Assembly: GCA_042576705.1 (NCBI GenBank)
Contig: JBHPEY010000004.1
Span: 1,393-65,392, forward strand
Source: Nanobdellota archaeon
Lineage (GTDB): Archaea; Nanobdellota; Nanobdellia; Woesearchaeales; UBA11576
DNA length: 64,000 nucleotides
Reading direction: 5' to 3'
The translations under genes were made by a program, and so were the position numbers. A model generated the notes under the pieces. The model was not told the origin of the DNA. It was given only the letters and a program-made list of their open reading frames with translations, and searched no databases. Shown here in pieces: positions 1-64,000 of this stretch; within the stretch, counting starts at the first letter, position 1; every line of letters starts with the position of its first letter.

Positions 1-15
1 GAGACATCAGCAGAG

Positions 16-762
16 ATGATGCAGCACCCTCTTTCCACAATCACCCCGTCAGGTGAGACAGCTGCTTCTGTTGAGGCAGTCGGGTTTGATAATTACTGCT
101 CCACAAGATTCAAAGGCCAGATATGTGCTCAAGAGGAGTATTGTGATGGCAGCCAGGTAGAGTTCTATTACAGGACGTACTGCTGTACTGGATCATGCAG
201 GCCTGTTCCCGTCACTGTGACACCTTATGAGGAATTTACATTTACAGATGAGCAGGTCGAGCAGTTCTTCAATACATCTGCAGCAGAAGAGGAGTTCAAG
301 GCAGACCTGGCAGAGGGCGAAGAGATCCTGTCAGGAGATGATGAGGCTGTGGCTGCCAGGGATAACATGGTCTTTGAGGCAGAAGAGGAGATGCTCAGGG
401 AACTCGAAGAGGATGAGCGTGTAGGGTTGAGGGATGTTCTCGAGCCTGTCGCAGAAGGTGTGAAGGACATGGATCCGATCAGGATAGCGATGACCGTGCT
501 GGCCATACTTGTAGTGATTGCCTTGTTGGTCGGACTGTTCAGGAGATCATCAGAGAAGAAGATCGCAGAAACCGGACCTGTCCAGACAGTTCACAAGTCA
601 CCTGACCTTCAGCAGTTCATAGATTATTACATCTCAAAAGGGTATGATTACCCGCGTATTCGGCAGGGCCTGATAAGCAAGGGGCACAATCCAAATAGGG
701 TGGATCAGGAGATACAGAAGAACAGTGCTGCACAGAAGACCGCACAGCAGAGGATAAGATGA
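16..762 (+). CDS. Cys-rich single-pass membrane protein, hypothetical (possibly 5' truncated by the window edge)
   Basis: ORF track 16..762, and the frame has no stop back to base 1. Cys-rich N-terminal part (CSTRFKGQIC..YCCTGSC), acidic linker, one TM helix (IAMTVLAILVVIALLVGLF). The tail LQQFIDYYISKGYDYPRIRQGLISKGHNPNRVDQEIQK aligns without gaps to the tail of the 35574..37076 protein. ATGA overlap with the next gene. Confidence 0.5.
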   Translation: MMQHPLSTITPSGETAASVEAVGFDNYCSTRFKGQICAQEEYCDGSQVEFYYRTYCCTGSCRPVPVTVTPYEEFTFTDEQVEQFFNTSAAEEEFKADLAEGEEILSGDDEAVAARDNMVFEAEEEMLRELEEDERVGLRDVLEPVAEGVKDMDPIRIAMTVLAILVVIALLVGLFRRSSEKKIAETGPVQTVHKSPDLQQFIDYYISKGYDYPRIRQGLISKGHNPNRVDQEIQKNSAAQKTAQQRIR

Positions 763-3572
763 ATTTCATAGGGAGTGCTGGATCAAGAAGGGTGTTTTTA
801 GTAGTTTTTGCTATGATGCTGCTTCTGTTAGGCTCTTGCATTGTTTCTGCGCAGGCCACGTCCCAGCCAGCCGCATCCCAGCCAGCTGCAAGCCCGCCTG
901 CTCCCGCGACAACAGCGCCATCTACAGCTCCAGCCAGCGGCACAAAGACAAGCCAGGTCGCAAGTTGTGTCGGAGGGAATATAGACCAGTTATCTAGTGC
1001 CAGCATGAAACGATGCCTCAGGTTCAAGGACCTGTTCGAGAAATACCGTCAGGAGACAGGTCTTGCTGCCCAGGGTGTTGATATCCTTTTCCTTTTCATG
1101 ACTGCCCAAGGTGAGAGTGGCTGCAGGTCCAAGAATGCTGGGGACTCAAGAGCGCCGCATGGCGGGATCATGGAATCAATCGGTTATTGCAAGAAGGATC
1201 CTGCAAAAGACAAGTGCCATTCGACAGAGGATGAGATCAAGTATGGTGTCCAAGAGTTTGCCAAGAAGTTCAATAAGGTGGTGAAAGGGAGCGATCTTGT
1301 CGGAAAGGAGGCATTGTGGATGACCTGGTATGGATATAATAGAGGGTCTGGTGCTGCCAAGGCAGCGATAAGGAGGATGCAGACAGGCAAGAACATCATC
1401 GATGCCATAAATGAGACCTGTCATGAGGTCTATGGCCTGTCGAAAAAAGGGAATAAGTTCTGTTATAATGGGAGAGGGACACCCAACATGGCAAAGAAAT
1501 ACCATTGTGATGGTGATAGGTGGGATTCTGTGTGTGATGGGAACTTGATCTGCCAGCAGTGGAGTGCTTGCTACATCACCGATCCTGTAATCCCGATACA
1601 TTATGTGGGCAGTCGTTGGAGAACCTATGTGAAGAAATGTGAATCAATGGGCGGCACTGTGCAGAATCAGGGAGCACCAATAACCGCAAGCACTGTAGCA
1701 GGCCCTTCAGGAGTTCCCGGAGTTCCCGGAGTTCCCGGAGTTCCCGGAGCGGCGGGTCAGCCAGGGTACAGACCCGAGCACCCCTATTTCTCAGTGCCTT
1801 ATTCTGTCAATCCTTCGTTCTCTGTCACAATACCGTATGATTTTTCAGTATATGATGATCTTCCCAAGGATATCAAGCGTCTTGAGCGCTGCAAGGCTGA
1901 CATTGACTGCATCGTCAATAACGTCTCATTGATTGAGCAGGATAATCCTCAGTTCGACTGGATTGTCAAGTACGGAGGTAATGTTCTCAGTAAGGACAAG
2001 CACGGTAGCAATGAGCTGCCTGTCTGGGAAGCATACTGCGAGAAGTCTGAGCAGCACGCGATCAACTCGATTACAGAGGCTATCGACACCTGTGTCAGCT
2101 CGCAGGATACAGACTGCACCTGTGAGTATAGGTTGCCTATAGTGACCCCTGAAGAGATAAACAGGTGGTTCGGCCGCGGCGCGTCGACTTTGCTTTTTTT
2201 CATAAACCCGTTGATAGGGATTTCCTCTTTCATAATCAATGAGCTTTCAGAGACAGAGACTTGGGACACGCGCACGATAGGTTTTGTAGAGTATGGCTCT
2301 AATCTGCGTGTCTACAGGATTCCTGCAGGCAAGGTGAATCCACAGGTTTTGCGGACCGATTTCAAGGAGGTGCATTCCGACACAATGGGGGCCAGTAAGA
2401 ATGTATTGGAATACAGCATCGGCGATGCTGGCAAGACCGTCGACATCTATAAGGACGCAAAGAAGAACATCTCTATCTACCCTGCCGGTGAAGCGCCGTC
2501 TTCAGATAGATGTGAGGTGCCTAACAAGATCGTGAAGTTCTGCGTCGTGCAGAACAAGACATTTTTCGCGTATAACTCTCAGGAGAACAAGATGGGGATA
2601 CAGCAGATGGTGATGAAATTCGCCTATATCTTCAAGAGAAAGGTTACTGACGTGAGCGGATTCGAGGTCCACGACGCGCGTCTTATGTCCAACACCTCCC
2701 TGCTCGTCTGGGATAAGGTGCAAGGCATTCTTGCTGACTATTACACGATATATTACTCAGAGAATACTGGAATGACTGCAAACCTCAGGGACGTGGCGCC
2801 GAAGGATGTCCCTCAAGAGGTCCAGGATGACCTGCAGACAGTGCAGCTGGTAGCGAGCGCAAAGCAGGACAGGTGGATGCCGATATCAGCATTATCATTG
2901 CCGTATTGCGATGTTGTTGACAGGTCATGCACCCTGACATATCCTGTTTTAAGCAAGGATCTGAGCCTTAGCCAGAACATAACCCTTCCTGTGGATACCC
3001 TGTTCTACTCCGCACAGGATGAGAAATTCTTCTACTTCATGCCGAACCTGAAGGATGATACGCACTATTTTTTTGGCATAACAGTGAAAGACACCGGCGG
3101 AGAGGAAAGCCCTGGTTTCAACATGCCTGAATCTGTCCATGTGGATTCCCGTGATGATGTTCCGGCAGGCATTGCAGAGATTATCAGCGCCACACCAAGC
3201 TCGGATGGCAAGAAAGTGGAGTTCCAGATAAGGCCTATTGAGCAAAATATCGACGCAAGTCCGCTCGATCCCCGCAGCGTGTCTGATATCAAGATATATT
3301 GCTTTGATAAGGACGTCACAGAGGTGAACCTGGCTTCCAAGAATCCGTTATATGCAAAGGAAGTGAATACGCTGTCTGACGGGACTGTCCAGTTCACAAG
3401 GCCTATGGTTGATTTTGACGAGCATCATTGCAATTTCCTGCCTTCCTCGCGCACAGCAAGGTTCCTGGTGGTGGGTGTGAAGAAAGTGAAAGGTTTGGAA
3501 GTGGATCTGGCTGGTGTGAAAGTGAGCTATCAATCCCTTTCAGAAGGATTGCCGATAGCGACAACACCATAA
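759..3572 (+). CDS. large secreted protein with SLT/lysozyme-like (lytic transglycosylase) domain
   Basis: N-terminal signal/TM, then a P/A/S/T linker. FMTAQGESGCRSKNAGDSRAPHGGIMES .. WYGYNRGSGAAKAAI fits the SLT pattern (E-S, G-x-M-Q/E, Y-N-x-G). (GVP)4 is encoded by a perfect 9-bp x4 repeat at 1710..1745. Long beta-rich C-terminal region. Confidence 0.6.
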   Translation: MNFIGSAGSRRVFLVVFAMMLLLLGSCIVSAQATSQPAASQPAASPPAPATTAPSTAPASGTKTSQVASCVGGNIDQLSSASMKRCLRFKDLFEKYRQETGLAAQGVDILFLFMTAQGESGCRSKNAGDSRAPHGGIMESIGYCKKDPAKDKCHSTEDEIKYGVQEFAKKFNKVVKGSDLVGKEALWMTWYGYNRGSGAAKAAIRRMQTGKNIIDAINETCHEVYGLSKKGNKFCYNGRGTPNMAKKYHCDGDRWDSVCDGNLICQQWSACYITDPVIPIHYVGSRWRTYVKKCESMGGTVQNQGAPITASTVAGPSGVPGVPGVPGVPGAAGQPGYRPEHPYFSVPYSVNPSFSVTIPYDFSVYDDLPKDIKRLERCKADIDCIVNNVSLIEQDNPQFDWIVKYGGNVLSKDKHGSNELPVWEAYCEKSEQHAINSITEAIDTCVSSQDTDCTCEYRLPIVTPEEINRWFGRGASTLLFFINPLIGISSFIINELSETETWDTRTIGFVEYGSNLRVYRIPAGKVNPQVLRTDFKEVHSDTMGASKNVLEYSIGDAGKTVDIYKDAKKNISIYPAGEAPSSDRCEVPNKIVKFCVVQNKTFFAYNSQENKMGIQQMVMKFAYIFKRKVTDVSGFEVHDARLMSNTSLLVWDKVQGILADYYTIYYSENTGMTANLRDVAPKDVPQEVQDDLQTVQLVASAKQDRWMPISALSLPYCDVVDRSCTLTYPVLSKDLSLSQNITLPVDTLFYSAQDEKFFYFMPNLKDDTHYFFGITVKDTGGEESPGFNMPESVHVDSRDDVPAGIAEIISATPSSDGKKVEFQIRPIEQNIDASPLDPRSVSDIKIYCFDKDVTEVNLASKNPLYAKEVNTLSDGTVQFTRPMVDFDEHHCNFLPSSRTARFLVVGVKKVKGLEVDLAGVKVSYQSLSEGLPIATTP

Positions 3573-3594
3573 AGAGACATGGGAATTATAGAAC

Positions 3595-4257
3595 TCAGCA
3601 ATCTCTCTTGAGCTTCACCTTGACGATATTATCATACCCTGTGACCTCGTCCTGTGTCCCTGAGTGTACCTTCCTGCTCTTTGTCAAGTCAACAATCTCT
3701 GTCTCGTTCACACAGGTCCTTTCCGTCTTTATCTCGCGCGTGGTGTTGGCGAACTCTAGTGTCACGTCAAGCAGCGGGTCATACTGTGTATCCCAGAACA
3801 CGATCGTCTCCCTGCTTGTTTTGGGGTCGACAAGGAGCATCATGGGATTGCGTGACCTCTTTGTCACGCTCCCGTTATACCAGTACACCTTGTCCACATA
3901 TACTGACTTGAGCGTGTCATGCGGGTTCCATATGGTGACGATCCTGCGGAGGTAGTTTGTCTGACCCTTGATAAGAGGCTTGCTCACCCATTCCTGCTCA
4001 CCAAGGCTCATGTTGAACTCGTTATGCCTTGAGTTCACGACAGTATAGTTCCTTTCTGTACATTTCTCGCCCACGAGGCGCTCTTCCTGCACAGTATATG
4101 ATTCATCAGCATAGACGTCGACTGTCTGTGTTATCTCCCGCGTCTCATATGATTTGTCAGGAGCGCAGCTATTACTGCCGCAGCCAGACAGGATCAACAG
4201 GACAAGCGCTAGCGCAAGTACTACTAATCCAGAAGATACATGTCTAAACCCCCTCAT
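3595..4257 (-). CDS. putative lipoprotein, hypothetical
   Basis: N-terminus MRGFRHVSSGLVVLALALVLLILSGCGSNSC has a hydrophobic core and a lipobox-like LSGC. I recognise no catalytic motif. Confidence 0.5.
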   Translation of the reverse strand: MRGFRHVSSGLVVLALALVLLILSGCGSNSCAPDKSYETREITQTVDVYADESYTVQEERLVGEKCTERNYTVVNSRHNEFNMSLGEQEWVSKPLIKGQTNYLRRIVTIWNPHDTLKSVYVDKVYWYNGSVTKRSRNPMMLLVDPKTSRETIVFWDTQYDPLLDVTLEFANTTREIKTERTCVNETEIVDLTKSRKVHSGTQDEVTGYDNIVKVKLKRDC

Positions 4258-5029
4258 CTTGCCATTTTATTAGTTGGCTATGGCTTATAAATATTACGTT
4301 AGAATCCTTTAAATAATTTATAAACTCCTCGAACTCATTTTTATACTGCATGATGTGATGTGGGTGGAATAAGTACGACTCCAGCTCCCCTTCCTTGTGC
4401 TTCATCAGGTAGAAATACAACCCAGGCATGCGGAGATAATGCACCCAGGAGACATCCTCAAACGGCACAGCGAAGATGCTGGACACAGGTATCTCCCCGA
4501 ACGAGAAACCTGACAATGAAGGATAAAACAGCCCCCATCCACCGATAATTGAGGCATCATAAAGCACCCCTTCCTCCTCAAGCACCCTGAAAGTCTCTTT
4601 GTCGACGAGATTATATGGTGCCCTGAAACCGACAACATCCTTGCCAGTCACGTTCTCAAGAAGCATCCGTGTCTGCCGGATCTCTGAAACCTTCTCTTCC
4701 CTGCTAAGTTTGACAAACGCAGTGTGCGAATAGCCATGATTCGCTACCTCCTGCCCTGCCATCATCCGTACCACGCCAGGGTATCTCTCAGTATACTCCC
4801 CAGTCACAAAGAATGTCACATTTAACTCGTGCCTGTACACGACATCGAGGACTCCCATCACATCTTCCTCCCCATCGACAGGCTCAACATCAAAACTGAG
4901 AAGCACATAACGTCGGTCAGGCCTGTCATGCATAGCAACAAACACAAGAAACAAAAAAAGAACAAGTACAAATATGCCGAAAATTTGGTTCACTCGTTTG
5001 AATTCTCTGAAATGAGGAGCATCCTTCAT
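4244..5029 (-). CDS. polysaccharide deacetylase (NodB homology domain), N-terminal TM anchor
   Basis: LLSFDVEP, FFVTGEY, NHGYSH (H-x3-H) and FRAPY motifs are typical of carbohydrate esterase family 4. Overlaps the downstream lipoprotein gene by 14 nt. Confidence 0.75.
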   Translation of the reverse strand: MKDAPHFREFKRVNQIFGIFVLVLFLFLVFVAMHDRPDRRYVLLSFDVEPVDGEEDVMGVLDVVYRHELNVTFFVTGEYTERYPGVVRMMAGQEVANHGYSHTAFVKLSREEKVSEIRQTRMLLENVTGKDVVGFRAPYNLVDKETFRVLEEEGVLYDASIIGGWGLFYPSLSGFSFGEIPVSSIFAVPFEDVSWVHYLRMPGLYFYLMKHKEGELESYLFHPHHIMQYKNEFEEFINYLKDSNVIFISHSQLIKWQDEGV

Positions 5030-5035
5030 GAGATA

Positions 5036-6067
5036 TTACATCTGAGTCGTGGTCTCATCGCCCAACTCTTTATTCATCTTCTCTATTTCCTCTTTTGGGT
5101 CTGGGTTCATCTGCACCTTCCGCACATTGAATTCGATTCGGTCGAACATCGAGTTCTTTGCCACACGGCCCCCGAGCTTTATCATCTGCCCGAGCAGTTC
5201 GATCTTGACCTCATCGAACTTCTCCTTGAACTCTCTGTACTGCATGACCTCTTCTTTCTTCTTGCCGAGCAGCGCTTCCATCTGTTCTCTGAAGAATATC
5301 GCCCGGATGGTCTCGCTTCCGTCGTCGACAATGACATTGTTCACATATGAATAATCAGGCGTCACGACCCCGTGCGCTTCGCATGCATACTGGTCCTCGC
5401 GCTGACGAGCCCGTTTTCCGCACTGTGGGCACACCTCAAAGAACCGTGGCTCGAACACCTGGACGATTGTTCCCAATATCTCGACATTGTTGTCATTCTC
5501 TGCAAGGTCGACTATCTTCTTTCTCTGCGATTCCGCCTGTGCCTGTACCATTCCAGCAGCGACATCTACCTTCTCGTCAGGAGGGTTCACCTCGATTCCG
5601 CTCTTGTCGTTGAGATGCAGTTCAATCCTGCTCTGGTTCTCTCGAGCGTAAGCATTTGTTATCTTGACCACATCATCCTTCTTGAGCCCTTCCATCTTAT
5701 CTGTCTGCGCGTGCCAGCAGGTTATCCTGCAAAGCCCTGTCTCATCACCGACAAGGAAGCTACCGACCTTACCGCTGCCACGATCATTGGAGAATTCACG
5801 GATTTCATACACATCAACGACCTTCGCGACAACATCAACGCTTCGCATCCCTGGCATGAGCTTGTCAAGCTTGACCTTGCCTGAAGAGAACTCCTCAAAT
5901 GCATTCACGCCAAGCTCATTCGCTACTATGTGCGCGGCACCATCCCGCGAGACCAGCCCTGCAAGCTGCTCAAGCTTCTCCTTGATGCGCTTCTCGACCT
6001 CTTCCTCAGAAACATCTGCTTTCTCTTTGATCTTGCCTATTATCTGCTCTGCTGTAAGTTTTATCAT
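5036..6067 (-). CDS. rpa: replication protein A-like ssDNA-binding protein
   Basis: N-terminal helical module, two OB-fold-like segments (VVAKVVDVYEIREF.., ILGTIVQVFEPRFF) and a Zn ribbon CPQCGKR..CEAHG, as in euryarchaeal RPA. Confidence 0.75.
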   Translation of the reverse strand: MIKLTAEQIIGKIKEKADVSEEEVEKRIKEKLEQLAGLVSRDGAAHIVANELGVNAFEEFSSGKVKLDKLMPGMRSVDVVAKVVDVYEIREFSNDRGSGKVGSFLVGDETGLCRITCWHAQTDKMEGLKKDDVVKITNAYARENQSRIELHLNDKSGIEVNPPDEKVDVAAGMVQAQAESQRKKIVDLAENDNNVEILGTIVQVFEPRFFEVCPQCGKRARQREDQYACEAHGVVTPDYSYVNNVIVDDGSETIRAIFFREQMEALLGKKKEEVMQYREFKEKFDEVKIELLGQMIKLGGRVAKNSMFDRIEFNVRKVQMNPDPKEEIEKMNKELGDETTTQM

Positions 6068-6220
6068 GATTTATACCCCCTTTAAGCACAAAAACATATA
6101 GCTATGTTAGTAGATTCTTCCTGATGTCTTATTTATATATTTGTGTTTTCAAAAACAATGTTTTTTTGTCACGGGCTGTACAGAATATTTATTAAGACTG
6201 CTGACTTTTTTCATGACAAT

Positions 6221-6676
6221 ATGATGTTCAAGACCCATCTGGCTTTTGGATTCCTGGTAGCAGTAATCTCACTAAGGTTCCTCAACCCCACAAACCAGCT
6301 CCTGTTCGCTTTCATACTCCTTATAGGAGCAGCATTCCCTGATATAGACCATCCAAGATCAAGGATAGGCCAGATGGCCTGGCCGATAGCATACCTCTTT
6401 GAGCACAGGGGGTTCTTCCACTCATTCCTGGCAATAGCCCTCCTGACATTCGCGTTATTCCTGATATCAGGATCAATGCTCTACTCGATAGCATTCCTCT
6501 TAGGATATGCATCCCACATATTCACAGACGCCCTCACCCCGCAGGGCATAATGCCCCTCCACCCGATAACAAAACTAAGACTAAGGGGCGCGTTCCGAAC
6601 AGGCACATTTGTAGAGTATGCTTTCTTCTTTACGCTGCTCGCGTTTGATATATTTGCGATGTTCTTTATGGTATGA
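6221..6676 (+). CDS. membrane-bound metal-dependent hydrolase, YdjM/DUF457-like
   Basis: FPDIDHPRS, HRGFFHS and SHIFTDALTPQGI motifs in a 4-TM protein. I prefer the ATG at 6221 (MMFKTHLAFGF) over the track start 6143 because a TATA-like ATATTTATTAAG lies about 30 nt upstream of it. Confidence 0.65.
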   Translation: MMFKTHLAFGFLVAVISLRFLNPTNQLLFAFILLIGAAFPDIDHPRSRIGQMAWPIAYLFEHRGFFHSFLAIALLTFALFLISGSMLYSIAFLLGYASHIFTDALTPQGIMPLHPITKLRLRGAFRTGTFVEYAFFFTLLAFDIFAMFFMV

Positions 6677-6703
6677 AAAGAAACAGATAAAAAAAATAAA
6701 AGA

Positions 6704-7738
6704 TTAAAGATCCCTAAGACCTGGTGTCTCGACCATGAAATTGCACTCGCCGTCAGGCAGGTTAGGCGCATCAATTAACTTAGCCACCCTTGATCCCTTC
6801 TTACCCTTACGCAGATAGATCCTAAAGGTCGATGCGTGGGCAACTATATGACCACCCACTGCCTTGGTCGGGTCCCCGAAGAACTGGGCAGGGTCTGCCT
6901 GGACCTGATTGGTGACGTAGACACAGGTATTGTGCATGTCAGCAAGCTTCAGCAGGGTGTGCATGTGCCTGTTGATTTTCTGCTGCCTCTCGGCAAGCGT
7001 TCCACGGCCGATGAACTCTGCACGGAAGTGCGCTGTCAGCGAGTCCACAATGACAACCTTGACATTCAACTCGTCGCTGGTTATCATCTCAGAGATCTTC
7101 TCTGTGAGAAGCATCTGATGGTCAGAGTTGTAGGCCTTTGCCACCTTGATGTTCTTCAGCACCTTGTCAGAATCAAGGCCAGCACCTTCTGCAAGCTGCT
7201 TTATCCTCTCTGGCCGGAAGGTGTTCTCTGTGTCGACATACACCGCAACTGCCGTAGGGTCGTCCTTCTGGCAGTTTACCGCAAGAAGATGCCCTACCTG
7301 GGTCTTTCCCGAGCCGAACTCTCCGAAACACTCGATTATCGAGCCGGTCTCAAAGCCTCCACCAAGCAGCTCATTAAATGCTTTGCTGCCAGTGTTTATC
7401 TTCTCTACCAGAGCACGCCTCTCAAGCACCTCTTCACCAGACATGAACCCCATCTTCATGGAGTCACGGGCTGCATTGATCATCTTCCTTGCTACAGGCT
7501 CGGAAACACCTGCGTCTTCTACCAGCTTTCCAGGGGATGCTACTGCTATTGACATCACACCATCATAGCCGCACTCCTTCAGCTTCTCAGCTGTGGCTGC
7601 GCCAACACCTGGAAGGTCATACAGTTCTGGCTCCTTTTCTTTCCCATCCATTTTCTTTGGTTTTGACTTGGATTCTACGGGTTCCTCAGGCACCCCCAGC
7701 ACCATATCGTCATCATGCTCTACTACGTCTACAGTCAT
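6704..7738 (-). CDS. radA: DNA repair and recombination protein RadA
   Basis: HhH segment LPGVGAATAEKLKECGY, Walker A GEFGSGKTQ, Walker B VVIVDS, length 344 aa. Confidence 0.95.
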   Translation of the reverse strand: MTVDVVEHDDDMVLGVPEEPVESKSKPKKMDGKEKEPELYDLPGVGAATAEKLKECGYDGVMSIAVASPGKLVEDAGVSEPVARKMINAARDSMKMGFMSGEEVLERRALVEKINTGSKAFNELLGGGFETGSIIECFGEFGSGKTQVGHLLAVNCQKDDPTAVAVYVDTENTFRPERIKQLAEGAGLDSDKVLKNIKVAKAYNSDHQMLLTEKISEMITSDELNVKVVIVDSLTAHFRAEFIGRGTLAERQQKINRHMHTLLKLADMHNTCVYVTNQVQADPAQFFGDPTKAVGGHIVAHASTFRIYLRKGKKGSRVAKLIDAPNLPDGECNFMVETPGLRDL

Positions 7739-7856
7739 CTATAATCACCTCACATATTTTAAGTTGTTGTAAATACCTGCCTTTTGATGCAGATTGGTTA
7801 AGAAACCACTCAAGGGGTATTTACAACATTGAAATTCCGTTTGGAATTTCATTTTA

Positions 7857-8153
7857 TTAAAGTGCAGGGGCCAGGTCCCCCTGGCCATTAAGTACTGCGT
7901 ATTCGTATGCTTTGTTGAGGACAACGACGGCTTTAGGAAGGTCCATCGCTCTCATAGAACTCGTTTCCTTCCATTCGTCAGTCTCTTTGTCCTTGTATGA
8001 GCGTTTGAATGTGACGCTCAGAAACTCTGCTTCACGGCCGTCCTTGGTCGTGACCTGGTTTTTCCAGATAGTGGCTGATATTCCCCCAGCCCTAAAGGTT
8101 TTTTCAGGCGGTCTGCCTACTGTCTTATTTTCGTTTTTTTCCATGTACAACAC
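7857..8153 (-). CDS. small hypothetical protein (four beta strands plus a C-terminal helix; possibly a PC4/YdbC-like ssDNA binder)
   Basis: 98 aa. ISATIWKNQVTTKDGREAEFLSVTFKRSYKDKETDEWKETSSMRAMDLPKAVVVLNKAYEYAV. The fold guess rests only on the residue pattern. Confidence 0.35.
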   Translation of the reverse strand: MLYMEKNENKTVGRPPEKTFRAGGISATIWKNQVTTKDGREAEFLSVTFKRSYKDKETDEWKETSSMRAMDLPKAVVVLNKAYEYAVLNGQGDLAPAL

Positions 8154-8294
8154 CTCGAGTTGCTTATCGCTTTTTCTTTCAATCCGGATCCACAGGCACT
8201 TTGGTGCTCAGCTTCATTTCCAAACCTCGATGCAATATATAACTCCGAAGTTGCTTAAATAGCTCATCCGAGCATGTCCAGTGGCCAGTGAGTC

Positions 8295-8392
8295 AAGCAG
8301 ACCAGCTGAAAAGCTTCAATCTTTGAGAATAAGCACTAGGCGAAATGTTTCTGGATGTCTTGTGAAGCCTCTGAAAGATTGCCGGTCTGCTT
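8295..8392 (+). ncRNA. candidate structured small RNA closed by a 9-bp+ terminal stem
   Basis: AAGCAGACC (8295..8303) pairs with GGTCTGCTT (8384..8392). A TATA-like GCTTAAATAG at 8252..8261 would start transcription near 8285. It contains CTGA and GTGAAG words, but I could not fit a canonical C/D arrangement. Confidence 0.3.
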
Positions 8393-8423
8393 CCTAAAAC
8401 CAAGAACAGGGTCAAGCCCCAAA

Positions 8424-8507
8424 CCACGCTGTCAGATTCTAAAACTGTCTTCGTATCGTTCTGGCCGAAGGCCTAAATCCTATATCGTTCATAATACTGA
8501 AGCGCAA
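8424..8507 (+). repeat. conserved intergenic element, copy A
   Basis: CCACG-CTGTCAGA-TTCTAAAACTGTCTTCGTATCGTTCT-GGCCGAAGGCC-TAAATCC-TATATCGTTCATAATACTGAAGCGCAA. See the repeat-family finding. Confidence 0.8.
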
Positions 8508-8676
8508 CCCACCAAATACAAAACACCACCCACCCATTAGGAAGCGCCACCAACAAATAACCCCTGCCACAAAAACCCTAAAAACCCTTTCAATAGATTT
8601 ATAAACTATCTGAGCCTATACTCCCCCATGCACGACATGTGCAGATCGAAAATAAGATAGATTAGGTGAATAAGTT

Positions 8677-9345
8677 ATGTATGGACAAGGTGGATATGGT
8701 GGGGGCGGAAGGTCCCGAGGTGGTTACGGCGGTGGATCCGGTGGCGGCGGTGGCGGCGGCGGATACGGCGGCGGTGGCGGCGGTGGTTTTGGCGGCGGTG
8801 GTGTCGCTCCAGTCAGTGTCGGTGAAGAGTTAGATGTGCGAATAGAAGCAGTCGGCGAAAAGGGCGACGGCATCGCAAGAAAACGTGGATTCGTGTTGTT
8901 CATTCCGAGCACAAAAGAAGGCGACGAAGTCAGAGTCAGAGTTACAAAGGTTCTGCGTAAGGTAGGCTTTGCAGAAGTTGTAGGAAAGGCGCAAGGCACT
9001 CCTGAAACGTCTGCTCCTCCTGCAAGGGAAGATGCTCCTGCAGCAAGGCCAGCACCTATAGTGCATGAACCAGCACCAGAGGATACAGAGGATTTCGGTG
9101 AAGAACCTGCTGAGGAACCAGCAGCGGAGGAACCCGCAGCTGAGGAACCCGCAGCTGAGGAACCTGTGGCAGAGGAAGCACCCGCTGAGGAACCAGAGAT
9201 GGAAGCCCCTCCTTTACCAGAAGAGGAACCTGCTCCTGAGGCTCCAGCTCCAGAAGTCCCTGAACCTCCAGAAGCTCCTGAGGCTCCTGCGGAAGAAGCA
9301 CCCGCAGAAGAACCAGCAGCCGAAGAAGAAAAAAAGGAAGAGTAA
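8677..9345 (+). CDS. TRAM-domain protein with Gly/Tyr/Arg-rich N-terminus and acidic PAEE-repeat tail
   Basis: VSVGEELDVRIEAVGEKGDGIARKRGFVLFIPSTKEGDEVRVRVTKVLRKVGFAEVV is a TRAM fold pattern. The N-terminal 40 aa are GGYGGGGRSRGGYGGG.., and the C-terminal ~110 aa are (P)AEEPAAEE repeats. Confidence 0.8.
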   Translation: MYGQGGYGGGGRSRGGYGGGSGGGGGGGGYGGGGGGGFGGGGVAPVSVGEELDVRIEAVGEKGDGIARKRGFVLFIPSTKEGDEVRVRVTKVLRKVGFAEVVGKAQGTPETSAPPAREDAPAARPAPIVHEPAPEDTEDFGEEPAEEPAAEEPAAEEPAAEEPVAEEAPAEEPEMEAPPLPEEEPAPEAPAPEVPEPPEAPEAPAEEAPAEEPAAEEEKKEE

Positions 9346-9395
9346 ACACTTCCTAAATTTTTTTATTCCTTTCTTATTCTAAACTCCAACTCAAA

Positions 9396-9932
9396 ATGCG
9401 GCTGTTCATAGCGATCGAAGTCCCGGAAGATATCAAACAGATTCTGATAGCAGCAAGAGATAAGCTGATATTCCCAGGCAAGGCCGCAAAGACAAAAGAA
9501 TTCCATCTCACACTGAAGTTCCTGGGAGAAGTAGACGAACCAAAAGCAAAACAACTGAGCAAGGCTCTGGAAAAGATAGAGTTCAACCCATTCACACTGA
9601 CACTATCAGACATAGGGGCATTTCCCAACAGGAACAAAGCAAGGGTCATCTGGGCAGGACTCACACCTCACGAAAACATAAATTCCATCCAGCAGCGCAT
9701 AGACAACGAATGCGAAACCCTCGGTTTCAAGAAAGACGACCGCTTCCACCCACACCTCACACTGGCCAGGATAAAGTCCATAGACGACAAGGAAGAATTC
9801 CTGAAATGCCTGGATAGCATAAGCCTGACCAAAGCAGAATTCAAGGTAGACTCATTCAAGCTCATCAAGTCGACATTGACCCCTGAAGGACCCATCTATG
9901 ATGTTCTTAATTCATTCTCATCCCAACAATAA
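9396..9932 (+). CDS. thpR: RNA 2',3'-cyclic phosphodiesterase / 2'-5' RNA ligase (2H superfamily)
   Basis: Two H-x-T-x motifs (FHLTLKFLG and HPHLTLARI) at the expected spacing; 178 aa. Confidence 0.85.
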   Translation: MRLFIAIEVPEDIKQILIAARDKLIFPGKAAKTKEFHLTLKFLGEVDEPKAKQLSKALEKIEFNPFTLTLSDIGAFPNRNKARVIWAGLTPHENINSIQQRIDNECETLGFKKDDRFHPHLTLARIKSIDDKEEFLKCLDSISLTKAEFKVDSFKLIKSTLTPEGPIYDVLNSFSSQQ

Positions 9933-10073
9933 CTTTATAAACCCCCTCCAATGTCTTCTAACACATTGCCCAGCATACAGGAAAGCCGATAAAGGGACTG
10001 TATGTGCACTGCAGGGCGATAATAATGCAGTAATAGGATATCTCATTCTATTACTAGCTCAGGAGGCTTTAAA

Positions 10074-10673
10074 ATGGCAGAAGATCAGCTTTTGGTGCCA
10101 ATCGACCATTATCTCAAGGCAGGCATCCATATAGGAACAAAATTCAAGACAAAGTACATGGAGAATTTCATCTACAAGACAAGGCCTGATGGGCTTTACG
10201 TGCTCAATCTCCAGAAGATAGATGAGCGCATAGCCCTCGCTTCAAAGTTCCTGGCCAAGTTCGAGCCTGAGGAGATCCTTGTAGCATGCAGGCGTGAGAA
10301 CGGCCACAAGCCGACAAGATACTTCAACAAGGTCACGAACATCCGTGTATTTCCAGGCAGGTATCCTCCGGGGATCCTGACCAACACAAACCTTGAGAAC
10401 TTCATAGAGGCAAAGGTGCTTCTCATTGTTGATGCCTGGCCGGACAGGAACGCGATCCGTGACGCATTCAAGGTAGGCATCCCTGTTGTTGCCCTGTGCG
10501 ACACAAACAACCAGACAAACCATCTTGACCTGGTGATACCCTGCAACAACAAGGGTAAAAAAGCACTAGGATTGTTCTTCCACATCCTCGCGACCAATTA
10601 CCTGCGAGAGCGCGGCGAGCTCCCTAGAGACAAGGAACTCGAGTACACTGTGGAAGACTTCACAGAGGTTTGA
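10074..10673 (+). CDS. rps2: 30S ribosomal protein S2 (uS2)
   Basis: LLVPIDHYLKAGIHIGT.., NLQKIDERI, IPVVALCDTNN; 199 aa; AGGAGG lies 8 nt upstream of the ATG. Confidence 0.9.
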   Translation: MAEDQLLVPIDHYLKAGIHIGTKFKTKYMENFIYKTRPDGLYVLNLQKIDERIALASKFLAKFEPEEILVACRRENGHKPTRYFNKVTNIRVFPGRYPPGILTNTNLENFIEAKVLLIVDAWPDRNAIRDAFKVGIPVVALCDTNNQTNHLDLVIPCNNKGKKALGLFFHILATNYLRERGELPRDKELEYTVEDFTEV

Positions 10674-10692
10674 ACCCAGAATTTTTTTTATT

Positions 10693-11382
10693 TCACTCTT
10701 TTATTTCTTCAACACCAGAATTAATGATCCGAAACACTTCCACATTATCCTCTGCAATGCTGCGGTGCTTCTTGAGTATAGCCTTCCGCACACCCTTGTG
10801 CCCTTTCTGCAGTTCAATCAGGCATTTGCTCTGGTACTTCAGGATATCCCCCCCAACTAATTTCACAGCACCTTCCTGTTCAAAGCTTGAATACACCTGG
10901 TTGGTTATCACAACAGGTATGTTCTTCCGTCGCGATATCTCATTCAGATATGAAAGCTGCATCCCAAGATCCTTGTTTACAGTATAGATATCATCGGTCT
11001 TCCCGACCTCGAGCCGGTAAAGCATGGATATTGTATCGACGATGATTATCCCGATGTCCTCATCGATGATGCTGCTCAACTGGCCGAACGCATTCCTCTG
11101 CTCAGAGAAGTTCATGGGTTTCAGGAATATCATGTTGTCGACAACGTCATTATACTTGTCAGGACAGACCTGCTTTAACCTCTCAACAGAAAAACCCCCT
11201 TCAGTGTCGATATAGACAGCCTTCTTTCCCTTGAGAACAACATCGACCGCAGCGATTATGCAAAGATTAGACTTTCCCGAACCCGCAGGCCCGTACACTG
11301 TGGTTACTGTGTCTGTCTCGAATCCCCCTTCAAGAAGCCTGTTGAAGACCTCAGACCCGGTCGATACACGGCTGATTTCCAT
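10693..11382 (-). CDS. radB: DNA repair and recombination protein RadB
   Basis: Short RecA-family protein (229 aa) without the N-terminal HhH domain. LLEGGFETDTVTTVYGPAGSGKSNL Walker A, IIIVDTIS Walker B. Confidence 0.85.
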   Translation of the reverse strand: MEISRVSTGSEVFNRLLEGGFETDTVTTVYGPAGSGKSNLCIIAAVDVVLKGKKAVYIDTEGGFSVERLKQVCPDKYNDVVDNMIFLKPMNFSEQRNAFGQLSSIIDEDIGIIIVDTISMLYRLEVGKTDDIYTVNKDLGMQLSYLNEISRRKNIPVVITNQVYSSFEQEGAVKLVGGDILKYQSKCLIELQKGHKGVRKAILKKHRSIAEDNVEVFRIINSGVEEIKE

Positions 11383-11456
11383 GTATTATATTGCCTAAGC
11401 GGTTTTTATAAAGGTTTTGCTAAACATATAAATACCCTGATTTATAACCAGACTCC

Positions 11457-12953
11457 ATGATAAAGAAGCAGTATTGCCTGTATATCCTTGCAGCGATATT
11501 CCTGCTGGCATTGGCATTCAGGCTGTTCCTGGCCTTCCAGACCCAGAACTTCGAAGTGGGTGACGCATACTTCAATTACCGTCAGGTCGAGTCGATAAAG
11601 GACACAGGCATGCCGACTTACATCGATGAGTTGAGTTATTCCGGCAGGACAAGGATATTCCCTCCGGTGTATTACTACATCCTCTCAGCATTCTCTTTCC
11701 TGATAGGGACAATATTCGCACTTAAGATAATCCCTAACATACTGGCGTGCATCCTGATAATAATAATCTATTACATCGTGCTTGAGATGACAAATAACCG
11801 AAGCATCGCGCTTTTCTGTGCTTTCACTTCAGCGTTCATCCCTCTCTTCTTTGCAAAGACACTGAATTCCGCGTCAATATTATCATTCACGCTCCCCCTG
11901 ATGTTCTACGTGCTTTACTGTTTCATGCGTATCAAGGAAAGGAAGTTCCTGCATCATTTCCTGTTCTTTTCTTTTGTCTTGTCATTGACGAGCGCAATAT
12001 CTTTCCTGTTTGTCTTCGCACTTCTCATATACCTGGTGCTTGTGAAGCTGGAATATCAGCTCAAGAACCGGCTTGAATTGGAGGCCATACTTTTTGTCAT
12101 ATTCCTGATGATATGGATCAACGTGTTGGTATACAAGAAAGCATTTTTGTTCCATTCATACGCATTGATCTGGCAGAATATCCCTCTACAGGTTCTGGCA
12201 TCCTATTTCAAGCAGGTGGATATTGTGGCCAGTGTGACAAACATAGGTCTAATACCTCTGATGCTGGGGATCTATGCCATTTATAGGTACATGCTTAAGG
12301 AAAGGGATAAACGCACGTATCTCCTGATGGCATTTGCCCTGGCCGTCGCGTTCCTGCTCTGGTTCAAGTTGATAACATTAGACATCGGCCTCATGTTCCT
12401 GGGCGCGATACTCATCCCTCTTTTAGGCCAGACGATGAATCTCCTGTTCAAGTATGTTGAGATGACCAAGGTGTCATCATACAAGTGGCTTTTCTGGATT
12501 CCCTTGTTCGTGATGGTGCTACTGACATCTATAATCCCCTCTGTAGCAAAGGCCTCTGTGGTGATAGAGGAATCATTACATGATGATGAGATGCGCGCTT
12601 TGGTCTGGTTGAGGGAGAACACACCAGAGGACGCTGTGATACTATCGACAATCCAGGAAGGCAATCTCATAACATCCATCGCAGAGAGAAAGAACGTTGC
12701 TGATGATGATTTCGTGCTTATACGCGCACCTGGCGATATTTTTGATGATATAGGAAGGGCATACACGACCATACTGAAGACAAATGCTGTGGAATTGATG
12801 AATAAGTATGATGTAGATTACGTTTATTTCTCACCGAGAGCAAAGGCCGAGTTCGATATGGAGTCCCTGAAGTTTGCTGAAAAGGACTGCTTCGAGCTCG
12901 TCTATGATGATAACATACAGGTCTACAGGTCATTGTGCGAGGTAAGGGCATAA
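11457..12953 (+). CDS. STT3/AglB-family (GT-C) membrane protein, WWDYG motif degenerate
   Basis: About 13 TM helices. The first external loop has EVGDAYFNYRQVESI (compare the STT3 D-P-Y-F-N-Y-R motif). The region equivalent to WWDYG reads ILSTIQEGNLITSIAERKNVADDD. C-terminal ..YDVDYVYFSP. Confidence 0.6.
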   Translation: MIKKQYCLYILAAIFLLALAFRLFLAFQTQNFEVGDAYFNYRQVESIKDTGMPTYIDELSYSGRTRIFPPVYYYILSAFSFLIGTIFALKIIPNILACILIIIIYYIVLEMTNNRSIALFCAFTSAFIPLFFAKTLNSASILSFTLPLMFYVLYCFMRIKERKFLHHFLFFSFVLSLTSAISFLFVFALLIYLVLVKLEYQLKNRLELEAILFVIFLMIWINVLVYKKAFLFHSYALIWQNIPLQVLASYFKQVDIVASVTNIGLIPLMLGIYAIYRYMLKERDKRTYLLMAFALAVAFLLWFKLITLDIGLMFLGAILIPLLGQTMNLLFKYVEMTKVSSYKWLFWIPLFVMVLLTSIIPSVAKASVVIEESLHDDEMRALVWLRENTPEDAVILSTIQEGNLITSIAERKNVADDDFVLIRAPGDIFDDIGRAYTTILKTNAVELMNKYDVDYVYFSPRAKAEFDMESLKFAEKDCFELVYDDNIQVYRSLCEVRA

Positions 12954-12954
12954 C

Positions 12955-14436
12955 ATGGTGTCAGAACAGATCAGGATAAACCTGAAGAAGAAGAACCTCT
13001 TGATGTTTGTAGTGATACTTCTTTTCCTTGTGCTGGTCATACCCACTTTTGTCCGTTTCTATCAGGGCAATGATTCCCTGATAGGCTCCGAACCATATTA
13101 TCATTTCAGGGCTGCGCGTGAACTTCTTCAGGTAGGGGAGTATAACCCGTTTGACGCTCCGGAAGATATCTCTGACATGTCTCATTCACCAAGGGATTAT
13201 TCATTTAACCCATACCATTACCTGCTTGTTTATGCTTCAAAGATAGTCTCATTACCGACTGCATCAAGGATACTGCCTCTTATTTTGGGCATGCTCAGCA
13301 TATTCCTGTTCAATCTCCTGCTGAAGCTGTTTATAGAAGAGGACTATAAGCGGAAGATAATACTTATACTGCTGGTGATGAACCCTGCGTTCATATACAC
13401 ATTCACTGTATCGACACCGCACAGCGCAGCGATCGCCCTGACGCTCTTGGGCACGTTCTTTTTCACAAGGAAAGGGCTGCATAACCTGATACTTTCAGTG
13501 TTTTGTCTCGCGATTGTCTCGTTCTTCAGCCTTTTCAACACCCTGCTGGCCATCCTTTTATTACTGGCTTATATCCTGACAAAGAAGGAGCTGCAGAACC
13601 GCTTCATAATTGTTGTTTTCCTGCTTGCACTTTTCTCGTTCGCAAAAAGGACAAGCTTCTTTTACAACTATACATACACTCCAACCATCAATATAGTGGG
13701 CAATTTGTTCTCAGACCTGGGAGGCATCCTGGGATTTGGGATATTCTCAGTCATACTGGCGATTTATGGTGTAGCCTCCAACTGGAGACGCAAATCAGAC
13801 TTTATCCTTTTCTTCGTGCTGTCATTGATGCTCATAAGCGCTCTTCTCTTCGCAGGCAACATGCCAAACATGTACCTCATGTTCTTTGTGGCAATCGCAG
13901 CAGGGATAGGTTTTGTCAAGCTCTACGAGCTCCAATGGAGCGTAACCAGTGTGAAGAACCTCGCTTTGCTTATATTGGTCTGCGGCCTGATGTTCTCCAC
14001 AGTCTCCTATATGACAAGGCTGGCTTCCATGGAGCCAGACAAGAACACCATAGAAAGCCTCTCATGGATGGGCTCCAACACATTCAAGAATGGGTTTGTG
14101 CTGAGCCATTATGATTACGGCTATATGATATCGACAGTGGCAAGGAATCCTGTAGTGGCAGATTCTCTCTCAGCATCAGGATATGACCAGCAGTTCTTCT
14201 ACAAGGTGCAGGATTCGATGTTCTACGGTAGAGAATTGAAGGAGACAAGGCAGCTGTTTGACGTGTACAATATAGATTATGTCTACATAACCCCTGAGAT
14301 GAAGTCCGGCAAGGTCTGGCGAAGGTCGAACGAGGGACTTCTCTTCCTGTTCACCAACAACAGGACCTTCAAGAATATCTATGACAAGGACGGCTTTGAG
14401 GTATGGGAAGCGATAAACACGACAGTTGCAAAGTAA
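12955..14436 (+). CDS. aglB: STT3/AglB-family oligosaccharyltransferase-like membrane protein
   Basis: Paralog of the upstream gene with only a 1-nt gap. GSEPYYHFRAARELL in loop 1, and VLSHYDYGYMISTVARNPVVADS, a WWDYG-type motif (W-W replaced by H-Y). C-terminal YNIDYVYITP. Confidence 0.6.
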   Translation: MVSEQIRINLKKKNLLMFVVILLFLVLVIPTFVRFYQGNDSLIGSEPYYHFRAARELLQVGEYNPFDAPEDISDMSHSPRDYSFNPYHYLLVYASKIVSLPTASRILPLILGMLSIFLFNLLLKLFIEEDYKRKIILILLVMNPAFIYTFTVSTPHSAAIALTLLGTFFFTRKGLHNLILSVFCLAIVSFFSLFNTLLAILLLLAYILTKKELQNRFIIVVFLLALFSFAKRTSFFYNYTYTPTINIVGNLFSDLGGILGFGIFSVILAIYGVASNWRRKSDFILFFVLSLMLISALLFAGNMPNMYLMFFVAIAAGIGFVKLYELQWSVTSVKNLALLILVCGLMFSTVSYMTRLASMEPDKNTIESLSWMGSNTFKNGFVLSHYDYGYMISTVARNPVVADSLSASGYDQQFFYKVQDSMFYGRELKETRQLFDVYNIDYVYITPEMKSGKVWRRSNEGLLFLFTNNRTFKNIYDKDGFEVWEAINTTVAK

Positions 14437-14437
14437 T

Positions 14438-14926
14438 TTACTGCTTCTTCCTGACCTTGATGAAATCGCTCATTGTGAACCCATCATCATCGCTTTTGGT
14501 CTGTTTGGCAATCGGAATCTCTCCACCTTCTCCGATTTCCTCGACAAGCTCTATCTTCAGCAGCCTCTCAAGCTTTCGGGCCTGGTCAATTGAAGGTGTG
14601 AACTGCCCCCCCTCAATCTTCTGCATGATTGAGTGCTTCTCATTGAGCCGTTTGGCGAACTCTTCCTGGGTAAGACCCATCTTCTCCCGCGCATCCCGGA
14701 CCTTCTTTGCATAATCCTCTGTTATGGCCTCAAGTATCTCTTTCCGCCGCGGAACCATCTGACGCCGAGGCTGGGGGATATTCTTTGATGATATATACGG
14801 ACGTCGCACAATCTCGCCGAATTTTGCGCATCCCGGACACAGTTCAAGCACAGTTCCCTCTATCTTTGCTTTCTGAAGAGTCTCCATAGATTTTCCACAC
14901 ATTTCACATGCTGCCATTTTGTTCAC
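14438..14926 (-). CDS. mbf1: multiprotein bridging factor 1 (Zn ribbon plus Cro/C1 HTH)
   Basis: CEMCGK..CPGC N-terminal ribbon and GLTQEEFAKRLNEKHSIMQKIEGG HTH; 162 aa. Confidence 0.85.
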   Translation of the reverse strand: MNKMAACEMCGKSMETLQKAKIEGTVLELCPGCAKFGEIVRRPYISSKNIPQPRRQMVPRRKEILEAITEDYAKKVRDAREKMGLTQEEFAKRLNEKHSIMQKIEGGQFTPSIDQARKLERLLKIELVEEIGEGGEIPIAKQTKSDDDGFTMSDFIKVRKKQ

Positions 14927-15325
14927 CTACTGATTTTTTAGTATTGTGACCGTAATATGCCTTTCTCGAGGCCCGTCAAAACAACATAACATTATTGCTT
15001 GCCAAGTTCCCAACAATAACTTCCCATCTTTTACAGGTATTGTCTCGCTAGGTCCGATAACAGATGCCTTTATGTGTGCTGCAGCGTTATTATCGACCTG
15101 GTCATGCCTCCACTTCCCATGAGGGATCGCATCATCAAGCGCATCGATTATGTCGAGGCAGATATTCGGGTCATCATTTTCATTGATAGCGATTGCAGCA
15201 GTAGCATGTGAAACATACACATTACAAAGCCCTTCAGAAACACCTGATTCCTTGACAGCGGATACTACCTGATGCGTGATATCGATGAGCTCCTGCCTCT
15301 TTGTTGTAGAAATTGTGAATTCCAT
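14927..15325 (-). CDS. YjbQ/UPF0047 family protein (secondary thiamine-phosphate synthase-like)
   Basis: HATAAIAINENDDP and DNNAAAHIKASVIGPS motifs; 132 aa; directly abuts mbf1. Confidence 0.8.
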   Translation of the reverse strand: MEFTISTTKRQELIDITHQVVSAVKESGVSEGLCNVYVSHATAAIAINENDDPNICLDIIDALDDAIPHGKWRHDQVDNNAAAHIKASVIGPSETIPVKDGKLLLGTWQAIMLCCFDGPRERHITVTILKNQ

Positions 15326-15350
15326 TGTCCTGGATAATGAAAATAAAAAA

Positions 15351-15500
15351 AGGCGGCGGAGGGACTTTCAGGAGGCTTCATTGAAACCTCATTTTGAACC
15401 CCCAAATGATCGCTGTCTTCCTTTCATAGCGCGTTAGCGCTCAACACAGCAAGTGTGCCAGTCTGCAGGCGATTGCCTTACCGGATTTGGCGACGCCGCC
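15351..15500 (-). tRNA. tRNA-Cys(GCA) with two introns (anticodon loop 37/38 and T-loop)
   Basis: Minus strand: GGCGGCG-TC-GCCAAATCCGGTAAGGC-A-ATCGC-CTGCAG[47-nt intron]A-GCGAT-CATTT-GGGGG-TTCAAA[ATGAGGTTTCAATGAAGCCTCCTGAAAG]T-CCCTC-CGCCGCC-T. Discriminator U73 fits Cys. One G-U pair in the T stem. Confidence 0.7.
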
Positions 15501-15524
15501 AATAAGAGCAGATAAGATAACTGG

Positions 15525-15535
15525 GTATTTAAAAG
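15525..15535 (-). promoter_or_regulatory. TATA box for tRNA-Cys
   Basis: The minus strand reads CTTTTAAATAC, ending about 25 nt upstream of the tRNA 5' end at 15500. Confidence 0.5.
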
Positions 15536-15592
15536 TATTTCTATATGGATATATCAAATTAAATTGTTGCAGAGAGATCTGCTTAGCCACTA

Positions 15593-15676
15593 CCACGATG
15601 TCAGGTTCTAAGACTCTCTGCGTATCGTTCAGGCCGAAGGCCAGCTCCTTATATCGTTTCTTTTACTAAAGCGCAA
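15593..15676 (+). repeat. conserved intergenic element, copy B
   Basis: CCACG-ATGTCAG-GTTCTAAGACTCTCTGCGTATCGTTCA-GGCCGAAGGCC-AGCTCCT-TATATCGTTTCTTTTACTAAAGCGCAA. Confidence 0.8.
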
Positions 15677-15704
15677 CTCCTCAAAAAGCCTAAAACAGAA
15701 GTCC

Positions 15705-16142
15705 CTATATCCTCTCAAGCTTGTCCTTATAAAGCGAAAGGAAGTTAGGCAGCTGTGAATGCAGATTCTCCGGAAACTCGCCCCACCTGAACCAGCCAAC
15801 CTCTGAGAACTTGTGCGGCTCACCATTCTGCACACCAGACCTATCGATCAACACCTTGAAATCAACAGCCAGCCAGTGAGTCTTATTACCTTCATGCTCG
15901 CGATGCACATCACGATACCCTAAAAATTCATGATCAAGAACATCTGCACAGAACTCCTCAGATATCTCCTTCTTCAATGTATCAATCACCTTGTGCCCGA
16001 ACTCAAGCCCACCGCCTCCGCAGTCCCAGCGGCCATGCTCATCCCTGCAATTAGGACTGCGCTTGTTCAGAAGAAAGTTACCTGCACCATCATGACAGAG
16101 ATACACCACACTTATTCCAGTATAATCAATTCCTTTCTTCAT
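15705..16142 (-). CDS. NUDIX hydrolase
   Basis: Nudix box GGGLEFGHKVIDTLKKEISEEFCA (G-x5-E-x7-R/K-E-x2-E-E); 145 aa. Confidence 0.8.
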   Translation of the reverse strand: MKKGIDYTGISVVYLCHDGAGNFLLNKRSPNCRDEHGRWDCGGGGLEFGHKVIDTLKKEISEEFCADVLDHEFLGYRDVHREHEGNKTHWLAVDFKVLIDRSGVQNGEPHKFSEVGWFRWGEFPENLHSQLPNFLSLYKDKLERI

Positions 16143-16165
16143 GCATCTACCTCAAGTAAAAGGAA

Positions 16166-16274
16166 CGGCCCCGGCGGGACTTTCGTGAGCTCCTGCATGC
16201 ATACAGGAGTTCTTTCGAACCCACGGTCTACAGCTTAGAAGGCTGTCGCCTTATCCAGGCTAGGCTACGGGGCC
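16166..16274 (-). tRNA. tRNA-Arg(UCU) with a 34-nt T-loop intron
   Basis: Minus strand: GGCCCCG-TA-GCCT-AGCCTGGATA-AGGC-G-ACAGC-CTTCTAA-GCTGT-AGACC-GTGGG-TTCGAA[AGAACTCCTGTATGCATGCAGGAGCTCACGAAAG]T-CCCGC-CGGGGCC-G. The intron occupies plus-strand 16180..16213. Confidence 0.8.
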
Positions 16275-16313
16275 ATGGAAACAATTTGATTAAAAGGAAT
16301 TTAAATATTTTAC

Positions 16314-17414
16314 CTAAGGAAGCCACTTCCCAGGATTCTTCAGCTTCTCAGGCAGGTAAGTATCAACCACATAATTCAACGAATGCGCAGCAAACGCCTG
16401 CTGCTCGACCCTCTTCTTCATCGTGATCATCAGCTGCAGCGCCTTCTGCCATTCCTTGTGATACTGCACAAACGGGTCATTCTTAATCCCATCCTTCACT
16501 CGTTTAATGTCAATATCCTTCAGAGGATGCGTAGGAAGTTTATAGTCAATGATATCCTGCGGTGTCACCCCGATGAACTTTGCCTGCGGCACGCAGAAAT
16601 ACTTGTTGATATGCGCAGCGTTCCCGCTACCGACCTTCAGCGTCCTATAGATGTTCAAAAAACCATACGGGTCTCCATCTGTGAACACATACACAGGTAT
16701 CTTCTGGGAATCCGCCAACCGCCTGATAAAACGACGACAGGCACGCGTAGGCACACCTCCCATAGATACCAAAATACAATTGGCCTTTTTCCAGTACCTG
16801 TGTTTGACAAGCCTCTGGAACATACCTGCTGTCTCTATAGCCAAGATGAACTTGGCGTCAGTATCAAACGTAAGATGCTCAACAGAGGACGGCACAGAGT
16901 AAGCCCCTGAACCGAATTTAGTACAATCAATCTTGATGTCCTTGCCAGTATCAGGGTCCTTGTCTATCACCACAAGCTTTCCTGCCACATCACCGCCTTT
17001 CTCTTCGGGGATGAAGCCTATCTGTTCCCTGTTGACCATCATCATGGATTCGATGTCATCCATCACAGTGTCTGACTCTGGCTGTTCCTTGAACCGGGCA
17101 TCTGCCCAGTTCTTTGAGATGTAGTACATCTCTCTTTTTGTGGCAATGTCATCTGTCTCCACTATCTTCTTGCTTTCGGTCATCATGAGCAGCGTCTGTG
17201 CGAATGTTTTCACAGTAGATGCAGACAACGTCCGCTCTTTCATCTTGCCGAGCAGCTCGAAGAACCCTGCTTTGGGTTCATACTTGACATTTGCCAGTGC
17301 CCTGACAGGCATCTGGAGTGAGGGGGCTTTCTTCTTGGCTATGGTCCCATGGACGTCCTGAGCAATGTCTTTTATCTTGCCGACTACATCAGCCGTGTCA
17401 TTTTTCTTGCTCAT
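16314..17414 (-). CDS. top6A: DNA topoisomerase VI subunit A (Spo11-like)
   Basis: 366 aa. YYISKNW.., Toprim region ILAIETAGMF and VFTDGDPYG. 4-nt overlap with top6B. Confidence 0.93.
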   Translation of the reverse strand: MSKKNDTADVVGKIKDIAQDVHGTIAKKKAPSLQMPVRALANVKYEPKAGFFELLGKMKERTLSASTVKTFAQTLLMMTESKKIVETDDIATKREMYYISKNWADARFKEQPESDTVMDDIESMMMVNREQIGFIPEEKGGDVAGKLVVIDKDPDTGKDIKIDCTKFGSGAYSVPSSVEHLTFDTDAKFILAIETAGMFQRLVKHRYWKKANCILVSMGGVPTRACRRFIRRLADSQKIPVYVFTDGDPYGFLNIYRTLKVGSGNAAHINKYFCVPQAKFIGVTPQDIIDYKLPTHPLKDIDIKRVKDGIKNDPFVQYHKEWQKALQLMITMKKRVEQQAFAAHSLNYVVDTYLPEKLKNPGKWLP

Positions 17415-19120
17415 TTTTCATCACCCCTTTCTGTCTCGTCATCAGCATAAAGTTCTGCTTCGCCACCACCTTTCCCTATCTTTGCCATATCTTCATCATA
17501 CTCGACATTCTCTGCCTCGATATTCTTCAGCTTTCCGCGTTTCTCCTCGAGCAGTTCGCGAAGGTTTGTATCGATCTCTTCCTTCTGCCCGGGTGTAAGC
17601 ATCAAAAGCTCACCCAATGCATCCCCTATATGCGGTATGTATTTCTCGATATGGCTTCGTTTCTTCATCTCATTGTGAAGACGCTGCTTTTTCAGCACAT
17701 ACGAAGCAAGCTTTCGCCCGCATTCTTGGATAGCAAGCTTAATCTCCTTGATTATCTCCGGATAATGCGCGATTGCTTCCTTTGATTCTGATGTGAAAGG
17801 CACCCACACACTTCCCAGATGCACTGCGATTGTACAGGGCCCTACTGGCATGGCCCCTTTGCTCTGCGAGAGCCCATAGCTCCGCATGTTTGTCTGCATT
17901 ATCGATTGGCCGATAGCACAAGCACTCTGCTGGTACTGAAGTGGCACCCGATTGGCATACCGAAGCAGCCGGGCCTGCTTGTCCCCTTCCTGTTCCCCGC
18001 CATAAGCGATACCTGCCTCGACAACAAACGGATTTCCCCGATACACAGATGGCGGCCGGGTAGTCACAGCATAGAACTCTGCCTTGATCTCCTTCTTCAT
18101 CCCCTTCTCAAACTCCACTGCGCCGATAGGTGTTACGCAGTCAGTAGGGGGATTCATGAGCTTTGTCTCATCTATGGCCTTTATCAGCCGTTCTGCCTGT
18201 TCCCTGCTGGCATTCTGCGGCTTGAAGTTGGTCAGCACGCCTGCCTTTTGCAGTATCTCTTTTGCAGCGCCAGCCCCGACCCGTGAGAAATCAGTGCACA
18301 GGAAGCTCTGCATCGTGCGGGCGTCTGTATCATTCATCATCTTGATAAGGAATCCGAGCTCGACACCTTTAGGGTGCGGCTTTATCTCCTTGGTCTCAAC
18401 AGGCAGGTCGCTTGTAGCGCGCGGGAAGATTATCTGCTCTGCTTTTGGGTTTGTATATATTATTGTAGTATGAGGGTTGACGATAGCGGTCTGTTTAAGG
18501 TAAGCATCGATGCTCTGGCTGCCTTTTTGATACATCGCTTCAAGATCGATCTCTATCCGCGTGCCGTGCTCCTTGTTCCACTCAACATCTTTCTCTTTCA
18601 GTATCTCTGGCCGGTTGTTAGCAGTGTCTACCTGCACCTCGCAGTAATATGCTGAATACTTAGGTCCTATCTTGGTTGTGATGCGCGCAGGTTTCCCTGT
18701 AGTCAGCTGCCCATACATCACAGAAGCGGATATTCCGATTCCCTGCTGCCCGCGGCTCATCTTGAGCCGATGGAACTTGCTGCCGTAGAGCAGCTTCGCG
18801 AATATCTTACCAACTTGTTTCTTCACGATTCCAGGTCCATTGTCCTCGACAATCACCCTGAAACGGTTAGACCCCATGTCAATCACTTCAACGCTTATCT
18901 CAGGAAGTATCTTTGCCTCCTCGCAGGCGTCGAGGCTGTTGTCCACAGCCTCCTTGATTGTGGTCATCAACGCCTTACGCGGGTTGTCGAACCCAAGAAG
19001 ATGTCGATTTTTTGAAAAGAACTCCGCAACGCTGATCTCACGCTGCTTCTTTGCCATCTCGTGCGCCTTTGTACTGCCTTTTGTCTCTTCACCTAGTTTT
19101 TGCTGTGCCAATTCATTCAC
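17411..19120 (-). CDS. top6B: DNA topoisomerase VI subunit B (GHKL ATPase)
   Basis: Bergerat fold motifs EAVDNSLDA, DNGPGI and GQQGIGIS; 569 aa. Confidence 0.93.
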   Translation of the reverse strand: MNELAQQKLGEETKGSTKAHEMAKKQREISVAEFFSKNRHLLGFDNPRKALMTTIKEAVDNSLDACEEAKILPEISVEVIDMGSNRFRVIVEDNGPGIVKKQVGKIFAKLLYGSKFHRLKMSRGQQGIGISASVMYGQLTTGKPARITTKIGPKYSAYYCEVQVDTANNRPEILKEKDVEWNKEHGTRIEIDLEAMYQKGSQSIDAYLKQTAIVNPHTTIIYTNPKAEQIIFPRATSDLPVETKEIKPHPKGVELGFLIKMMNDTDARTMQSFLCTDFSRVGAGAAKEILQKAGVLTNFKPQNASREQAERLIKAIDETKLMNPPTDCVTPIGAVEFEKGMKKEIKAEFYAVTTRPPSVYRGNPFVVEAGIAYGGEQEGDKQARLLRYANRVPLQYQQSACAIGQSIMQTNMRSYGLSQSKGAMPVGPCTIAVHLGSVWVPFTSESKEAIAHYPEIIKEIKLAIQECGRKLASYVLKKQRLHNEMKKRSHIEKYIPHIGDALGELLMLTPGQKEEIDTNLRELLEEKRGKLKNIEAENVEYDEDMAKIGKGGGEAELYADDETERGDEK

Positions 19121-19694
19121 CGTCTTTTTTTAATTCTATTTTGCCGATTCCTAGCATCCTGTTCCGCTCAAGCTCTTTTATCTTTTTCTCGAGCCACCGA
19201 TATACTGAAGTGTGAGTGCCCCCTGCAAGCAGGCTCTCAATAGCACGTCGTGCAAGCATGACGTTCTCACCTTCACCTATTATTCCTATGGTTTTTCCAT
19301 AGACGCTTATGTGTGTCTCTGTAGATTCTTCAATATGCTTTCGGGTCTTTCCCTCTGTACCGATGATGCGCGCTTTCAACCGCATAGCAGTTCTCTGTGA
19401 CTTGCCGACGTAGTCAGATATGTTCAACAGCTCAAAAGCACAGTCAGATTTTAGTATCTGCAGCGCAATATCAGGACTGAACCCCCGACCGATAGCCTTG
19501 ATGATCTCCCGAGCCGAAAACAACCCCAAGCTATCCTCGCCAGTGATGCGGACATCCCCTTCCTTGGAATCAATAAAGATGTGCGAAGCAGTCTCATCCT
19601 CAATCAGCTTCTTGACATCACCCTTTGTACCTATAAGTACTGCAATCCTTTCCTTAGGGATCTTCAGTTCATATGAATATTCCATATCGTCCAT
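19113..19694 (-). CDS. KH-domain RNA-binding protein (aDim2/Pno1-like)
   Basis: Two KH motifs (VLIGTKGDVKKLIE and RIIGTEGKTRKHIE). Lies downstream of the Rio-type kinase, a commonly seen pairing. Confidence 0.8.
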   Translation of the reverse strand: MDDMEYSYELKIPKERIAVLIGTKGDVKKLIEDETASHIFIDSKEGDVRITGEDSLGLFSAREIIKAIGRGFSPDIALQILKSDCAFELLNISDYVGKSQRTAMRLKARIIGTEGKTRKHIEESTETHISVYGKTIGIIGEGENVMLARRAIESLLAGGTHTSVYRWLEKKIKELERNRMLGIGKIELKKDGE

Positions 19695-19724
19695 TTTGAA
19701 TCATGAATTTAATGTTAAATTTGA

Positions 19725-19857
19725 CCACGAACCCGGTCGCTGCAAACTGTTTGCGTATCGTTTTTGGCCGAAGCTTCAGGCTCTGCCTGACGGCTTACCG
19801 AATCTTTGATTCGGGAAGAGCCCTTTTCATTATATCGTTTCTTTTACTGAAGCGCAA
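19725..19857 (+). repeat. conserved intergenic element, copy C (central hairpin expanded)
   Basis: CCACGAACCCGGTCGCTGCAA-ACTGTTTGCGTATCGTTTTT-GGCCGAAGC..[branched insert containing CCGAATC-TTT-GATTCGG and GGCTCT..AGAGCC]..-CTTTTCAT-TATATCGTTTCTTTTACTGAAGCGCAA. Confidence 0.75.
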
Positions 19858-19906
19858 GCGGATATGAAAACAATGACATCAAAAGCCGAAGCAGCAATAT
19901 TAATTC

Positions 19907-20611
19907 TCACCCAACAATCTTCGCCTTCACCTCATCCGTATCGAGCAAAACATCCATCTTCTTGAAAAACCGGACCATGTTCTTTATATCCCTTTCTAAA
20001 AGCTCCATGGCATTGATGCTCTGAGTGACCGTGCCCTGCGACATGTCGATGAAAACTGGCTTATCATTCTCATTCAATATGTTGAACTCAGACAGATCAC
20101 CATGCACAAGCCCTGCCTTCCACATCTTCTTCATGTAATCAATAACCTTTGCAGCATACTTCTCCCCATCTTCAGGATAGTCATCCTTCAACTTAGGCGC
20201 AGCCGCACCCTTTCCTATATGCTCTAGCAGCAATATATTGTGCTTACAAAGCATAGGTAACGGCACCCGAACTCCTGCCTCCCGCGCCTTCATGAGGTTT
20301 CTGAATTCCCTCTGTGCCCAGGTAAAGATAATCTCCCTTTTCTTAGCTTTCAGGTTCACATACCGCGCATCATACTTGATATAATCGTACATCCGGTTGA
20401 AGTCGCAGGTCTCCAGTCGATATATCTTGATGATGATTAGCTCACCATCCTCTTTCACTGCAGAGAACACATTAGCTTCTTTACCGATAGATATTGGGCT
20501 TTTCAGCTCCTCAAAATGCCCTTTAGAACTCAACTCAAACAGGTTTCGGACCGTGAAGTTGTCAAATACATTACCCCAGGTCTTGAATTTCTCGCGTGTG
20601 ATTTTGGCCAT
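19907..20611 (-). CDS. rio1: RIO-type serine protein kinase (Rio1-like)
   Basis: SIGKEANVF, IIKIYR, HGDLSEFNIL and FIDMSQ motifs; 234 aa. Confidence 0.88.
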   Translation of the reverse strand: MAKITREKFKTWGNVFDNFTVRNLFELSSKGHFEELKSPISIGKEANVFSAVKEDGELIIIKIYRLETCDFNRMYDYIKYDARYVNLKAKKREIIFTWAQREFRNLMKAREAGVRVPLPMLCKHNILLLEHIGKGAAAPKLKDDYPEDGEKYAAKVIDYMKKMWKAGLVHGDLSEFNILNENDKPVFIDMSQGTVTQSINAMELLERDIKNMVRFFKKMDVLLDTDEVKAKIVG

Positions 20612-21495
20612 TTTGGTGTGGATCTACAAATTTGGAGGTGATAGGGGCCAGGAATGACCCCTCCTTTAAATACCTATCCTGGACAACAACCAGTTTTACC
20701 ACCAACAAGTAGCAAAAAAACGAAAGATTTATATACCACCTATATATCACTGAGTAGTAACAAAAAGAGATTTCACAATCATCAAAAACTCATGTTATGC
20801 TGTCTAAACACCTCTTTTCCCAGGCAAGTGCTTTGCATTTGCCCGGGTTTTATACTCATCCATACTAAATGATCACCTCTTTTTCCCCAGCGGGGTTCTG
20901 CTTGCAGAACCCTGCCAGGGTTTTTAAATCATGTTTTGGAAGACTAAAACTCGCATGTTTGCGAGTTTGAGGAATAGAAAACCTCTTGGGGAGGTTTTCT
21001 ATAAGTTCTGACAGCTCAACATAAGGGTTTAAATAGCATACTTACATGTATTATATTTACGCCAATTGTGCAAATGGGTCCTTTTAAGAGCCTGACAAAA
21101 TGTCTAGCAAGGATTTAAAGACACTCTTGCACAATACAGCCCGACGCGAGAGTACTCAAGGAAGCTGTCGATAAAAATCAAGCTATGAGCTTGGGAGTTA
21201 GTGTTTCGGGCGACATACCTTTTTTAAAGGCATAATCATTATTAACAGGCGCTTTAAAGCGCTAATCAGAACATAACTGCATATCAGAATAACTGGACTA
21301 TACAAGAACAAGAACACATATCATTTTCACGATCATTATTCATTTGAAATTGTTTTTCGATATTGGTTTGGGAGTTTAAAGCTCTTGTTCTATAGTCCTA
21401 TGTAAGGTAGAGTTTCATTCATTATTCAATGAAACAGCGCAGATAAAGTATGGCGCGATCTTATTCTGAATGCAGTAACCAGAAGGTGAAAGGAA
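20612..21495. other. 884-bp non-coding, AT-rich, hairpin- and TTTAAA-rich gap at a divergent strand switch
   Basis: No ORF of 60 aa or more with coding character. Perfect hairpins at 20892..20913, 20947..20968 and 20974..21002. A 14-bp palindrome GCGCTTTAAAGCGC at 21249..21262. A long inverted repeat 21295..21313 / 21383..21398. At least seven TTTAAA(T/G) boxes. Confidence 0.6.
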
Positions 21496-22785
21496 ATGGC
21501 AAAGATAAGTCAAGTTTCAGCTAAATATATAGTGCACGCTACGATCGATATTGAAGGCGTTGTTGAACGGCCAGATGTGATAGGTGCAATCTTCGGCCAG
21601 ACCGAAGGTCTGCTTGGAGAAGACCTCGAGCTGAGGGAGCTCCAGAGATCCGGAAGGATCGGCAGGATTGAAGTGAATACAGAGACCCGGGCAGGTAAGA
21701 CCAACGGGTCGATAATAATCCCTTCAAGCCTGGACAAGGCAGAGACTGCGATAATCGCAGCAGCTCTGGAGATAATCCAGCGCATAGGTCCGTGCAATGC
21801 AAAGATCAAGGTGCAGAAGATAGAGGATGTTCGCGTTTCTAAACGTAACTATGTTGTAGAGAGAGCCAAGGAGCTCTTGAAGAACCTGACTCACGGTGTT
21901 CTTCCTGATTCTCAGGAGATCGCTGATGAGGTGGCCCACTCTGTAAGGATGATGGAAGTGATGGAGTATGGCAAGGATAGGTTGCCTGCAGGTCCTTCTA
22001 TAGATGATTCTGAAGATATCATTGTGGTAGAAGGTCGCGCAGACGTGCTTAACATGCTCAAGCATGGTTTCAAGAACATCATTGCGATGAACGGCACATC
22101 TGTTCCCCAGACAATCATCAATCTCTCAAAGCAGAAGACATTGACTGCTTTTGTTGATGGTGATCGCGGTGGTGACCTTAACATCCAGGAGCTGCTCCAG
22201 GTAGCAGAGCTGGACTTCGCCTGCAAGGCGCCGGACGGCAAGGAGGTCGAGGAGCTCACCAAGAAGGAGATACACAAGGCTCTCCGTTCCAAGGTGACTG
22301 GCGAGCAGGCCAAGCTTGAGTTTACGAGCAAAAGCGCAAGCCATAGGAGCAGCAGGCCGCAGCAGTCAGCTCCATCGAGGTTTCAGCCGCAGTCAAGACC
22401 TCCGCCGAGAGGAAGCATGCCGTCTCACAGGCAGCCACTGCCTTCGCGACCATCGCCAAGAGCAGCACCTGCTCCAAGAGGACCCTCTGTCTCAGATGCT
22501 GAGAAGAAGTCCTTCAAGCAGATGCTCGAGGATCTGATAGGCACAAAAGGCGCATACATACTGGATCCAAAGCTGAAGATACTGGGCAAGGTCCCGATTC
22601 CAGAGCTGACCACGACATTGAAGAGCCTGAGTTCAGGTGTCCACGCGATTGTCCTTGACGGGACTGTGGAGAAGGATGTCGTAGAGGCTGCTGAAAGGTC
22701 AAACGCTAAGTTCCTTATAGGGACTGATGCAAAGGCAAGAAGCACCAGGACAACTGTCCTGACAATGGAAGCGCTCGAGAAATAA
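21496..22785 (+). CDS. dnaG: archaeal DnaG primase-like protein (TOPRIM)
   Basis: IIVVEGRADVLNMLKHGFKNIIAMNGTS and FVDGDRGGD TOPRIM motifs. A Ser/Pro/Arg-rich insertion precedes the C-terminal domain. Confidence 0.9.
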   Translation: MAKISQVSAKYIVHATIDIEGVVERPDVIGAIFGQTEGLLGEDLELRELQRSGRIGRIEVNTETRAGKTNGSIIIPSSLDKAETAIIAAALEIIQRIGPCNAKIKVQKIEDVRVSKRNYVVERAKELLKNLTHGVLPDSQEIADEVAHSVRMMEVMEYGKDRLPAGPSIDDSEDIIVVEGRADVLNMLKHGFKNIIAMNGTSVPQTIINLSKQKTLTAFVDGDRGGDLNIQELLQVAELDFACKAPDGKEVEELTKKEIHKALRSKVTGEQAKLEFTSKSASHRSSRPQQSAPSRFQPQSRPPPRGSMPSHRQPLPSRPSPRAAPAPRGPSVSDAEKKSFKQMLEDLIGTKGAYILDPKLKILGKVPIPELTTTLKSLSSGVHAIVLDGTVEKDVVEAAERSNAKFLIGTDAKARSTRTTVLTMEALEK

Positions 22786-22797
22786 GAGAACAATTTT

Positions 22798-23289
22798 TTA
22801 TTTTATTATCTTTCTTTTTAATCTATCATAATCGACCTTCTTGTCAGTCTCAACAACAAGCACTTTATGCCCAGATTCCTTAGATTCGGTCAGGCACACC
22901 TCAAATATCTCGCACTCAAGGTTCTCTTTGACTTTTGCATCTGAATATTTGCGCTGCTTGAGCCGCCTTTTCAGTAATTTGAGGTTGCATTTCGTAATGA
23001 CACAATGATCTACGCTAGCCGCAGGCATGTAATGAGAAAGATGTGAGTCAATCACGACCCCTTCACCAGCTTTCGCGTGCGTTTTCACCAGCCGGACAAG
23101 CACCCGACCAAGCTTTTTGACATCAACAACCCGACATCGCTTCTTGCGATCATACCCCTCGCCCAACTTCTCGCGGGATATGACCTTATTCACATCAATA
23201 TACACATAACCAAGCTTCTTTGCAAGCCGCATAGCTACAGTAGTCTTGCCAGTTCCAGGAGTGCCGGTCACGATTATGGTTCTGCACAT
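22798..23289 (-). CDS. adenylate kinase isoenzyme 6 / Fap7-like NTPase
   Basis: MCRTIIVTGTPGTGKTT P-loop, VIDSHLSH, KRRLKQRKYSDAKVKENLECEIF. I chose the start at 23289 because CTTAAATAA lies about 25 nt upstream. The track's longer ORF to 23388 reads into intergenic DNA. Confidence 0.8.
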   Translation of the reverse strand: MCRTIIVTGTPGTGKTTVAMRLAKKLGYVYIDVNKVISREKLGEGYDRKKRCRVVDVKKLGRVLVRLVKTHAKAGEGVVIDSHLSHYMPAASVDHCVITKCNLKLLKRRLKQRKYSDAKVKENLECEIFEVCLTESKESGHKVLVVETDKKVDYDRLKRKIIK

Positions 23290-23359
23290 GGAAGAAAGAA
23301 TGAGAAAGAGATTATTTAAGGTTTTGGAGTGGAAGAGGTGAGGACTGAGCCGCAGTTGA

Positions 23360-23464
23360 CCACGCACCAGGCCGCTGCAACCAAGCATCCTGGTTCTAAG
23401 ACTGTTTGACTAAAATTCAGGCCGAAGGCCTAGTCCTATATCGTTTCTTTTACCTGAAGCGCAA
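23360..23464 (+). repeat. conserved intergenic element, copy D (extra hairpin after CCACG)
   Basis: CCACG-[CACCAGG CCGCTGCAACCAAGCAT CCTGG]-TTCTAAGACTGTTTGACTAAAATTCA-GGCCGAAGGCC-TAGTCC-TATATCGTTTCTTTTACCTGAAGCGCAA. Confidence 0.8.
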
Positions 23465-23500
23465 GCGCAAAAAGGAAATGTTCATTCAGCGCCTTTTTGT

Positions 23501-23637
23501 GAGGGGGTCGCCGTAGCAACACGCATGGCAAATCCGACTATGATGCCTTCACTCGCTTCGCGAGCTCGGCATGCGGATTTGCGACTATTGTAGTTTCTCA
23601 ATTTCCCACCCACCTCCCCTAAATTGGCGACCCCCTC
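23501..23637. ncRNA. candidate structured RNA closed by a 12-bp GC clamp
   Basis: GAGGGGGTCGCC (23501..23512) pairs with GGCGACCCCCTC (23626..23637). Nested 9-bp helix GCAAATCCG/CGGATTTGC, then ATGCC/GGCAT and CTCGC-TTC-GCGAG. Strand undetermined. Confidence 0.35.
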
Positions 23638-23818
23638 GATGGTGTAAGGGCGAGAAAAGCAACAGCTTATGCTCCATAAGAATTAGATGGTATTGATATT
23701 GCAGATGCTGAAAATAAAACAAAAAATTAAAGCAGAACCGCAACACATACATGCCCAACCGTGGAGGAGGTTAGCTCTCCGGTAAGCAGTGTTGCAGTCC
23801 TGCCTCTCAGGGTGTACA

Positions 23819-24784
23819 TTAACGTTTCCTGAGCGTAGGTCTTTTCTGCCTTCGCAGGAACCTGACAAGCAGCCCGATCAGCACGCCCAAGACTATCAGC
23901 GGCAGCAGCCATCCGATAAGCTCTATCATCCACCTAAAAGTAGACAACGAATGATTCAAGGCGTTCTTCACAGACCTCCATATCCCCCATTCCTTCACAA
24001 CAGGCACAGGTTCATACAGCGAAACAGTGACGCTGGACATGGCAACCCGATTCTTCAGATACCGCAGCTGCCCTTCCATACGCTCGACATTCTCTCGCAC
24101 CCTGGAAAGCTCGCGTTCGACCTGCATCATCTGGTTCACATTGGACGCATTCTCATACATCTCAAGCAGCCTTTTCTCCTGCACCTGGGAATTGTTCACC
24201 CTTGCCTGCAGGTCGATGTACTGCTCTGTCACATCCTGGCCATTGATGTTCTTCGACCTTATCTCTCCAAGTAGCGAAAGCTCTGCCAACACTGCATCGA
24301 AGTGTATCTCCGGCACCCGGATTGTGACACTGCCGCTCTTCTGGTTCTTGTACGAACTCCCGTGCGAACTGGATACGAACCCGCTGTACTTCTTCGCGAA
24401 CATCTCGACCTTCTGCGAAGCGATAAAGAAATCATCCACCTCGAGCCGGATGTTTCCGGTCCGGATTATCTGGGTTTCAGTATCGACATCATCCCCATCA
24501 CCATAATGGTTGTTGTCATAATAAGGCGGCATGTATCCCTTGCGATACATGGTAGGTTCAGACGCACCCATCGCATAAGACTCTTCCATCTCATAATCTG
24601 CACCAGTATCATAGTCAACAGCAACAGCCTGCGATGCCGTAGATACCATCACACCAGAACTTCCTTTGTTATACTCCCAATCATCACCCTCAAGCACGCT
24701 CTTGGCACACCCGACAGCGAACAACAAAGCAAAGATCGCGAACGCGACCAATGTCCATTTCAGATATTTTTTCATAATAATCAA
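23819..24784 (-). CDS. DUF4349-like lipoprotein with C-terminal TM anchor
   Basis: Signal plus FAVGC lipobox, TGNIRLEVDDFFIASQKVEMFAKKYSGFVSSS, a coiled-coil middle and the hydrophobic C-terminus IELIGWLLPLIVLGVLIGLLV. Confidence 0.5.
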   Translation of the reverse strand: MIIMKKYLKWTLVAFAIFALLFAVGCAKSVLEGDDWEYNKGSSGVMVSTASQAVAVDYDTGADYEMEESYAMGASEPTMYRKGYMPPYYDNNHYGDGDDVDTETQIIRTGNIRLEVDDFFIASQKVEMFAKKYSGFVSSSHGSSYKNQKSGSVTIRVPEIHFDAVLAELSLLGEIRSKNINGQDVTEQYIDLQARVNNSQVQEKRLLEMYENASNVNQMMQVERELSRVRENVERMEGQLRYLKNRVAMSSVTVSLYEPVPVVKEWGIWRSVKNALNHSLSTFRWMIELIGWLLPLIVLGVLIGLLVRFLRRQKRPTLRKR

Positions 24785-24905
24785 CCTCCTAAAGTTTGAT
24801 ATGTTCTATAACGCGCAGAAGATATTTATACCGTCGAGTAGGTTGCAAGACGAGTTGAAGTCAAGAACGAGTAGAAGAAGGCCTAGAAACACATTTTAAA
24901 GAAGT

Positions 24906-25721
24906 TTATCTGTTCCGGATTCTCTTTACAATATAATCAACAAGAAGATAGACAACAACACCCGAAACAGCTCCAATCAAGAACCACAACGCGATCTCTG
25001 GAGCCTGACTGATAACAGAACTCCCGCCACCCCACACCTCAGGCACCCTCTCGACAACAACCTGCTGCGCAGCAGGCGGAGCGTGAGTGACAACAGCCTC
25101 TGCAGCTTTAGGCACAGCCTGTTGCGCCTCAGATTCAACCACCTCAGACACTGTCCTGACAACTGCATCATCCACACCTGTAGCGACAGCTTCACCAGCA
25201 CCATCAGCCACAGCTTCTTCAGCAATCTCAGAAGCGCCGTACGCCATACTGTTGGCAGTATCCATGTCAGCGCTAGATTTCATCGCACCCCTCATAGGCG
25301 CAGCCAGCATCTCCGAAGCCCCAAAACTGCCAGAGAACAATTTTATCACACCTGCAGCAAATCCCATGATCAATGCAGTAGGGATTATCGACTTCAACTT
25401 CTCCCGTATAAGTGCTTTCTCACCCTCTGGAGCGATGATCACATACTGATTAGCAAGGCGATAATGATTCACTTCCTTTCCTTTTGCAGAATAATGATAC
25501 TCATCGCACTTCACAAGCCGCGCAGTCAGAAGTGCCTTCATGTTGTAATGCACAGTAGAGATGGGTATCTTGAGATCCTTGGAGATATCAGACTCTGTGG
25601 CATCCTTCTTGTCAGCCAGATGATCCAGCATCTTCCTGCAGGTATTGTTGCTGATGACCTCAGCCAGCTTCTTTGCCTTGTTTTCCTTCAACGACACCAG
25701 TAGGAACGATTTCTTTGCCAT
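24906..25721 (-). CDS. membrane-tethered ArsR-type winged-helix regulator
   Basis: N-terminal wHTH (CRKMLDHLADKKDATESDISKDLKIPISTVHYNMKALLTARLV), then two TM helices flanking an Ala/Val/Glu-rich segment. Confidence 0.6.
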   Translation of the reverse strand: MAKKSFLLVSLKENKAKKLAEVISNNTCRKMLDHLADKKDATESDISKDLKIPISTVHYNMKALLTARLVKCDEYHYSAKGKEVNHYRLANQYVIIAPEGEKALIREKLKSIIPTALIMGFAAGVIKLFSGSFGASEMLAAPMRGAMKSSADMDTANSMAYGASEIAEEAVADGAGEAVATGVDDAVVRTVSEVVESEAQQAVPKAAEAVVTHAPPAAQQVVVERVPEVWGGGSSVISQAPEIALWFLIGAVSGVVVYLLVDYIVKRIRNR

Positions 25722-25868
25722 GCTGTATATGTAGGCAGCCGCTTTATAAATAAGTGGCGATTGTTTCGAGCTCAGTTGAAGCTATTTCTGTATCTGATGC
25801 TGCGCCATACAGCCTGAAACCCCTAAAATCAGCCAAAAAACGAAACATTTATATACTCTTTTTCTTAC

Positions 25869-25988
25869 ATTCAGAAAAACAGTCGAAATTTCAAAAATTA
25901 TTTTATTATTTCAGACAAATAATTAGGCTTTCAGCAAATAATTTAGTATTTCAAAAAAACCTTCAGAAATTCAGAGAAGACTAAATTG
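25869..25988 (+). promoter_or_regulatory. six 20-bp-phased (T/A)TTCA(G/A)A repeats immediately upstream of the AbrB-like/giant-protein operon
   Basis: The TCA(G/A)A cores start at 25871, 25891, 25911, 25931, 25951 and 25971, exactly 20 bp apart. A TATA-like CATTTATATAC sits at about 25847..25857. Confidence 0.6.
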
Positions 25989-26276
25989 AAAAAGTATCCA
26001 AAGATTGTCCAGTGCGATAAGCGCGGGCAGATAGTGATCCCGAAGGACATCCGGCAGGAGCTTGGCGTAGACGAAGGTAGCGCTTTCTGGATGTACTCGA
26101 TAACCGAAGAAGGAATTCTACTGAAACTGGTTCCCGAGGACCGGCTCGAAGACCATAGCAGGGTTATCAAGACAATCAAGGAGAAGTCCGAGAAGATAGG
26201 CATCCAGGCAGAGAAGATCGACCACACTGTAAAGACATACAAGAAAAGACCAAAGGGCAGACTGGAGGAGATCTGA
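25986..26276 (+). CDS. AbrB/MazE/SpoVT-type DNA-binding protein
   Basis: VQCDKRGQIVIPKDIRQELGVDEGSAFWMYSITEEGILL is a swapped-hairpin barrel pattern. TTG start (no in-frame ATG upstream of the domain). The stop lies 4 nt before the giant gene's ATG. Confidence 0.7.
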   Translation: MKKYPKIVQCDKRGQIVIPKDIRQELGVDEGSAFWMYSITEEGILLKLVPEDRLEDHSRVIKTIKEKSEKIGIQAEKIDHTVKTYKKRPKGRLEEI

Positions 26277-26280
26277 CACG

Positions 26281-29200
26281 ATGCTGGACAGACTGCTAAG
26301 ACAAAGACGCGCAACAGTTGTTTCATTAGTCTTGGTTCTCTTGGTCCTGGTAGGGATGGGCATAGGTGCCTGGTTCATGAGCGATAGGATGGGCAGCGAG
26401 ATAACAGGTTTTGCAGCAATAGGCCCTGATGATACTTGTGGTGGTACAGGATTCTCGATAACAGCAAACACTGATCTGGCCGGGGACATAACAGGCTGTG
26501 ACGGCAGCGATGAACTAGAGTTCAATACTTACGACGACCTCACACTTGACTGCAAAGGCTATAAGATCAGTAGTACAGCAGGAGCGACCCTGGCCATCGA
26601 TACAAACTATAGGGACAACCTGGTGATTAAGAACTGTGTGATTGAAGGCTTCGACACAGGTATATCTGTGCATTCCAGTTCAGAATATATTCTTATTCAC
26701 GGCAATACATTCAATAATAGTAAAGACATAGATATTCCATCAGGTGAAAACGATGTCAGTGTTTACAATAATCATTTCATGGGACAGGAAGTTGACGACG
26801 TTGCATCAGACACCCTTTTCTGTGTGGCTGATGAAGGTAATTTCTACCAGTCATCGCTGACCCCTGAAGCAGGAGACTGCGGTCCCGTCGATATAACCTC
26901 CCCTGACGAGAACACGCAGGGTACGGCATCAGGCTACGAGTTCCGCGGCAACACTTCAATAACCCTGCAATGGAGAGCGCAGGATTCTCCTAAGACAATA
27001 AGCTACTATGCAGACTTCGCCAACGAATCTGCCCCAAGTACCTGGCAGACGATAGGCCCAGGCCCTGTCACAAACACGAACATAGCGTGGGATATAAGTG
27101 ATTTTGTTACGCCAGAGAACTTTACTATCAGGATAACCGCATATGATGGTGCAATCAATGGGACATCAGACAGCATGAGTATAGCCATTGACAATGACAA
27201 TGACCGGGATGGGTATTCTATGATTTCATCCAGGACATCCTCGGATTCCTGGGACTGCAATGACGCGGACAGCACAATCCACCAGCCAAGTTACCGTGAG
27301 AACTCATCGAGCGCAACCATTACAAACGCCTGCTTCAACGGAGTGGATGACGATTGCGATAGCACGACAGGTGGCGGTACAGACTGGACTGATTCCGGCT
27401 GCGGAGGAAGTTTTAGCGTCGGTTCACTGGACGATACCCTTTACACCAACGGCTCTATAGAGGACCTGACTACATCCAAGCTGAACATATCCGGAAACAA
27501 TTACTATGTCCTTGCCAGCAACTCGCAGGGGCAGGTGGAGTATTTCACCCAGACCGATCTCAGCAGCGTAGATCTTGCTTCTGTGTTCACGATAGGACAT
27601 AATACCATAACAGGCAGCAGCACCCAATACAGCGGCAGGTTCAACAAGGCTGCAAAAGTGACGTTCAAGGGGCTTTCAGAATACACAAAGACGCCCATAA
27701 TACTGGTAGATGGACAACCCTGCAACAGCACGGACTGCGCTGACCAGGAGCCGAGTCTCATAGAGACTTTCTCTGGAACATTATCTTTCGATATAGGGCA
27801 TTTTTCGACATTCACCACTACAAACAATAGCAGGATGGTGACATTCACCCACAACGGGGCAGAAGCAGCAGTGCTATCGAGTCAGTATCCCGCACCGCTG
27901 GAGACCTATCACAGGATAAAATTCTTCTCAAACTACTCAAGATATCCGAGCGGGATTCCTGTCAATAACCTGACCCCGAGCGGGAATCCTGAGACATATA
28001 ACAATGGGTCTTGTAACATCACATTGAGACATCCCAATGCATCAGCGATCTCCGGGGCGGATAATGTGGCGATGGACTATGATGATGTCTATGGTGTATA
28101 TGAGTTTGAGTCAGGGGTTTACAATTTCACTGTTCCTTCTGATTTCTATAGCTATGAGATTGATTGTCAGTCTGATGTGTATGAGCCAGTAAGTGCCTCA
28201 GAGACTTTCGGTGTATTTGATACGACCCCGCCGGAAAGGCCCACTCTGTATCCTCAGATACTGCTGCACCCTTCAAACCTGACAAGCGGGTTGAGTACGA
28301 TAGTTTCAGGTTATTTCGGAGAGTCTGACATAGATTATACTGTGATGGTGCTGCACGGCTCGTGGACATACGCCTTCAATGGTTCTCTTGGCTACAGCGA
28401 TACACACTCTGAATACAAAGGAGATGATATAGTCGTGAATTTTGGCGCGACAAAAGGTCAGGACGTCATATTCACCGCATGGAGTGAAACCACTGAAAAT
28501 GCGCTCCTCCAGTTCAGACATGTTGAGTTATCGAACCACAACAGGACGTATTTCAGGAGGTATTACATCACGCGTGCAAACAGGACAGGTGATGACATGC
28601 GGGTGGAGCTGAACGAGACTCTCGAGAGTGATGTTCCTATAGGCCAGTCCATGAGGCTGTATACCCAGCCATATCCTGCAGGTTATTTCTTCGTGAATGT
28701 CTCTTTGTTTTCAGGTGATAACAGAATAACTGTGTGGGGTGATGATCTTACAGGAAATTCAGGTAATTCCTCGACCGATTGGATAAGCGCAGCTTATCTT
28801 GAGACTGCCCCTGCTGCTGCAGAGCTTTGGCCATTGCCTGCTGCAGTGAACGAAAGTTTCCAGCTGATAGGAAAGCTGAATGAGTCGGTAGAGAGTCTTA
28901 ACCTGTCTGTCAATGTTGTGCAGGGAGATTACATAAACACGACATGGGAGGATGTGTTCAGGAGCAGTCAGCTGTCCGCAGAAGCGCCTGTTTCACAGGA
29001 CCGCCCGGTCAATGCAAGTTTCTTCTATATAGACGGGACTTCTGACTACCCGACCATTAACAGCACACTGGTCTGGAGCGACTCATGGGTTGAGTTCTCC
29101 ACCCATGACAGGGCATATTGGATAAGGTATAACGTGACCAGTGCATCGAAGTCCCCTGGCCAGGATGCCAGGGTGTACATAACCCCTGATCTTGAACAGC

Positions 29201-32200
29201 CAATCACAGCAGCCACCACAAGGGCAAGGTTCTATGATGATTCACATCCACAGGGTTGGTTCAACAACACAGTCGATATCAATATGCTCATGAACAGGAC
29301 GAATGAGATATACACTGTGGGTTTCCGTGGTGGGATCGAAGGATACCCGTCTGTTTCTCAATACGTATACAAGGATATGACTCCTCCTGTATTCGATCTG
29401 ACAGGCATCCCGAATTTCTCTAACACAAGGTACTTGACACTGAGGTTCAACCTATCAGATGATTACAAGATCAATTATTCGTCAATACAATATGTGATAC
29501 TTAGTGGGACCAATGGTACTATACCAACCTCATGCAATGACCTGTCAGTGAATCTTTCCCTGCTGGAATGTCAAGGGATTTATAACGTGACCACGAACGG
29601 CACCTATCTGACCTGGTTCTATGCTGAGGACGTGTCAGGATTAGCGACCAACATCTCCAAAAACATCTCTGTCCTGATAACAGAAGTGGACATCACCGCT
29701 GTCCACGACGAGGATGACATAACAAACGATCTCTGGCTGAATTTCAACTGGGATTACACGAACGGAGAGCTGCAGGAGTTCGAATACGCGTTAGGAGATG
29801 AGCCGTATCCGGACACGGATTTTGATTCTGTCAAGGCATGGACCGTGATGTGCAGCGCCGCAGGCAACTGCACACAGGACTGGGTGAATTTCACTCACGA
29901 CAGCAACGAATTAGACCTCAATCTCACAGAGCTGAAGATGAAGACAGGTACTGTCTATTACCTTACTGTCCGTGCAAAGAGCCAGGCCGGAGATTACGGA
30001 GCCATAAAGTCTTCCAATGGCATAATGTTCATAGACCAGACCCCGCCGCAGTTCAAGAACATGACCGACGAGGGCTCCTGGACAAACTCCCTGACCTCAC
30101 TCCAGGCAGACTGGGAATTCGAGGACAATGAGTCTGATATAATCGAGTACATATATTCGATAGGCAACGCGACATATCCTAATTCAGGGTTTGAGAACGC
30201 GCTCACGAGAAAATCTGTTGGTGGGACCCATAATTATGCCTACGAATCAGGCCTCTCGCTCACAGAAGGCCAGAAATACTATTTCAATGTCAAGGCAAGG
30301 AACGGGAACACTCAGATCAACTACAATGGCTCCTGGTCGGGCTGGCAGTCATCTGATGGGATAGTGGTTGATATTACACCTCCCTGGCAGGGAGCGGTCT
30401 CATACACTGGAGGTTATGAGACAACAGGTTATGTGACAATCCAGTACAGCACAGGGAATGATAATGCGTCAGGTCTTGCAGGCGGTATAAACGGCGTGAG
30501 CGGAATAGCTGGTGGCGCCATACTGGCAGGCTCGTCGCCGTTGATAGATGACACCTGTCAGCCTATATCTGATATTGACTTTGTCAACAATACTAACGTC
30601 ACGACTGGCCAGAGCTATACAGAGATAAATGTCACTTCAGGGAACTGTTACGCATTCAGGCTGTTCATCTGGGATAATGCCGGAAACTCAATAACCTATA
30701 AGATGCAGAACGAGACTCTCAGGTATGTCAAGGCAGATCACACGCCGCCATCTGACATAAGCACAATCACTGATGATGGTTTCTTCACATTCGACAGGAA
30801 GCAGCTTCACGCCGCCTGGACCAAAGCATCAGATTCAGGGACAGGCATGTCCCATTACTACTGGCGCATATTCCAGGACAATACAGCAGAGCCTAATGAC
30901 TGTAACATATCATATACCTATATCAATACTTCAGAGAACATAAACTGCTCTCTGTTCATGGACGGCAGCAGCGCAGGCAACGCGACAAATCCGGAGCTGG
31001 CGCTCACAGGTCTTAACCTTACACACAATCATAAGTACTATTTTGCGATAACCCCTTTCGACAGGGCAGGCAACAACGGAACAACCACTTTAAGCGATGG
31101 TATAATCTACATAGACAACGCGCCGCCTGGAGCAGTATCCATATACACAATCAACGAGGACAACGAAAGCTCTTCCCCATACTACACCCAGGACAGGTCA
31201 GGCAAGATAAACATAACAGCTTACGGCGACCTTGATGGTTATGAGGATATCGACAACTGCGTCCTCCTTTCAGAAGATATAGATTATGCAGAAGGAGGAG
31301 GGAGCATAGTCCTTGCGAACTGTACAGAGACAAGAGTGTTGAGCAACAAGTCAGAATTCACTATAGGACTTACAAACCTTTCTCTTATCACTATAACTGA
31401 AGTGTTCTGTGACGCTTCAACCAACAGTTCAGGACAGAGCGCAACCCAAGGCAACTGGAGCTGGCATCTTTCATGCCGTGACGAGCATTGGAATACGCAG
31501 AGCTATTCCCAGAACACGCTTGCATGGTTTGCTGTGGACTGGCCAGAACCACCTCTGATGAGCCTGAGCATGGGGAACATATCCTACGGCACACCAGTAT
31601 ACAGCGACGATGATATCTACTGTGAAGCCACCATATGGGATCCTGATCATTATCCTGGAAGCGCCCTTGACCCGACAAATATCACGATCACATGGAAAAA
31701 GGACGGGCAGGCAATACTTACCCAGTACACCAGCGCATCTGACCCTGAACTGGATGGGGTGTACAACGCATCAGCGATACTTGACTACAGCTACACGCGC
31801 AGAGGTGGCAATATCGCTTGTAATATCAGTGCTGACGATGAGCTGGAACTCACTGGCAGCAATGAGTCTTATGTGACGATAAACAACACTCGACCTTCCA
31901 GGTTAGAGCTGCTGTCTCCTAATGGTGCCACAGTGAAGAACATGACGTATCTTTCATGGATAGGACCCTACGACGATATTGACAGTGATTTCATGACAGT
32001 GGAGATTCAGGTAGACAACGAGAGCGGGTTCAATGCATCCAACAACCCGAGCTTGACTTATGGTTCGCCTGTGAAGTTGACTGTCAACGGCATCGCGGTT
32101 CCAGGCACCCAACGTAACCCTGATATGTATTCAGACATGATTGTCTATGAGGACAATCGTGCAGGCAACTGGGATATCTATCTTTACAGGCTGTCGGATG

Positions 32201-35200
32201 ACCTTGAATCCCAGGTCTCATCCTCTGCAGATGACCAGTCTAATCCGATGATCTACGGGGATTATGTCGTCTATGAGGAAGATATCGGGAGCGGGATGTC
32301 TAAGGTATACCTGTATGATATCAGGTCAGGCACGACTTCTCAGCTTGTCTCTTCGGTAAACAGCACCGGAGTGCATTTCTTTGGGGATTATGTCGCTTAC
32401 AATGACGGTTCAGGATTGAAGTATAAGGACATACTGTCGGGAGATTCAGGTTCTGTTGTGTCTGGGACTGCCGGAGCAAAGAAGATGAAGGTCTATGGCA
32501 AGCACATAGTCTGGATTGAGTCGGATGATGTGGCTTATCTGTATGATATTGTAAGCAATCAGACTGTAAATCTTGGCGGTCCGTATTCTGACACAGAGCT
32601 ATTCGGCTATCTTGTCGCTCTTGAGAACACCACAGGGTCTATCCGCGCGATAGATCTTTTCAACAGGAGCGACGTGGATATATTGGCAGGTTATGATGCA
32701 AGCCTCGAGGGAGCATTGCTTGCGAGAAACGATTCCGGGACGATAAAACTGACTGACTTGCTCAGTGACGTCCTCTATGATGTCTCGATAGGCACGGCAG
32801 GCGCCAACATACGTGTCTATGACAGCCTAATCCTATTTGATGATGGCGCCGATATCTATTACGCTAGACAGAACACGACCCTTCCGTTCAGGTTCGTGCG
32901 TCCGGCCTCTGCGCCGAACATTGCAGCGCATGGTCTGGACACGACAGGATCAATTGACGGGAGGTATTACTGGAGGATAAGAGGCTGTGATAGTTCTTTC
33001 CAGGATAACGCATGCATGTGGGGCACCAACTCGTCAAACAGTTCAGATCCTTCAACGACAGATTATACTACATTGATCATTGATAACACTCCGCCGGGAA
33101 TAACAAGCCTGAGCCCGACAGACGGGTCGATTGTGGCAGGTCAGTTCAGGGTCTATGCGAATATTTCTGATAGCATAAGTGATATCAGCTACGCGAACTA
33201 CAGCATAACCTATTCCAGTGGGGCTGTGCGTGCTTCAGGAGACCTTTCAAAGTCAGGAAGTCTTTGGAACAGCACTCTTCTGGATTTCCTGGATGTCACT
33301 GTCGACAGTTTCACCCTGACCATCTGGGCTAATGATACTATAGGCAACTGGAACAGCGCTGCGATAGACTTCACGGTAAACAGCAACACACCGTGGTTCC
33401 TTTTCGGCGGCAGGGGCGGGACAGAGATAATTGATGGGTCGACAGTGTTCAATGCCAGCATTGACTCTGACTTTATAGCATTCACAGTCAAGGATTCTTC
33501 ATTGAAGATTGTGGGGCCGCTTCCGGCCACCACGACGCGTTTCATCCAGTCAAAAACAGACAGCACTGTCACGAATCACAATTACTCGAATTCCATATCA
33601 GTACTGACCTGGCCCGATGGCACCTACAGGGTCGAGATGACAGGCACGAATCTCGACGGCACGAACAGCGCCAACAGGACATTCTATGTGGACCAGAAGA
33701 ATCCGCAGTGGAGCAGCAACAGGACGTATCCTGCTACGGCATTTGCGGCTGACCTGTTGACATTGTCGATAGACTGGGCGGACACGACCCTGGATGAAGT
33801 CAGGTTCATGCATAATAACACAGACATAACAAACCCGTCAGAGCAGATGCAGATATTTAGCAGTTCAGTATCCGAAGGTCCGATAAACTCATCCGCGATA
33901 GATGTAAGTGCATACATAAACAGGAACTTCTACTGGCGCTCCTGGGCCCTGGATGAGATGGGCAGGACGAACAACACCGCTGATTCAGGGTGGTTTACTG
34001 TATTCATAAACGACGACCCCCCAGATTTTGCAGGGACAATCACTATAGGGTCAGTGGATGAGGACAGCTCTATCACTTCAGGCCTGCCTGCACTCTCATC
34101 ATATTTCACAGACCCGAATGACGGCGGCACATGGGGAGACTTCGATAACCTGACATTCAGCGCGACGTATGATAATTCAAAGCTGAGCATAAGTCTGGAC
34201 CCTGCAACAGGGGCAGTCAACAGCCTGTCAGCGATCAATGACTTCAACGGGGGCACGACAGTCATCTTCAACGCGACTGATTCGTTCGGGAAGATGAATT
34301 ACTCTAACAGTGTCGCCATAACAGTCACGCCTGTCCAGGATGCTCCAAGGTTCTCTGCGATACCGACGGTATACACGACAGAAGACAACACGTCAGTGGT
34401 AAGCTTTGACCTTAGCAGCTACACCGCAGAGCCTGATGGTGACTCGTTCTGGTGGCTATCTCCGATGTATGACAGCACAGTGTTCGACCTGGACGGTTCA
34501 GACACTGCGAACGGCATATTCAACTTCACGCTCAAGGCCGACCAGTTCGGCTTGTACAACATAACATTCAGGGCCTACGATGGGGTGCTTTATGGCTACG
34601 GCAACGCCACAGTGAACATAGCCGGAGTCAACGATGCGCCAGTCATAGGCAACTTCACTTATCCTCCTGCAGGATCCACAAAAGGTGGAATAGTACAGCT
34701 GGCATGGCAGGCTGCAACAGACCAGGTTAATGAACAGCAGACCCTGAACTACGCTGTGGAGTTTTCAACAGACGGTGGGACCTCCTGGACGCTGGTAGCA
34801 GACTACGCCACTCTGGGTTCAGGTCTATATTACAGCTGGGACACGACAACACAGATATCTGGAGAAGAAAGTGTGACTCTAAGGCTCAATGTGACAGACG
34901 GCGTGAGTGTCAGCACACTCACATATCCGATCTTCACCGTAGACAACCTTCCACCGCAGATAACAGTCATAAGGCCGAGGACGACTGACGTGGGAAGCAG
35001 CATCACAACGCAGATAAGCACACTCCAGAATGCAAGCTGCACCTTTAGCATAAACAACACAGGCAGTCCAAGCATCTCAGGCACTTCAGAGACGACCGCG
35101 CATCAGGTCACTGTATCAAATCTCGCTTACAACGTGACATACAACCTGACAGTGAGCTGCACAGACAGCCCTGTCGGCAACTCAAACACGATCTATAAGC

Positions 35201-35577
35201 TCTTCGAACCAAGGGCTCACGCGATGGAGTTCATACAGGCCTACGCCTCGCCTCCATGGGCATACCCTGGCCAGCATGTCAACATCACTCTGGTCATAGC
35301 AGCCAACAACTCCTGGAAGAACATGACGGCGAGCATAAGCCCGACCTCCCAGAGCCTTACGCAGATCAATTTCACGCAGGAAGTGAATGAGTCGAACAAG
35401 TACACGCACCTGACGTCATCGTCGGGCATAGATACGAGCACATTGGGCACGTACAACATGACCATAACTGAATTATGGACTGTCGACGACCAGCAGGTCT
35501 TCCCTGCAGCACCCATACTCATACAGGATATACTAGAGGTCTTTACAGCGGTGAATCAGACCCTGAACATGATATGA
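26281..35577 (+). CDS. giant (3098 aa) N-terminally anchored, sequon-dense surface protein
   Basis: One N-terminal TM (VVSLVLVLLVLVGMGIGAWF). A parallel beta-helix-like stretch (LVIKNCVIEGFDTGISVHSS..IHGNTFNNS). MopE-type Cys/Asp motifs (DNDNDRDGY, DCNDADSTIH, CFNGVDDDCD). Ig/FN3-like repeats with DxTPP linkers. TolB/PD40-like propeller repeats (IVYEDNRAGNWDIYLY, GDYVVYEE, GDYVAYND, KHIVWIE). Cadherin/VCBS-like repeats with VQDAPRF and VNDAPVI. Confidence 0.85.
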   Translation: MLDRLLRQRRATVVSLVLVLLVLVGMGIGAWFMSDRMGSEITGFAAIGPDDTCGGTGFSITANTDLAGDITGCDGSDELEFNTYDDLTLDCKGYKISSTAGATLAIDTNYRDNLVIKNCVIEGFDTGISVHSSSEYILIHGNTFNNSKDIDIPSGENDVSVYNNHFMGQEVDDVASDTLFCVADEGNFYQSSLTPEAGDCGPVDITSPDENTQGTASGYEFRGNTSITLQWRAQDSPKTISYYADFANESAPSTWQTIGPGPVTNTNIAWDISDFVTPENFTIRITAYDGAINGTSDSMSIAIDNDNDRDGYSMISSRTSSDSWDCNDADSTIHQPSYRENSSSATITNACFNGVDDDCDSTTGGGTDWTDSGCGGSFSVGSLDDTLYTNGSIEDLTTSKLNISGNNYYVLASNSQGQVEYFTQTDLSSVDLASVFTIGHNTITGSSTQYSGRFNKAAKVTFKGLSEYTKTPIILVDGQPCNSTDCADQEPSLIETFSGTLSFDIGHFSTFTTTNNSRMVTFTHNGAEAAVLSSQYPAPLETYHRIKFFSNYSRYPSGIPVNNLTPSGNPETYNNGSCNITLRHPNASAISGADNVAMDYDDVYGVYEFESGVYNFTVPSDFYSYEIDCQSDVYEPVSASETFGVFDTTPPERPTLYPQILLHPSNLTSGLSTIVSGYFGESDIDYTVMVLHGSWTYAFNGSLGYSDTHSEYKGDDIVVNFGATKGQDVIFTAWSETTENALLQFRHVELSNHNRTYFRRYYITRANRTGDDMRVELNETLESDVPIGQSMRLYTQPYPAGYFFVNVSLFSGDNRITVWGDDLTGNSGNSSTDWISAAYLETAPAAAELWPLPAAVNESFQLIGKLNESVESLNLSVNVVQGDYINTTWEDVFRSSQLSAEAPVSQDRPVNASFFYIDGTSDYPTINSTLVWSDSWVEFSTHDRAYWIRYNVTSASKSPGQDARVYITPDLEQPITAATTRARFYDDSHPQGWFNNTVDINMLMNRTNEIYTVGFRGGIEGYPSVSQYVYKDMTPPVFDLTGIPNFSNTRYLTLRFNLSDDYKINYSSIQYVILSGTNGTIPTSCNDLSVNLSLLECQGIYNVTTNGTYLTWFYAEDVSGLATNISKNISVLITEVDITAVHDEDDITNDLWLNFNWDYTNGELQEFEYALGDEPYPDTDFDSVKAWTVMCSAAGNCTQDWVNFTHDSNELDLNLTELKMKTGTVYYLTVRAKSQAGDYGAIKSSNGIMFIDQTPPQFKNMTDEGSWTNSLTSLQADWEFEDNESDIIEYIYSIGNATYPNSGFENALTRKSVGGTHNYAYESGLSLTEGQKYYFNVKARNGNTQINYNGSWSGWQSSDGIVVDITPPWQGAVSYTGGYETTGYVTIQYSTGNDNASGLAGGINGVSGIAGGAILAGSSPLIDDTCQPISDIDFVNNTNVTTGQSYTEINVTSGNCYAFRLFIWDNAGNSITYKMQNETLRYVKADHTPPSDISTITDDGFFTFDRKQLHAAWTKASDSGTGMSHYYWRIFQDNTAEPNDCNISYTYINTSENINCSLFMDGSSAGNATNPELALTGLNLTHNHKYYFAITPFDRAGNNGTTTLSDGIIYIDNAPPGAVSIYTINEDNESSSPYYTQDRSGKINITAYGDLDGYEDIDNCVLLSEDIDYAEGGGSIVLANCTETRVLSNKSEFTIGLTNLSLITITEVFCDASTNSSGQSATQGNWSWHLSCRDEHWNTQSYSQNTLAWFAVDWPEPPLMSLSMGNISYGTPVYSDDDIYCEATIWDPDHYPGSALDPTNITITWKKDGQAILTQYTSASDPELDGVYNASAILDYSYTRRGGNIACNISADDELELTGSNESYVTINNTRPSRLELLSPNGATVKNMTYLSWIGPYDDIDSDFMTVEIQVDNESGFNASNNPSLTYGSPVKLTVNGIAVPGTQRNPDMYSDMIVYEDNRAGNWDIYLYRLSDDLESQVSSSADDQSNPMIYGDYVVYEEDIGSGMSKVYLYDIRSGTTSQLVSSVNSTGVHFFGDYVAYNDGSGLKYKDILSGDSGSVVSGTAGAKKMKVYGKHIVWIESDDVAYLYDIVSNQTVNLGGPYSDTELFGYLVALENTTGSIRAIDLFNRSDVDILAGYDASLEGALLARNDSGTIKLTDLLSDVLYDVSIGTAGANIRVYDSLILFDDGADIYYARQNTTLPFRFVRPASAPNIAAHGLDTTGSIDGRYYWRIRGCDSSFQDNACMWGTNSSNSSDPSTTDYTTLIIDNTPPGITSLSPTDGSIVAGQFRVYANISDSISDISYANYSITYSSGAVRASGDLSKSGSLWNSTLLDFLDVTVDSFTLTIWANDTIGNWNSAAIDFTVNSNTPWFLFGGRGGTEIIDGSTVFNASIDSDFIAFTVKDSSLKIVGPLPATTTRFIQSKTDSTVTNHNYSNSISVLTWPDGTYRVEMTGTNLDGTNSANRTFYVDQKNPQWSSNRTYPATAFAADLLTLSIDWADTTLDEVRFMHNNTDITNPSEQMQIFSSSVSEGPINSSAIDVSAYINRNFYWRSWALDEMGRTNNTADSGWFTVFINDDPPDFAGTITIGSVDEDSSITSGLPALSSYFTDPNDGGTWGDFDNLTFSATYDNSKLSISLDPATGAVNSLSAINDFNGGTTVIFNATDSFGKMNYSNSVAITVTPVQDAPRFSAIPTVYTTEDNTSVVSFDLSSYTAEPDGDSFWWLSPMYDSTVFDLDGSDTANGIFNFTLKADQFGLYNITFRAYDGVLYGYGNATVNIAGVNDAPVIGNFTYPPAGSTKGGIVQLAWQAATDQVNEQQTLNYAVEFSTDGGTSWTLVADYATLGSGLYYSWDTTTQISGEESVTLRLNVTDGVSVSTLTYPIFTVDNLPPQITVIRPRTTDVGSSITTQISTLQNASCTFSINNTGSPSISGTSETTAHQVTVSNLAYNVTYNLTVSCTDSPVGNSNTIYKLFEPRAHAMEFIQAYASPPWAYPGQHVNITLVIAANNSWKNMTASISPTSQSLTQINFTQEVNESNKYTHLTSSSGIDTSTLGTYNMTITELWTVDDQQVFPAAPILIQDILEVFTAVNQTLNMI

Positions 35578-37076
35578 AAATGAAGCACAAGAACATGACT
35601 GCAATGCTTGTATTTATCATCATAGCATTAGCATTCGCTTCATCCGCTGCTGCTGAGAACATCACTTACACGTACAAGACAGGTTCAGGCAGTGTAATAA
35701 CCACGAATCACACGCACGACCTGTCACAATTGAACGTCACGCTGCCGAATACGACATGGACCTTGGAGCTCAGTGATACTGATGGTAAGTTCGGTGTATC
35801 GGTGGCAGATATAAACGTGACAGCATATCCTGATCTGGATATACGCGCAGTGCCTGTAGATCTGAACACGCAGACCTACGACGGCAGCGTAGGAAGGACA
35901 AGCGGTTCTTTCAGGTACATCGCAAGATATGCGTATGCATTGAACGTATCCCGGATGTCAAATAAGGCATATACAATCACATTCGACTACTCGAATATTG
36001 TGGGAGTGTCAGATCCAGTGATCTGGAAATGCAACTTCAGTTTCGTGACGAACACGACTAGCACGTCCGAGTGCGCACAGCTGTCTACTTCTGCATCTAA
36101 CAATGTCGCTTCAGCAAGCGCAACAGGATTCTCAGCATTCTTCCTTACAGATGATGAATGCGCGGGAACTTGCGGCGGCATCTGCCCTTCTTGTGGTAGT
36201 TCGCCCGGTAGCAGTGGCGGTGGTGGCGGCGGAGGCGGTGGTGGTGGCCGCGGTCCTACGACAATCTACGTGACTCCGACATCTGAAGGGGCATCTGCAC
36301 AGGTCTATGCAGGAGATACGATCATAATCACATATAAGGATGAGAAATACACCTACAAGGTCGAGTCTGTCGAGTACATGAACGTCGGACTGGAATCCAA
36401 GACGACCTCGCTGGTCACAGAGATTGAGATGGGTGAGTTGAAGGACATGAACATCCCGTCCTTGTTCAATCAGGAAGTGCAGGTATCCATGCACATCTCG
36501 AACAGGTTTGCAGTCCTGACATTCAGGATAAAGGAGAAGAAGCCTTTCTCATTCCCGTTACTTCCGCCAAGACCGCAGGAAGCCACACCGTCGCAGGCAT
36601 CTACACCGACCGGAGCAGCAACACCTATAGAGGTTGTCACACCGACGGCACCTGCTTCTCCCGGCGCAGCTGTTGCTGAAACACCTGAAATTCCTGTTCC
36701 AGAGTCGCCGATAGGCATCTGGACCATAATATTTGCATTGATATTCGTCATGTTCCTAGTGGGTGGCGTGGCCCTTTACAGGGTCAGGCTGCATCGCTTG
36801 GAAAAACCCCCTACTGTAACTAGGACAGGTTTGGAGACAACTGGTTTACCCGAAACTTCTTCCAAAGTCTCCAAGCCTGCTCCTTCAATTAAACCTGTAG
36901 TAGGGCCCAAGCGAGACGTCCACCTTACACAAGAGAAAAAACTCGATTTGGAGAAGTACATCTTCCATGCGTACAGTCTAGGGTTCAAGGAAGATCAGGT
37001 CAGGCAGGCCCTCATTGCCAAGGGTTGGCCTGAGCCTACAGTAAAAAGGGTCATGAAGGAGATCAAGCCCAAGTGA
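35574..37076 (+). CDS. secreted, C-terminally anchored surface protein, hypothetical
   Basis: Start taken at the ATGA overlap with the giant gene (MKMKHKNMTAMLVFIIIALAFASSAAA signal) rather than the track start 35475. Has CAGTCGGICPSCG, a poly-Gly run, a P/T/A linker, a TM helix and a cytoplasmic tail LEKYIFHAYSLGFKEDQVRQALIAKGWPEPTVKRVMKE. Confidence 0.7.
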   Translation: MKMKHKNMTAMLVFIIIALAFASSAAAENITYTYKTGSGSVITTNHTHDLSQLNVTLPNTTWTLELSDTDGKFGVSVADINVTAYPDLDIRAVPVDLNTQTYDGSVGRTSGSFRYIARYAYALNVSRMSNKAYTITFDYSNIVGVSDPVIWKCNFSFVTNTTSTSECAQLSTSASNNVASASATGFSAFFLTDDECAGTCGGICPSCGSSPGSSGGGGGGGGGGGRGPTTIYVTPTSEGASAQVYAGDTIIITYKDEKYTYKVESVEYMNVGLESKTTSLVTEIEMGELKDMNIPSLFNQEVQVSMHISNRFAVLTFRIKEKKPFSFPLLPPRPQEATPSQASTPTGAATPIEVVTPTAPASPGAAVAETPEIPVPESPIGIWTIIFALIFVMFLVGGVALYRVRLHRLEKPPTVTRTGLETTGLPETSSKVSKPAPSIKPVVGPKRDVHLTQEKKLDLEKYIFHAYSLGFKEDQVRQALIAKGWPEPTVKRVMKEIKPK

Positions 37077-37089
37077 TGGTGACATTTCT

Positions 37090-37878
37090 ATGCCGACAAG
37101 AACACCAAAAGCAAAGATACTGGTAAGGAAAGGTCAGAAGCAGTTCTTCGAGGATCTCAATCGCGAGGTCACGATAGTCAAGGAGAAGCATCACTACGTG
37201 GCAGATATTTCAAAGGATTTCTCTACGGCATATGGCACGATAAAGAAGGCAGACCTGAAGAAGACCGGAAAGATAAAGACACACACCAAGAAAGAGTTCA
37301 ACATCTTCGACGCCTCTTTCATAGACATCTACAAGCGCATCAAGCGTCTGCCTCAGATAATCCCTCTGAAAGATATAGGGTTCATGATAGCAAAGACAGG
37401 CATAGGTAAGGAATCAATTGTTGTGGAAGGAGGAGCAGGCTCAGGTGCGCTCAGCATAATGCTTTCAAGATACTGCAAGAAGGTATATAGCTACGAGATA
37501 AAGCCTGAACATCTGGAAGTTGTCAAGAATAACATAAAATCCCTGAACATAAAGAACATCACCCTGAAAAACAAGAGCATGTACGATAAGATAGCAGAAA
37601 AAGACGTCGATCTTGTCTGCCTGGACCTCCCTGAGCCCTGGAACGCCATCGGGCCTGCTGCAAAGGCACTGAAACAAGGGGGATTCATAATAAACTACTC
37701 GCCGACCATAATGCAGACAGCAGATTTCGTCAACGCGCTCCTAAAGAGGGATGATTTCATCCATCTGGAGACTGCTGAGATAATTGAGCGGAAGTGGGAA
37801 GTCGAGAAACGCAAAGTGAGGCCCATCTCAAAAGCAAATATCCATTCAGGTTTCTTGTCTATAGGAAGGAGAATATGA
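37090..37878 (+). CDS. trmI: tRNA (adenine-N1)-methyltransferase TrmI/Trm61 family
   Basis: VVEGGAGSGALSIMLSR SAM motif I and VCLDLPEPWNAI; 262 aa. Confidence 0.8.
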   Translation: MPTRTPKAKILVRKGQKQFFEDLNREVTIVKEKHHYVADISKDFSTAYGTIKKADLKKTGKIKTHTKKEFNIFDASFIDIYKRIKRLPQIIPLKDIGFMIAKTGIGKESIVVEGGAGSGALSIMLSRYCKKVYSYEIKPEHLEVVKNNIKSLNIKNITLKNKSMYDKIAEKDVDLVCLDLPEPWNAIGPAAKALKQGGFIINYSPTIMQTADFVNALLKRDDFIHLETAEIIERKWEVEKRKVRPISKANIHSGFLSIGRRI

Positions 37879-37890
37879 CCTTCGAAAAAG

Positions 37891-38424
37891 GTGGTTACGT
37901 TGGCGAAAAAAGCGATAAAAAGATCAACAAAAAAGACCTCAACCAAAAAAGACCGCTTCCAATACCTGAAGCACAAGCACCAGCATCCTCACAAGCATCC
38001 TGAATGCAAGTTCTGCTGTAAGATAAAGGCAAAGAAGGACATCCTGCTGGAGAACGACCATCTCGTCGTGATGTTCGGCAGGCTGCATCACAAGGGGCAT
38101 CTTGTGATAATGCCGAAGGCCCACGAGGAACACCTGCTTAAGCTACATCAGAATACGATGGATGCGTTCATGAACGACACTATACATGTCATGAAGGCCC
38201 TCGGCAAGGCGATAAAACCTGATCTTTTCAATCTTGAGTATCTCGACAACTGGGATCATCATATCCATTGGAATGTCTATCCAAGGTTCAGGAAGGACAA
38301 GGATTGGGGAAACCCTCCGGTAATACCTGGGAAGGACGAGAAGTTCAGGCCAAAGACAATGACAAAGAAAGAGATGGACGTATTCAGCAAGGAGCTGAAA
38401 CGCATCAGCAAGGAGCTATGGTAG
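37891..38424 (+). CDS. HIT-family protein, triad reads H-x-H-x-N; start uncertain
   Basis: CKFCCKI.., HLVIMPKAH and DHHIHWNVYPR motifs. The only in-frame start before the domain is GTG 37891. An ATG at 37875 forms an ATGA overlap with trmI but is in another frame across several A5-A6 runs. Confidence 0.6.
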   Translation: MVTLAKKAIKRSTKKTSTKKDRFQYLKHKHQHPHKHPECKFCCKIKAKKDILLENDHLVVMFGRLHHKGHLVIMPKAHEEHLLKLHQNTMDAFMNDTIHVMKALGKAIKPDLFNLEYLDNWDHHIHWNVYPRFRKDKDWGNPPVIPGKDEKFRPKTMTKKEMDVFSKELKRISKELW

Positions 38425-38430
38425 GTGAAC

Positions 38431-38856
38431 ATGATGAAATGCAAGTTCTGCGACTGGGAAAAGCACTACAAGAAGATCTACGAGAACGACCACGCTGTTG
38501 CTGTATGGGGTTCACCTTACGTGCAAGGCCATGTAAAGGTCATACTGAAGCGTCACGCAGACAACCTGACAGAACTCTCACCAGAAGAGGCTGCAGGTCT
38601 GATGGACGCCTGGATAAGGGTAGGAAAGGCCATAGAGCAGGTCCTCCATCCGAACATAATCAACTGGCAGATAAACGGCAACTGGCAGCGCCATGTACAT
38701 GGCCACATCTATCCGAGATGGGAGACAGACCCTGACTGGGGCGAACCGATTCACCTGCCGACAAAAGAACAGGCCCATAATAAGGAGTATCACGTCAAGG
38801 AACTCTCTCCTGAAGACCAGCAGAAGATAGAGGATATTCTATTCCATAAGAATTAG
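38431..38856 (+). CDS. HIT-family protein (canonical H-x-H-x-H)
   Basis: MMKCKFCDW.., HVKVILKRH and QRHVHGHIYPRW motifs. The ATG at 38431 is preferred over GTG 38425. Confidence 0.7.
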   Translation: MMKCKFCDWEKHYKKIYENDHAVAVWGSPYVQGHVKVILKRHADNLTELSPEEAAGLMDAWIRVGKAIEQVLHPNIINWQINGNWQRHVHGHIYPRWETDPDWGEPIHLPTKEQAHNKEYHVKELSPEDQQKIEDILFHKN

Positions 38857-38863
38857 ACCAAAA

Positions 38864-40621
38864 TCAGGCATAATAAAGCTTGTCAGCACTTCTCTGCTCA
38901 CGGTCCTTCTGGCTTCCCGGCTTGTTTATCCTGGGCCGAAGCGATTCTTCATCACGTCGCATGCTGATGTCCAGCTCATGCAGGAACTTGTTCATCCCTT
39001 CCTGCATGTCAAATGGTCCGCGTACATTGCCTGACACTGCAGGCTCGCCCTCAAAGACAATCAATTTCTTGGAAAGATAATCGATAAACAGGAGATCGTG
39101 CTCAACAACAAGCGCAGATGTCCCCCGTTTCTCCATCACATCAGCGATGATCTTTGAAACGCGTATCCTCTGCTCCACGTCGAGATAAGCAGACGGCTCG
39201 TCCATGAGGTAAAGGTCAGCTTTCTTGGAAAGACAAAGGGCAATAGAGACCCTCTGCAGCTCCCCTCCAGAAAGCTCGCTGAGCTTCTTCATGGCAAGCG
39301 GTTGTATGCTCAACGGCCTCATTATCTGCGCATCATACTTCTCAAGAGCCTCGCCAAGAACAGTCATCACAAGATCCTCACCCGCCTCAAGATACTGCGG
39401 CTTGTACGAAACAACCACTTTCTCATTCACCTTGCCTGAATCCGGCTTGTGCACCTCTGCAAGTATCTTCACAAAACTGGTCTTTCCTATCCCGTTCTCA
39501 CCGAGCACCCCGATGACATCATTCTTGTAGATCTCTCCTCGATCAGCACCGAGATCAAAATTACCCAGCTTCTTCTTCACGTCTTCCCAGCTGCACTGAA
39601 TGTCCTTCCCTGCCTTCTGCACAGGCGGCTTTGCAGCGAACTGTATCTTGTAGTCCCTGAAACGCACGTTCTCCTCGCGGAGATATCCCTCAAGGAACAC
39701 GTTTATGCCTGTCCGTGTGCTCTTGGGAAGGCTGACGACACCATACCCTCCTTCCTTGCCGTACATGATATGGGTCATGTCTGTTATGTAATCAAGGATG
39801 ATAAGGTCGTGTTCAATCACAAGCACAGCAGTATCATCATCAGCAAGCCCGCGTATGAACTTGCTCACCTTTATTCTCTGCTTGATGTCAAGATACGACG
39901 TAGGCTCATCAAAGATGTACAGGTTGGCTTCCTTCATGACAGTGGCGGCAATCGCGACCCTCTGAAGCTCACCACCAGATACACTTCCTACATCCGTATC
40001 AAGTATCTTCCGCAGCTCAAGAACATCAATGACCTCCTCGAACATCCCTTTCTCATCCACTTTCTCAAGCAGCTCCTTGACAGTGCCGGAAACCTGCTTT
40101 GGTATCATGTCAACATTCTGCGGCTTGTAAGCAGTCTTGATGCGCCCGTCCCTCATCTTCTCGAAGAAGTTCTGTGCCTCAGTCCCTCGGAAGAAATCAA
40201 TAAGCCGACTATAATCTGCTTCAACATCATTTTTTCCAAGATTAGGCTTCAGCACACCGGCAATTATCTTGATTGCAGTGGATTTCCCGATGCCATTTAC
40301 GCCCAAGACCCCAACAACCTTTCCGAAAAGTGGGGTGGGAAGCGAATAGAGCGCAAACCCATTATCTCCATAGCGATGGATAGGATCCTGTTTAAGCTCC
40401 TCGGGCAGATTGATTATGTCAATAGCATCATAAGGACACCGATTAGGGCATATCCCGCATCCGATGCAGAGAGTTTCATCTATCCATGCCTTGTGGTGCA
40501 CAGGGTCCTCCTTGATGCAGTCCTCACCCTTGCGGTTCACCGGGCAGACCTTGGCACAGAGCATCCCTCCACAGCTCACAGGGCTGCATTCCTTCTTCCT
40601 GACAATGGCTATTCTTGACAT
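38864..40621 (-). CDS. ABCE1 / RNase L inhibitor-type ribosome recycling ATPase
   Basis: N-terminal 2x[4Fe-4S] Cys clusters (CGGMLCAKVCP, CIGCGICPNRCP). Two ABC cassettes (GVNGIGKST, LSGGELQR, GENGIGKTS); 585 aa. Confidence 0.93.
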   Translation of the reverse strand: MSRIAIVRKKECSPVSCGGMLCAKVCPVNRKGEDCIKEDPVHHKAWIDETLCIGCGICPNRCPYDAIDIINLPEELKQDPIHRYGDNGFALYSLPTPLFGKVVGVLGVNGIGKSTAIKIIAGVLKPNLGKNDVEADYSRLIDFFRGTEAQNFFEKMRDGRIKTAYKPQNVDMIPKQVSGTVKELLEKVDEKGMFEEVIDVLELRKILDTDVGSVSGGELQRVAIAATVMKEANLYIFDEPTSYLDIKQRIKVSKFIRGLADDDTAVLVIEHDLIILDYITDMTHIMYGKEGGYGVVSLPKSTRTGINVFLEGYLREENVRFRDYKIQFAAKPPVQKAGKDIQCSWEDVKKKLGNFDLGADRGEIYKNDVIGVLGENGIGKTSFVKILAEVHKPDSGKVNEKVVVSYKPQYLEAGEDLVMTVLGEALEKYDAQIMRPLSIQPLAMKKLSELSGGELQRVSIALCLSKKADLYLMDEPSAYLDVEQRIRVSKIIADVMEKRGTSALVVEHDLLFIDYLSKKLIVFEGEPAVSGNVRGPFDMQEGMNKFLHELDISMRRDEESLRPRINKPGSQKDREQRSADKLYYA

Positions 40622-40659
40622 GGTCTCTCAGAATTCAGGTTCTCTTAATAATTTTACTA

Positions 40660-42093
40660 TTATCTGCCCTGTTTGACCCTGAAATCCTTGGGCCAGAAAT
40701 CCCCTCTAAATGTCTGTTCAAACACATGCACGACCCGTTTCCTGAACACCTCTGGCAGGGTTATAGAATCATGGCATGAGAAATACTTCATCTGAAGCAC
40801 CTCGATATTGTCACGCACCTCCCGATAAGCCTTTGTCTTCTTGAACTTATCGACAAGATACCCTGTCTCGCCATGCTCTGCTGCAAGATAGAAAGCGAGC
40901 GCCTGCTCTTCCTTGCCGAGCCCGGATATGTCAAAACTATAATTCGATCCTGTCCCAAACAACGAAAAGAATTCCCTGCTGGGCTTGTTGAACATGTTCA
41001 CAGCAAAACCAAGGCTTGAAGTATCGATTCCCAGAGCCTTGAAGAACGCGAACAGCCGCGCGCACTTGGAACAGTGACCGCACCACACATGTTTCTTTCC
41101 AGGTTCTGTATCTGAAAAACAGCTCATCTGAAGAGAAGCAAGATGAGGATACCTCTGGTGCAGTATCTTAGTGAGCCCAAGCTCATACAGCGGTCCTACA
41201 AGGCTACCAACCTCGACAGAATCCTTTGTCATTATCTTTGTCACTGCATTCAACTGCTTTGTCCAGTCTGTGCATTGGTCATAGCAGAAGTTGCTCTTGA
41301 ATCCCTCTTTATCATAATTGAACTCGTCACAGCTGTACTCATTGCCGAAAAGGATGTGTTCTGCCCCGAAGTGCCGCGCAAACGGCATCAGCAGGAGTAT
41401 ATAGCTAAGGAACTGCGTCCCAGCCCCCCAGTTGTTCTCGACCTCTCCCAGGTCGCAATACCGCAGCTTGCCAGACGAGTTCACGACCTTGTACACCTTG
41501 ATCCCATACTCCTTTTCTATACTGTCGATTATCGCGTACTTGTGCTTTGATTCAGGACCATCAGGGTCCTCATCAATGTACACGAGTATTGGCTTGATGC
41601 CCAGCTCAAGGCACAGCGCGAATGTGAGCAGGCTTTCCTTTCCTGCTGTGAATGGTATGATTGCCGCCCGGCCATTCTTGATCCATTTTGTCTTGCGCCT
41701 GTTCCGCGGGTATGCGATATCATAACTCCCGAACGAGAACTCTGTGTTGAAGAATCCGCGGAGATAATCTACTGTCTTCTCATGGTCTATCACCGCTGTT
41801 GAAGGCGCGTCATACATAGTGCCCTCAAAAGCGAACGTCTCAAAGAGCGGCATCCCTGTATTGTACACAGCGCCTTTGAGCTTGTGAGAAGCAGGCAGGT
41901 GACAGGTCTGCATGAACGGTATGTTGTCAAGCAGGACCTTCTTGTTCCGGGCAGGGTATTGCTTCCATATCTCTTCAGGATATTCTATATTGTACTTCTT
42001 TCCCTTGACCGAAACTGTAATTCCGTTCTTGGTAAATTCAGAGTTTATGGATAAGTACTCCTCTTTTTTCAGCTCTTTGCCATTGAATAGCAT
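40660..42093 (-). CDS. PP-loop ATP-pyrophosphatase superfamily protein with QueC-like Zn motif, function unknown
   Basis: AAIIPFTAGKESLLTFAL is an SGGxDS-like P-loop variant. SCFSD..WCGHCSKCARLFAFFKALGID resembles the QueC SCY..CGxCxxCxxR..F..GI motif. At 477 aa, with a ~140-aa N-terminal extension and a ~110-aa C-terminal extension, it is about twice QueC size. Confidence 0.45.
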   Translation of the reverse strand: MLFNGKELKKEEYLSINSEFTKNGITVSVKGKKYNIEYPEEIWKQYPARNKKVLLDNIPFMQTCHLPASHKLKGAVYNTGMPLFETFAFEGTMYDAPSTAVIDHEKTVDYLRGFFNTEFSFGSYDIAYPRNRRKTKWIKNGRAAIIPFTAGKESLLTFALCLELGIKPILVYIDEDPDGPESKHKYAIIDSIEKEYGIKVYKVVNSSGKLRYCDLGEVENNWGAGTQFLSYILLLMPFARHFGAEHILFGNEYSCDEFNYDKEGFKSNFCYDQCTDWTKQLNAVTKIMTKDSVEVGSLVGPLYELGLTKILHQRYPHLASLQMSCFSDTEPGKKHVWCGHCSKCARLFAFFKALGIDTSSLGFAVNMFNKPSREFFSLFGTGSNYSFDISGLGKEEQALAFYLAAEHGETGYLVDKFKKTKAYREVRDNIEVLQMKYFSCHDSITLPEVFRKRVVHVFEQTFRGDFWPKDFRVKQGR

Positions 42094-42258
42094 CAGGTGT
42101 TTTTAGACGACATTCTTTTATAAATTTTTTCGTTTTTTTGCCTTTCAAGTCGTCAAATATCGATAAAAAAGGATTCGAAAAAGCATTTTTTCCCTTTCAA
42201 AGCACATTTTCCATCCCAACACGAAAATTTAAATACTATCCCTTTCTCTCAGCACAGC

Positions 42259-42414
42259 ATGAAATGCGACATATGCAAAGGCAAGATCCCGGAGACATTC
42301 CTCAAAAAACCGATAGGCACGTACATAAAGAACGAAAAGGGCAAGAAGAAGACTGTCTGCAGTGAATGCCAGAGCAAGTTCAGGACAAAAAAGGAGATCT
42401 TAGAGAAGCTTTGA
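42259..42414 (+). CDS. small Zn-ribbon protein (51 aa), not in the ORF track
   Basis: MKCDICKGKIPETFLKKPIGTYIKNEKGKKKTVCSECQSKFRTKKEILEKL has two CxxC pairs. A TATA-like AAATTTAAATAC at 42225..42236 ends about 22 nt upstream of the ATG. Confidence 0.55.
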   Translation: MKCDICKGKIPETFLKKPIGTYIKNEKGKKKTVCSECQSKFRTKKEILEKL

Positions 42415-42421
42415 TCACAAT

Positions 42422-42539
42422 GCCTCCGTAGCATAGTAGCTAATGCGTCTGCCTCGTAAAATCAAGGTTCCCTTGATTTGGAGTGAAATCTTGATTTCAG
42501 GACAGCAGAAGATCGTGGGTGCAGTTCCCACCGGAGGCT
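42422..42539 (+). tRNA. tRNA-Thr(CGU) with a 45-nt anticodon-loop intron; atypical D and T loops
   Basis: GCCTCCG-TA-GCAT-AGTAGCTA-ATGC-G-TCTGC-CTCGTA[intron 42459..42503]A-GCAGA-AGATC-GTGGG-TGCAGTT-CCCAC-CGGAGGC-T. The D loop lacks GG and the T loop lacks TTC. Confidence 0.65.
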
Positions 42540-42546
42540 TTTTTTT
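42539..42546 (+). terminator. oligo-T terminator after tRNA-Thr
   Basis: A T8 run starts at the discriminator position. Confidence 0.5.
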
Positions 42547-42616
42547 CGTGCTGTCGCGCGGAGTGCGATAGCACTGGGTGGCGCGTGCCAGGCGAGCAAG
42601 ACCAGCTGCGTGTTGT

Positions 42617-42641
42617 TGCAGTTCCCACCGGAGGCTTTTTT
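42617..42641 (+). repeat. 25-nt exact duplicate of the tRNA-Thr 3' end (att-like)
   Basis: TGCAGTTCCCACCGGAGGCTTTTTT occurs at 42520..42544 and again at 42617..42641. The second copy has no matching 5' T-stem or acceptor strand. Confidence 0.8.
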
Positions 42642-43254
42642 ATTTCTTCTTCACACCCTTTCCGACAAACTCATGCACATGATGCCCGCCATGCGGCTTC
42701 TCATAGAAGTGTAGCATCTTTGGTATTGACTTGAAGAACCGTGGCAGCCTGAGTATCGGCCTCAAAAATCGCATTAACCGCGCATTCCGAGAAAGCTTAG
42801 AAACCTTCTCTGCTTCCCGCGCAACCCGGCCGCCCTCCTTCAAAAACTTCTCAGCCTCACGAGCGACCTTAGCGCCTTCCTTCTCTATCTCAAGCCCTTC
42901 ATGCAGCACTGCCTGCACTGTCTGCGCGCTCTCGCTGACTATGAACGAGAATGCCCCTGCAAAGAACTCAAACATCCTGAACAACAAAAAGAACGGGAAC
43001 ACTGCAAGTATGTCCAGCCAATACTTCCGCACAAACTTAGGCACATGCCGAGTCTGGTTCCATTTGAAATAAAGATCAACGACAAACACCGCAATCACAA
43101 AGTAATCAGCGATCTCAAGCCAGTGCCCCAGGTGGTAGTGCTCTACAAGATCGTGGAACCCAAGCTCGAGAGTGATTATTATCAAGAGAAGTACAAGACA
43201 GGGCGGTATGAGCTTGTCTACCACTACCTCAACTTTGTGCATCCACCTCTTCAT
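42640..43254 (-). CDS. voltage-sensor-domain-only membrane protein (S1-S4, no pore)
   Basis: S1 LVLLLIIITLELGF, S2 LEIADYFVIAVFVVDLYFKW, S3 YWLDILAVFPFFLLF. A ~55-aa insertion carries the duplicated EGAKVAREAEKFLK/EGGRVAREAEKVSK. S4-like LSRNARLMRFLRPILRLPRFFK has Arg at every third position. Confidence 0.6.
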   Translation of the reverse strand: MKRWMHKVEVVVDKLIPPCLVLLLIIITLELGFHDLVEHYHLGHWLEIADYFVIAVFVVDLYFKWNQTRHVPKFVRKYWLDILAVFPFFLLFRMFEFFAGAFSFIVSESAQTVQAVLHEGLEIEKEGAKVAREAEKFLKEGGRVAREAEKVSKLSRNARLMRFLRPILRLPRFFKSIPKMLHFYEKPHGGHHVHEFVGKGVKKK

Positions 43255-43331
43255 GCTTTTTCAGCAGTTACAGGGATTTATTAATGTTTTCTTTAAAAAG
43301 CTTTAAATATTACATTACATCAGGTATAGAC

Positions 43332-44348
43332 ATGGTCAGTAAGAAAAAAGGGGTGAAGAATAGGCCGAAGGCCCGTAAAAAGAGCCCCTTAAAGAAGGTC
43401 GAGGAAGAGGTACTCTCTCACATCCCTTCTGCAGAGACGATTAAGAAAAACATTGAAGAAGATAGCAAGGACGTCTCGCTTTTGAAGCTGATCAACTATG
43501 TTCTCTTGTTTTTCATCCCAACCATGATCCTAGGGCTTTTCGCCCTTAAGATAGGTTCTGTCTATTCTGATTATTTTGAGGCCTCAGCTCAGATCATATC
43601 AAAGATACTCATGTTACCCTTCATGGTTCTAGTATTCTTTTTCATAATCCCCTACATAAGTGACAGGGAAAAGATTGCAGGCATCCGTTATTCAGTGCTG
43701 GCTTTCCTTATAATCGGCATCGGACTCTCCCTTCCATCTGCGCTTGATGGCAGGTATGGCCTGATAATGATGATCCCGACCTACTTTGCAGCATACATAC
43801 TGCTGACATTCTTTTTCTGTCCTGAGGTCCTTGGGATAGAGAGGAACCTGAGGGACTGGTTCAAGCACAAGAAGCAGTTCTCAATAGTCGCAATCTATAT
43901 ATCGATTGTTCTTCTGTTCGTCGTAGGCTTTGGAGGACTGTACTATGAGATATATCTCGACAGTCCAGAAGCATTTGAATTGGCAGTAGACAAAGAGGTG
44001 CATCTGGAGTCTTTCATCTATTACAGCATGGTATCTTTCACCTCGACAGGGTATGGTGAGATGCTGCCTGTATCGACAGCAGCAAGGCTGCTTTTCTTCA
44101 TGGAAGGTCTTGTAGCGCTCATAATGAACGTCCTGTTCATAGCTATACTGCTTGTCTTCATCTCCAATGCAGAGTTCCTCTCGCAGAGGAAGGAGGAGAA
44201 GGAGATCCACGAGGAGTTCAAGAAGGAAGAGGCCGAGCTCAGGAAAGAAGAGAAAGAGATAAGGCGCGTCGAAAAGGAAGTCAAACACGTGGAGAAAGAG
44301 GAAGAGGGATTCATGAAAAAGTTCTATAAGAAGATGAAGCCCTGGTGA
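43332..44348 (+). CDS. potassium channel (TxGYG pore) with charged coiled-coil tail
   Basis: Selectivity filter SFTSTGYGEMLP between two TM helices. Four further N-terminal TM helices lack an Arg-rich S4. C-terminal KEEKEIHEEFKKEEAELRKEEKEIRR. Start taken at 43332 because CTTTAAATAT (43301..43310) lies about 21 nt upstream; the track start is 43284. Confidence 0.7.
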   Translation: MVSKKKGVKNRPKARKKSPLKKVEEEVLSHIPSAETIKKNIEEDSKDVSLLKLINYVLLFFIPTMILGLFALKIGSVYSDYFEASAQIISKILMLPFMVLVFFFIIPYISDREKIAGIRYSVLAFLIIGIGLSLPSALDGRYGLIMMIPTYFAAYILLTFFFCPEVLGIERNLRDWFKHKKQFSIVAIYISIVLLFVVGFGGLYYEIYLDSPEAFELAVDKEVHLESFIYYSMVSFTSTGYGEMLPVSTAARLLFFMEGLVALIMNVLFIAILLVFISNAEFLSQRKEEKEIHEEFKKEEAELRKEEKEIRRVEKEVKHVEKEEEGFMKKFYKKMKPW

Positions 44349-44354
44349 ACTCCA

Positions 44355-44744
44355 TCATTTCTGTATAAGTTCCTCAAAAAGGAACCCTTTCAGTTTAGCG
44401 TTCTGAAGAGATATAGAGTAACCCCCTTCATTCTCGTTGAGATCATCCATTGTGACAAAATACCACTTAAGACGATCAAACCGCACCCCTACCCATGGCT
44501 CCGCGCCGAACAGGCCGGAGAATTCCTTCAGCTCTTCAATCTCTTTCCTGGAGAAGTGCTGCCGGATATCACGCGTCGCTTTGCACTCTATGGCGACCTT
44601 CCGCACATTGTTGCCAGCAATCACATCCGGAGCAGGATACTTGGTGGAACCGCTGCCCGCAACGCGGCAGGCGCTCCAGCCGTTGTTCCAGAACAGGTGG
44701 ATGAGTTCTCTCTCCGCACCGATGCCTTTAGATTTCAGTGACAT
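44355..44744 (-). CDS. hjc: Holliday junction resolvase Hjc
   Basis: KGIGAERELIHLFWNNGWSACRVAGSG and DVIAGNNVRKVAIECKAT (E..D..E-x-K nuclease motif); 129 aa. Confidence 0.88.
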   Translation of the reverse strand: MSLKSKGIGAERELIHLFWNNGWSACRVAGSGSTKYPAPDVIAGNNVRKVAIECKATRDIRQHFSRKEIEELKEFSGLFGAEPWVGVRFDRLKWYFVTMDDLNENEGGYSISLQNAKLKGFLFEELIQK

Positions 44745-44807
44745 GAATCTAAAAAAGTCTTAGAGCATTAAATACCTTGTGTAGCATTGCCAAGAACTTA
44801 TTAGCAC

Positions 44808-44948
44808 TTAGAACTCGAATATGCTTTTCTGTCCGTTCTTGATCAGCTCAGCAGCTTCCTGGTATGTTATCTTCCGCTGGTACATGAGCTGCCTGACCTT
44901 CTCATCAAACGCTTCCTCTTCTGTTGACTTTCGGTCCCACTTGCCCAT
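44808..44948 (-). CDS. small hypothetical protein (46 aa), not in the ORF track
   Basis: MGKWDRKSTEEEAFDEKVRQLMYQRKITYQEAAELIKNGQKSIFEF. A minus-strand CTTTAAATAA box lies about 27 nt upstream of the ATG. Confidence 0.45.
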   Translation of the reverse strand: MGKWDRKSTEEEAFDEKVRQLMYQRKITYQEAAELIKNGQKSIFEF

Positions 44949-45038
44949 AAAGAGACTGATTTTGAGCTATTATTTAAAGATTAGTTATCATCATACAAGA
45001 ACAAAAAACACGCTCAGCGTCGAGAAAAAGTAATTACA

Positions 45039-45947
45039 TCATATCTTGAGCTTCATGAAATCAAAGGCACAGGCACTCTTGGGAAACACTGTTTTTGCAT
45101 CTGATTCAATCTCTTCCACTGTCTTGTAACGCTGCGAGAAATGCGTCAGCACGAGATTCTTCACATCCGCCTGATGGGCAATCTGCGCGGCATCCTGTGC
45201 AGTGAGGTGCTTATATGCCTCTGCCTTCTCCTGAAGGTCTGTGGCATAAGATGATTCAGATATCATGACATCTGCACCCTGCGCAAGTTTGATGCACCCG
45301 CCGCACGCCACTGTGTCTGCGATATATGTTATCTTCTTCCCTTCGACAAGATAGGTGATGTCTTCAGGCGCAATCTCTTTTCCTTTATACGTGATGGCCT
45401 TGCCATCCTTGAGCTTACGGAGATGCGGCCCATCGCGTACTCCAAGCTTTTTCTTCTTTGCGTCATCGATGTTCAGCTTGTCCTTCTCGATGAAGCTGTA
45501 CCCGATGCAGGGCACATTGTGATCAAGCGCTCCACATTCGATGATATAATCCTCATTTTCAACAGCCACCAAGATATCATCTTTCTTAGGCACGAGCTCA
45601 TGAATATTAAGATTTATCTGCACATCAAATATCACCATCTTGAGCATATGCCCAACACGTTCCTTGGTACCGACAGGCCCATAGATATCCACAGTAGGAT
45701 TGGCCTCCTTGTTGGCCATGGTCTGCAGCAACCCCACGATACCAGACACGTGGTCACCATGCCAATGAGATATCAATATCTTGGTGACACTATTTCGATT
45801 TACCCCTGCAATATTCATCTGCCTCTGAGACCCCTCACCGCAGTCCAGAAGTATCCCTTCATTCTTGTATCTGAGGAAGATACCTGACACATTCCTTTCC
45901 TTGGTAGGCACCATAGCAGAAGTGCCCAAAAACGTTATTTCTATCAT
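45039..45947 (-). CDS. rnz: ribonuclease Z (tRNA 3' endonuclease)
   Basis: Metallo-beta-lactamase HWHGDH motif, FLGTSAMVPT N-terminus, LTHFSQRY C-terminal motif; 302 aa. Confidence 0.88.
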   Translation of the reverse strand: MIEITFLGTSAMVPTKERNVSGIFLRYKNEGILLDCGEGSQRQMNIAGVNRNSVTKILISHWHGDHVSGIVGLLQTMANKEANPTVDIYGPVGTKERVGHMLKMVIFDVQINLNIHELVPKKDDILVAVENEDYIIECGALDHNVPCIGYSFIEKDKLNIDDAKKKKLGVRDGPHLRKLKDGKAITYKGKEIAPEDITYLVEGKKITYIADTVACGGCIKLAQGADVMISESSYATDLQEKAEAYKHLTAQDAAQIAHQADVKNLVLTHFSQRYKTVEEIESDAKTVFPKSACAFDFMKLKI

Positions 45948-46001
45948 GAGTCATAATTGTTGTAAGGTCTTTTATAAATATATTGTACAGGGCCGCTGCC
46001 G

Positions 46002-46086
46002 CCACGATGTCTGCGTCTAAGACTGTCTGACTATAGTTTTGGCCGCAGGCCACCTTCTCTATATCATTTCTATTACTGAAGCGCAA
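46002..46086 (+). repeat. conserved intergenic element, copy E
   Basis: CCACG-ATGTCTGC-GTCTAAGACTGTCTGACTATAGTTTT-GGCCGCAGGCC-ACCTTCTC-TATATCATTTCTATTACTGAAGCGCAA. TTTTATAAATA at about 45970..45980 would place a plus-strand start near 46000. Confidence 0.8.
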
Positions 46087-46127
46087 CCAGCCCCTAACAC
46101 CCAAAACATGGCTGCCACAACGGTAAC

Positions 46128-46136
46128 TTTTATAAA
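46128..46136 (+). promoter_or_regulatory. TATA box for endA (leaderless spacing)
   Basis: TTTTATAAA ends 24 nt before the ATG at 46160. The same TTTATAAACCCCCT string occurs at about 9935. Confidence 0.5.
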
Positions 46137-46159
46137 CCCCCTAATAACCCCCTTTTCAC

Positions 46160-46777
46160 ATGCCACGCAAGAAAAAGGTTGGCACGCCTGCAGAGACCGA
46201 GAAACCGGCTGCAAAGGCTGAAGGTACAGAAGATAAACCAAAACGTACCAAGGTCGTTGTTTCTGCTGTCTTTGCGCGTGAACGTGTAATCACCGAACCA
46301 ACAGATGAAGCTAGGGAGTTCTATGACCAGTCAAGATTCGGCAGCGTAATAGAAGACGGCAAGGTCCAACTCTCCCTGCTGGAAGCACTTTACCTGCATG
46401 AGAAAGGCCGCCTCAAGATAATAGAAGGCAAAAAGAAAGAGCTGGATTTCGACACCTTCGTAAAGAAGGCAAGAAAAGTAGAACCAAACTTCTGGATAAG
46501 ATACTGTGTCTTCAAGGACATGCGCAACCGCGGCTACATTGTCAAGACCGCACTCAAGTTCGGCGCAGACTTCCGCGTATACGACCGCGGCGTAAAGCCA
46601 GGCGAAGACCACGCGAAGTGGATAATCTATCCTGTGCATGAAGGAGAACAGATAACATGGTATGAGTTCAGCGCAAAGAACCGCGTAGCCCACTCAACAA
46701 AGAAGCGACTTTTGATCGGAGTAGTGGATGATGAAGGTGACGTGACCTATTACGAGATCCGCTGGGTCAGGCCTTGA
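46160..46777 (+). CDS. endA: tRNA-splicing endonuclease (short, single catalytic unit) with Lys-rich N-terminal extension
   Basis: YLHEKGRLKI, RNRGYIVKTALKFGADFRVYDRG, HAKWIIYPV, KRLLIGVVDDEGDVTYYEIRWVRP; 205 aa. Confidence 0.88.
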   Translation: MPRKKKVGTPAETEKPAAKAEGTEDKPKRTKVVVSAVFARERVITEPTDEAREFYDQSRFGSVIEDGKVQLSLLEALYLHEKGRLKIIEGKKKELDFDTFVKKARKVEPNFWIRYCVFKDMRNRGYIVKTALKFGADFRVYDRGVKPGEDHAKWIIYPVHEGEQITWYEFSAKNRVAHSTKKRLLIGVVDDEGDVTYYEIRWVRP

Positions 46778-47417
46778 GCTTTCTCAGGTATCCTTTAGTG
46801 ATTTTATTGTCAAAGCACACAACAACCTTCTGGATGTTCTTGGAATCATATTTTTTTATTGTGTCACTTATCGCCCGAAATGATCTTGCAGGTGTCATCC
46901 CATAGCTGGGCCGTGCTGCCATGACAGGCATTGCAACAGACTGCGCTCCCAGGGAGTCAGCGATCTTAAGACTCCTCTCAACAGCCTTCCTTATGTTAGC
47001 TTCAGTCCCTGGCACCCGTCGCGAGCTGTGCAGGCCCAGCTTGTATGACATGCTCACAGCATGGACTATCTTTCGATCATCTTTCCTTGACCATGATTCC
47101 TGCAGGACAGCATCCCCTCTCTTGAACTCATTGCCTTTCTTAACCAGCAGCAATTTAAGACAGCCAAGCTGAGCGTATGTAGGCACCCAACTCTGGTCCT
47201 TGAACACGCGCACATAGTCATTCCGTATCCGCGCAGGCAGCTTCGAAAGGATCCTGCTATACTCTGCTTTCTCTTTCTGTGTAAGCCTCTGTGATTTCTC
47301 CCGTATCGCCCCTGCACCGCTTGTGCCTAGAAGAAGGAACCCGTTTGCAGAGTTGACGACCACATGGACTTTTTTGTTGATTGCGTAGCCTGTTTCATAG
47401 ACAATCTTGATCTTCAT
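46767..47417 (-). CDS. Macro-domain protein
   Basis: VVNSANGFLLLGTSGAGAIRE, IVHAVSMSY, SVAMPVMAARPSYGMTP, VVVCFDN. Convergent 11-nt overlap with endA. Confidence 0.6.
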   Translation of the reverse strand: MKIKIVYETGYAINKKVHVVVNSANGFLLLGTSGAGAIREKSQRLTQKEKAEYSRILSKLPARIRNDYVRVFKDQSWVPTYAQLGCLKLLLVKKGNEFKRGDAVLQESWSRKDDRKIVHAVSMSYKLGLHSSRRVPGTEANIRKAVERSLKIADSLGAQSVAMPVMAARPSYGMTPARSFRAISDTIKKYDSKNIQKVVVCFDNKITKGYLRKLKA

Positions 47418-47501
47418 TTATAACACCCACAACACCAGGATATTTATAAATTACGCCTTTCATGACAAATTTTATATACCGCTGCAACTAATTCTCCACC
47501 A

Positions 47502-48614
47502 ATGGACCACCGTGAGAAACTTCTAAGTATTGTAAAGGAAAAAGGCCCTTTGCTGCCCGCCCAGATAAACAGGGAGCTCCGCACAAATGTGCTTTTCGCG
47601 AGCGCAATGCTTGCCGAGATGGTGGACCAGAAGAAGATAAGGCTCACATCAATGAAGATCGGCGGCTCTCCATTATACTATTGTGAAGGTCAGGAGCCTG
47701 CGCTCGAGCAGTTCACAGAGAAGATTGGGCCAACAGAAAGAGCAGCATTCAACCTTCTCAAAGGATCAAAGATCGTGCGTGATCGTGACCAGGAACCGCC
47801 TGCTCGCGTAGCGCTGAGGGAGCTCAAGGATTTTGCCGTACCCCTCGAAGTCACTGCCAATGGAAGCAAGGACCTGTTCTGGAAGTTCTATGCTGTGTCT
47901 GATCAGGAAGCGAATTCATTGATCAAGAATTACCTGAATGCAAGACAGCGGCCCCGGCAGGCGCCTCCATCTCAGCCAAAGCCACAACCAGAACCGCAGA
48001 GACAGCAGGAACAGCCTCCAAGACAGGAAGTGCCAAAGCCTCAGGAGGTACAATCAACAATAGGTTCTGTGCAGGAGAAGGGTGCTGAGGCAAAGCAGGA
48101 GCGTGTCGGACCCACACAGACGCTCGAACCCGCCCCTAAGCCAGTGACATCTGTAAAGATGACGCAGCTCGAGGAATCAAAGATCCCTGAATTTGAATAC
48201 CAGCCGAGTTTTTCATTCTCAACACTGGTAGACACAGATGAAAAGGTAAAGATAGAGAAACAGCCTGAACCGGAAACCAAGACCCTGGAATTCCCAGAAG
48301 ATGATGAGTTTTTCAATCACATAAAATCATTTTTCGACAATGCAGGAATAGAGATAACCGAACTGGAAACCGTAAGAAGGGGTAGTGAATACGACCTCAT
48401 AGTGAAGCTTCCCAGCAATGTGGGCATGCTCAACTATTACTGCAAGGCAAAGTCTAAGGCAAAGCTGAATGAGGGCGACCTCTCAACAGCATATGTCCAG
48501 GGGATGATAAAGAAACTGCCGATACTGTTGGTCACAGGGGGAGACCTGACCAAGCGGGCAGAGGAACTTCTCGCCAAGGAATTCAAGAACATGTTTGTCA
48601 AGAAGCTAGAGTAA
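47502..48614 (+). CDS. hypothetical protein: N-terminal winged helix, P/Q-rich linker, C-terminal PD-(D/E)xK-like module
   Basis: KGPLLPAQINRELRTNVLFASAMLAEMVDQKKIRL at the N-terminus. C-terminal GIEITELETVRRGSEYDLIVKLPSNVGMLNYYCKAKSK resembles an Mrr-type nuclease core (E..D..x-K). The domain calls are tentative. Confidence 0.4.
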   Translation: MDHREKLLSIVKEKGPLLPAQINRELRTNVLFASAMLAEMVDQKKIRLTSMKIGGSPLYYCEGQEPALEQFTEKIGPTERAAFNLLKGSKIVRDRDQEPPARVALRELKDFAVPLEVTANGSKDLFWKFYAVSDQEANSLIKNYLNARQRPRQAPPSQPKPQPEPQRQQEQPPRQEVPKPQEVQSTIGSVQEKGAEAKQERVGPTQTLEPAPKPVTSVKMTQLEESKIPEFEYQPSFSFSTLVDTDEKVKIEKQPEPETKTLEFPEDDEFFNHIKSFFDNAGIEITELETVRRGSEYDLIVKLPSNVGMLNYYCKAKSKAKLNEGDLSTAYVQGMIKKLPILLVTGGDLTKRAEELLAKEFKNMFVKKLE

Positions 48615-48627
48615 AAAGAGGTGTACC

Positions 48628-49662
48628 ATGGGTGTTAATTTCAAGGATATCACAGTAAGGAAGGAGACTTCAATCCAGGCGCTGAGTGGCAAGAAACTTG
48701 TCGTTGACGGAAATAATATCCTATACCAATTTCTCTCTACCATAAGGCAGCCTGACGGCACTCCGTTGACAGACTCCAAAGGGGACATAACATCCCATCT
48801 CAACGGCCTGTTCCACCGCACCACCAAGCTGATGCAGTTTGGCATAAGGCTCGCTTTTGTCTTTGACGGTAAACCTCCTGAACTCAAGCGCGCAGAGTCA
48901 GAACGCCGCGCAGGCCTGAAGAAAGAGGCTGCAAGACAATACGATGCTGCAAAGCAGGAAGGCGACGTTGACCGGATGAAGAAGTTCGGCATGCGCACCT
49001 CCCGCCTGACAAAGGAGATGATAGCAGAAGCAATTCAGCTCCTTGAAGCATTGGGCATCCCGGTAGTGCGCGCGAAATCAGAAGGTGAGGCCCAGGCAGC
49101 TCACATGGTCAAGAAAGGGGAGGTCTATGCAGAGATATCCCAGGATTATGACTGCCTGCTTTTCGGAGTTCCCAGGATGATCCAGAATCTGACAATATCA
49201 GAAAGGAAGAAAAAGAAAGACAAGCTCAGCTACGAGACAGTGAAGCCGCAGATCCTGGCGTTGGAAGATAACCTAAAGCACATAGGGATAACCAACGACC
49301 AGCTCATAGCACTGGGCATGCTGGTCGGCACAGACTACAATATCGGCGGGATAAAGGGCATAGGCCCGAAAAAAGCACTGGATCTCATCAAGCAGCATGA
49401 CGATGATTTCGGGACCCTTTTCGAAACAGTTAAATGGGATGAGTATTTTGACTACAGTTGGAAAGAGGTGTTCAATCTGTTCAAAGACATGCCTGTAGAT
49501 ACTGATTACGAGCTTGAATGGAAGGAGATAGACCATCACGGAGTGGTCAGCCTGCTGTGCGACAGGCACGATTTCAGCAGGCAGAGGGTCGAGGATACCC
49601 TTGCCAAGCTGGACAAGGCGCAGGCAAAGCTGTCGCAGAAAGGATTGGGGGATTTCTTCTAA
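48628..49662 (+). CDS. fen: flap endonuclease 1
   Basis: MGVNFKDI.., LVVDGNNILYQFL, FVFDGKPPELK, SEGEAQAA, H3TH GIKGIGPKKA; 344 aa. Confidence 0.93.
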   Translation: MGVNFKDITVRKETSIQALSGKKLVVDGNNILYQFLSTIRQPDGTPLTDSKGDITSHLNGLFHRTTKLMQFGIRLAFVFDGKPPELKRAESERRAGLKKEAARQYDAAKQEGDVDRMKKFGMRTSRLTKEMIAEAIQLLEALGIPVVRAKSEGEAQAAHMVKKGEVYAEISQDYDCLLFGVPRMIQNLTISERKKKKDKLSYETVKPQILALEDNLKHIGITNDQLIALGMLVGTDYNIGGIKGIGPKKALDLIKQHDDDFGTLFETVKWDEYFDYSWKEVFNLFKDMPVDTDYELEWKEIDHHGVVSLLCDRHDFSRQRVEDTLAKLDKAQAKLSQKGLGDFF

Positions 49663-49663
49663 G

Positions 49664-50533
49664 ATGGAGTGGTTTGTTTTCGTGCTGTTCTCTGCATTGT
49701 TCTTCGGTACACGGCAGGTCGTGGCCAAGAAGGCATTGATGTACGAACATGCCACAGAGCATCTCTCAGCGACATGTCTGGTCACGTTCCTTTTCACATT
49801 GTTCTTCCTTCCTAAGATGAGCTTTGACTATTCTGCGTACATGTGGCTCCTGATATTCATGAAAGGGCTGCTGCTCACAGTGGGCTGGATGCTGGGTGCA
49901 AAGGCGCTGCGGCACCTGGAGATATCCTATGTCACGCCGCTTACCAATCTTTCACCGGTCTTCCTACTGATTTTCGCGTTCTTTATCCTGAAGGAAGTGC
50001 CATCAGCTCTGCAGTACGCCGGCGTCGCCCTTCTTGTTCTGGGCGCCTACTGGCTTCAGGCAGACCATCATTTCAGCAGCCTGATAAGGCCCTGGCACAT
50101 ATTCAGGAATAAGTATTCTATTTTCATGCTTATTGCGCTTTTCTTCTATGCGCTCTGCGCAGTGATTGACAAGCTGGTCCTGCAGGAGGTGGATCCTTAT
50201 ACATTCCTTTCAGCGACCTATTTTTTCCTTGCATTCAACTATCTTACCATCCAGTTTGTGAAGTACGATGGTCTGAAGGATATAAAGCACGCATTTTCAC
50301 ATGAGAAATATCTCATAATAATCGTGGCGCTTCTGCTGATATTTGCAGACATCTTCTATTACATGGCTGTAGCGCTGCCCGGCGCCATGGTCTCTCTGAT
50401 AATCCCTATCAAGAGGCTGAGCACATTGGTTGCGACGATAATAGGTGGCAGGATGTTCCACGACCATAACCTCCCGCAGAGGATCGTGGCCTGCGCAGTG
50501 ATGGTTGCTGGCGTGGTTCTAGTGGTCATCTGA
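49664..50533 (+). CDS. EamA/DMT-family transporter
   Basis: Ten TM helices in two EamA-like halves. Start taken at MEWFVFVLFSALFFG, 1 nt after the fen stop; the track start 49601 overlaps fen. Confidence 0.7.
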   Translation: MEWFVFVLFSALFFGTRQVVAKKALMYEHATEHLSATCLVTFLFTLFFLPKMSFDYSAYMWLLIFMKGLLLTVGWMLGAKALRHLEISYVTPLTNLSPVFLLIFAFFILKEVPSALQYAGVALLVLGAYWLQADHHFSSLIRPWHIFRNKYSIFMLIALFFYALCAVIDKLVLQEVDPYTFLSATYFFLAFNYLTIQFVKYDGLKDIKHAFSHEKYLIIIVALLLIFADIFYYMAVALPGAMVSLIIPIKRLSTLVATIIGGRMFHDHNLPQRIVACAVMVAGVVLVVI

Positions 50534-51564
50534 TGAAAATGGTCCTCTGTGTCAAGACTCCTCTGAAAAACGCGCAACAGGTCAAGCAGTTTCTGGTTGA
50601 GAACGGGCTTTTTGACTACAGCTACAGGTTCAGGCGCACCAAGACTCACATATTCTTCCCGGTGAGCAAGAAGACCGGCATAAAAAAACAATTCAGATTC
50701 ACAGAATTCACTGATATCAAGCTCCAGGAGGCAAGAAAGAAAGAGACTTTCAAGCAGGTCATCACCAAAAAGCTCTCGAAGGCAGAACTCGTGACATTGA
50801 GGCGGGCATTTGACATCATAGGCACTATAGCGATAGTTGAGATCCCGGATGAGCTTGTGAAGAAAGAGAAACTTCTTGCTGAGACCCTCCTCGCGCTACA
50901 GAAGAACGTCAAGACCGTCCTGAAGAAAGCCGGAATCCACGGCACAGAGTTCCGCACACAGCCTATGAAGTATCTTGCAGGCGAGAAGACAAAGGAGACG
51001 ATAAGCAAGGAGCAGGGAGTGAGGCTAAAGCTCAATGTAGAGAAAGTATATTTCTCACCAAGACTATCCACAGAACGGAAACGCATAGCATCTCAGGTAA
51101 AGCCTGGTGAAGATGTGCTGGTCATGTTCTCTGGCTGCGCCCCTTACCCTTGTGTCATAGCAAGGACCACAAAAGCAGGACACATAACAGGGATTGAGAT
51201 CAATCCTGCAGGCCACCGCTACGGCGAGGAGAACATAAAGCTCAACAAGATAGACAACATAAAGCTCTACAACGCAGATGTCAGGAAAGCAGTACCAAAA
51301 CTGAAGAAGAGGTTCGACCGCATAGTGATGCCCCTGCCTAAGTCTGCAGGCGATTTCCTGGAGACTGCATTCAAGGCAGCAAAGCGCGGCACGACAATCC
51401 ACTTCTATGCATTCGAGGAACAGGGGCATTTCAAGGACGCAGTCGCAAGGGTGAAAACAGCCTGCAAGAAAAACGGTCTGAGATGCCGGATACTCAGGAC
51501 AGTAAAGTGCGGCCAGCACGCGCCAAGGACATTCAGGATATGCGTCGATTTCAGGATAATATGA
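50533..51564 (+). CDS. trm5: tRNA (guanine37-N1)-methyltransferase Trm5 family (Met-10+ domain)
   Basis: VLVMFSGCAPYPCVIA, GIEINPAGHRYGEENIKLN, DRIVMPLPKSA. TGATG overlap with the transporter gene. Confidence 0.8.
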   Translation: MKMVLCVKTPLKNAQQVKQFLVENGLFDYSYRFRRTKTHIFFPVSKKTGIKKQFRFTEFTDIKLQEARKKETFKQVITKKLSKAELVTLRRAFDIIGTIAIVEIPDELVKKEKLLAETLLALQKNVKTVLKKAGIHGTEFRTQPMKYLAGEKTKETISKEQGVRLKLNVEKVYFSPRLSTERKRIASQVKPGEDVLVMFSGCAPYPCVIARTTKAGHITGIEINPAGHRYGEENIKLNKIDNIKLYNADVRKAVPKLKKRFDRIVMPLPKSAGDFLETAFKAAKRGTTIHFYAFEEQGHFKDAVARVKTACKKNGLRCRILRTVKCGQHAPRTFRICVDFRII

Positions 51565-51572
51565 TGTAGTGA

Positions 51573-52943
51573 TCAGACCCTCGCAGGGTTCTCCCCATTC
51601 TCAAGCTTTTTTCTAGCATAGTTCGTAAGCGTGTATTTAGATCTTATCACGTGTGGTATCATCTCAGCAAGATCAGGCTCTTCATCCGGGTTCATTAACA
51701 TGTTGATCTTACAAAAAGAATCGTTCTTGAAGAACTTGAGGTTTCTGACAGCCTTTTCAGTTATGTTGTCAGGATGCTGTAACAGGTATGCATAGTGTTT
51801 TAGCCCTGACTTGGTGCAGCCGAACCCGCTTTTGTATATTCCCTCGGCGCCTATTGCATCAATAAGCTCTGAAGCAGATTGTATCCTCCTGTCAGGGTCA
51901 TTTTCCAGCAGTTTGCATGCGACCTCAGAGACAATGATGTCGATGCCCTGGACAATCTCGTGCGGAGGGACAAGCTCTCTTTTAAGATCCTGGTCCAATA
52001 GCGTGAGCATTCCACCTATCCCCTGAGTTTTTGTATAATTATCGTTTGGCCTCAACCCTGTAAGCATCTCATATAACACGACACCCAAGGAATAAAGGTC
52101 TGTTCGGGCGTCCACCTTTCTTCTGTACAGTATCTCTGGCGCGATGTAAGGTATCTTCCCTGAAATGATTCCTCCTTCCCCCTCTATGTCTGTTGCAGTC
52201 ATGGCAATCCCAAAATCACTGAGTTTGACAGAGCCTTCCCTGAGTCGTATGAGTATGTTTCCCGGCGAGATGTCTCGGTGTATGACCCCGACCCTTTCAG
52301 GTCCTTCGTGTCCGTTCTCATCCTCAGGCACGTACTCATGCGCATACTCAAGAGCATTCGCGACAGAGAACACGATGAACCCTGCAACATCGTCATTCAT
52401 TTTTGTGATGTTTGGCTTGAGAAGGTGTTCATATGGTGTGGTTCCAGCGTCAGGCATGAGGTTGTGCAGCCCAATGAGCCCGTACAGGTCAACGCCTTCC
52501 ACATAATCCATGACAATGAAGTATGTCCCACTGCCAGGCAGGTATTCCCATGACTGGAACTCGACGATATTGTCGTGCTGCAGGTTTGCCGTGAATTTGG
52601 CTTCCTTTATCAGCGCGCGACTGAGCCTGGAGTCCTGGTCCATCCCTCTCACGAATTTGATTGCGACCTTTGTCCTCACGTCATCCTCTGTTCCTGCCCT
52701 TGCTGTGCATATTCTGTCTGCGAGCCATACCTCTCCCATGCCCCCTGATCCGAGGTGCTTTTGGGGTGTATAGACGACCCCCTGGGATTCTATAGCGCGA
52801 CCTTTATGCTGTGCTGGTGAGAAATCTTTTCTTTCAAGTATAGGCACAGATATCTCATCCATACCTACTTCTTTTCCTATCCCTACAATTGTCCGGTTGA
52901 ACAGTTCTTCAAGTGAACTTTGCCCTACAAGTTGATCGCCCAT
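51573..52943 (-). CDS. Hanks-type Ser/Thr protein kinase with C-terminal extension
   Basis: LGSGGMGEVW, VAIKF, HRDISPGNILI, SDFGIA, YIAPE, DLYSLGVVLYEMLTG; 456 aa. Confidence 0.88.
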   Translation of the reverse strand: MGDQLVGQSSLEELFNRTIVGIGKEVGMDEISVPILERKDFSPAQHKGRAIESQGVVYTPQKHLGSGGMGEVWLADRICTARAGTEDDVRTKVAIKFVRGMDQDSRLSRALIKEAKFTANLQHDNIVEFQSWEYLPGSGTYFIVMDYVEGVDLYGLIGLHNLMPDAGTTPYEHLLKPNITKMNDDVAGFIVFSVANALEYAHEYVPEDENGHEGPERVGVIHRDISPGNILIRLREGSVKLSDFGIAMTATDIEGEGGIISGKIPYIAPEILYRRKVDARTDLYSLGVVLYEMLTGLRPNDNYTKTQGIGGMLTLLDQDLKRELVPPHEIVQGIDIIVSEVACKLLENDPDRRIQSASELIDAIGAEGIYKSGFGCTKSGLKHYAYLLQHPDNITEKAVRNLKFFKNDSFCKINMLMNPDEEPDLAEMIPHVIRSKYTLTNYARKKLENGENPARV

Positions 52944-53010
52944 ACTGTAAAAAATAGCAGCTTATCATTTAAGTGAGTTTTGTTGTCCCCCTGCTTTGAC
53001 AACCGTATTC

Positions 53011-53751
53011 TCACTTGAGAACCTTGAAAGAATAAGCCGGCTCGCTGAAAACCTGGCTGACAACCTTGCCTCGCTTGTTTGCCAGCGTAGCCACATCCCC
53101 TGTATCATTCCATACAGGCCTTGGCCTGCCCCAAAACAATTTGGTGTTGGTACTCCTACCTTTGCCTGTGATGACCTTTACAGGTCCGTAAATCATGAAT
53201 CCCTCAGGGAACTTGAATGTGTGCTTTTTTCCCTTATCCCAAAGCTTGAATCCTGTCATATCAACACCATAACCAGTAATCTCGACCCACTCATCTGTAG
53301 ACTTCTTCTTGCCCCTCTTGCCCATCGGCTTGAACAGGGTCTTTGTGATCCTGACCTCTCCCTCTGGTATCTCATACACAGAAGGTTCATCCTTTTTCTT
53401 GAGCCGGCCCTCTTCTTTGAGTATCTTACGCACCTCTACAAGGGCGGATTCTTTGGTTTTGAAGACCTGTGGCTCTGGCGTCTGCACGACCTGTGGCTCT
53501 GCCTTCTCAAGGTCAAATATCCTGTCTGCGAGTTGATTAAGGGCCCTCTGCTGTTCAAGAATAAGTCTCGATTGCTCCTCGAAAGCTGTTTTTACGCTTT
53601 CTGTAGAAAAACTGGCAAAATTTGAGCTCAATGAGTCAAATCTGGTATTTATATCCCTCACGTCCTGTTTTACGTTCGTAAACGACGTACAAAGCAGGTC
53701 ATTGAGCTTCTTGAACTGGAATTCGGGATTGTCTGCCATAAAACCTTTCAA
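53011..53751 (-). CDS. lamin-tail-domain (LTD) protein with N-terminal coiled coil
   Basis: DEWVEITGYGVDMTGFKLWDKGKKHTFKFPEGFMIYGPVKVITGKG..LFWGRPRPVWNDTGDVATLANKRGKVVSQV matches the LTD pattern (EWVEL.N...L.GW.L.D......F.FP......TG.....W....VWNN.GD...L). Confidence 0.6.
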   Translation of the reverse strand: MKGFMADNPEFQFKKLNDLLCTSFTNVKQDVRDINTRFDSLSSNFASFSTESVKTAFEEQSRLILEQQRALNQLADRIFDLEKAEPQVVQTPEPQVFKTKESALVEVRKILKEEGRLKKKDEPSVYEIPEGEVRITKTLFKPMGKRGKKKSTDEWVEITGYGVDMTGFKLWDKGKKHTFKFPEGFMIYGPVKVITGKGRSTNTKLFWGRPRPVWNDTGDVATLANKRGKVVSQVFSEPAYSFKVLK

Positions 53752-53904
53752 GAACCCTCCCTATTTAAATGTTACGAAAATTCACCACTTATCAATGATA
53801 AAAAATAGATATTTATATAAAGAACCTCCAACAGCATGAGAAGGAGTGTAACCAGCGATGATTAAGTGAACACCAGTGCCTCAATGGCAGATGGAGTAAC
53901 TGAT

Positions 53905-54112
53905 GAGCTGGCACAAATCCTTTTTTTCGTGCCGTTGAGCGGAGCGAAATGGCACTGGGTCTTGCGTCCCAGGGTAGCGTAACACGCTGTACTCAGTTGA
54001 GCTGGCACAAATCCTTTTTTTCGTGCCGTTGAGCGGAGCGAAATGGCACTGGGTCTTGCGTCCCAGGGTAGCGTAACACGCTGTACTCAGTTGAGCTGGC
54101 ACAAATCCTTTC
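53905..54112. repeat. perfect 94-bp tandem repeat, 2.2 copies
   Basis: Units start at 53905, 53999 and 54093 (the last is partial). Each unit holds GGCAC..GTGCC..GGCAC (two mutually exclusive hairpins sharing GTGCC), CTGGG-TCTTGCGT-CCCAG and AGCGT-AAC-ACGCT. Confidence 0.9.
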
Positions 54113-54126
54113 TTCAGAATTCTAAA

Positions 54127-55464
54127 TCACTCAATCACTAACTTCTGCCCATTCTGCATTATATGCAGATCCTCACCCACACGATAATCCATCTCCATAG
54201 CAAGCTCACTAAGCGCAGTTGCCATAGTGATGTCCCCATGCGCAGGGATGATGTGCTGCGGCTTGACCATGTTGATAAGATCCCGAAGGTCCTCTTTTGC
54301 AGCGTGCCCTGACACATGGATGTCCTTGAATATCCTGACATTGTTCTTCTTCAGCTTACTTTCAAGAACAGCGCGGTTAGCATGATTCAAAGGAGTGGGT
54401 ATCACTGTACAGCTGAATATCACATGATCCTCTTTCCAGAGCTTAAGCGGCGTAGTCCCCTCAGCAATCCTTGACAGCACAGCCTTTGGCTCGCCCTGAT
54501 GACCTGTGCATACGACAAGGTACTTGGCAGGATCTTTGGCTATCTCCTTCAATTTCTTATCGACCTGTTTCCTGTAGCGTGCGATGTATGCTTCCTTGCT
54601 GAAGTTGACTATCCCTATATCCTCTCCTGCCTGAACATACTTGCCAAGACTACGACCCAATAATATGACTTTACGATTCAATTTCTTGCCAAAATCAATG
54701 ATAGAATGCAGACGCGCAAGATGGGATGAAAACGTAGTCACAATCACCGCCTTCCCGCGGGAATCACAGGATAACATGACATCCCGCAGCATCTCCTTGG
54801 CCACAGATTCAGATGGTGTCTTCCGTGCTTCAGAGCTTCTTGTTCCGTCAACGACAAGGCACACAACATCCTCTTTTCCCAGCTTCTTCAGCCTGTCATA
54901 ATTAGGCTTCTTCCCGATTACAGGATGGTCGTCGAACTTGAAGTCATTTCCATACAGCACCTTTCCATAAGGTGTGTGCACCAGCACCATGACTGTCTGC
55001 GGTGTGGAATGTGTCACATTGATGAACTCAATCTTGATATTATCAGAGACCTTGATTACAGAGTTGGGATTCAATACTCTGATATCATTGTCAAGCTTGA
55101 TCTTTTCATCCTTGCATATTGCCTTGATGACCTCTGCAGTGAAAGGCGTACATATGATGTCTGCAGTGAATTTGTTTGACATGTAAGGGATGGCACCCAC
55201 ATGATCAAGATGCGCGTGCGTAGGGACGATAGCGACAACATTCTTCTTCCAGCTCTTGATAGGTTCAAGATCAGGTATAGCACCTATCTTTGTCAGTATG
55301 CTGGCGGTTATCTCTTTGTTGAGGTCATCATCATCAGTGTATTTGATGTAAGGGTCCAGATGCAGGCCCATGTCTATTATCACGACCTCATCATCCACGC
55401 GGATTGCGGTCATGTTCTTCCCGACCTCATTGTATCCGCCAACAGTGCATATCTCGATTGCCAT
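54127..55464 (-). CDS. rnj: beta-CASP metallo-beta-lactamase RNase (archaeal RNase J-like)
   Basis: VGGYNEVGKNMTAIRV, THAHLDHVGA, VSGHAAKEDL; 445 aa. Confidence 0.8.
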   Translation of the reverse strand: MAIEICTVGGYNEVGKNMTAIRVDDEVVIIDMGLHLDPYIKYTDDDDLNKEITASILTKIGAIPDLEPIKSWKKNVVAIVPTHAHLDHVGAIPYMSNKFTADIICTPFTAEVIKAICKDEKIKLDNDIRVLNPNSVIKVSDNIKIEFINVTHSTPQTVMVLVHTPYGKVLYGNDFKFDDHPVIGKKPNYDRLKKLGKEDVVCLVVDGTRSSEARKTPSESVAKEMLRDVMLSCDSRGKAVIVTTFSSHLARLHSIIDFGKKLNRKVILLGRSLGKYVQAGEDIGIVNFSKEAYIARYRKQVDKKLKEIAKDPAKYLVVCTGHQGEPKAVLSRIAEGTTPLKLWKEDHVIFSCTVIPTPLNHANRAVLESKLKKNNVRIFKDIHVSGHAAKEDLRDLINMVKPQHIIPAHGDITMATALSELAMEMDYRVGEDLHIMQNGQKLVIE

Positions 55465-55510
55465 TTTAGAACAGTCTCCGGTTTATGATTATTTAAATGT
55501 TATCAATCTA

Positions 55511-55619
55511 GCGCCACCCCCGCCGCCTAGCGAGCCTAAACACACAGAAGAAAGAACTGATTCAATCCAAAGAAACTACAAAACACCCAAATATAGTGCG
55601 AGCGCCGTGGGGGTGGCGC
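55511..55619. other. 11-bp GC clamp inverted repeat enclosing an 87-nt A/C-rich segment
   Basis: GCGCCACCCCC (55511..55521) pairs with GGGGGTGGCGC (55609..55619), directly after the stop of the PHP gene. On the minus strand the interior carries oligo-T tracts. Confidence 0.4.
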
Positions 55620-55621
55620 GT

Positions 55622-56434
55622 TCAAAGAAGAAGCGGTTTAGGCTCTCTCTTGTTGAATATGTGCACCTGCTTGACCCCAAGATCTTTGAGGACCTTGATT
55701 ACACTCTCAAAATTCCTGCCAAGATGCTCTGGATGATGAGCATCACTGCCGAGTGTTATCTTCTTCACACCCTTCTCAAGCAACACCTTCAGTATCTTGA
55801 TGTCTGGATACATCCCATCAGGCACAGTCCTTGACCAGCTTGTGTTGATCTCAAACCCGGTATCATTCTCGACAAGAAGCGAAGCGACTTCCTCCCATTC
55901 CGCGCGGACGCTCTCGAAATCAGGCTCACTTATCGCTTTCTTGTAGATATCGATATGCCCTATCACGTCAAAAAGCCCGGTCTGTATCGCTTTCTTCAGA
56001 AGCCTGAGATATTCCCTGTAAAGTTCTCCATGATCCAGGTCCTTTGCTTCTTCACGTGCTTCCGTATGCGAGACAGGGATGCCATCCACATAATGCAGGG
56101 AGCCGAGCACAAAATCAAAAGAATGCTTAGTAAGAAACTCCTTGATATATTCCTCTTCATCCTCTGTATAGCACATCTCTATCCCGAAAAAGATGTTCAC
56201 CCGCCCGTCCTTCTTGAGCTCATCGACTGTTGCGCGGTAAGTAGCCAGATTCTCATCTGTCAAAGACTGTTGAAAATCCCCTTTCACGACCTCAGAAGGC
56301 TCATGATGATTTGTTATGCAGATGTTCTTTATCCCTTTCTCTACAGCAGACTCGTACGCCTCGCGTATGCTCATTTTGCAGTCCGAAGAAACATTCGAAT
56401 GTATATGGAAATCCATCAGCATCTCTATCACCAT
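55622..56434 (-). CDS. PHP-domain phosphoesterase (HisJ-type histidinol phosphatase family)
   Basis: DFHIHSNVSSDC, ITNHHE, GHIDIY and GSDAHH metal-ligand motifs. Confidence 0.75.
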   Translation of the reverse strand: MVIEMLMDFHIHSNVSSDCKMSIREAYESAVEKGIKNICITNHHEPSEVVKGDFQQSLTDENLATYRATVDELKKDGRVNIFFGIEMCYTEDEEEYIKEFLTKHSFDFVLGSLHYVDGIPVSHTEAREEAKDLDHGELYREYLRLLKKAIQTGLFDVIGHIDIYKKAISEPDFESVRAEWEEVASLLVENDTGFEINTSWSRTVPDGMYPDIKILKVLLEKGVKKITLGSDAHHPEHLGRNFESVIKVLKDLGVKQVHIFNKREPKPLLL

Positions 56435-56443
56435 AAAATAAAA

Positions 56444-56600
56444 TGAGGGGGCAGGGACTTTCCCAGGCGGTTAGCGCCTGTTTTGAACCCTGGTAGGCAC
56501 TAAGCCAACAGATGGCCCATAGTAGTTCTTCATCGGCTGTTTAGGCCTCAGTACTCAACTAACTTGAGTCTGTCCCGTTTGGCCACTCCGGCACCCCCTC
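56444..56600 (-). tRNA. tRNA-Leu(CAA) with two introns (anticodon loop and T-loop)
   Basis: Minus strand: GAGGGGG-TG-CCG-GAGTGGCCAAA-CGG-G-ACAGA-CTCAAG[49-nt intron]A-TCTGT-TGGCTTAGTGCCTAC(long variable arm)-CAGGG-TTCAAA[ACAGGCGCTAACCGCCTGGGAAAG]T-CCCTG-CCCCCTC-A. The T-loop intron occupies plus-strand 56458..56481. Confidence 0.75.
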
Positions 56601-56684
56601 ATGGGCACTCAAAGTGCAATCTGAGAAATTACGGTTTACTATTTAAAATTAATCAATAAGTCTCAACAAACATAGAATTAAGCT

Positions 56685-57029
56685 TTAACTGAGCCTGCCT
56701 ATCTTATCTTCGACCATGCGCAACTCTGACTCGAGCTTACCGAGGTCATCTCCGATAGCTCCACGTTTCCTGCCTGTTGTGTTCTCTTCACTTCCGATAC
56801 GCACACGAAGGTCAGACGCAGGGAACGCCTTCTGAAGCCTGGCAATCATCAGGTTTATCTCTTTGTTTATCAGCTTGAGCTGCTCAACCCTCTCAAGCTT
56901 CATCACCCGCAGCTCTTTGATGCGTTCATACCGTTGAAGTATCGTGATTATCTGCCGGGAACTACCCAGAAGTCCGCGCCTGATGTCGTGCGAGTCCCTT
57001 ATCTGCACAAAGTATTGCTGGTCTGCCAT
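56685..57029 (-). CDS. coiled-coil protein, paralog 3 of a three-gene set
   Basis: Start at MADQQYFVQIRDSHDI.. (1 nt after the upstream stop). The N-terminal ~65 aa align to the module shared by the two upstream genes. Confidence 0.55.
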   Translation of the reverse strand: MADQQYFVQIRDSHDIRRGLLGSSRQIITILQRYERIKELRVMKLERVEQLKLINKEINLMIARLQKAFPASDLRVRIGSEENTTGRKRGAIGDDLGKLESELRMVEDKIGRLS

Positions 57030-57030
57030 T

Positions 57031-57270
57031 TTATATGTTCTCTGGCTCGAGCAGTGTCTGGTCGATGAAGTCAACCTTCCTCTCTATGTCTGCTATCTCA
57101 TTTGACCATAGCGCAAGCTCTGCATCTTCCTTGTTCTTGAGGTCGTTTATCTCGTGCAGTGTGGTCTTCGCATCGCTTATCTTGTTCTTGACAAGGTCTA
57201 GCACGTCGAGCACATCCTTGTACTCGTCGACCTTTACAAATACTGGTGCTTGTCTTTCCATATTGTTCAC
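57031..57270 (-). CDS. coiled-coil protein, paralog 2 (module only, 79 aa)
   Basis: APVFVKVDEYKDVLDVLDLVKNKISDAKTTLHEINDLKNKEDAELALWSNEIADIERKVDFIDQTLLE. Confidence 0.6.
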   Translation of the reverse strand: MNNMERQAPVFVKVDEYKDVLDVLDLVKNKISDAKTTLHEINDLKNKEDAELALWSNEIADIERKVDFIDQTLLEPENI

Positions 57271-58166
57271 CTTTCAAATAATGATCTGTCTATGAATAGG
57301 AGTTTCCTTTGCATGTCTTCAAGTGTCTGCCTGAAATCTTCATAATGCTGGTCCTGCGCGCCCTTGACATCTGTAATCCTGAAGAATATGTCATCCTCTT
57401 CCTTGAACTTTGCCTTGACCTGCTCGATATCGTCCATGATTGCCTTGACAGTGTCTGTCTTGATGAACAGCGGGCCTTCATGTCTCCTGCGCAGCAGAGG
57501 TTCATGTTCCGGTGCCACAAACACTGCTGGTGGCGCTTCTGCATGTTCTTCAATGATAGTATCTGCAGGTTCATCTTTGATGATTGGCATGGGCTCTGGT
57601 TCAGGTGTAAATTCAGGCGCCTCAGGCAATCCTTCAAGCGGAGGGATCGAATCAGGTATCATCGCGTCATGCGGCACCTCTGGGAACTCAGGCTTTGCCT
57701 GTTCAGGTGGTGCTTCCATCTTCTCCTCAGGCATCTCAAGATCAGGCAGTTTGGACATCTCTGGCTGGTCGATATCAGGAGGGAGTTCCAGAAGTTTCGG
57801 CGCATCTCCTTCAACAGGTACTGGATGTTCGGGTGCCATTGCCTCTGGCATCTCTGGTATGTGGGGCATCTCCGGCAAAGTCGGCATCGCTGGTTCTACC
57901 TTCTTAGGTTCTGTAGTCAACCCCGCCATCTCAGGCGGCTGTAGCATATCGACCTTTGGTGATTCCAGTTTAGTCTCTTCTGGTTTCGGAGGTACCTCTG
58001 CGGGTACTTCTGTCGGCAATGGTGGTAAAGAACTATCTGGCAATGAAGGGACATCTTCTTTCAGTGGCTCGGGAAATTCACCGCCCATCTTGGGTACTGG
58101 TGGCAGTTCTATTCCTGTAGCTGGAGTCGCTGCTTTATCCTTCTTCAAAAAGTCAAACATTCCCAT
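57267..58166 (-). CDS. Pro/Glu-rich protein with N-terminal amphipathic MGMFDFLKK and C-terminal coiled-coil module (paralog 1)
   Basis: C-terminus GPLFIKTDTVKAIMDDIEQVKAKFKEEDDIFFRITDVKGAQDQHYEDFRQTLEDMQRKLLFIDRSLFE aligns without gaps to paralog 2. I prefer the start at 58166 (GGGGGGT about 7 nt upstream); the track start is 58193. Confidence 0.6.
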   Translation of the reverse strand: MGMFDFLKKDKAATPATGIELPPVPKMGGEFPEPLKEDVPSLPDSSLPPLPTEVPAEVPPKPEETKLESPKVDMLQPPEMAGLTTEPKKVEPAMPTLPEMPHIPEMPEAMAPEHPVPVEGDAPKLLELPPDIDQPEMSKLPDLEMPEEKMEAPPEQAKPEFPEVPHDAMIPDSIPPLEGLPEAPEFTPEPEPMPIIKDEPADTIIEEHAEAPPAVFVAPEHEPLLRRRHEGPLFIKTDTVKAIMDDIEQVKAKFKEEDDIFFRITDVKGAQDQHYEDFRQTLEDMQRKLLFIDRSLFER

Positions 58167-58427
58167 TATTACCCCCCAAACAATTCTATGCATTACTGAG
58201 TATGCGACTATATAAATTTATATTAGTATTCCAGAATAGTAACAGGTCCGAAAAGGGCTGAGACCGTAGAATTTGCCGGAATCAGCCCGTATAGACCAAA
58301 ATTCCTACGGTGGTATCCTTTATTTCCGAAATTTCCCATACAACTTCCGGAAGCCTCACGTTCCTTTCAGGGCGTTTCCGGTTTCTGCGACAAAACAATC
58401 TAAAACCCCCGAAACAACTGTTATTAC

Positions 58428-59474
58428 ATGAGATTCCTGATACTGTTGATACCAGCAATAATACTCCTCCTGGGCGCAGCAAAGGCCTCAGAGACCAGAA
58501 GCACGATTGAGATGAGCATAAGCATAGACCCAGAGACAATCGATCTCAACCAATCAACTATTACCCTCAACGCCGCTCAACAATACAGCACCCAAAAAGA
58601 CACCAACATATCCATACCAATCCACGCATATAGGGGCAAGACACTAAAACGCACCATCTACATATGGATAGAAGACAACGAAGCAAAGAGAATCTCAACA
58701 AAAGAGAAGATATCATTACCAAAAAGATTCACTGCATACAACCTGACAGCAAATCTAAGCTTCAAAAGCTGCCCAACCACGACCCCTGCAAAGATTGTGG
58801 TCCAAGGCCTGGACCTGAACACCACCAAGCCAATCAAGGTCATCCTAGAAGATTGCGCCCAGCCCATCCACGAAAAAGAAAATATATCGAATGTTGTATC
58901 TTTCGACATATTAGATATCAAAAAACAAGCAGAATCAGGAACACAATTCAAGACAATGATACGGATAACCAACCCGACAGAAGATCATCTTGAAGTTGAT
59001 GCCTGGAGCTATGTATACAAGCACTCAAATTGCTACTCAGGCGAAAGAGAGCAGAACAGGAAGGCAATAAACCTCCCGGAATTCTCAAACGTGACATTCG
59101 ATCTCGAAAACACAGCGACAGCACCTGATGGAAACTACACGATAAAGTTCCTGTTCCTAAGATCAGACCGGAAAACCCCGAAAGAAATGAAGTTTCCGTT
59201 AGTCATACACAGTACAAACACCACCAATGAACAGACAAGCTCGCTGAGCATAGAAAAACAGGCAGCATCTACATCAGAAGAGCAGCAGAACCAGACAGAC
59301 ACATCAAGATTCGCAAAAAAACGCACCCTCTCCACATCAAACATCACAAACAAAACCCGCTCAGGTGAACCTGTCTACATGTCAAGCTCTGCAAAAGCAA
59401 GAAAGCTGACAGTCTATTTTCTCATAGCAGTCCTTGCACTCATTCTAGTGGCATTGATATTCAAGAGACTGTGA
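58428..59474 (+). CDS. secreted protein with C-terminal TM anchor, hypothetical
   Basis: Signal MRFLILLIPAIILLLGAAKA, two beta-sandwich-like halves with several N-x-S/T sequons, a Ser/Thr/Gln-rich stalk and the C-terminal LTVYFLIAVLALILVALIF. Confidence 0.6.
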   Translation: MRFLILLIPAIILLLGAAKASETRSTIEMSISIDPETIDLNQSTITLNAAQQYSTQKDTNISIPIHAYRGKTLKRTIYIWIEDNEAKRISTKEKISLPKRFTAYNLTANLSFKSCPTTTPAKIVVQGLDLNTTKPIKVILEDCAQPIHEKENISNVVSFDILDIKKQAESGTQFKTMIRITNPTEDHLEVDAWSYVYKHSNCYSGEREQNRKAINLPEFSNVTFDLENTATAPDGNYTIKFLFLRSDRKTPKEMKFPLVIHSTNTTNEQTSSLSIEKQAASTSEEQQNQTDTSRFAKKRTLSTSNITNKTRSGEPVYMSSSAKARKLTVYFLIAVLALILVALIFKRL

Positions 59475-59542
59475 TTACAGCCCCTTAGACCGTTAAATAA
59501 CCATAGAAAGATATATAAACCGTCTTTATTTTTTCTCCACCC

Positions 59543-60184
59543 ATGGCAAAGGAATCAGATACCAAATCAGACGAGAAAACCATCATTTCAGACAAGGAAA
59601 GGGCAGACAAAGGACAGATACTCTGCAGGATAGTCCTTGAGGTGCTGGGCGCGCCAAAAGACTATGTGAATGAAGCTGTCCAGATGGTGGTAGACAAGGT
59701 CCACAAGACAGAGAAGATAGACCTTGTCTCAGAAAACACCTATGAAGCAGAGGAAAAGGGCAAGATGTTCTCAGCATTCTCAGAGCTGGAGATCTGGTTC
59801 AATGACATGGACGTACTCATGCAGTTCCTTTTCAACTTCACACCATCATCTGTAGAGGTCATGCAGCCCTCAAAGATACCGATGGATTCTCATCTTGTCT
59901 CAGGGTTCTTCAACGACTTCCTGTTGAAGATGCATGACATGGGACTCAAGCTCAAGAACGTGTCAGCTCAGACCCAGGTGCTGCAGAAGAATGCAGACGC
60001 GCTGGTGAGAAATTTCTTTAATACAGTCCTTACAGAACCAAGGACATCTGAGGACCTATCGAAGATGACAGGCATACCTAAGGAGAATGTAGAGGGGATA
60101 CTGGAGAACTTCGAGAAGGCAGGGGTTGTGAAGAAACAAGGAGACAAATACTTATTATGCACTACTCCCTCATCTAACAGTTAA
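59543..60184 (+). CDS. hypothetical protein with C-terminal winged-helix-like segment
   Basis: RTSEDLSKMTGIPKENVEGILENFEKAGVVKKQGDKY at the C-terminus. GATATATAAA ends about 24 nt before the ATG. It does not look like ScpA. Confidence 0.5.
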   Translation: MAKESDTKSDEKTIISDKERADKGQILCRIVLEVLGAPKDYVNEAVQMVVDKVHKTEKIDLVSENTYEAEEKGKMFSAFSELEIWFNDMDVLMQFLFNFTPSSVEVMQPSKIPMDSHLVSGFFNDFLLKMHDMGLKLKNVSAQTQVLQKNADALVRNFFNTVLTEPRTSEDLSKMTGIPKENVEGILENFEKAGVVKKQGDKYLLCTTPSSNS

Positions 60185-60251
60185 TGTATATGGGGAGTAG
60201 GGCGACCAGAGAATTCTAGAATTCTCTGAGTATCAGAAGGAAACTAAAAAC

Positions 60252-61448
60252 ATGGCAGATGCAAAAAAAGAGGTTGAAGCTATTCTTTTCTCAGCAGGCC
60301 GAGTTGTCGAAGTCAAGGAGTTCCAGAAGATCCTGAACCTGCGCAAGCCAGGCCTTATCACAGAGGCGATCAAGGACATCAAGGAAGAGTACTCCGCAAG
60401 AGAGAGCCCTATAATGATTGTCGACGAGGGAGAAGGCTGGAAGCTAGCAGTCAGGGAGATGTATCTTCCAATGGTGCAGAGGATAAACCCTCACACAGAG
60501 CTGAGCAAATCCATTCTGGAGACCCTGGCAGTCATAACATGGAAACAGCCCATTATCCAGTCTGACGTGATAAAGATAAGGACAAACAAGGCATATGATC
60601 ACATAGCAGAGCTACAGCGATTGGGTTTCATAACAAAAGTAAGGCATGGAAGGAGCTACGCACTCAAGGTCACCCAAAAATTCCTGGATTATTTCGACCT
60701 GCCTGACATGAGCTCGATAAAAGAGGTCTTCAAGGACTTCAAGGATGTCGAGACAGCAGTGCAGAAGAAGGCCGAGGAGAAAATGGACAAGAAAGAGGAA
60801 GCAAAGCCAGAAGAACAGGTAGCAGAACCTGCTGAACCTGGTTCACAGGAGACAAAAGAAGAAGGAACAGAATTGGAGCCTTACATAGATGTCCTGCCAG
60901 AGGTGGAGCATCCAAAGCCAGAGAACAAGCTGGAAGTGTATGAAGGACCCTCTGCAGAAGAAGAGGATACCGCACACAAGGAAGAAGGGGAATCCGAAGA
61001 GACCGGGGAGCAGGCAGAAGCTGATGCAGAAGCTGATGCAGAAGAAGAGGAAGGAGAGGAATCTGAAGCAGACAAGACAAGACGGATTGCAAAAGAGCTT
61101 CTGGAGGAAGAGAAACGGGAAGAGCCAGAGGAGATTGAAGCTGCAGAGCGTGAACTCCATCCAGAACTTGAGCAGTTCATAGAGAAATCCATTGACGAAA
61201 TCAAGCCTAAGGGCACTGAGGATCACAGGGAAGAGACAGAGGAACCTGAAGAAGGTGAAGAGCACGAGGGAGCAGAAGAGCATGAACCTGCCGAAGAACC
61301 CGAAGCTCACGAAGAAGCCGAGTCCGGAGACAAGAACAAGCAGATGCCTGCAGAGGAATACCCTGGTCAGTTCGCAAAAGATGCAGCAGCAGAACAAGAA
61401 GGCGAGGAGCACGAAGAAGAACCCTCTGAAGAAGGGAAGAAAGAGTAA
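60252..61448 (+). CDS. scpB: segregation and condensation protein B with a ~230-aa acidic tail
   Basis: VEAILFSAGRVVEVKEFQKIL and ETLAVITWKQPIIQSDVIKIRTNKAYDHIAELQRLGFI (two wHTH), followed by a Glu-rich tail. Confidence 0.8.
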   Translation: MADAKKEVEAILFSAGRVVEVKEFQKILNLRKPGLITEAIKDIKEEYSARESPIMIVDEGEGWKLAVREMYLPMVQRINPHTELSKSILETLAVITWKQPIIQSDVIKIRTNKAYDHIAELQRLGFITKVRHGRSYALKVTQKFLDYFDLPDMSSIKEVFKDFKDVETAVQKKAEEKMDKKEEAKPEEQVAEPAEPGSQETKEEGTELEPYIDVLPEVEHPKPENKLEVYEGPSAEEEDTAHKEEGESEETGEQAEADAEADAEEEEGEESEADKTRRIAKELLEEEKREEPEEIEAAERELHPELEQFIEKSIDEIKPKGTEDHREETEEPEEGEEHEGAEEHEPAEEPEAHEEAESGDKNKQMPAEEYPGQFAKDAAAEQEGEEHEEEPSEEGKKE

Positions 61449-61449
61449 A

Positions 61450-61605
61450 ATGGGCAAGTTCTATTTCAAGCTGAAGTGTCCCAAGTGCGGCCACAAGATG
61501 CTTTACCACACAGACACCAAGATACTTTCTGACAAGCGCAAGTCCTGCGTATACTGTGGCAAGAGCTTCAAGGTCAAGGAGCACATCGTAAATGAAGTCA
61601 CTTAA
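61450..61605 (+). CDS. small Zn-ribbon protein (51 aa), internal to a longer track ORF
   Basis: MGKFYFKLKCPKCGHKMLYHTDTKILSDKRKSCVYCGKSFKVKEHIVNEVT has two CxxC pairs. The ATG lies 1 nt after the scpB stop. Confidence 0.5.
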   Translation: MGKFYFKLKCPKCGHKMLYHTDTKILSDKRKSCVYCGKSFKVKEHIVNEVT

Positions 61606-61760
61606 TCCTGACCCATCCATGGCCCCCACACCCAAGGAATTCAAACCCCCTAAACCCTCAAATTCAGCCACCTCAACCCCTCTAAACCTATTTTAAAAAC
61701 AAAACAAATATAAACCCTCATTTTTTCCTAGAACACAGTTTCTAGCAGATTTGACGCAAA

Positions 61761-64000
61761 ATGACAGACGAACCAGAACAGGACCCAGAGACACCTCCCG
61801 AAGATACAGAGACTGCTACAGAGGAAAATAACGACCGTATCATACCTACAGTAGTAGAGGACGAAGTAAAGCGCTCATACCTCGACTATTCAATGTCTGT
61901 CATAGTAAGCAGGGCACTCCCTGACGTAAGAGATGGGCTAAAGCCAGTCCATCGAAGAATCCTTTTCGCCATGAACGACCTGGGCATGCTCTCTACAAAG
62001 CCTTTCAAGAAGTCCGCAAGGATCGTCGGTGAGGTGATAGGTAAGTACCACCCGCACGGCGACTCTGCAGCCTATGACACAATGGTCAGGATGGCGCAGG
62101 ACTTCTCACTCCGCTACCCGCTTATACAAGGCCAGGGCAACTTCGGTTCTGTTGACGGTGATTCTGCAGCAGCGATGCGATACACAGAAGCACGTCTCTC
62201 AAAGGTCTCAGAAGATATTCTCGAGGACATAAAGAAGGACACGGTTGATTTCCAGCCGAACTTCGACGGTGAGCTGAAAGAGCCGGTCGTTCTGCCGAGC
62301 AAGATCCCGAACCTTCTTGTGAACGGTTCCAGCGGTATTGCAGTAGGCATGGCAACAAACATCCCTCCGCACAACATGTCTGAGGTCATTGAAGGAACGA
62401 TTGCTTTCATCGACAATCCTGAGATATCCCCTGACGAGATGATGGAGCACATCAAGGGTCCTGACTTTCCGACCGCAGGCATCATTTGCGGCATCGGCGG
62501 TATAAGGGACGCGTTCAGATCCGGCCGCGGCAAGATTAGAGTGCGCGCCAAGACAGAGTTCGGCACTGTGCATGGCAGGAACGCAATAATAATCACTGAG
62601 ATACCTTACCAGGTCAACAAGGCCATGCTGATAGAGCACTCAGCTGATCTTGTGAGGAGCAAGCACCTGACAGGCATCCATGACATAAGGGACGAGTCTG
62701 ACAAGGATGGTCTCCGTGTTGTCTTTGAGCTGAAGCATGACGCGACTCCAGAAGTCGTCCTCAACCAGCTCTTCAAGCACACAAGGCTTGAGACAACATT
62801 CGGCATAAACTGCCTCGGATTGATAGACAATGCCCCAAGACTCCTCAATATCCGGGACATCCTGGGATGTTTTGTCGACCACAGGAAAGAGGTAGTCACG
62901 AGGCGCACAAAGTTCGACCTGAACAAGGCAGAGGAGCGCGCCCACATCCTTGAAGGCCTGATAACTGCGTTGAATGACATCGATAATGTTGTCCAGAAGA
63001 TAAAGCAGTCCCAGGATGTAGACACTGCAAGATCACTTCTCATGTCTGACTACTCATTGACAGAGATCCAGGCAAAAGCGATCCTGGATATGCGCCTCCA
63101 GAAGCTAGCTTCACTGGAGCAGGAGAAGATAAAGGACGAGCACAAGTCCCTCCAGCAGCTTATCGCAGAGCTGAAAGGCATCCTGGAGTCAGAGCAGAAG
63201 GTAAAAGACATAATCAAGCAGGAGCTCAATGAGATGAATGAGAAATACGGTGACGCAAGGCGTACAGAGATAAGCACCGACGTGGAAGAGGACATATCTG
63301 TAGAGGATCTTATCGAAGAAGAGGACATGGTAGTCACCATAACCCACGCAGGCTACATAAAGCGCATCCCTGTTGACACATACAGGAGCCAGGGCCGCGG
63401 CGGAAAAGGCATAATCGCAGCTTCAATGAAGGATGATGACTTTGTAGAGCATCTTTTCATAGCATCCACGCACGCGCAGGTGCTTCTTTTCTCGAACCAT
63501 GGACATGTATACTGGTTGAAGGTGTATGATATCCCTCTCGGTTCAAGACAGGCCAAGGGAAAAGCTATAGTCAACCTCATAAGACTCAAGGAAGGCGAGC
63601 GCATCAAGGCCTTCATTCCAGTGCGTGAGTTCGATGACCAGCATTATGTGATGATGTGCACAAAATCAGGCACAATCAAGAAGACATCGTTAGAGGAGTT
63701 CTCAAGGCCAAGGCGCGGCGGCATCAGGGCAATCAACATAAACCAGGGCGACGCTCTGATGGACGTTGTCATGACCGACGGCAACATGAATGTGATAATA
63801 GCGACGAGAAACGGCATGGCTATAAGGTTCTCAGAGAACGATGTCAGGCCCATGGGCCGCGCAGCGGCAGGTGTCAGAGGTATCTCATTGAAGGACAAGG
63901 ACTCTGTGATAGGTATGATTCTCGCAGAGGATGAGAAGACCATCCTTACAGTGACTGAGCATGGCTATGGAAAACGCACACCTGTCTCTGAGTATCGTTT
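61761..64000 (+). CDS. gyrA: DNA gyrase subunit A (3' end beyond the window)
   Basis: My own translation from the ATG at 61761: ..[100 protein letters not shown].. The frame stays open to base 64000. It is absent from the ORF track because it has no stop in the window. Confidence 0.93.

Follow-up and report, generated by a model that had tools for sequence, protein, structure and literature searches.

An intergenic element that occurs five times, always in the same orientation, within 64,000 nucleotides of archaeal DNA (the whole stretch analysed, hereafter the window) raises the question of what such a repeat is: a gene for a small RNA, a mobile element, or a control site in DNA. In DPANN archaea the genomes are very small, spare DNA is scarce and the non-coding RNAs have hardly been explored; a repeat of about 105 nt found roughly once per 13 kb in so small a genome is unlikely to be junk. 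The host is a Woesearchaeota/Nanoarchaeota-type DPANN MAG. The RNase Z encoded to the left of the fifth copy is 100% identical to a protein of a 'Nanoarchaeota archaeon' MAG at NCBI, its next relatives reach at most 79% identity, and Woesearchaeota are named in many of the lower matches. The window has a G+C content of about 48% and a cumulative GC skew that falls across most of its length. Window genes with a Pfam match are mostly housekeeping genes (among them RNase Z, RNase J, EndA, FEN1, Trm5, RadA, RPA, topoisomerase VI, primase, RIO1, a KH/Dim2-like protein and a Fap7-like kinase); about a dozen of the scanned ORFs have no Pfam match at all. Among the window ORFs scanned, which include most of the long ones, none matched a transposase or integrase family in Pfam, or the Y1 transposase (TnpA).

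The five-copy repeat is real and far beyond chance. The 27-nt 3' block gives three matches at up to three mismatches against none expected (100 shuffles), and ACTGAAGCGCAA gives five matches at up to one mismatch against 0.28 expected. An nhmmer profile built from the copies has exactly five matches in the 64-kb window (E 1e-22 to 1e-28), all on the plus strand and at the places given in the initial annotation, and there is no sixth copy on either strand. Isolated single blocks are likewise absent from the rest of the window, save for chance matches within coding sequence; a look-alike at 63975-64000, considered as a sixth copy, lies within a GyrA-like CDS. The unit is longer than the 85 nt or so that had been assigned to it: it begins about 20 nt further left, with the module ACAGGGYCGCTGC, and spans about 105-140 nt, of which about 85-110 nt can be aligned among all five copies.

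Copy A: 8403..8509, plus strand (nhmmer 8403-8510, E 1.9e-26); ACAGGG of the 5' module at 8406, CCACG at 8424, hairpin GGCCGAAGGCC at 8463-8473, 3' block to GCGCAA at 8507.
Copy B: 15567..15678, plus strand (nhmmer E 4.3e-28); CCACG at 15593, hairpin at 15632-15642, 3' block to 15676.
Copy C: 19721..19860, plus strand (nhmmer E 5.8e-22); TTGACCACG at 19721, hairpin position expanded to 58 nt at 19766-19823, 3' block to 19857 followed by GCG.
Copy D: 23356..23467, plus strand (nhmmer E 2.4e-26); TTGACCACG at 23356, ACCAGG of the 5' module at 23366, CCAAG at 23381, hairpin at 23420-23430, 3' block to 23464 followed by GCG.
Copy E: 45985..46088, plus strand (nhmmer E 1.9e-28); ACAGGG of the 5' module at 45987, CCACG at 46002, hairpin GGCCGCAGGCC at 46041-46051, 3' block to 46086.

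The 5' module precedes CCACG and is common to copies A (8406), C (19731), D (23366) and E (45987) as well as to homologs elsewhere. Copies C and D alone carry the extra stretch TTGACCACG, which in D holds a CCACG at 23360. This CCACG is not the counterpart of the CCACG of the other copies, which is CCAAG at 23381, so the CCAGG..CCTGG hairpin that was thought to have been inserted into D is a product of misalignment, and the supposed insert is the family-wide 5' module. The claim that length changes fall at the hairpin thus fails for D and holds for the two other cases: copy C has 58 nt in place of the 11-nt hairpin, a 47-nt expansion that folds into two hairpins, and in copy E the loop has changed from GAA to GCA with the stem intact. 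Neither the CCACG block nor TTCTAAG, about 20 nt in all, is present in copy C. The ends of C place it with D and its middle block places it with A and B, which indicates that the copies are mosaics.

The conserved motifs of the element are TGTCWG, TCTAAGAC and GTATCGTTC, with a core of the form TGTATNGTTCTG(G)CCGAAGGCC and the conserved blocks GTATCGTTCTGGCCGAAGGCC and TGTCTGCGTCTAAGAC. The best-conserved bases within the genome, CTGAAGCGCAA, are located after a U-rich stretch, and short motifs recur within the element (GTCT/AGAC four times; TATCGTT twice, 28-30 nt apart). Conserved columns cluster in blocks separated by saturated linkers (variance of smoothed identity, p=0.003 for the window copies; p<0.001 when relatives are included, partly by ascertainment), suggesting that each copy is under constraint and that recent copying is not the whole explanation. 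The A/C-rich tract reported after every copy is clear only after A and E and partial after B; its equivalent beside a relative's homolog is part of the neighbouring gene's promoter region, and is kept at the corresponding empty site.

The five copies are all intergenic and on the plus strand, and each stands head-to-head with the start of a minus-strand unit on its left, in agreement with what had been noted of the left-hand neighbours. These neighbours are as follows.

Left of copy A, minus strand: a hairpin region, then a 98-aa ORF.
Left of copy B, 15351-15500, minus strand: an unannotated tRNA-Cys gene with two introns, 67 nt from the copy.
Left of copy C, minus strand: the KH gene.
Left of copy D, minus strand: the Fap7-like gene.
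Left of copy E, minus strand: RNase Z.
Right of copy A, plus strand: a divergent gene for a TRAM protein.
Right of copy E, plus strand: a divergent gene, EndA.
Right of copies B, C and D, minus strand: the 3' end of a gene or RNA.

The nearest protein-coding gene is about 270 nt away from copies A and B. The tRNA-Cys gene beside copy B is found by ARAGORN once it has been spliced by hand. With introns allowed, the sole credible ARAGORN call, a tRNA-Thr at 42422-42539, lies away from every element. A minus-strand, hairpin-closed RNA lies at 23511-23637, beyond the hairpin that adjoins copy D, and the window's LTD/RNase J locus holds tandem small-RNA-like units. The window and its relatives contain much RNA that standard tools miss (multi-intron tRNAs, tandem sRNA units, hairpin-closed RNAs), which matters for the annotation of these DPANN MAGs.

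The element does not encode a protein. A small ORF was tempting, as the peptides of A and B are alike (PRCQILKLSSYRSGRRP and PRCQVLRLSAYRSGRRP) with apparently conservative changes, but it fails in three of the five copies: the PRCQ..YRSGRRP frame has an upstream TAG and no start codon in B, is frameshifted in C and is interrupted by TAA in D. Since no open frame is shared and the 3' block falls in three different reading frames across copies, we conclude that the element is non-coding.

Nor does it belong to a known RNA family. The initial annotation had set it apart from tRNA, 5S and C/D RNAs and had proposed a search of Rfam; with the Rfam 15 covariance models at family gathering thresholds there were no matches in the whole window, relaxing the limit to E values up to 10 around copies B and D yielded chance matches far below threshold, and relaxed thresholds at the homolog loci yielded noise. 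ARAGORN finds no tRNA at the elements. CUGA is present in the 3' block, but a C/D box RNA was rejected, as there is no C box (RUGAUGA): the corresponding position reads ACGAUGU in B and E, ACGCUGU in A and AAGCAUC in D. C'/D' boxes and a terminal stem next to the boxes are absent as well, the flanks not being complementary, and neither boxes nor Rfam fit an H/ACA, tRNA-like, 5S or riboswitch reading. Full-text searches of the literature returned nothing relevant to such an element. The element is a new family whose general kind, a dispersed intergenic repeat or a small-RNA gene family, is known.

We examined the copies for conserved RNA structure on both strands. The only conserved pairing that RNAalifold predicts, on either strand, is the 4-bp GGCC-GNA-GGCC hairpin, of which one stem base is lost in the homologs from relatives L002 and L010. 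Covarying pairs number zero, both among four window copies and in the larger alignment of seven sequences that includes relatives, a test of low power on either strand. Helices added by hand are 70-72% paired with one compensatory pair, a result equalled by 112 of 500 shuffles. On the plus strand A, B, D and E have minimum free energy z-scores between -0.2 and -1.2, no better than shuffles, and on the minus strand the copies range from -1.0 to +1.0; the exception is copy C on the plus strand, with a z-score of -2.9, its inserted segment folding well. A helix closing the element, between the 5' module and the downstream tract, can be drawn in A (9 bp), E and the L014 homolog, but its co-evolution was not accepted, as cognate and non-cognate duplex energies differ at a borderline p=0.047. 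The conservation is in primary sequence and not in pairing.

It is improbable, then, that the element is what the initial annotation mainly took it to be, a compact, highly structured multi-helix RNA with indels at its helix tips. The expansion in C and the loop change in E are both at the hairpin, and copy B can form an 8-bp helix GCAGAGAG/CTCTCTGC and a further ACGAT/ATCGT helix. However, evolution in the manner of a structured RNA would rest on one hairpin of four pairs that shows no covariation on either strand and loses a stem base in two relatives; the extra helices behave like those of shuffled sequences, the z-scores are near zero, and the inserted hairpin of D is not an insertion.

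Promoters were scored with a matrix trained on 25 gene upstreams of this genome. The genome's TATA consensus, AATTTATAAATA, has its centre about 27 nt ahead of the ATG, a distance in keeping with leaderless mRNAs; most real promoters score 8-15, with 7.1 as the 99.9th percentile over all positions. There is no canonical promoter within the module: the TATATCG region, which had been proposed as TATA-like with transcription starting at GCGCAA, scores 3.8 at most. An internal promoter that starts rightward transcription at or just after GCGCAA is accordingly very improbable, even with conservation stopping about where the start would fall (27-31 nt from TATATC) and a plus-strand gene downstream of copies A and E and the L014 homolog, given that the 3' block is not common to homologs in other lineages, that the transcripts would be merely antisense to gene 3' ends in B, C, D, L002 and L009, and that the right-hand genes already have canonical TATA boxes of their own.

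In most copies and homologs the left neighbour's A/T-rich TATA region lies 10-25 nt before the module's 5' end, the distance from module to left TATA varying from about 5 to 50 nt across copies. A plus-oriented box is found upstream of E (score 12.5), B (5.1) and C (3.7), and judged by eye also upstream of L010/L014 (TTTATATA) and L009. By the 27-nt rule, predicted starts fall 0-12 nt before CCACG in E, B, L014 and L009. In C the predicted start falls inside the element, and A and D lack a TATA-like box at a suitable distance. Two features bear on where transcripts might begin and end.

Box upstream of copy E: 45969..45980, no strand assigned, A/T box CTTTTATAAATA between RNase Z and the copy (matrix score 12.5 on the plus and 13.1 on the minus strand).
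Hairpin after copy D: 23470..23505, no strand assigned, CAAAAAGG..CCTTTTTG with a T5/A5 run, directly after the copy, as read from the sequence.

Read rightwards, the box upstream of E would start a transcript at about 46002, on the first base of CCACG. Copy A may share a transcript with the hairpin region that precedes it, where TATA-like boxes occur at about 8233-8262. The hairpin after D could be a terminator in both directions, standing between D and the minus-strand RNA at 23511-23637. On the minus strand T-runs precede every copy, indicating that the element sits between a terminator and the next promoter.

We searched for the element in other genomes. GTDB representative genomes lack the 3' block, save for one chance match in Bacillus, and so do JGI metagenomes. 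The profile built from the window copies alone weakly matches a locus in a relative (L002, E 0.0017), and a search of metagenomes with the core pattern GTATNGTTCNG(N)CCGAAGGCC...TAT returned three loci, L008, L009 and L010. The first is a bacterial chance match without similar flanks (p=0.37) and was discarded. The other two are of DPANN type: L009 is beside NusA/L30e, and L010, to which L014 and L016 are identical, is bordered by a hypothetical gene and by Taw1. Over the 60 nt that precede the core, there is resemblance at collinear positions to the 5' parts of the window copies in L002 (p=0.018), L009 (p=0.015) and L010 (p=0.001), whereas the 3' parts of these three loci and of L008 have no similarity to the window copies. 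Conservation of the core across lineages is partly circular, as L009 and L010 were retrieved with the core pattern, and with the core masked the window-only profile no longer matches either; the separate test of the 5' flanks does support homology. Homologs that share the 5' part and the core are probably present in three other DPANN assemblies, at non-syntenic loci. The similarity of 5' but not 3' flanks suggests that the family shares its 5' two-thirds and the core and that its 3' ends are lineage-specific.

Comparison of individual loci indicates turnover. The window holds five copies in 64 kb against two in about 119 kb of relatives' DNA. The RNase Z/EndA spacer, which is occupied by copy E in the window, is about 90 nt long and empty in L002, L005 and L011, and in L013 is filled by another insert, which measures about 160 nt and has a long closing helix. 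L002 carries a homolog at the LTD/RNase J locus, in the same orientation and directly after tandem small-RNA-like units ending in T-runs; the window has no copy there, and L011 has neither the homolog nor the small-RNA-like units. The slot upstream of Taw1 holds the element in L014 and is empty in L019 (82% Taw1 identity), where the left TATA is joined directly to the right gene's A/C-rich promoter region, which delimits the L014 insert as 154 nt. In L015, another assembly of the L014 species, an apparent 115-nt 'deletion' of the element turned out to be a scaffold gap of 100 N placed exactly over it, and not an empty site. In two further genomes (L017 and L018, with 83% and 80% Taw1 identity) the slot is filled by a different, previously undescribed, structured RNA-like element.

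L017, 1016-1128: structured RNA-like element upstream of Taw1.
L018, 6104-6268: structured RNA-like element upstream of Taw1.

This element has four helices with 34 predicted pairs, eight of them compensatory, and a z-score of -4.4, and the 27-nt rule applied to the left TATA lands on its first helix. Compared with the L018 element, the L014 element has both flanks in common and 22 of 27 internal bases identical, and a covariance model of the L017/L018 element matches none of the window copies and not the L014 homolog. Like the family described here, the L017/L018 element occupies a slot between divergent promoters and has a hairpin with a G(A/C)A triloop, and it shares a GCCGCC...TGTCAGC motif with the 5' part of copy E; unlike the family, in which the 4-bp hairpin is the only conserved helix, it has four helices with eight compensatory pairs.

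Taken together, these results lead us to favour, tentatively and with limited confidence, the reading that the copies are paralogous genes for short RNAs of weak structure, transcribed rightwards out of the A/T-rich promoter region that belongs to the neighbour, with an action that depends on their sequence. The five copies would be paralogs of a lineage-restricted non-coding intergenic module, each a small RNA gene on the plus strand. The neighbour's A/T region would fire both ways, and the rightward transcript would begin 0-12 nt before CCACG, bear the linear motifs TGTCWG, TCTAAGAC and GTATCGTTC together with one short GGCC-GNA-GGCC hairpin, and end in or just after the U-rich stretch of the 3' block or, in copy D, at the hairpin and U5 about 35 nt further on. 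Since sequence is conserved and pairing is not, such an RNA would act via its sequence, either as a platform for protein binding or by pairing with a target that is conserved, and would not work via an elaborate fold. As copies have been gained or lost at different loci in relatives, the family would have spread by duplication or by insertion into promoter-adjacent intergenic sites.

Several observations are consistent with such an RNA. The family is real, oriented and non-coding, and its conservation is clustered in blocks; the changes at the hairpin keep a fold, the stem remaining intact in E and the expansion in C folding with a z-score of -2.9; and 47 nt inserted between blocks are easier to accommodate in an RNA than in a phased DNA site. 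The head-to-head layout is found in all five window copies and in L014, a promoter-like plus-strand box lies upstream of E, B and C (and, by eye, of L010/L014 and L009), the Taw1 slot is filled in L017 and L018 by an element that resembles a structured RNA, and the L002 homolog directly follows small-RNA-like units. Against it, there is no covariation and no conserved helix longer than 4 bp, copies A, B, D and E fold like shuffles, and the closing helix co-evolves at borderline significance. A and D have no suitably placed box, and the box of C would start transcription inside the element. The best-conserved bases, CTGAAGCGCAA, lie after the possible U-rich end, where copy A has no U-run, and the 5' module would lie between the TATA box and the start, so that it would be conserved as DNA, not RNA. 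The A/T boxes on both sides would suit a minus-strand transcript almost equally well, and L014 has TTTT after its closing helix on the minus strand.

The alternative that survives best, though we consider it somewhat unlikely, is a non-autonomous mobile DNA element free of terminal inverted repeats, either the relic of a single-strand transposon that depends on hairpins, of the IS200/IS605 'PATE' type, or another selfish dispersed repeat, that enters A/T-rich promoter-adjacent sites; its conserved blocks would be sites needed by the mobilising enzyme. Such an element would explain the multiple copies and their higher density in the window, the non-syntenic loci and the RNase Z/EndA, RNase J and Taw1 sites that are filled or empty by genome, the mosaic relationships of copy C, and the scaffold gap exactly on the element in the second assembly of the L014 species. 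Presence and absence between related genomes, as among MITEs, is seen at the locus of copy E and at the Taw1 locus, and all copies lie on one strand in a region of falling GC skew, as with single-strand transposons. Copy E is moreover flanked by 10-bp direct repeats, CTTTTATAAA (p ~0.025), but these are the two TATA boxes, and for the other seven copies and homologs p for a target-site duplication is at least 0.27. The hallmarks of mobility are otherwise lacking, in line with the initial annotation, which had found none of those of a MITE: the best inverted matches in the flanks are 7-9 bp (p 0.075-0.86 against shuffles), the bases preceding the left junctions (T, A, T, A, C, C, C, C) share no target motif, and there is one 4-bp hairpin in mid-element where PATEs would have a sub-terminal hairpin at each end. 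No transposase or integrase matched among the scanned ORFs; plasmid and phage records show no similarity, and viral contigs give no matches or high-GC chance matches. Saturated linkers between conserved blocks also fit old, selected copies better than decaying insertions. The mobile-repeat and small-RNA readings could both be true.

The element could instead act as DNA in cis, as a binding-site array, an upstream activating sequence or an insulator just upstream of the left gene's BRE/TATA, acting on that gene's transcription or shielding the gene from neighbouring transcription. We regard this as unlikely. The copies always lie upstream of a minus-strand gene's promoter, between it and a terminator on that strand; sequence rather than pairing is conserved; and the short recurrent motifs GTCT/AGAC and TATCGTT would suit an array. 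In E, C and L010 some 12-16 nt separate the start of the 5' module from the centre of the TATA, which puts it at roughly -40 with respect to the start of the left gene, the usual binding position of archaeal activators. The same housekeeping genes, however, lack the element in relatives, the distance to the left TATA varies from about 5 to 50 nt, and in A and B the coding gene is some 270 nt away. For an operator 105 nt is long, the 47-nt insertion and 20-nt deletion in C would wreck phasing, and the neighbours form no obvious regulon beyond information processing, to which most genes here belong.

A further possibility, which we hold to be distinctly unlikely, unites the mobile reading with the small RNA. 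The element would be a 'promoter-parasitic' family, a promoterless sRNA module of DPANN archaea that spreads in a reduced genome by landing one way round beside the TATA boxes of resident genes and borrows their bidirectional activity, and would be both mobile and a functional RNA. It would represent a new kind of mobile element free of terminal inverted repeats and target duplications, with the corresponding slots in sister genomes filled by other fast-evolving structured RNAs.

Little credence can be given to transcription of the opposite strand, in which the product would be a minus-strand RNA, TTGCGC...CGTGG, either 3'-UTR-derived or a separate sRNA, made from a promoter on the right or by transcription running on from the right-hand gene. 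A co-oriented gene ends shortly before the reverse complement in B, C, L002 and L009; a right-hand TATA in E (and, by eye, in L014) would start transcription 12-20 nt before TTGCGC; the linker is purine-rich on this strand (AGGA/AAGG); and the L014 closing helix AGCCAGCA/TGCTGGCT has a trailing TTTT on this strand. Yet in B, C and D T-run terminators separate the element from the gene upstream, the promoter on the right is not consistent, the longer form of the L014 closing helix requires two G-U pairs found on the plus strand only, and the orthologous RNA of L017 and L018 fits plus-strand initiation.

If the favoured small-RNA reading is right, the family adds a regulator or cofactor to organisms thought to be minimally regulated; if the element is mobile, it is an archaeal element without terminal inverted repeats and with an unusual preference for promoter-adjacent sites.

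Among known systems, multi-copy bacterial sRNA families with conserved linear motifs, such as Qrr1-5 of Vibrio and LhrC1-5 of Listeria, resemble the element in having several paralogs of 70-120 nt per genome, a copy number that varies between relatives, and unpaired conserved blocks beside a simple hairpin and a U-rich end. They differ in having their own conserved promoters and proven transcripts and targets, whereas the element has no internal promoter and its transcription is inferred, and they are bacterial, whereas the host here is a DPANN archaeon. Archaeal C/D box RNAs are of similar size, have CUGA near the 3' end, occur in many copies per genome and often go unannotated in MAGs, as the element does, but the element has no C box, C'/D' boxes, terminal stem or Rfam match. 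Archaeal MITEs and PATEs are likewise small and dispersed, look non-autonomous and vary in their presence among related genomes, and a one-strand orientation bias is typical of IS200/IS605 relatives; the element differs from them in its lack of inverted ends, target duplication, a hairpin per end and a common target motif, and in the lack of a transposase among the window ORFs scanned. The mosaic intergenic repeats of bacteria, BOX of Streptococcus pneumoniae, REP/BIME, ERIC and Correia, are short, modular, non-coding and multi-copy, and are often near promoters or terminators, with modules missing or expanded as in copy C. REP, ERIC and Correia have strongly palindromic or inverted ends, whereas the element has a 4-bp hairpin, and between the element and these repeats, which belong to the other domain of life, the likeness is one of organization and not of sequence.

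Directly to the left of copy A, one of the five plus-strand copies of the intergenic element, lies a long hairpin, and the window contains several coding regions:

8294-8395, directly left of copy A: long hairpin of ~100 nt (AAGCAGACC...GGTCTGCTT)
8677-9345 (+): TRAM-domain protein
63600-64000 (+): GyrA-like C-terminal coding region, continuing past the window end

TATA-like boxes are found near the hairpin, at ~8233-8262, and could drive a plus-strand transcript across it into copy A. In the TRAM-domain protein the N-terminus is long and Gly-rich, and the C-terminus is acidic and made up of Pro/Glu/Ala repeats; the tandem DNA repeats at 8702-8822 and 9103-9316 are explained by these two parts of the protein. 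The GyrA-like region is missing from the ORF list because it runs past the window end, and the minus-strand ORF of 99 aa that the list gives at this place is probably spurious. One single 3098-aa ORF occupies 26281-35577 (+).

Two tRNA genes with introns were identified using ARAGORN:

15351-15500 (-): tRNA-Cys(GCA) gene, split by two introns and not annotated
42422-42640 (+): tRNA-Thr(CGT) gene with a 45-nt intron, and a downstream module

The tRNA-Cys(GCA) gene is preceded, at a distance of ~25 nt, by a promoter box (TTTTAAATA) and has a T7 terminator. One of its introns, of 47 nt, follows the anticodon loop, and the other, of 28 nt, lies inside the T-loop; ARAGORN did not recognize the gene in the unspliced sequence, and did so only once the introns had been removed manually. 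ARAGORN detected the tRNA-Thr(CGT) gene only when introns were allowed. Immediately past the T8 terminator of this gene come a module of ~70 nt (CGTGCTGTCG...GCGATAGCAC...) and then the tRNA 3' end a second time (GCAGTTCCCACCGGAGGC plus a T-run). The locus looks like a small insertion that has duplicated the 3' end of the gene.

Tandem units accompany a small RNA both in the window and in a related genome:

53830-54114 (+): C/D-like small RNA and tandem units
L002:2650-2930 (-): counterpart of this arrangement in a relative

The C/D-like small RNA (GCGATGATTAAG...AACTGATGAGCTGGCACAAATCC plus T7) is followed downstream by two 94-nt units that are 100% identical. A common hairpin module, CGTGCC...GGCAC, opens each unit, and the last 17 nt of the small RNA plus a T-run close it. 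The arrangement is kept in L002, where an element homolog comes directly after it.

Undescribed structured RNA-like elements lie between divergent promoters in three relatives, and two regions of the window are closed by stems:

L017:1016-1128: structured element
L018:6104-6268: structured element
L013:4385-4565 (-): structured element
23511-23637 (probably -): region of ~127 nt with a closing stem of 12 bp
55509-55623 (+): stem-closed region (GCGCCACCCCC/GGGGGTGGCGC) that faces the RNase J promoter head-to-head

The L017 and L018 elements have four helices in common, with eight compensatory pairs, and one loop of the latter is expanded by 52 nt. The L013 insert differs from them and is closed by a helix of >16 bp (GCAGTACTGC repeats). 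The region at 23511-23637, for which Rfam returned no match, has an internal CTCGC-GAA-GCGAG hairpin besides its closing stem (GAGGGGGTCGCC/GGCGACCCCCTC) and is followed on the minus strand by a hairpin and T5; its motif GAGCTYGCGAAGCRAG also occurs in the L017/L018 element. A covariance model of that element gave a sole, weak match in the window (E=2.8), the region at 55509-55623, and TAGCGCCAC...GCCGCC is present both in this region and in the element.

Follow-up and report, generated by a model that had tools for sequence, protein, structure and literature searches.

The AbrB protein of Bacillus subtilis, a transition-state regulator, is a repressor at its own promoter and also controls genes for biofilms and the cell surface. 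It is encoded by a monocistronic gene and is not known to have a strict consensus site. MraZ, which is another small regulator of the swapped-hairpin type, contains two UPF0040 repeats, is encoded first in the dcw operon, and binds regularly spaced repeats in the leader (direct repeats about 10 bp apart).

As for surface proteins, bacterial ZU5 autopeptidases are found in large surface proteins and in polymorphic toxins, where they were proposed to be membrane-proximal (Zhang et al., 2012, PMC3482391). Nanohaloarchaea, which are ultra-small symbionts, have multi-domain, multi-thousand-residue extracellular proteins that were proposed to act in host contact (PMC10266531). The candidate S-layer or surface proteins of Nanobdella aerobiophila are reported to have beta-helix (pectin-lyase-like) and Ig-like folds (bioRxiv 10.1101/2023.10.27.564410).

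Here we analyze a 64,000-nucleotide stretch of DNA (the window) from a tiny, uncultured Nanobdellota archaeon of the Woesearchaeota, in which the gene for an AbrB-like protein, AbrB96, is followed by genes for a giant surface protein and for a smaller anchored protein, p500. AbrB96 shares its fold family and its size of 96 residues with B. subtilis AbrB/SpoVT, and like AbrB it appears to be built of two parts, a swapped-hairpin half at the N-terminus for binding DNA and an oligomerization half at the C-terminus. Unlike B. subtilis AbrB, it goes with phased arrays of a sharply defined 15-bp palindrome in an archaeal BRE/TATA setting, the gene after it encodes a surface protein and is translationally coupled to it, and of the DNA-contact arginines only R23 aligns. 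The likeness to MraZ is that a small regulator heads a long, envelope-related operon with spaced leader repeats. However, AbrB96 and MraZ have no sequence relationship beyond the fold class, and the downstream genes of dcw encode conserved enzymes while AbrB96 is followed by a hypervariable surface protein. We propose, with somewhat better than even confidence, that the locus represents a Woesearchaeota-wide type of operon, in which AbrB96 is followed by a surface glycoprotein, with proposed autoregulation, self-cleavage, and a role as a coat or adhesin.

Organization of the operon

The AbrB96 gene (25986..26276, plus strand) has a TTG start codon, and its stop codon is separated by 4 nt from the giant ORF (26281..35577, plus strand), which encodes 3098 residues (339 kDa, pI 4.1). 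The TGA of the giant ORF overlaps the ATG of p500 at 35574, as ATGA, and p500 (35574..37076, plus strand) has 500 residues, or 498 if the start is set two codons later, as done by another gene caller (P0125). These ORFs and couplings match those of a first-pass annotation of the sequence exactly. A gene for a GCD14/TrmI-type tRNA methyltransferase (37090..37878, plus strand; PF08704, 82.8 bits) begins 13 nt past the end of p500 and is probably cotranscribed with it. The operon probably extends to the tRNA methyltransferase and HIT genes, as the successive gaps are only 13, 12, and 0 nt. No other genes of the neighborhood have diverged as much as those of the giant and p500 (47–48% versus 62–81%), and the giant evolves very fast.

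Upstream and divergent is a membrane-tethered regulator of the HTH_20/ArsR type (24906..25721, minus strand; 271 residues), which has two hydrophobic segments (residues 111–129 and 243–261). Only about 19 of 80 loci have it next to AbrB. Also upstream is a DUF4349 protein (201 bits) whose N-terminus is lipobox-like. Both neighbors had been recognized, as ArsR-type and DUF4349-like, in the first-pass annotation.

The AbrB96 family

The assignment of the first gene to the AbrB/SpoVT type stands, as the protein exceeds the curated cut-offs for both PF04014 (30.4 bits, cut-off 24.7) and TIGR01439 (36.2 bits, cut-off 28.3). The family profile also matches the B. subtilis AbrB/SpoVT chains in the PDB (E = 2e-5), and the AbrB chain of PDB entry 9a4b likewise has 96 residues. 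Judging from its 363 homologs, nearly all of which have 95–97 residues, AbrB96 is a strongly conserved, fixed-length family of the Woesearchaeota. A swapped-hairpin domain (residues 5–50) is followed by two C-terminal helices (residues 59–71 and 75–87). The AF2 model of the monomer is of moderate confidence (pLDDT 68.6; helix H20–26, strands E34–40 and E43–48), and its top fold matches in the PDB, which are weak (E from 0.07 to 0.9), are SpoVT, AbrB, Sso7c4, C68, and MazE. A Sulfolobus AbrB-type protein that is described as "histone-like" (5itm/5itj) is also among the matches. Of the arginines with which B. subtilis AbrB contacts DNA (R8, R15, R23, and R24), only R23 is kept in the HMMER alignment; the other aligned residues are V8, Q15, and Q24. 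K2, K6, R13, and K20 are other invariant basic residues in AbrB96. Finally, there are short AbrB variants of 45–65 residues, with the same palindromic sites (described below) upstream of them.

Promoter and operator-like array

The promoter (25841..25855, plus strand), which can be read directly from the sequence, consists of a BRE-like CGAAA and then the TATA box TTTATATA (25848–25855), and the leader after it is about 105 nt long. The pattern CGAAACATTTA(A/T)ATA is kept in close relatives (L003–L012). Two operator-like sites follow. Site 1, TCTTACATTCAGA (25863..25875, plus strand), is the second-ranking match to the position weight matrix in the 64 kb and has one mismatch to TCTGA-N3-TCAGA. 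As it is centered 14 nt past the TATA box, it covers the expected start of transcription. This agrees with the relatives: in 58 loci a TATA box lies ahead of the first site, and in 50 of these 58 the site is centered 12–27 nt past it. Site 2, TCAGAAATTCAGA (25963..25975, plus strand), ranks fourth in the window, is unique there at up to two mismatches, and lies 10 nt ahead of the TTG start codon; in relatives, the position of the proximal site peaks at −1 to −20 from the start codon. The leader array (25869..25975, plus strand) has six (A/T)TTCA(G/A) half-sites that start at 25869, 25889, 25909, 25929, 25949, and 25969, which is an exact 20-nt period. Nowhere else in the window are there at least four copies of TTCAG within 126 nt. 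Thus, the repeats that had been noticed at 25869..25988 are real.

Across the lineage, the sequence upstream of AbrB contains a 15-bp palindrome, TTCTGA-N3-TCAGAA. In 53 of 67 loci, its exact core, CTGA-N3-TCAG, is found in the 250 nt ahead of AbrB, with 87 occurrences in all; the remaining 1 Mb or so has 28, so that the enrichment is 184-fold. Versions with N4 or N5 spacers and control palindromes gave zero, and only five palindromes with A/T spacers lie outside of −300..0. Also, 75 of the 82 distances between sites in relatives are within 2 nt of a multiple of 20. In the window the copies are degenerate (their left halves are TCTTA and TCAGA), and the window's clade has direct TCAGA repeats, which cannot form hairpins. 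Such an array would fit autoregulation by AbrB96, and its co-occurrence with AbrB suggests that AbrB96 is the protein that recognizes the palindromes. The upstream repeats prove to be a lineage-wide, operator-like array, which supports the idea of a regulated surface module.

It seems unlikely, though deserving of attention, that the palindromes are instead bound by another factor, such as the divergent HTH_20 regulator, or that they act as small RNA hairpins on stability or translation, so that AbrB96 would be an abundant regulator of the nucleoid type, or an unrelated one, and would simply have a strong promoter in common with the surface genes. In the window an HTH_20 gene is upstream and divergent, AbrB96 has lost three of the four arginines that contact DNA, and the fold matches include the "histone-like" protein. 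A few low-GC arrays with double sites but without an AbrB gene beside them (L120, L132, and L143) also came up in a reverse search, so the operator may serve other promoters or another factor. However, the sites accompany AbrB in 53 of 67 species, including where no HTH_20 gene is adjacent and ahead of the short AbrB variants. As for RNA, palindromic DNA cannot by itself tell a role at the DNA level from one at the RNA level, and the proximal site abuts the start codon. On the other hand, it is the sequence that is conserved and not the pairing, the window's clade has direct repeats, and the leader RNA in the window has no excess structure (z = −0.62). The spacing in multiples of 20 bp and the fixed distance from the TATA box also point to recognition of DNA.

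A variable slot for surface proteins

We return to our preferred reading, in which AbrB96 and the surface-protein gene form one regulated unit. In 53 of 62 evaluable species-level loci (85%), AbrB is followed by an ORF with an N-terminal hydrophobic segment, and in 46 of the 62 the two genes overlap by 4 nt. This linkage is conserved far beyond general synteny. The first-pass annotation had considered the pairing of AbrB with a giant gene to be unusual, but within the Woesearchaeota it is the rule. The downstream proteins are secreted, sequon-rich (median density of 3.6 per 100 residues), and highly divergent; they range from 255 to over 3300 residues and vary in domain content, with at least 1000 residues in 33 cases and at least 2000 in 25. 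A Shine-Dalgarno-like GGAGGAG at 26264–26270, within the last codons of AbrB96, serves the giant gene, and GGAG is found in the final AbrB codons in 32 of 49 loci as well as in the window.

Where the slot ends is also conserved. The order AbrB, variable genes, GCD14 is found in 36 loci, and in 28 of these the interval from AbrB to TrmI contains one to four such surface genes. By this gene order, the TrmI gene is the conserved downstream border of a variable slot for surface proteins. In the other 8 of 36, no surface gene separates AbrB from TrmI (the gaps are 142–2045 nt), which implies that the regulator does not need a surface gene.

These eight loci raise the issue of whether AbrB96 and TrmI are simply ancestral neighbors, with the interval between them being a hot spot for the gain, loss, or swapping of surface genes and with no functional tie beyond chance cotranscription. 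We consider this to be quite improbable. It would account for a cargo that varies so much in length and domain content, for the Schlafen/AlbA_2 gene that was inserted after AbrB in three loci, and for the flanking housekeeping synteny, which is conserved around the AbrB loci. But the ATGA overlap (46 of 62) and the Shine-Dalgarno-like motif within AbrB codons would be hard to retain through replacement of the cargo unless there were selection for coupling, and 85% of species retain a secreted, sequon-rich, immediate partner despite divergence and replacement.

The operon also resembles type II toxin-antitoxin modules (MazE, VapB), as it starts with an AbrB-fold gene, the next gene overlaps it by 4 nt, and the promoter contains palindromes. 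We rejected this classification because the second gene encodes a secreted glycoprotein of 255 to over 3300 residues (53 of 62 loci) and not a small cytoplasmic toxin.

The giant protein

The giant has 114 N-x-S/T sequons, or 3.68 per 100 residues. Shuffles of its composition gave 48.8 ± 5.9 (at most 70), so the enrichment is 2.3-fold, and the mean density in eighteen other ORFs of the window is 0.53 per 100 residues. In the first 1100 residues we counted 37, close to the 40 or so estimated by eye. The N-terminal anchor that had been proposed corresponds to a hydrophobic segment at residues 11–29, and we found no C-terminal anchor in this protein. Two points would favor the view that the 9.3-kb ORF is a chimera or a decaying pseudogene that makes no product: repetitive, multi-domain genes misassemble easily, and a contig break divides the gene in one related MAG, the assembly from which both L001 and L003 come. 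The probability of this view seems almost negligible: the frame is open for 3098 codons; collinear, full-length homologs (P0002, P0003, and those in L006 and L008) with 45–48% identity over 2300–2900 residues are found in four independent assemblies, with no frameshift; sequons exceed the expectation from composition; and six homologs share hundreds of invariant positions.

The best-supported domain of the giant is one that was absent from the first-pass annotation: a Nup98-type autoproteolytic domain (peptidase S59, ZU5 superfamily) at residues 376–530 (27406..27870, plus strand). The S59 family profile (A4) matches the autoproteolytic domain of human Nup98 (2q5x_A) with E = 3.1e-10 and 43 bits. 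The alignment covers positions 14–125 of the query and 10–152 of the chain and ends with sHFStyt against SHFSKYG. In the window, SFDIG-H507-F508-S509-TFTTT aligns with FKVS-HFS-KYG, so that the catalytic motif is intact (27799–27807), with a predicted cut between F508 and S509. The Pfam model PF04096 matches 12 of 14 S59 copies; the copy in the window has 17.4 bits, which is below the cut-off of 28.4, while distant relatives (P0161 and P0162) exceed the cut-off. The giant has one copy and relatives have up to five per protein. Across loci, the motif is HFS (5), HFT (6), GFS (3), SFS (2), NFS (1), or absent (4), so some copies elsewhere lack the histidine. The family is rare, with 94 representatives at E ≤ 1e-3 among 1.84 billion. 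By this alignment, the giant is probably a self-cleaving surface protein. It is like Nup98/Nup145 in that the profile matches over its full length and ends on the catalytic HFS, and it is like the bacterial ZU5 proteins (PMC3482391) in that the domain belongs to a very large extracellular protein and is located toward the end that is closest to the membrane. Unlike in either, this domain is in glycoproteins of DPANN archaea, and the cleavage here is predicted.

The rest of the adhesin-like domain mix that had been described is supported less evenly, as the beta-helix, fn3, cadherin, and propeller models score near or below their cut-offs. A right-handed beta-helix is probable at about residues 85–200 (26533..26880, plus strand), with 22.2 bits for Beta_helix (PF13229, cut-off 25.9) and 20.6 for NosD (PF05048, cut-off 23.6); the homolog P0003 has precomputed matches to both families and an extra insert of 440 residues in this region. 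Residues 640–1900 or so (28198..31980, plus strand) seem to form an array of Ig/FN3-like beta-sandwiches with units of about 110–130 residues, several of which start with D-x-T-P-P (at residues 647, 1032, 1252, 1364, 1486, and 1612). The fn3 and Ig matches are weak (fn3, 19.5 bits, cut-off 25). A beta-propeller block with about 6–7 blades, visible in the translation and called TolB/PD40-like in the first-pass annotation, lies at about residues 1935–2225 (32083..32955, plus strand). TIGR04275 (beta_prop_Msarc, for propeller repeats of the Methanosarcina type) has 81.8 bits for a 400-residue piece and 68.4 for the whole giant, in two stretches, against a cut-off of 85. Cadherin-like, tandem-95, or VCBS-like repeats at about residues 2600–2890 (34078..34950, plus strand) have scores that are below or near threshold: 24.4 bits for Cadherin_4 (cut-off 25.1), 20.5 for Big_9 (23.6), 28.4 for tandem-95 (90), and 15.6 for VCBS (15.5, with no single stretch passing alone). 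The giant's family profile also matches protocadherin ectodomains (E = 2.8e-4). The MopE-type Cys/Asp motif did not hold up, as no such Pfam family was found at E ≤ 1 for residues 1–400 or 301–700; the D/C-rich stretch at residues 304–375 is nevertheless conserved, with D306, D308, D310, C326, C359, and C374 invariant. Domain-model searches of the giant identified no toxin family.

In size and multi-domain build, the giant is like those of other DPANN archaea (PMC10266531), a likeness that comes from descriptions. As for differences, no protease or nuclease domains were found in it, and its conserved context, an operon led by AbrB, is particular to the loci of Woesearchaeota that we examined.

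The p500 protein

The p500 protein is a glycoprotein and, as had been proposed, is secreted and anchored near its C-terminus, with a Sec signal peptide and a transmembrane helix at about residues 382–400. After the signal peptide comes beta domain 1, which has 9 sequons and ends with GFSAFF. A Cys-rich insert that includes a poly-Gly linker separates it from beta domain 2, and this is followed by a Pro-rich stalk and then by PESPI and the transmembrane helix. The conserved cytoplasmic tail has 95 residues and includes an invariant LYRxRLHRLEKPPTVTRTGLE..GLPETSS followed by a C-terminal three-helix module. Our search gave 19 hits, which are only in the closest relatives, while AbrB96 is found throughout the lineage; 18 homologs have 36–51% identity. 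The AF2 model has a pLDDT of 70.7 (about 85–94 in domain 1), and a fold search with it gave no significant structural relatives (the best were ankyrin ZU5 tandems, TM 0.2), so any role of p500 as the partner of the giant is guesswork.

The tail of p500 is relevant to another explanation, in which AbrB96 acts on a protein: it would be antitoxin-like or a chaperone, and its C-terminal helices would bind the nascent giant or the tail of p500 to control export or activity, much as the antitoxins of type II modules bind their toxins. The cytoplasmic motif is almost invariant and must bind something, and the operon has the grammar of a type II toxin-antitoxin module. Still, we give this explanation very little credence. 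The narrow distribution of p500 does not fit the lineage-wide AbrB96, the cytoplasmic N-termini of the partners are short and are not conserved, no toxin-like domain was found in the giant, and giant ORFs also follow the short AbrB variants, which have no C-terminal helices (L071, L072, and L075).

In anatomy only, the giant and p500 are similar to the S-layer proteins SlaA and SlaB of the Sulfolobales, in which a large, sequon-rich, Ig-like protein is beside a smaller one that begins with a signal peptide and has its transmembrane helix at the C-terminus. They also share extreme sequence divergence with SlaA/SlaB and with the Nanobdella surface proteins. Neither the giant nor p500 has a sequence or fold match to SlaA/SlaB, and hits to PDB sequences were limited to the Gly linker. 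Unlike those systems, the giant is anchored at its N-terminus and the cytoplasmic tail of p500 is long and conserved. Neither an AbrB gene nor an operator array is described for the SlaA/SlaB or Nanobdella loci.

A model for the locus

In the model that we favor, AbrB96 would bind the phased sites as an oligomer. The bound protein would occlude the start site and coat the leader, giving negative autoregulation of AbrB96 and of the cotranscribed, translationally coupled surface genes. The giant would be exported, heavily N-glycosylated, and would cut itself between F508 and S509. This cut would leave a membrane-bound stub of 54 kDa (with the beta-helix, an FN3-like part, the Cys/Asp motif, and the S59 domain), which would hold on to the distal fragment of 284 kDa (with the Ig-like array, the propeller, and the cadherin-like repeats) non-covalently, as in Nup98–Nup96. 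Together with p500, the giant would form the main outward-facing coat or adhesin and may make contact with host cells or surfaces. Because the AbrB-led arrangement recurs across the lineage, it may mark the main outward-facing protein of each genome.

The locus had been put forward as a regulated module for attachment to cells or a host. Of the refuting conditions that were named with this proposal, neither a chimeric assembly nor a lack of conservation of the AbrB–giant linkage was borne out. The linkage and the operator-like array support a regulated surface module; attachment to a host or to other cells is suggested by the features of a surface protein, and a coat or S-layer-like role of the giant would be as plausible as an attachment role.

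A broader idea, which we view as possible but doubtful, is that AbrB96 and its phased array are a lineage-wide master switch of the Woesearchaeota surface. Polymerization on the leader would set or switch the gene in the slot, the cargo would be swapped or expanded in an arms race with hosts or viruses, and self-cleavage by S59 would make a detachable distal adhesin. If this is true, then the prokaryotic branch of S59 that is found here would bear on the origin of the eukaryotic Nup98 autopeptidase.

Gene layout

The gene for AbrB96, a 96-aa AbrB/SpoVT-type protein, lies at 25986–26276 on the plus strand (TTG start, 96 codons). After a gap of 4 bases comes the gene for the giant surface protein (26281–35577, plus strand, 3098 codons), whose TGA overlaps, as ATGA, the start of the gene for p500, a 500-aa tail-anchored protein (ATG at 35574, end at 37076, plus strand, 500 codons). 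Our ORF map agrees with the first-pass annotation on these coordinates and junctions. A GCD14/TrmI-type tRNA methyltransferase gene follows on the plus strand 13 bases past p500. The strand continues 12 nt later with an ORF of 177 aa and then with a gene of the HIT family that directly adjoins it (0 nt). Because these gaps are short, the block from AbrB96 to the HIT-family gene may be one long operon. We infer that the genes for AbrB96, the giant protein, and p500 are co-transcribed and translationally coupled.

Two genes lie upstream on the opposite strand, much as they were first described. One encodes an HTH_20/ArsR-type protein that has two hydrophobic segments, and the other a DUF4349 protein (201 bits) whose N-terminus is lipobox-like and whose C-terminus has a helix. 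Nearby genes have housekeeping functions (DnaG primase, RIO kinase, ABCE1, and ScpB). Elsewhere in the window, a 348-aa ORF at 58428–59474 has a signal peptide, a C-terminal transmembrane helix, and 12 N-x-S/T sequons (3.45 per 100 aa). Pfam gave no family for this ORF, which by these features probably encodes a further glycosylated surface protein. Also, the interval between RIO kinase and DnaG primase (20612–21495) has about 880 nt without a credible ORF. It contains a perfect BRE/TATA (aaacgaaagaTTTATATAcc, at about 20719–20738) and several GC-rich hairpins, and it may be an unannotated non-coding RNA. (A search of this interval with Rfam gave nothing, even at E ≤ 1.)

Conservation of the junction between AbrB and a secreted protein

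The giant protein has just two homologs among 5.8 billion database proteins (47–48% identity), and the contig index contained no entry for the window's own copy. One of these has upstream DNA, and the entire neighborhood is syntenic there, which by itself proves little about linkage. So, we fetched 80 species-representative genome loci via the AbrB family and scored the gene after AbrB, which was evaluable in 62 of them. The ORF directly after AbrB has an N-terminal hydrophobic segment in 53 of the 62: the junction between AbrB and a secreted protein, whose conservation the first-pass annotation had suggested checking, is kept across the lineage. That annotation had also raised the possibility that the giant ORF is a chimera, and an assembly artifact is effectively excluded. 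The MAGs that yielded homologs are labeled Woesearchaeota, Nanoarchaeota, or Nanobdellota.

The partners are often very large (at least 1000 aa in 33 loci and at least 2000 aa in 25, with many of these lengths being lower bounds because the ORF exits the 10-kb flank) and rich in sequons (median 3.6 per 100 aa). They are also strongly divergent. Some show mosaic similarity of 24–32% to the window's giant protein, and others are proteins of 250–1000 aa that are Ig- or cadherin-like and anchored at both termini.

A rival explanation for the linkage is passive synteny around a hot spot. The frame that is conserved runs from AbrB through a variable set of surface genes to TrmI: the interval between AbrB and TrmI contains one to four secreted, sequon-rich genes in 28 of 36 loci (0.8–12 kb) and none in the other 8. 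Between the window and a related locus (L002), the giant protein and p500 are the most diverged (47–48%, versus 62–81% for their neighbors). At the AbrB junction itself, the stop and start codons of AbrB and its partner overlap by 4 nt in 46 of the 62 loci, and a Shine-Dalgarno-like GGAG lies within the final AbrB codons in the window (GGAGGAG, 26264–26270) and in 32 of 49 relatives.

We note several other features of the relatives. First, a gene of about 460 aa with Schlafen/AlbA_2 and RecG-C-type (HATPase_c_4) domains separates AbrB from the surface gene in three of them (L004, 10428–11819; L007, 3237–4628; L012, 8850–10232); in L007, a homolog of the giant gene comes after it. Second, many partners (L009, L018, L019, L039, L005, L008, L010, and L074) start with KKGQ, KRGQ, KKAQ, or KKGE and then about 20 hydrophobic residues. 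Such starts may be class III (prepilin-type) signal peptides of the archaeal kind, which they resemble more than Sec signals. The window's giant protein has RRA-TVVSLVLVLLVLVGMG. Third, the record titles of many TPA MAG contigs (L005, L006, L008, L014, and others) read "uncultured Methanosarcinales archaeon" and one (L026) reads "Alphaproteobacteria bacterium". These titles are probably wrong, or the contigs mis-binned, because gene content and synteny match the Woesearchaeota loci. Finally, in GCA_016929255.1 (L001 and L003), one contig stops 23 nt past the AbrB stop codon and a second opens 104 nt before an N-terminally truncated giant, so the break is inside the giant gene, in its variable N-terminal part.

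Operator-like palindromes upstream of AbrB

By eye, we found a 15-bp palindrome, TTCTGA-WWW-TCAGAA, in the aligned regions upstream of AbrB. It is specific to these regions: exact CTGA-N3-TCAG occurs 87 times within 250 nt upstream of AbrB (53 of 67 loci, 5.25 per kb) and 28 times in the remaining ~1 Mb of these loci (0.028 per kb), a 184-fold difference. Versions with 4- or 5-nt spacers and three control palindromes gave zero copies upstream of AbrB in the same loci. With A/T-only spacers, there are five copies in all outside of −300 to 0, and two of these are at −330 and −362. Short variants of AbrB (45–65 aa) have these sites upstream too.

The sites are also phased. Where a TATA box is present (58 loci), the center of the first site is 12–27 nt past it in 50, most often near 14 or 24 nt, which we take to be the expected transcription start in archaeal promoters. 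A second site usually adjoins the start codon. Distances between neighboring sites are within ±2 of multiples of 20 nt in 75 of 82 cases (25% expected by chance).

The window's own sites are degenerate. Site 1 (TCTTACATTCAGA, 25863–25875) is 14 nt past TTTATATA, and site 2 (TCAGAAATTCAGA, 25963–25975) is 10 nt before the TTG; they rank second and fourth in the 64 kb by position weight matrix. The repeats that were first seen here are confirmed as six (A/T)TTCA(G/A) half-sites, with starts from 25869 to 25969 and an exact 20-nt spacing. The window's best match to the palindrome lies elsewhere, within 60209–60242 (TCTCTGAGTATCAGAAG), and is centered 21 nt before the ATG of ScpB (60252–61448). 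This is the position of the proximal site of AbrB, and a second palindrome (GAGAATTCTAGAATTCTC) lies ahead of it. The ScpB site (60226–60236) may be a second target or may be due to chance.

What recognizes these sites? Because the sequence rather than its pairing is conserved, and because of the helical phasing and the fixed distance from the TATA box, the sites point to recognition on the DNA by an oligomeric protein. A role in the RNA is a rival reading, but the leader RNA folds no better than shuffled sequences (z = −0.62) and Rfam had no match in the whole window at the gathering threshold or in 20.5–26.3 kb at E ≤ 1. As AbrB96 is the gene that accompanies the sites, autoregulation by AbrB96 is the economical reading: it would bind the sites and repress the operon.

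Another factor could bind the sites instead. In a reverse test, a search of metagenome contigs for paired sites at a 20-nt distance (CTGAWWWTCAG-N9-CTGAWWWTCAG) found 65 loci. With a collection that large, this core is too loose, and the majority of the loci were unrelated: longer hairpins, or tandem repeats, of other organisms. Eight loci had at least two strict sites, with an AbrB gene just downstream in three of them. Three low-GC loci with strict sites (L120, L132, and L143) had no AbrB gene downstream, so the operator may also have another binder or other targets and may not be exclusive to AbrB. (In L132, at 49–110, and L120, at 288–330, a TATA box is followed by two or three perfect copies of TTCTGA-W3-TCAGAA at 20-nt spacing. 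The next 400 nt or so of L132 have no ORF, and its opposite strand encodes a Cys-rich protein of 408 aa close by.)

The AbrB96 protein

AbrB96 scores above the curated cutoffs of PF04014 and TIGR01439. Its family has at least 363 proteins, of 95–97 residues in nearly all cases, with a nearly invariant N-terminal half (MKKYPKIVQCDKRGQIVIPKDIR...EGILLKK), and the family profile matches B. subtilis AbrB and SpoVT in their N-domains (E = 2e-5). The AlphaFold model (pLDDT 68.6) has a beta-alpha-beta-beta half-barrel followed by helices at aa 59–71 and 75–87. Its best fold matches, all with weak E-values, are SpoVT, AbrB, an AbrB-type "histone-like" protein from Sulfolobus, C68, and MazE. The size of AbrB96 and its build from two parts are like those of full-length B. 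subtilis AbrB; of the four DNA-contact arginines of the latter, just one is retained in the alignment. The similarity of AbrB96 to NCBIfam "HgcC" (33.8 bits versus a cutoff of 70) does not go beyond the domain.

As a regulator, AbrB96 would work much like AbrB or MraZ. Alternatively, it could be antitoxin-like and act at the protein level. The operon is laid out like a type II toxin-antitoxin pair, but the defining toxin is missing, so the locus does not belong to that class.

The giant protein and its S59-type domain

The giant protein (339 kDa, pI 4.1) has a single N-terminal hydrophobic segment and no C-terminal anchor. Its richness in sequons, as first reported, is clear: there are 114, versus 48.8 ± 5.9 in composition shuffles, and the window's other proteins have 0.53 per 100 aa. 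The first-pass annotation also described a mixture of domains, which survives in part. We scanned the protein against Pfam and NCBIfam as ten overlapping 400-aa pieces, and results were mostly nothing or sub-threshold: beta-helix/NosD at aa 91–166 (both families also match in a homolog with a longer N-terminal region), a weak fn3, a Methanosarcina-type propeller repeat at 81.8 bits (cutoff 85), and sub-threshold cadherin-like, tandem-95, and VCBS repeats. A profile of the giant family matched protocadherin ectodomains weakly. The MopE family was not found in these pieces; an Asp/Cys-rich stretch (aa 304–375) is conserved. A phmmer search of PDB sequences gave no match.

The best-supported module is one that the first-pass annotation lacked, an S59-type (Nup98-type) domain at aa 376–530. 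Given a weak match to Nucleoporin2 and weak Nup98 matches from a six-sequence profile, we collected 14 copies of this domain from related giants. The 14-copy profile matches the human Nup98 autoproteolytic domain over its full length (E = 3.1e-10), and the alignment ends in the catalytic motif ("FdvsHFStyt" versus "FKVSHFSKYG"). Individually, 12 of the 14 copies match PF04096; the window's copy reaches 17.4 bits only. It does have H507-F508-S509, and a cut at F508|S509 would split the protein into an anchored stub of 54 kDa and a distal fragment of 284 kDa. Relatives have one to five copies each, with HFS or HFT in 11 of 21. An exhaustive search with the profile found 94 cluster representatives among 1.84 billion (E ≤ 1e-3). 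The distant ones are prokaryote-type surface proteins (with CARDB, LamG, or subtilase domains), and some are above the Pfam cutoff.

Nup98, GPS, and ZU5 autopeptidases have been grouped together, and ZU5 domains occur in large bacterial surface proteins (Zhang et al., PMC3482391). The domain in the giant protein is an archaeal, Nup98-like instance of this theme. The predicted self-cleaving module falls within the known ZU5/S59 kind, and the protein as a whole belongs with the giant surface proteins already known from DPANN. We propose that it is glycosylated, cleaves itself, and acts as a coat or an adhesin.

The p500 protein

p500 has 18 homologs (36–51% identity), exclusively in close relatives. 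A Sec-type signal peptide leads into a beta domain that is well predicted, has a conserved pair of Cys residues, and finishes with [GN]F[SA]xFF. A Cys-rich insert, which is optional, and a poly-Gly linker separate it from another beta domain. Then come a stalk rich in Pro, PESPI and a transmembrane helix, a near-invariant cytoplasmic LYRxRLHRLEKPPTVTRTGLE..GLPETSS, and a C-terminal three-helix module. From this layout, we speculate that p500 is a partner protein that crosses the membrane and links the exterior to some conserved component of the cell's interior. Pfam matches (UBA and RecX) are weak, and PDB sequences gave only Gly-linker matches to scFv chains. The top Foldseek match of its AF2 model in the PDB, the ZU5-ZU5-UPA tandem of ankyrin, is not significant (E 1.8e-3, TM 0.2), and SlaB was not among the matches. 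We considered whether the first domain, with its GFSAFF end, could be an S59/ZU5 module in degenerate form. Kinship with S59 found no support, and we dropped the idea: hhalign of the S59 profile (A4) against the profile compared for p500 (A2) gave a probability of 0.6%, and the hmmsearch match covered 30 residues at E = 0.022.

Implications

We searched the literature on AbrB together with Woesearchaeota, DPANN, or S-layers and on archaeal Nup98-type domains, and this arrangement is not described there. As far as that literature shows, three features are undescribed: an AbrB protein of fixed length that is coupled, across the lineage, to a hypervariable slot for surface proteins; the array of phased operators; and, in these proteins of archaea, a domain of the Nup98 type.

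Woesearchaeota are abundant, uncultured, ultra-small archaea that are thought to live attached to other cells, and this locus may bear on their contact proteins and how these are controlled. A simple sequence landmark, the conserved AbrB96 gene and the operator array ahead of it, leads to each genome's principal secreted glycoprotein gene, even though those glycoproteins are too divergent for homology detection. The putative regulator-operator pair is accessible in vitro without culturing the organism. The predicted self-cleavage at F508|S509 would be a maturation step that divides the giant protein between a stub on the anchor and a distal part that could detach, and the S59 module of the giant protein is a rare prokaryotic branch of a domain that is best known from the nuclear pore.
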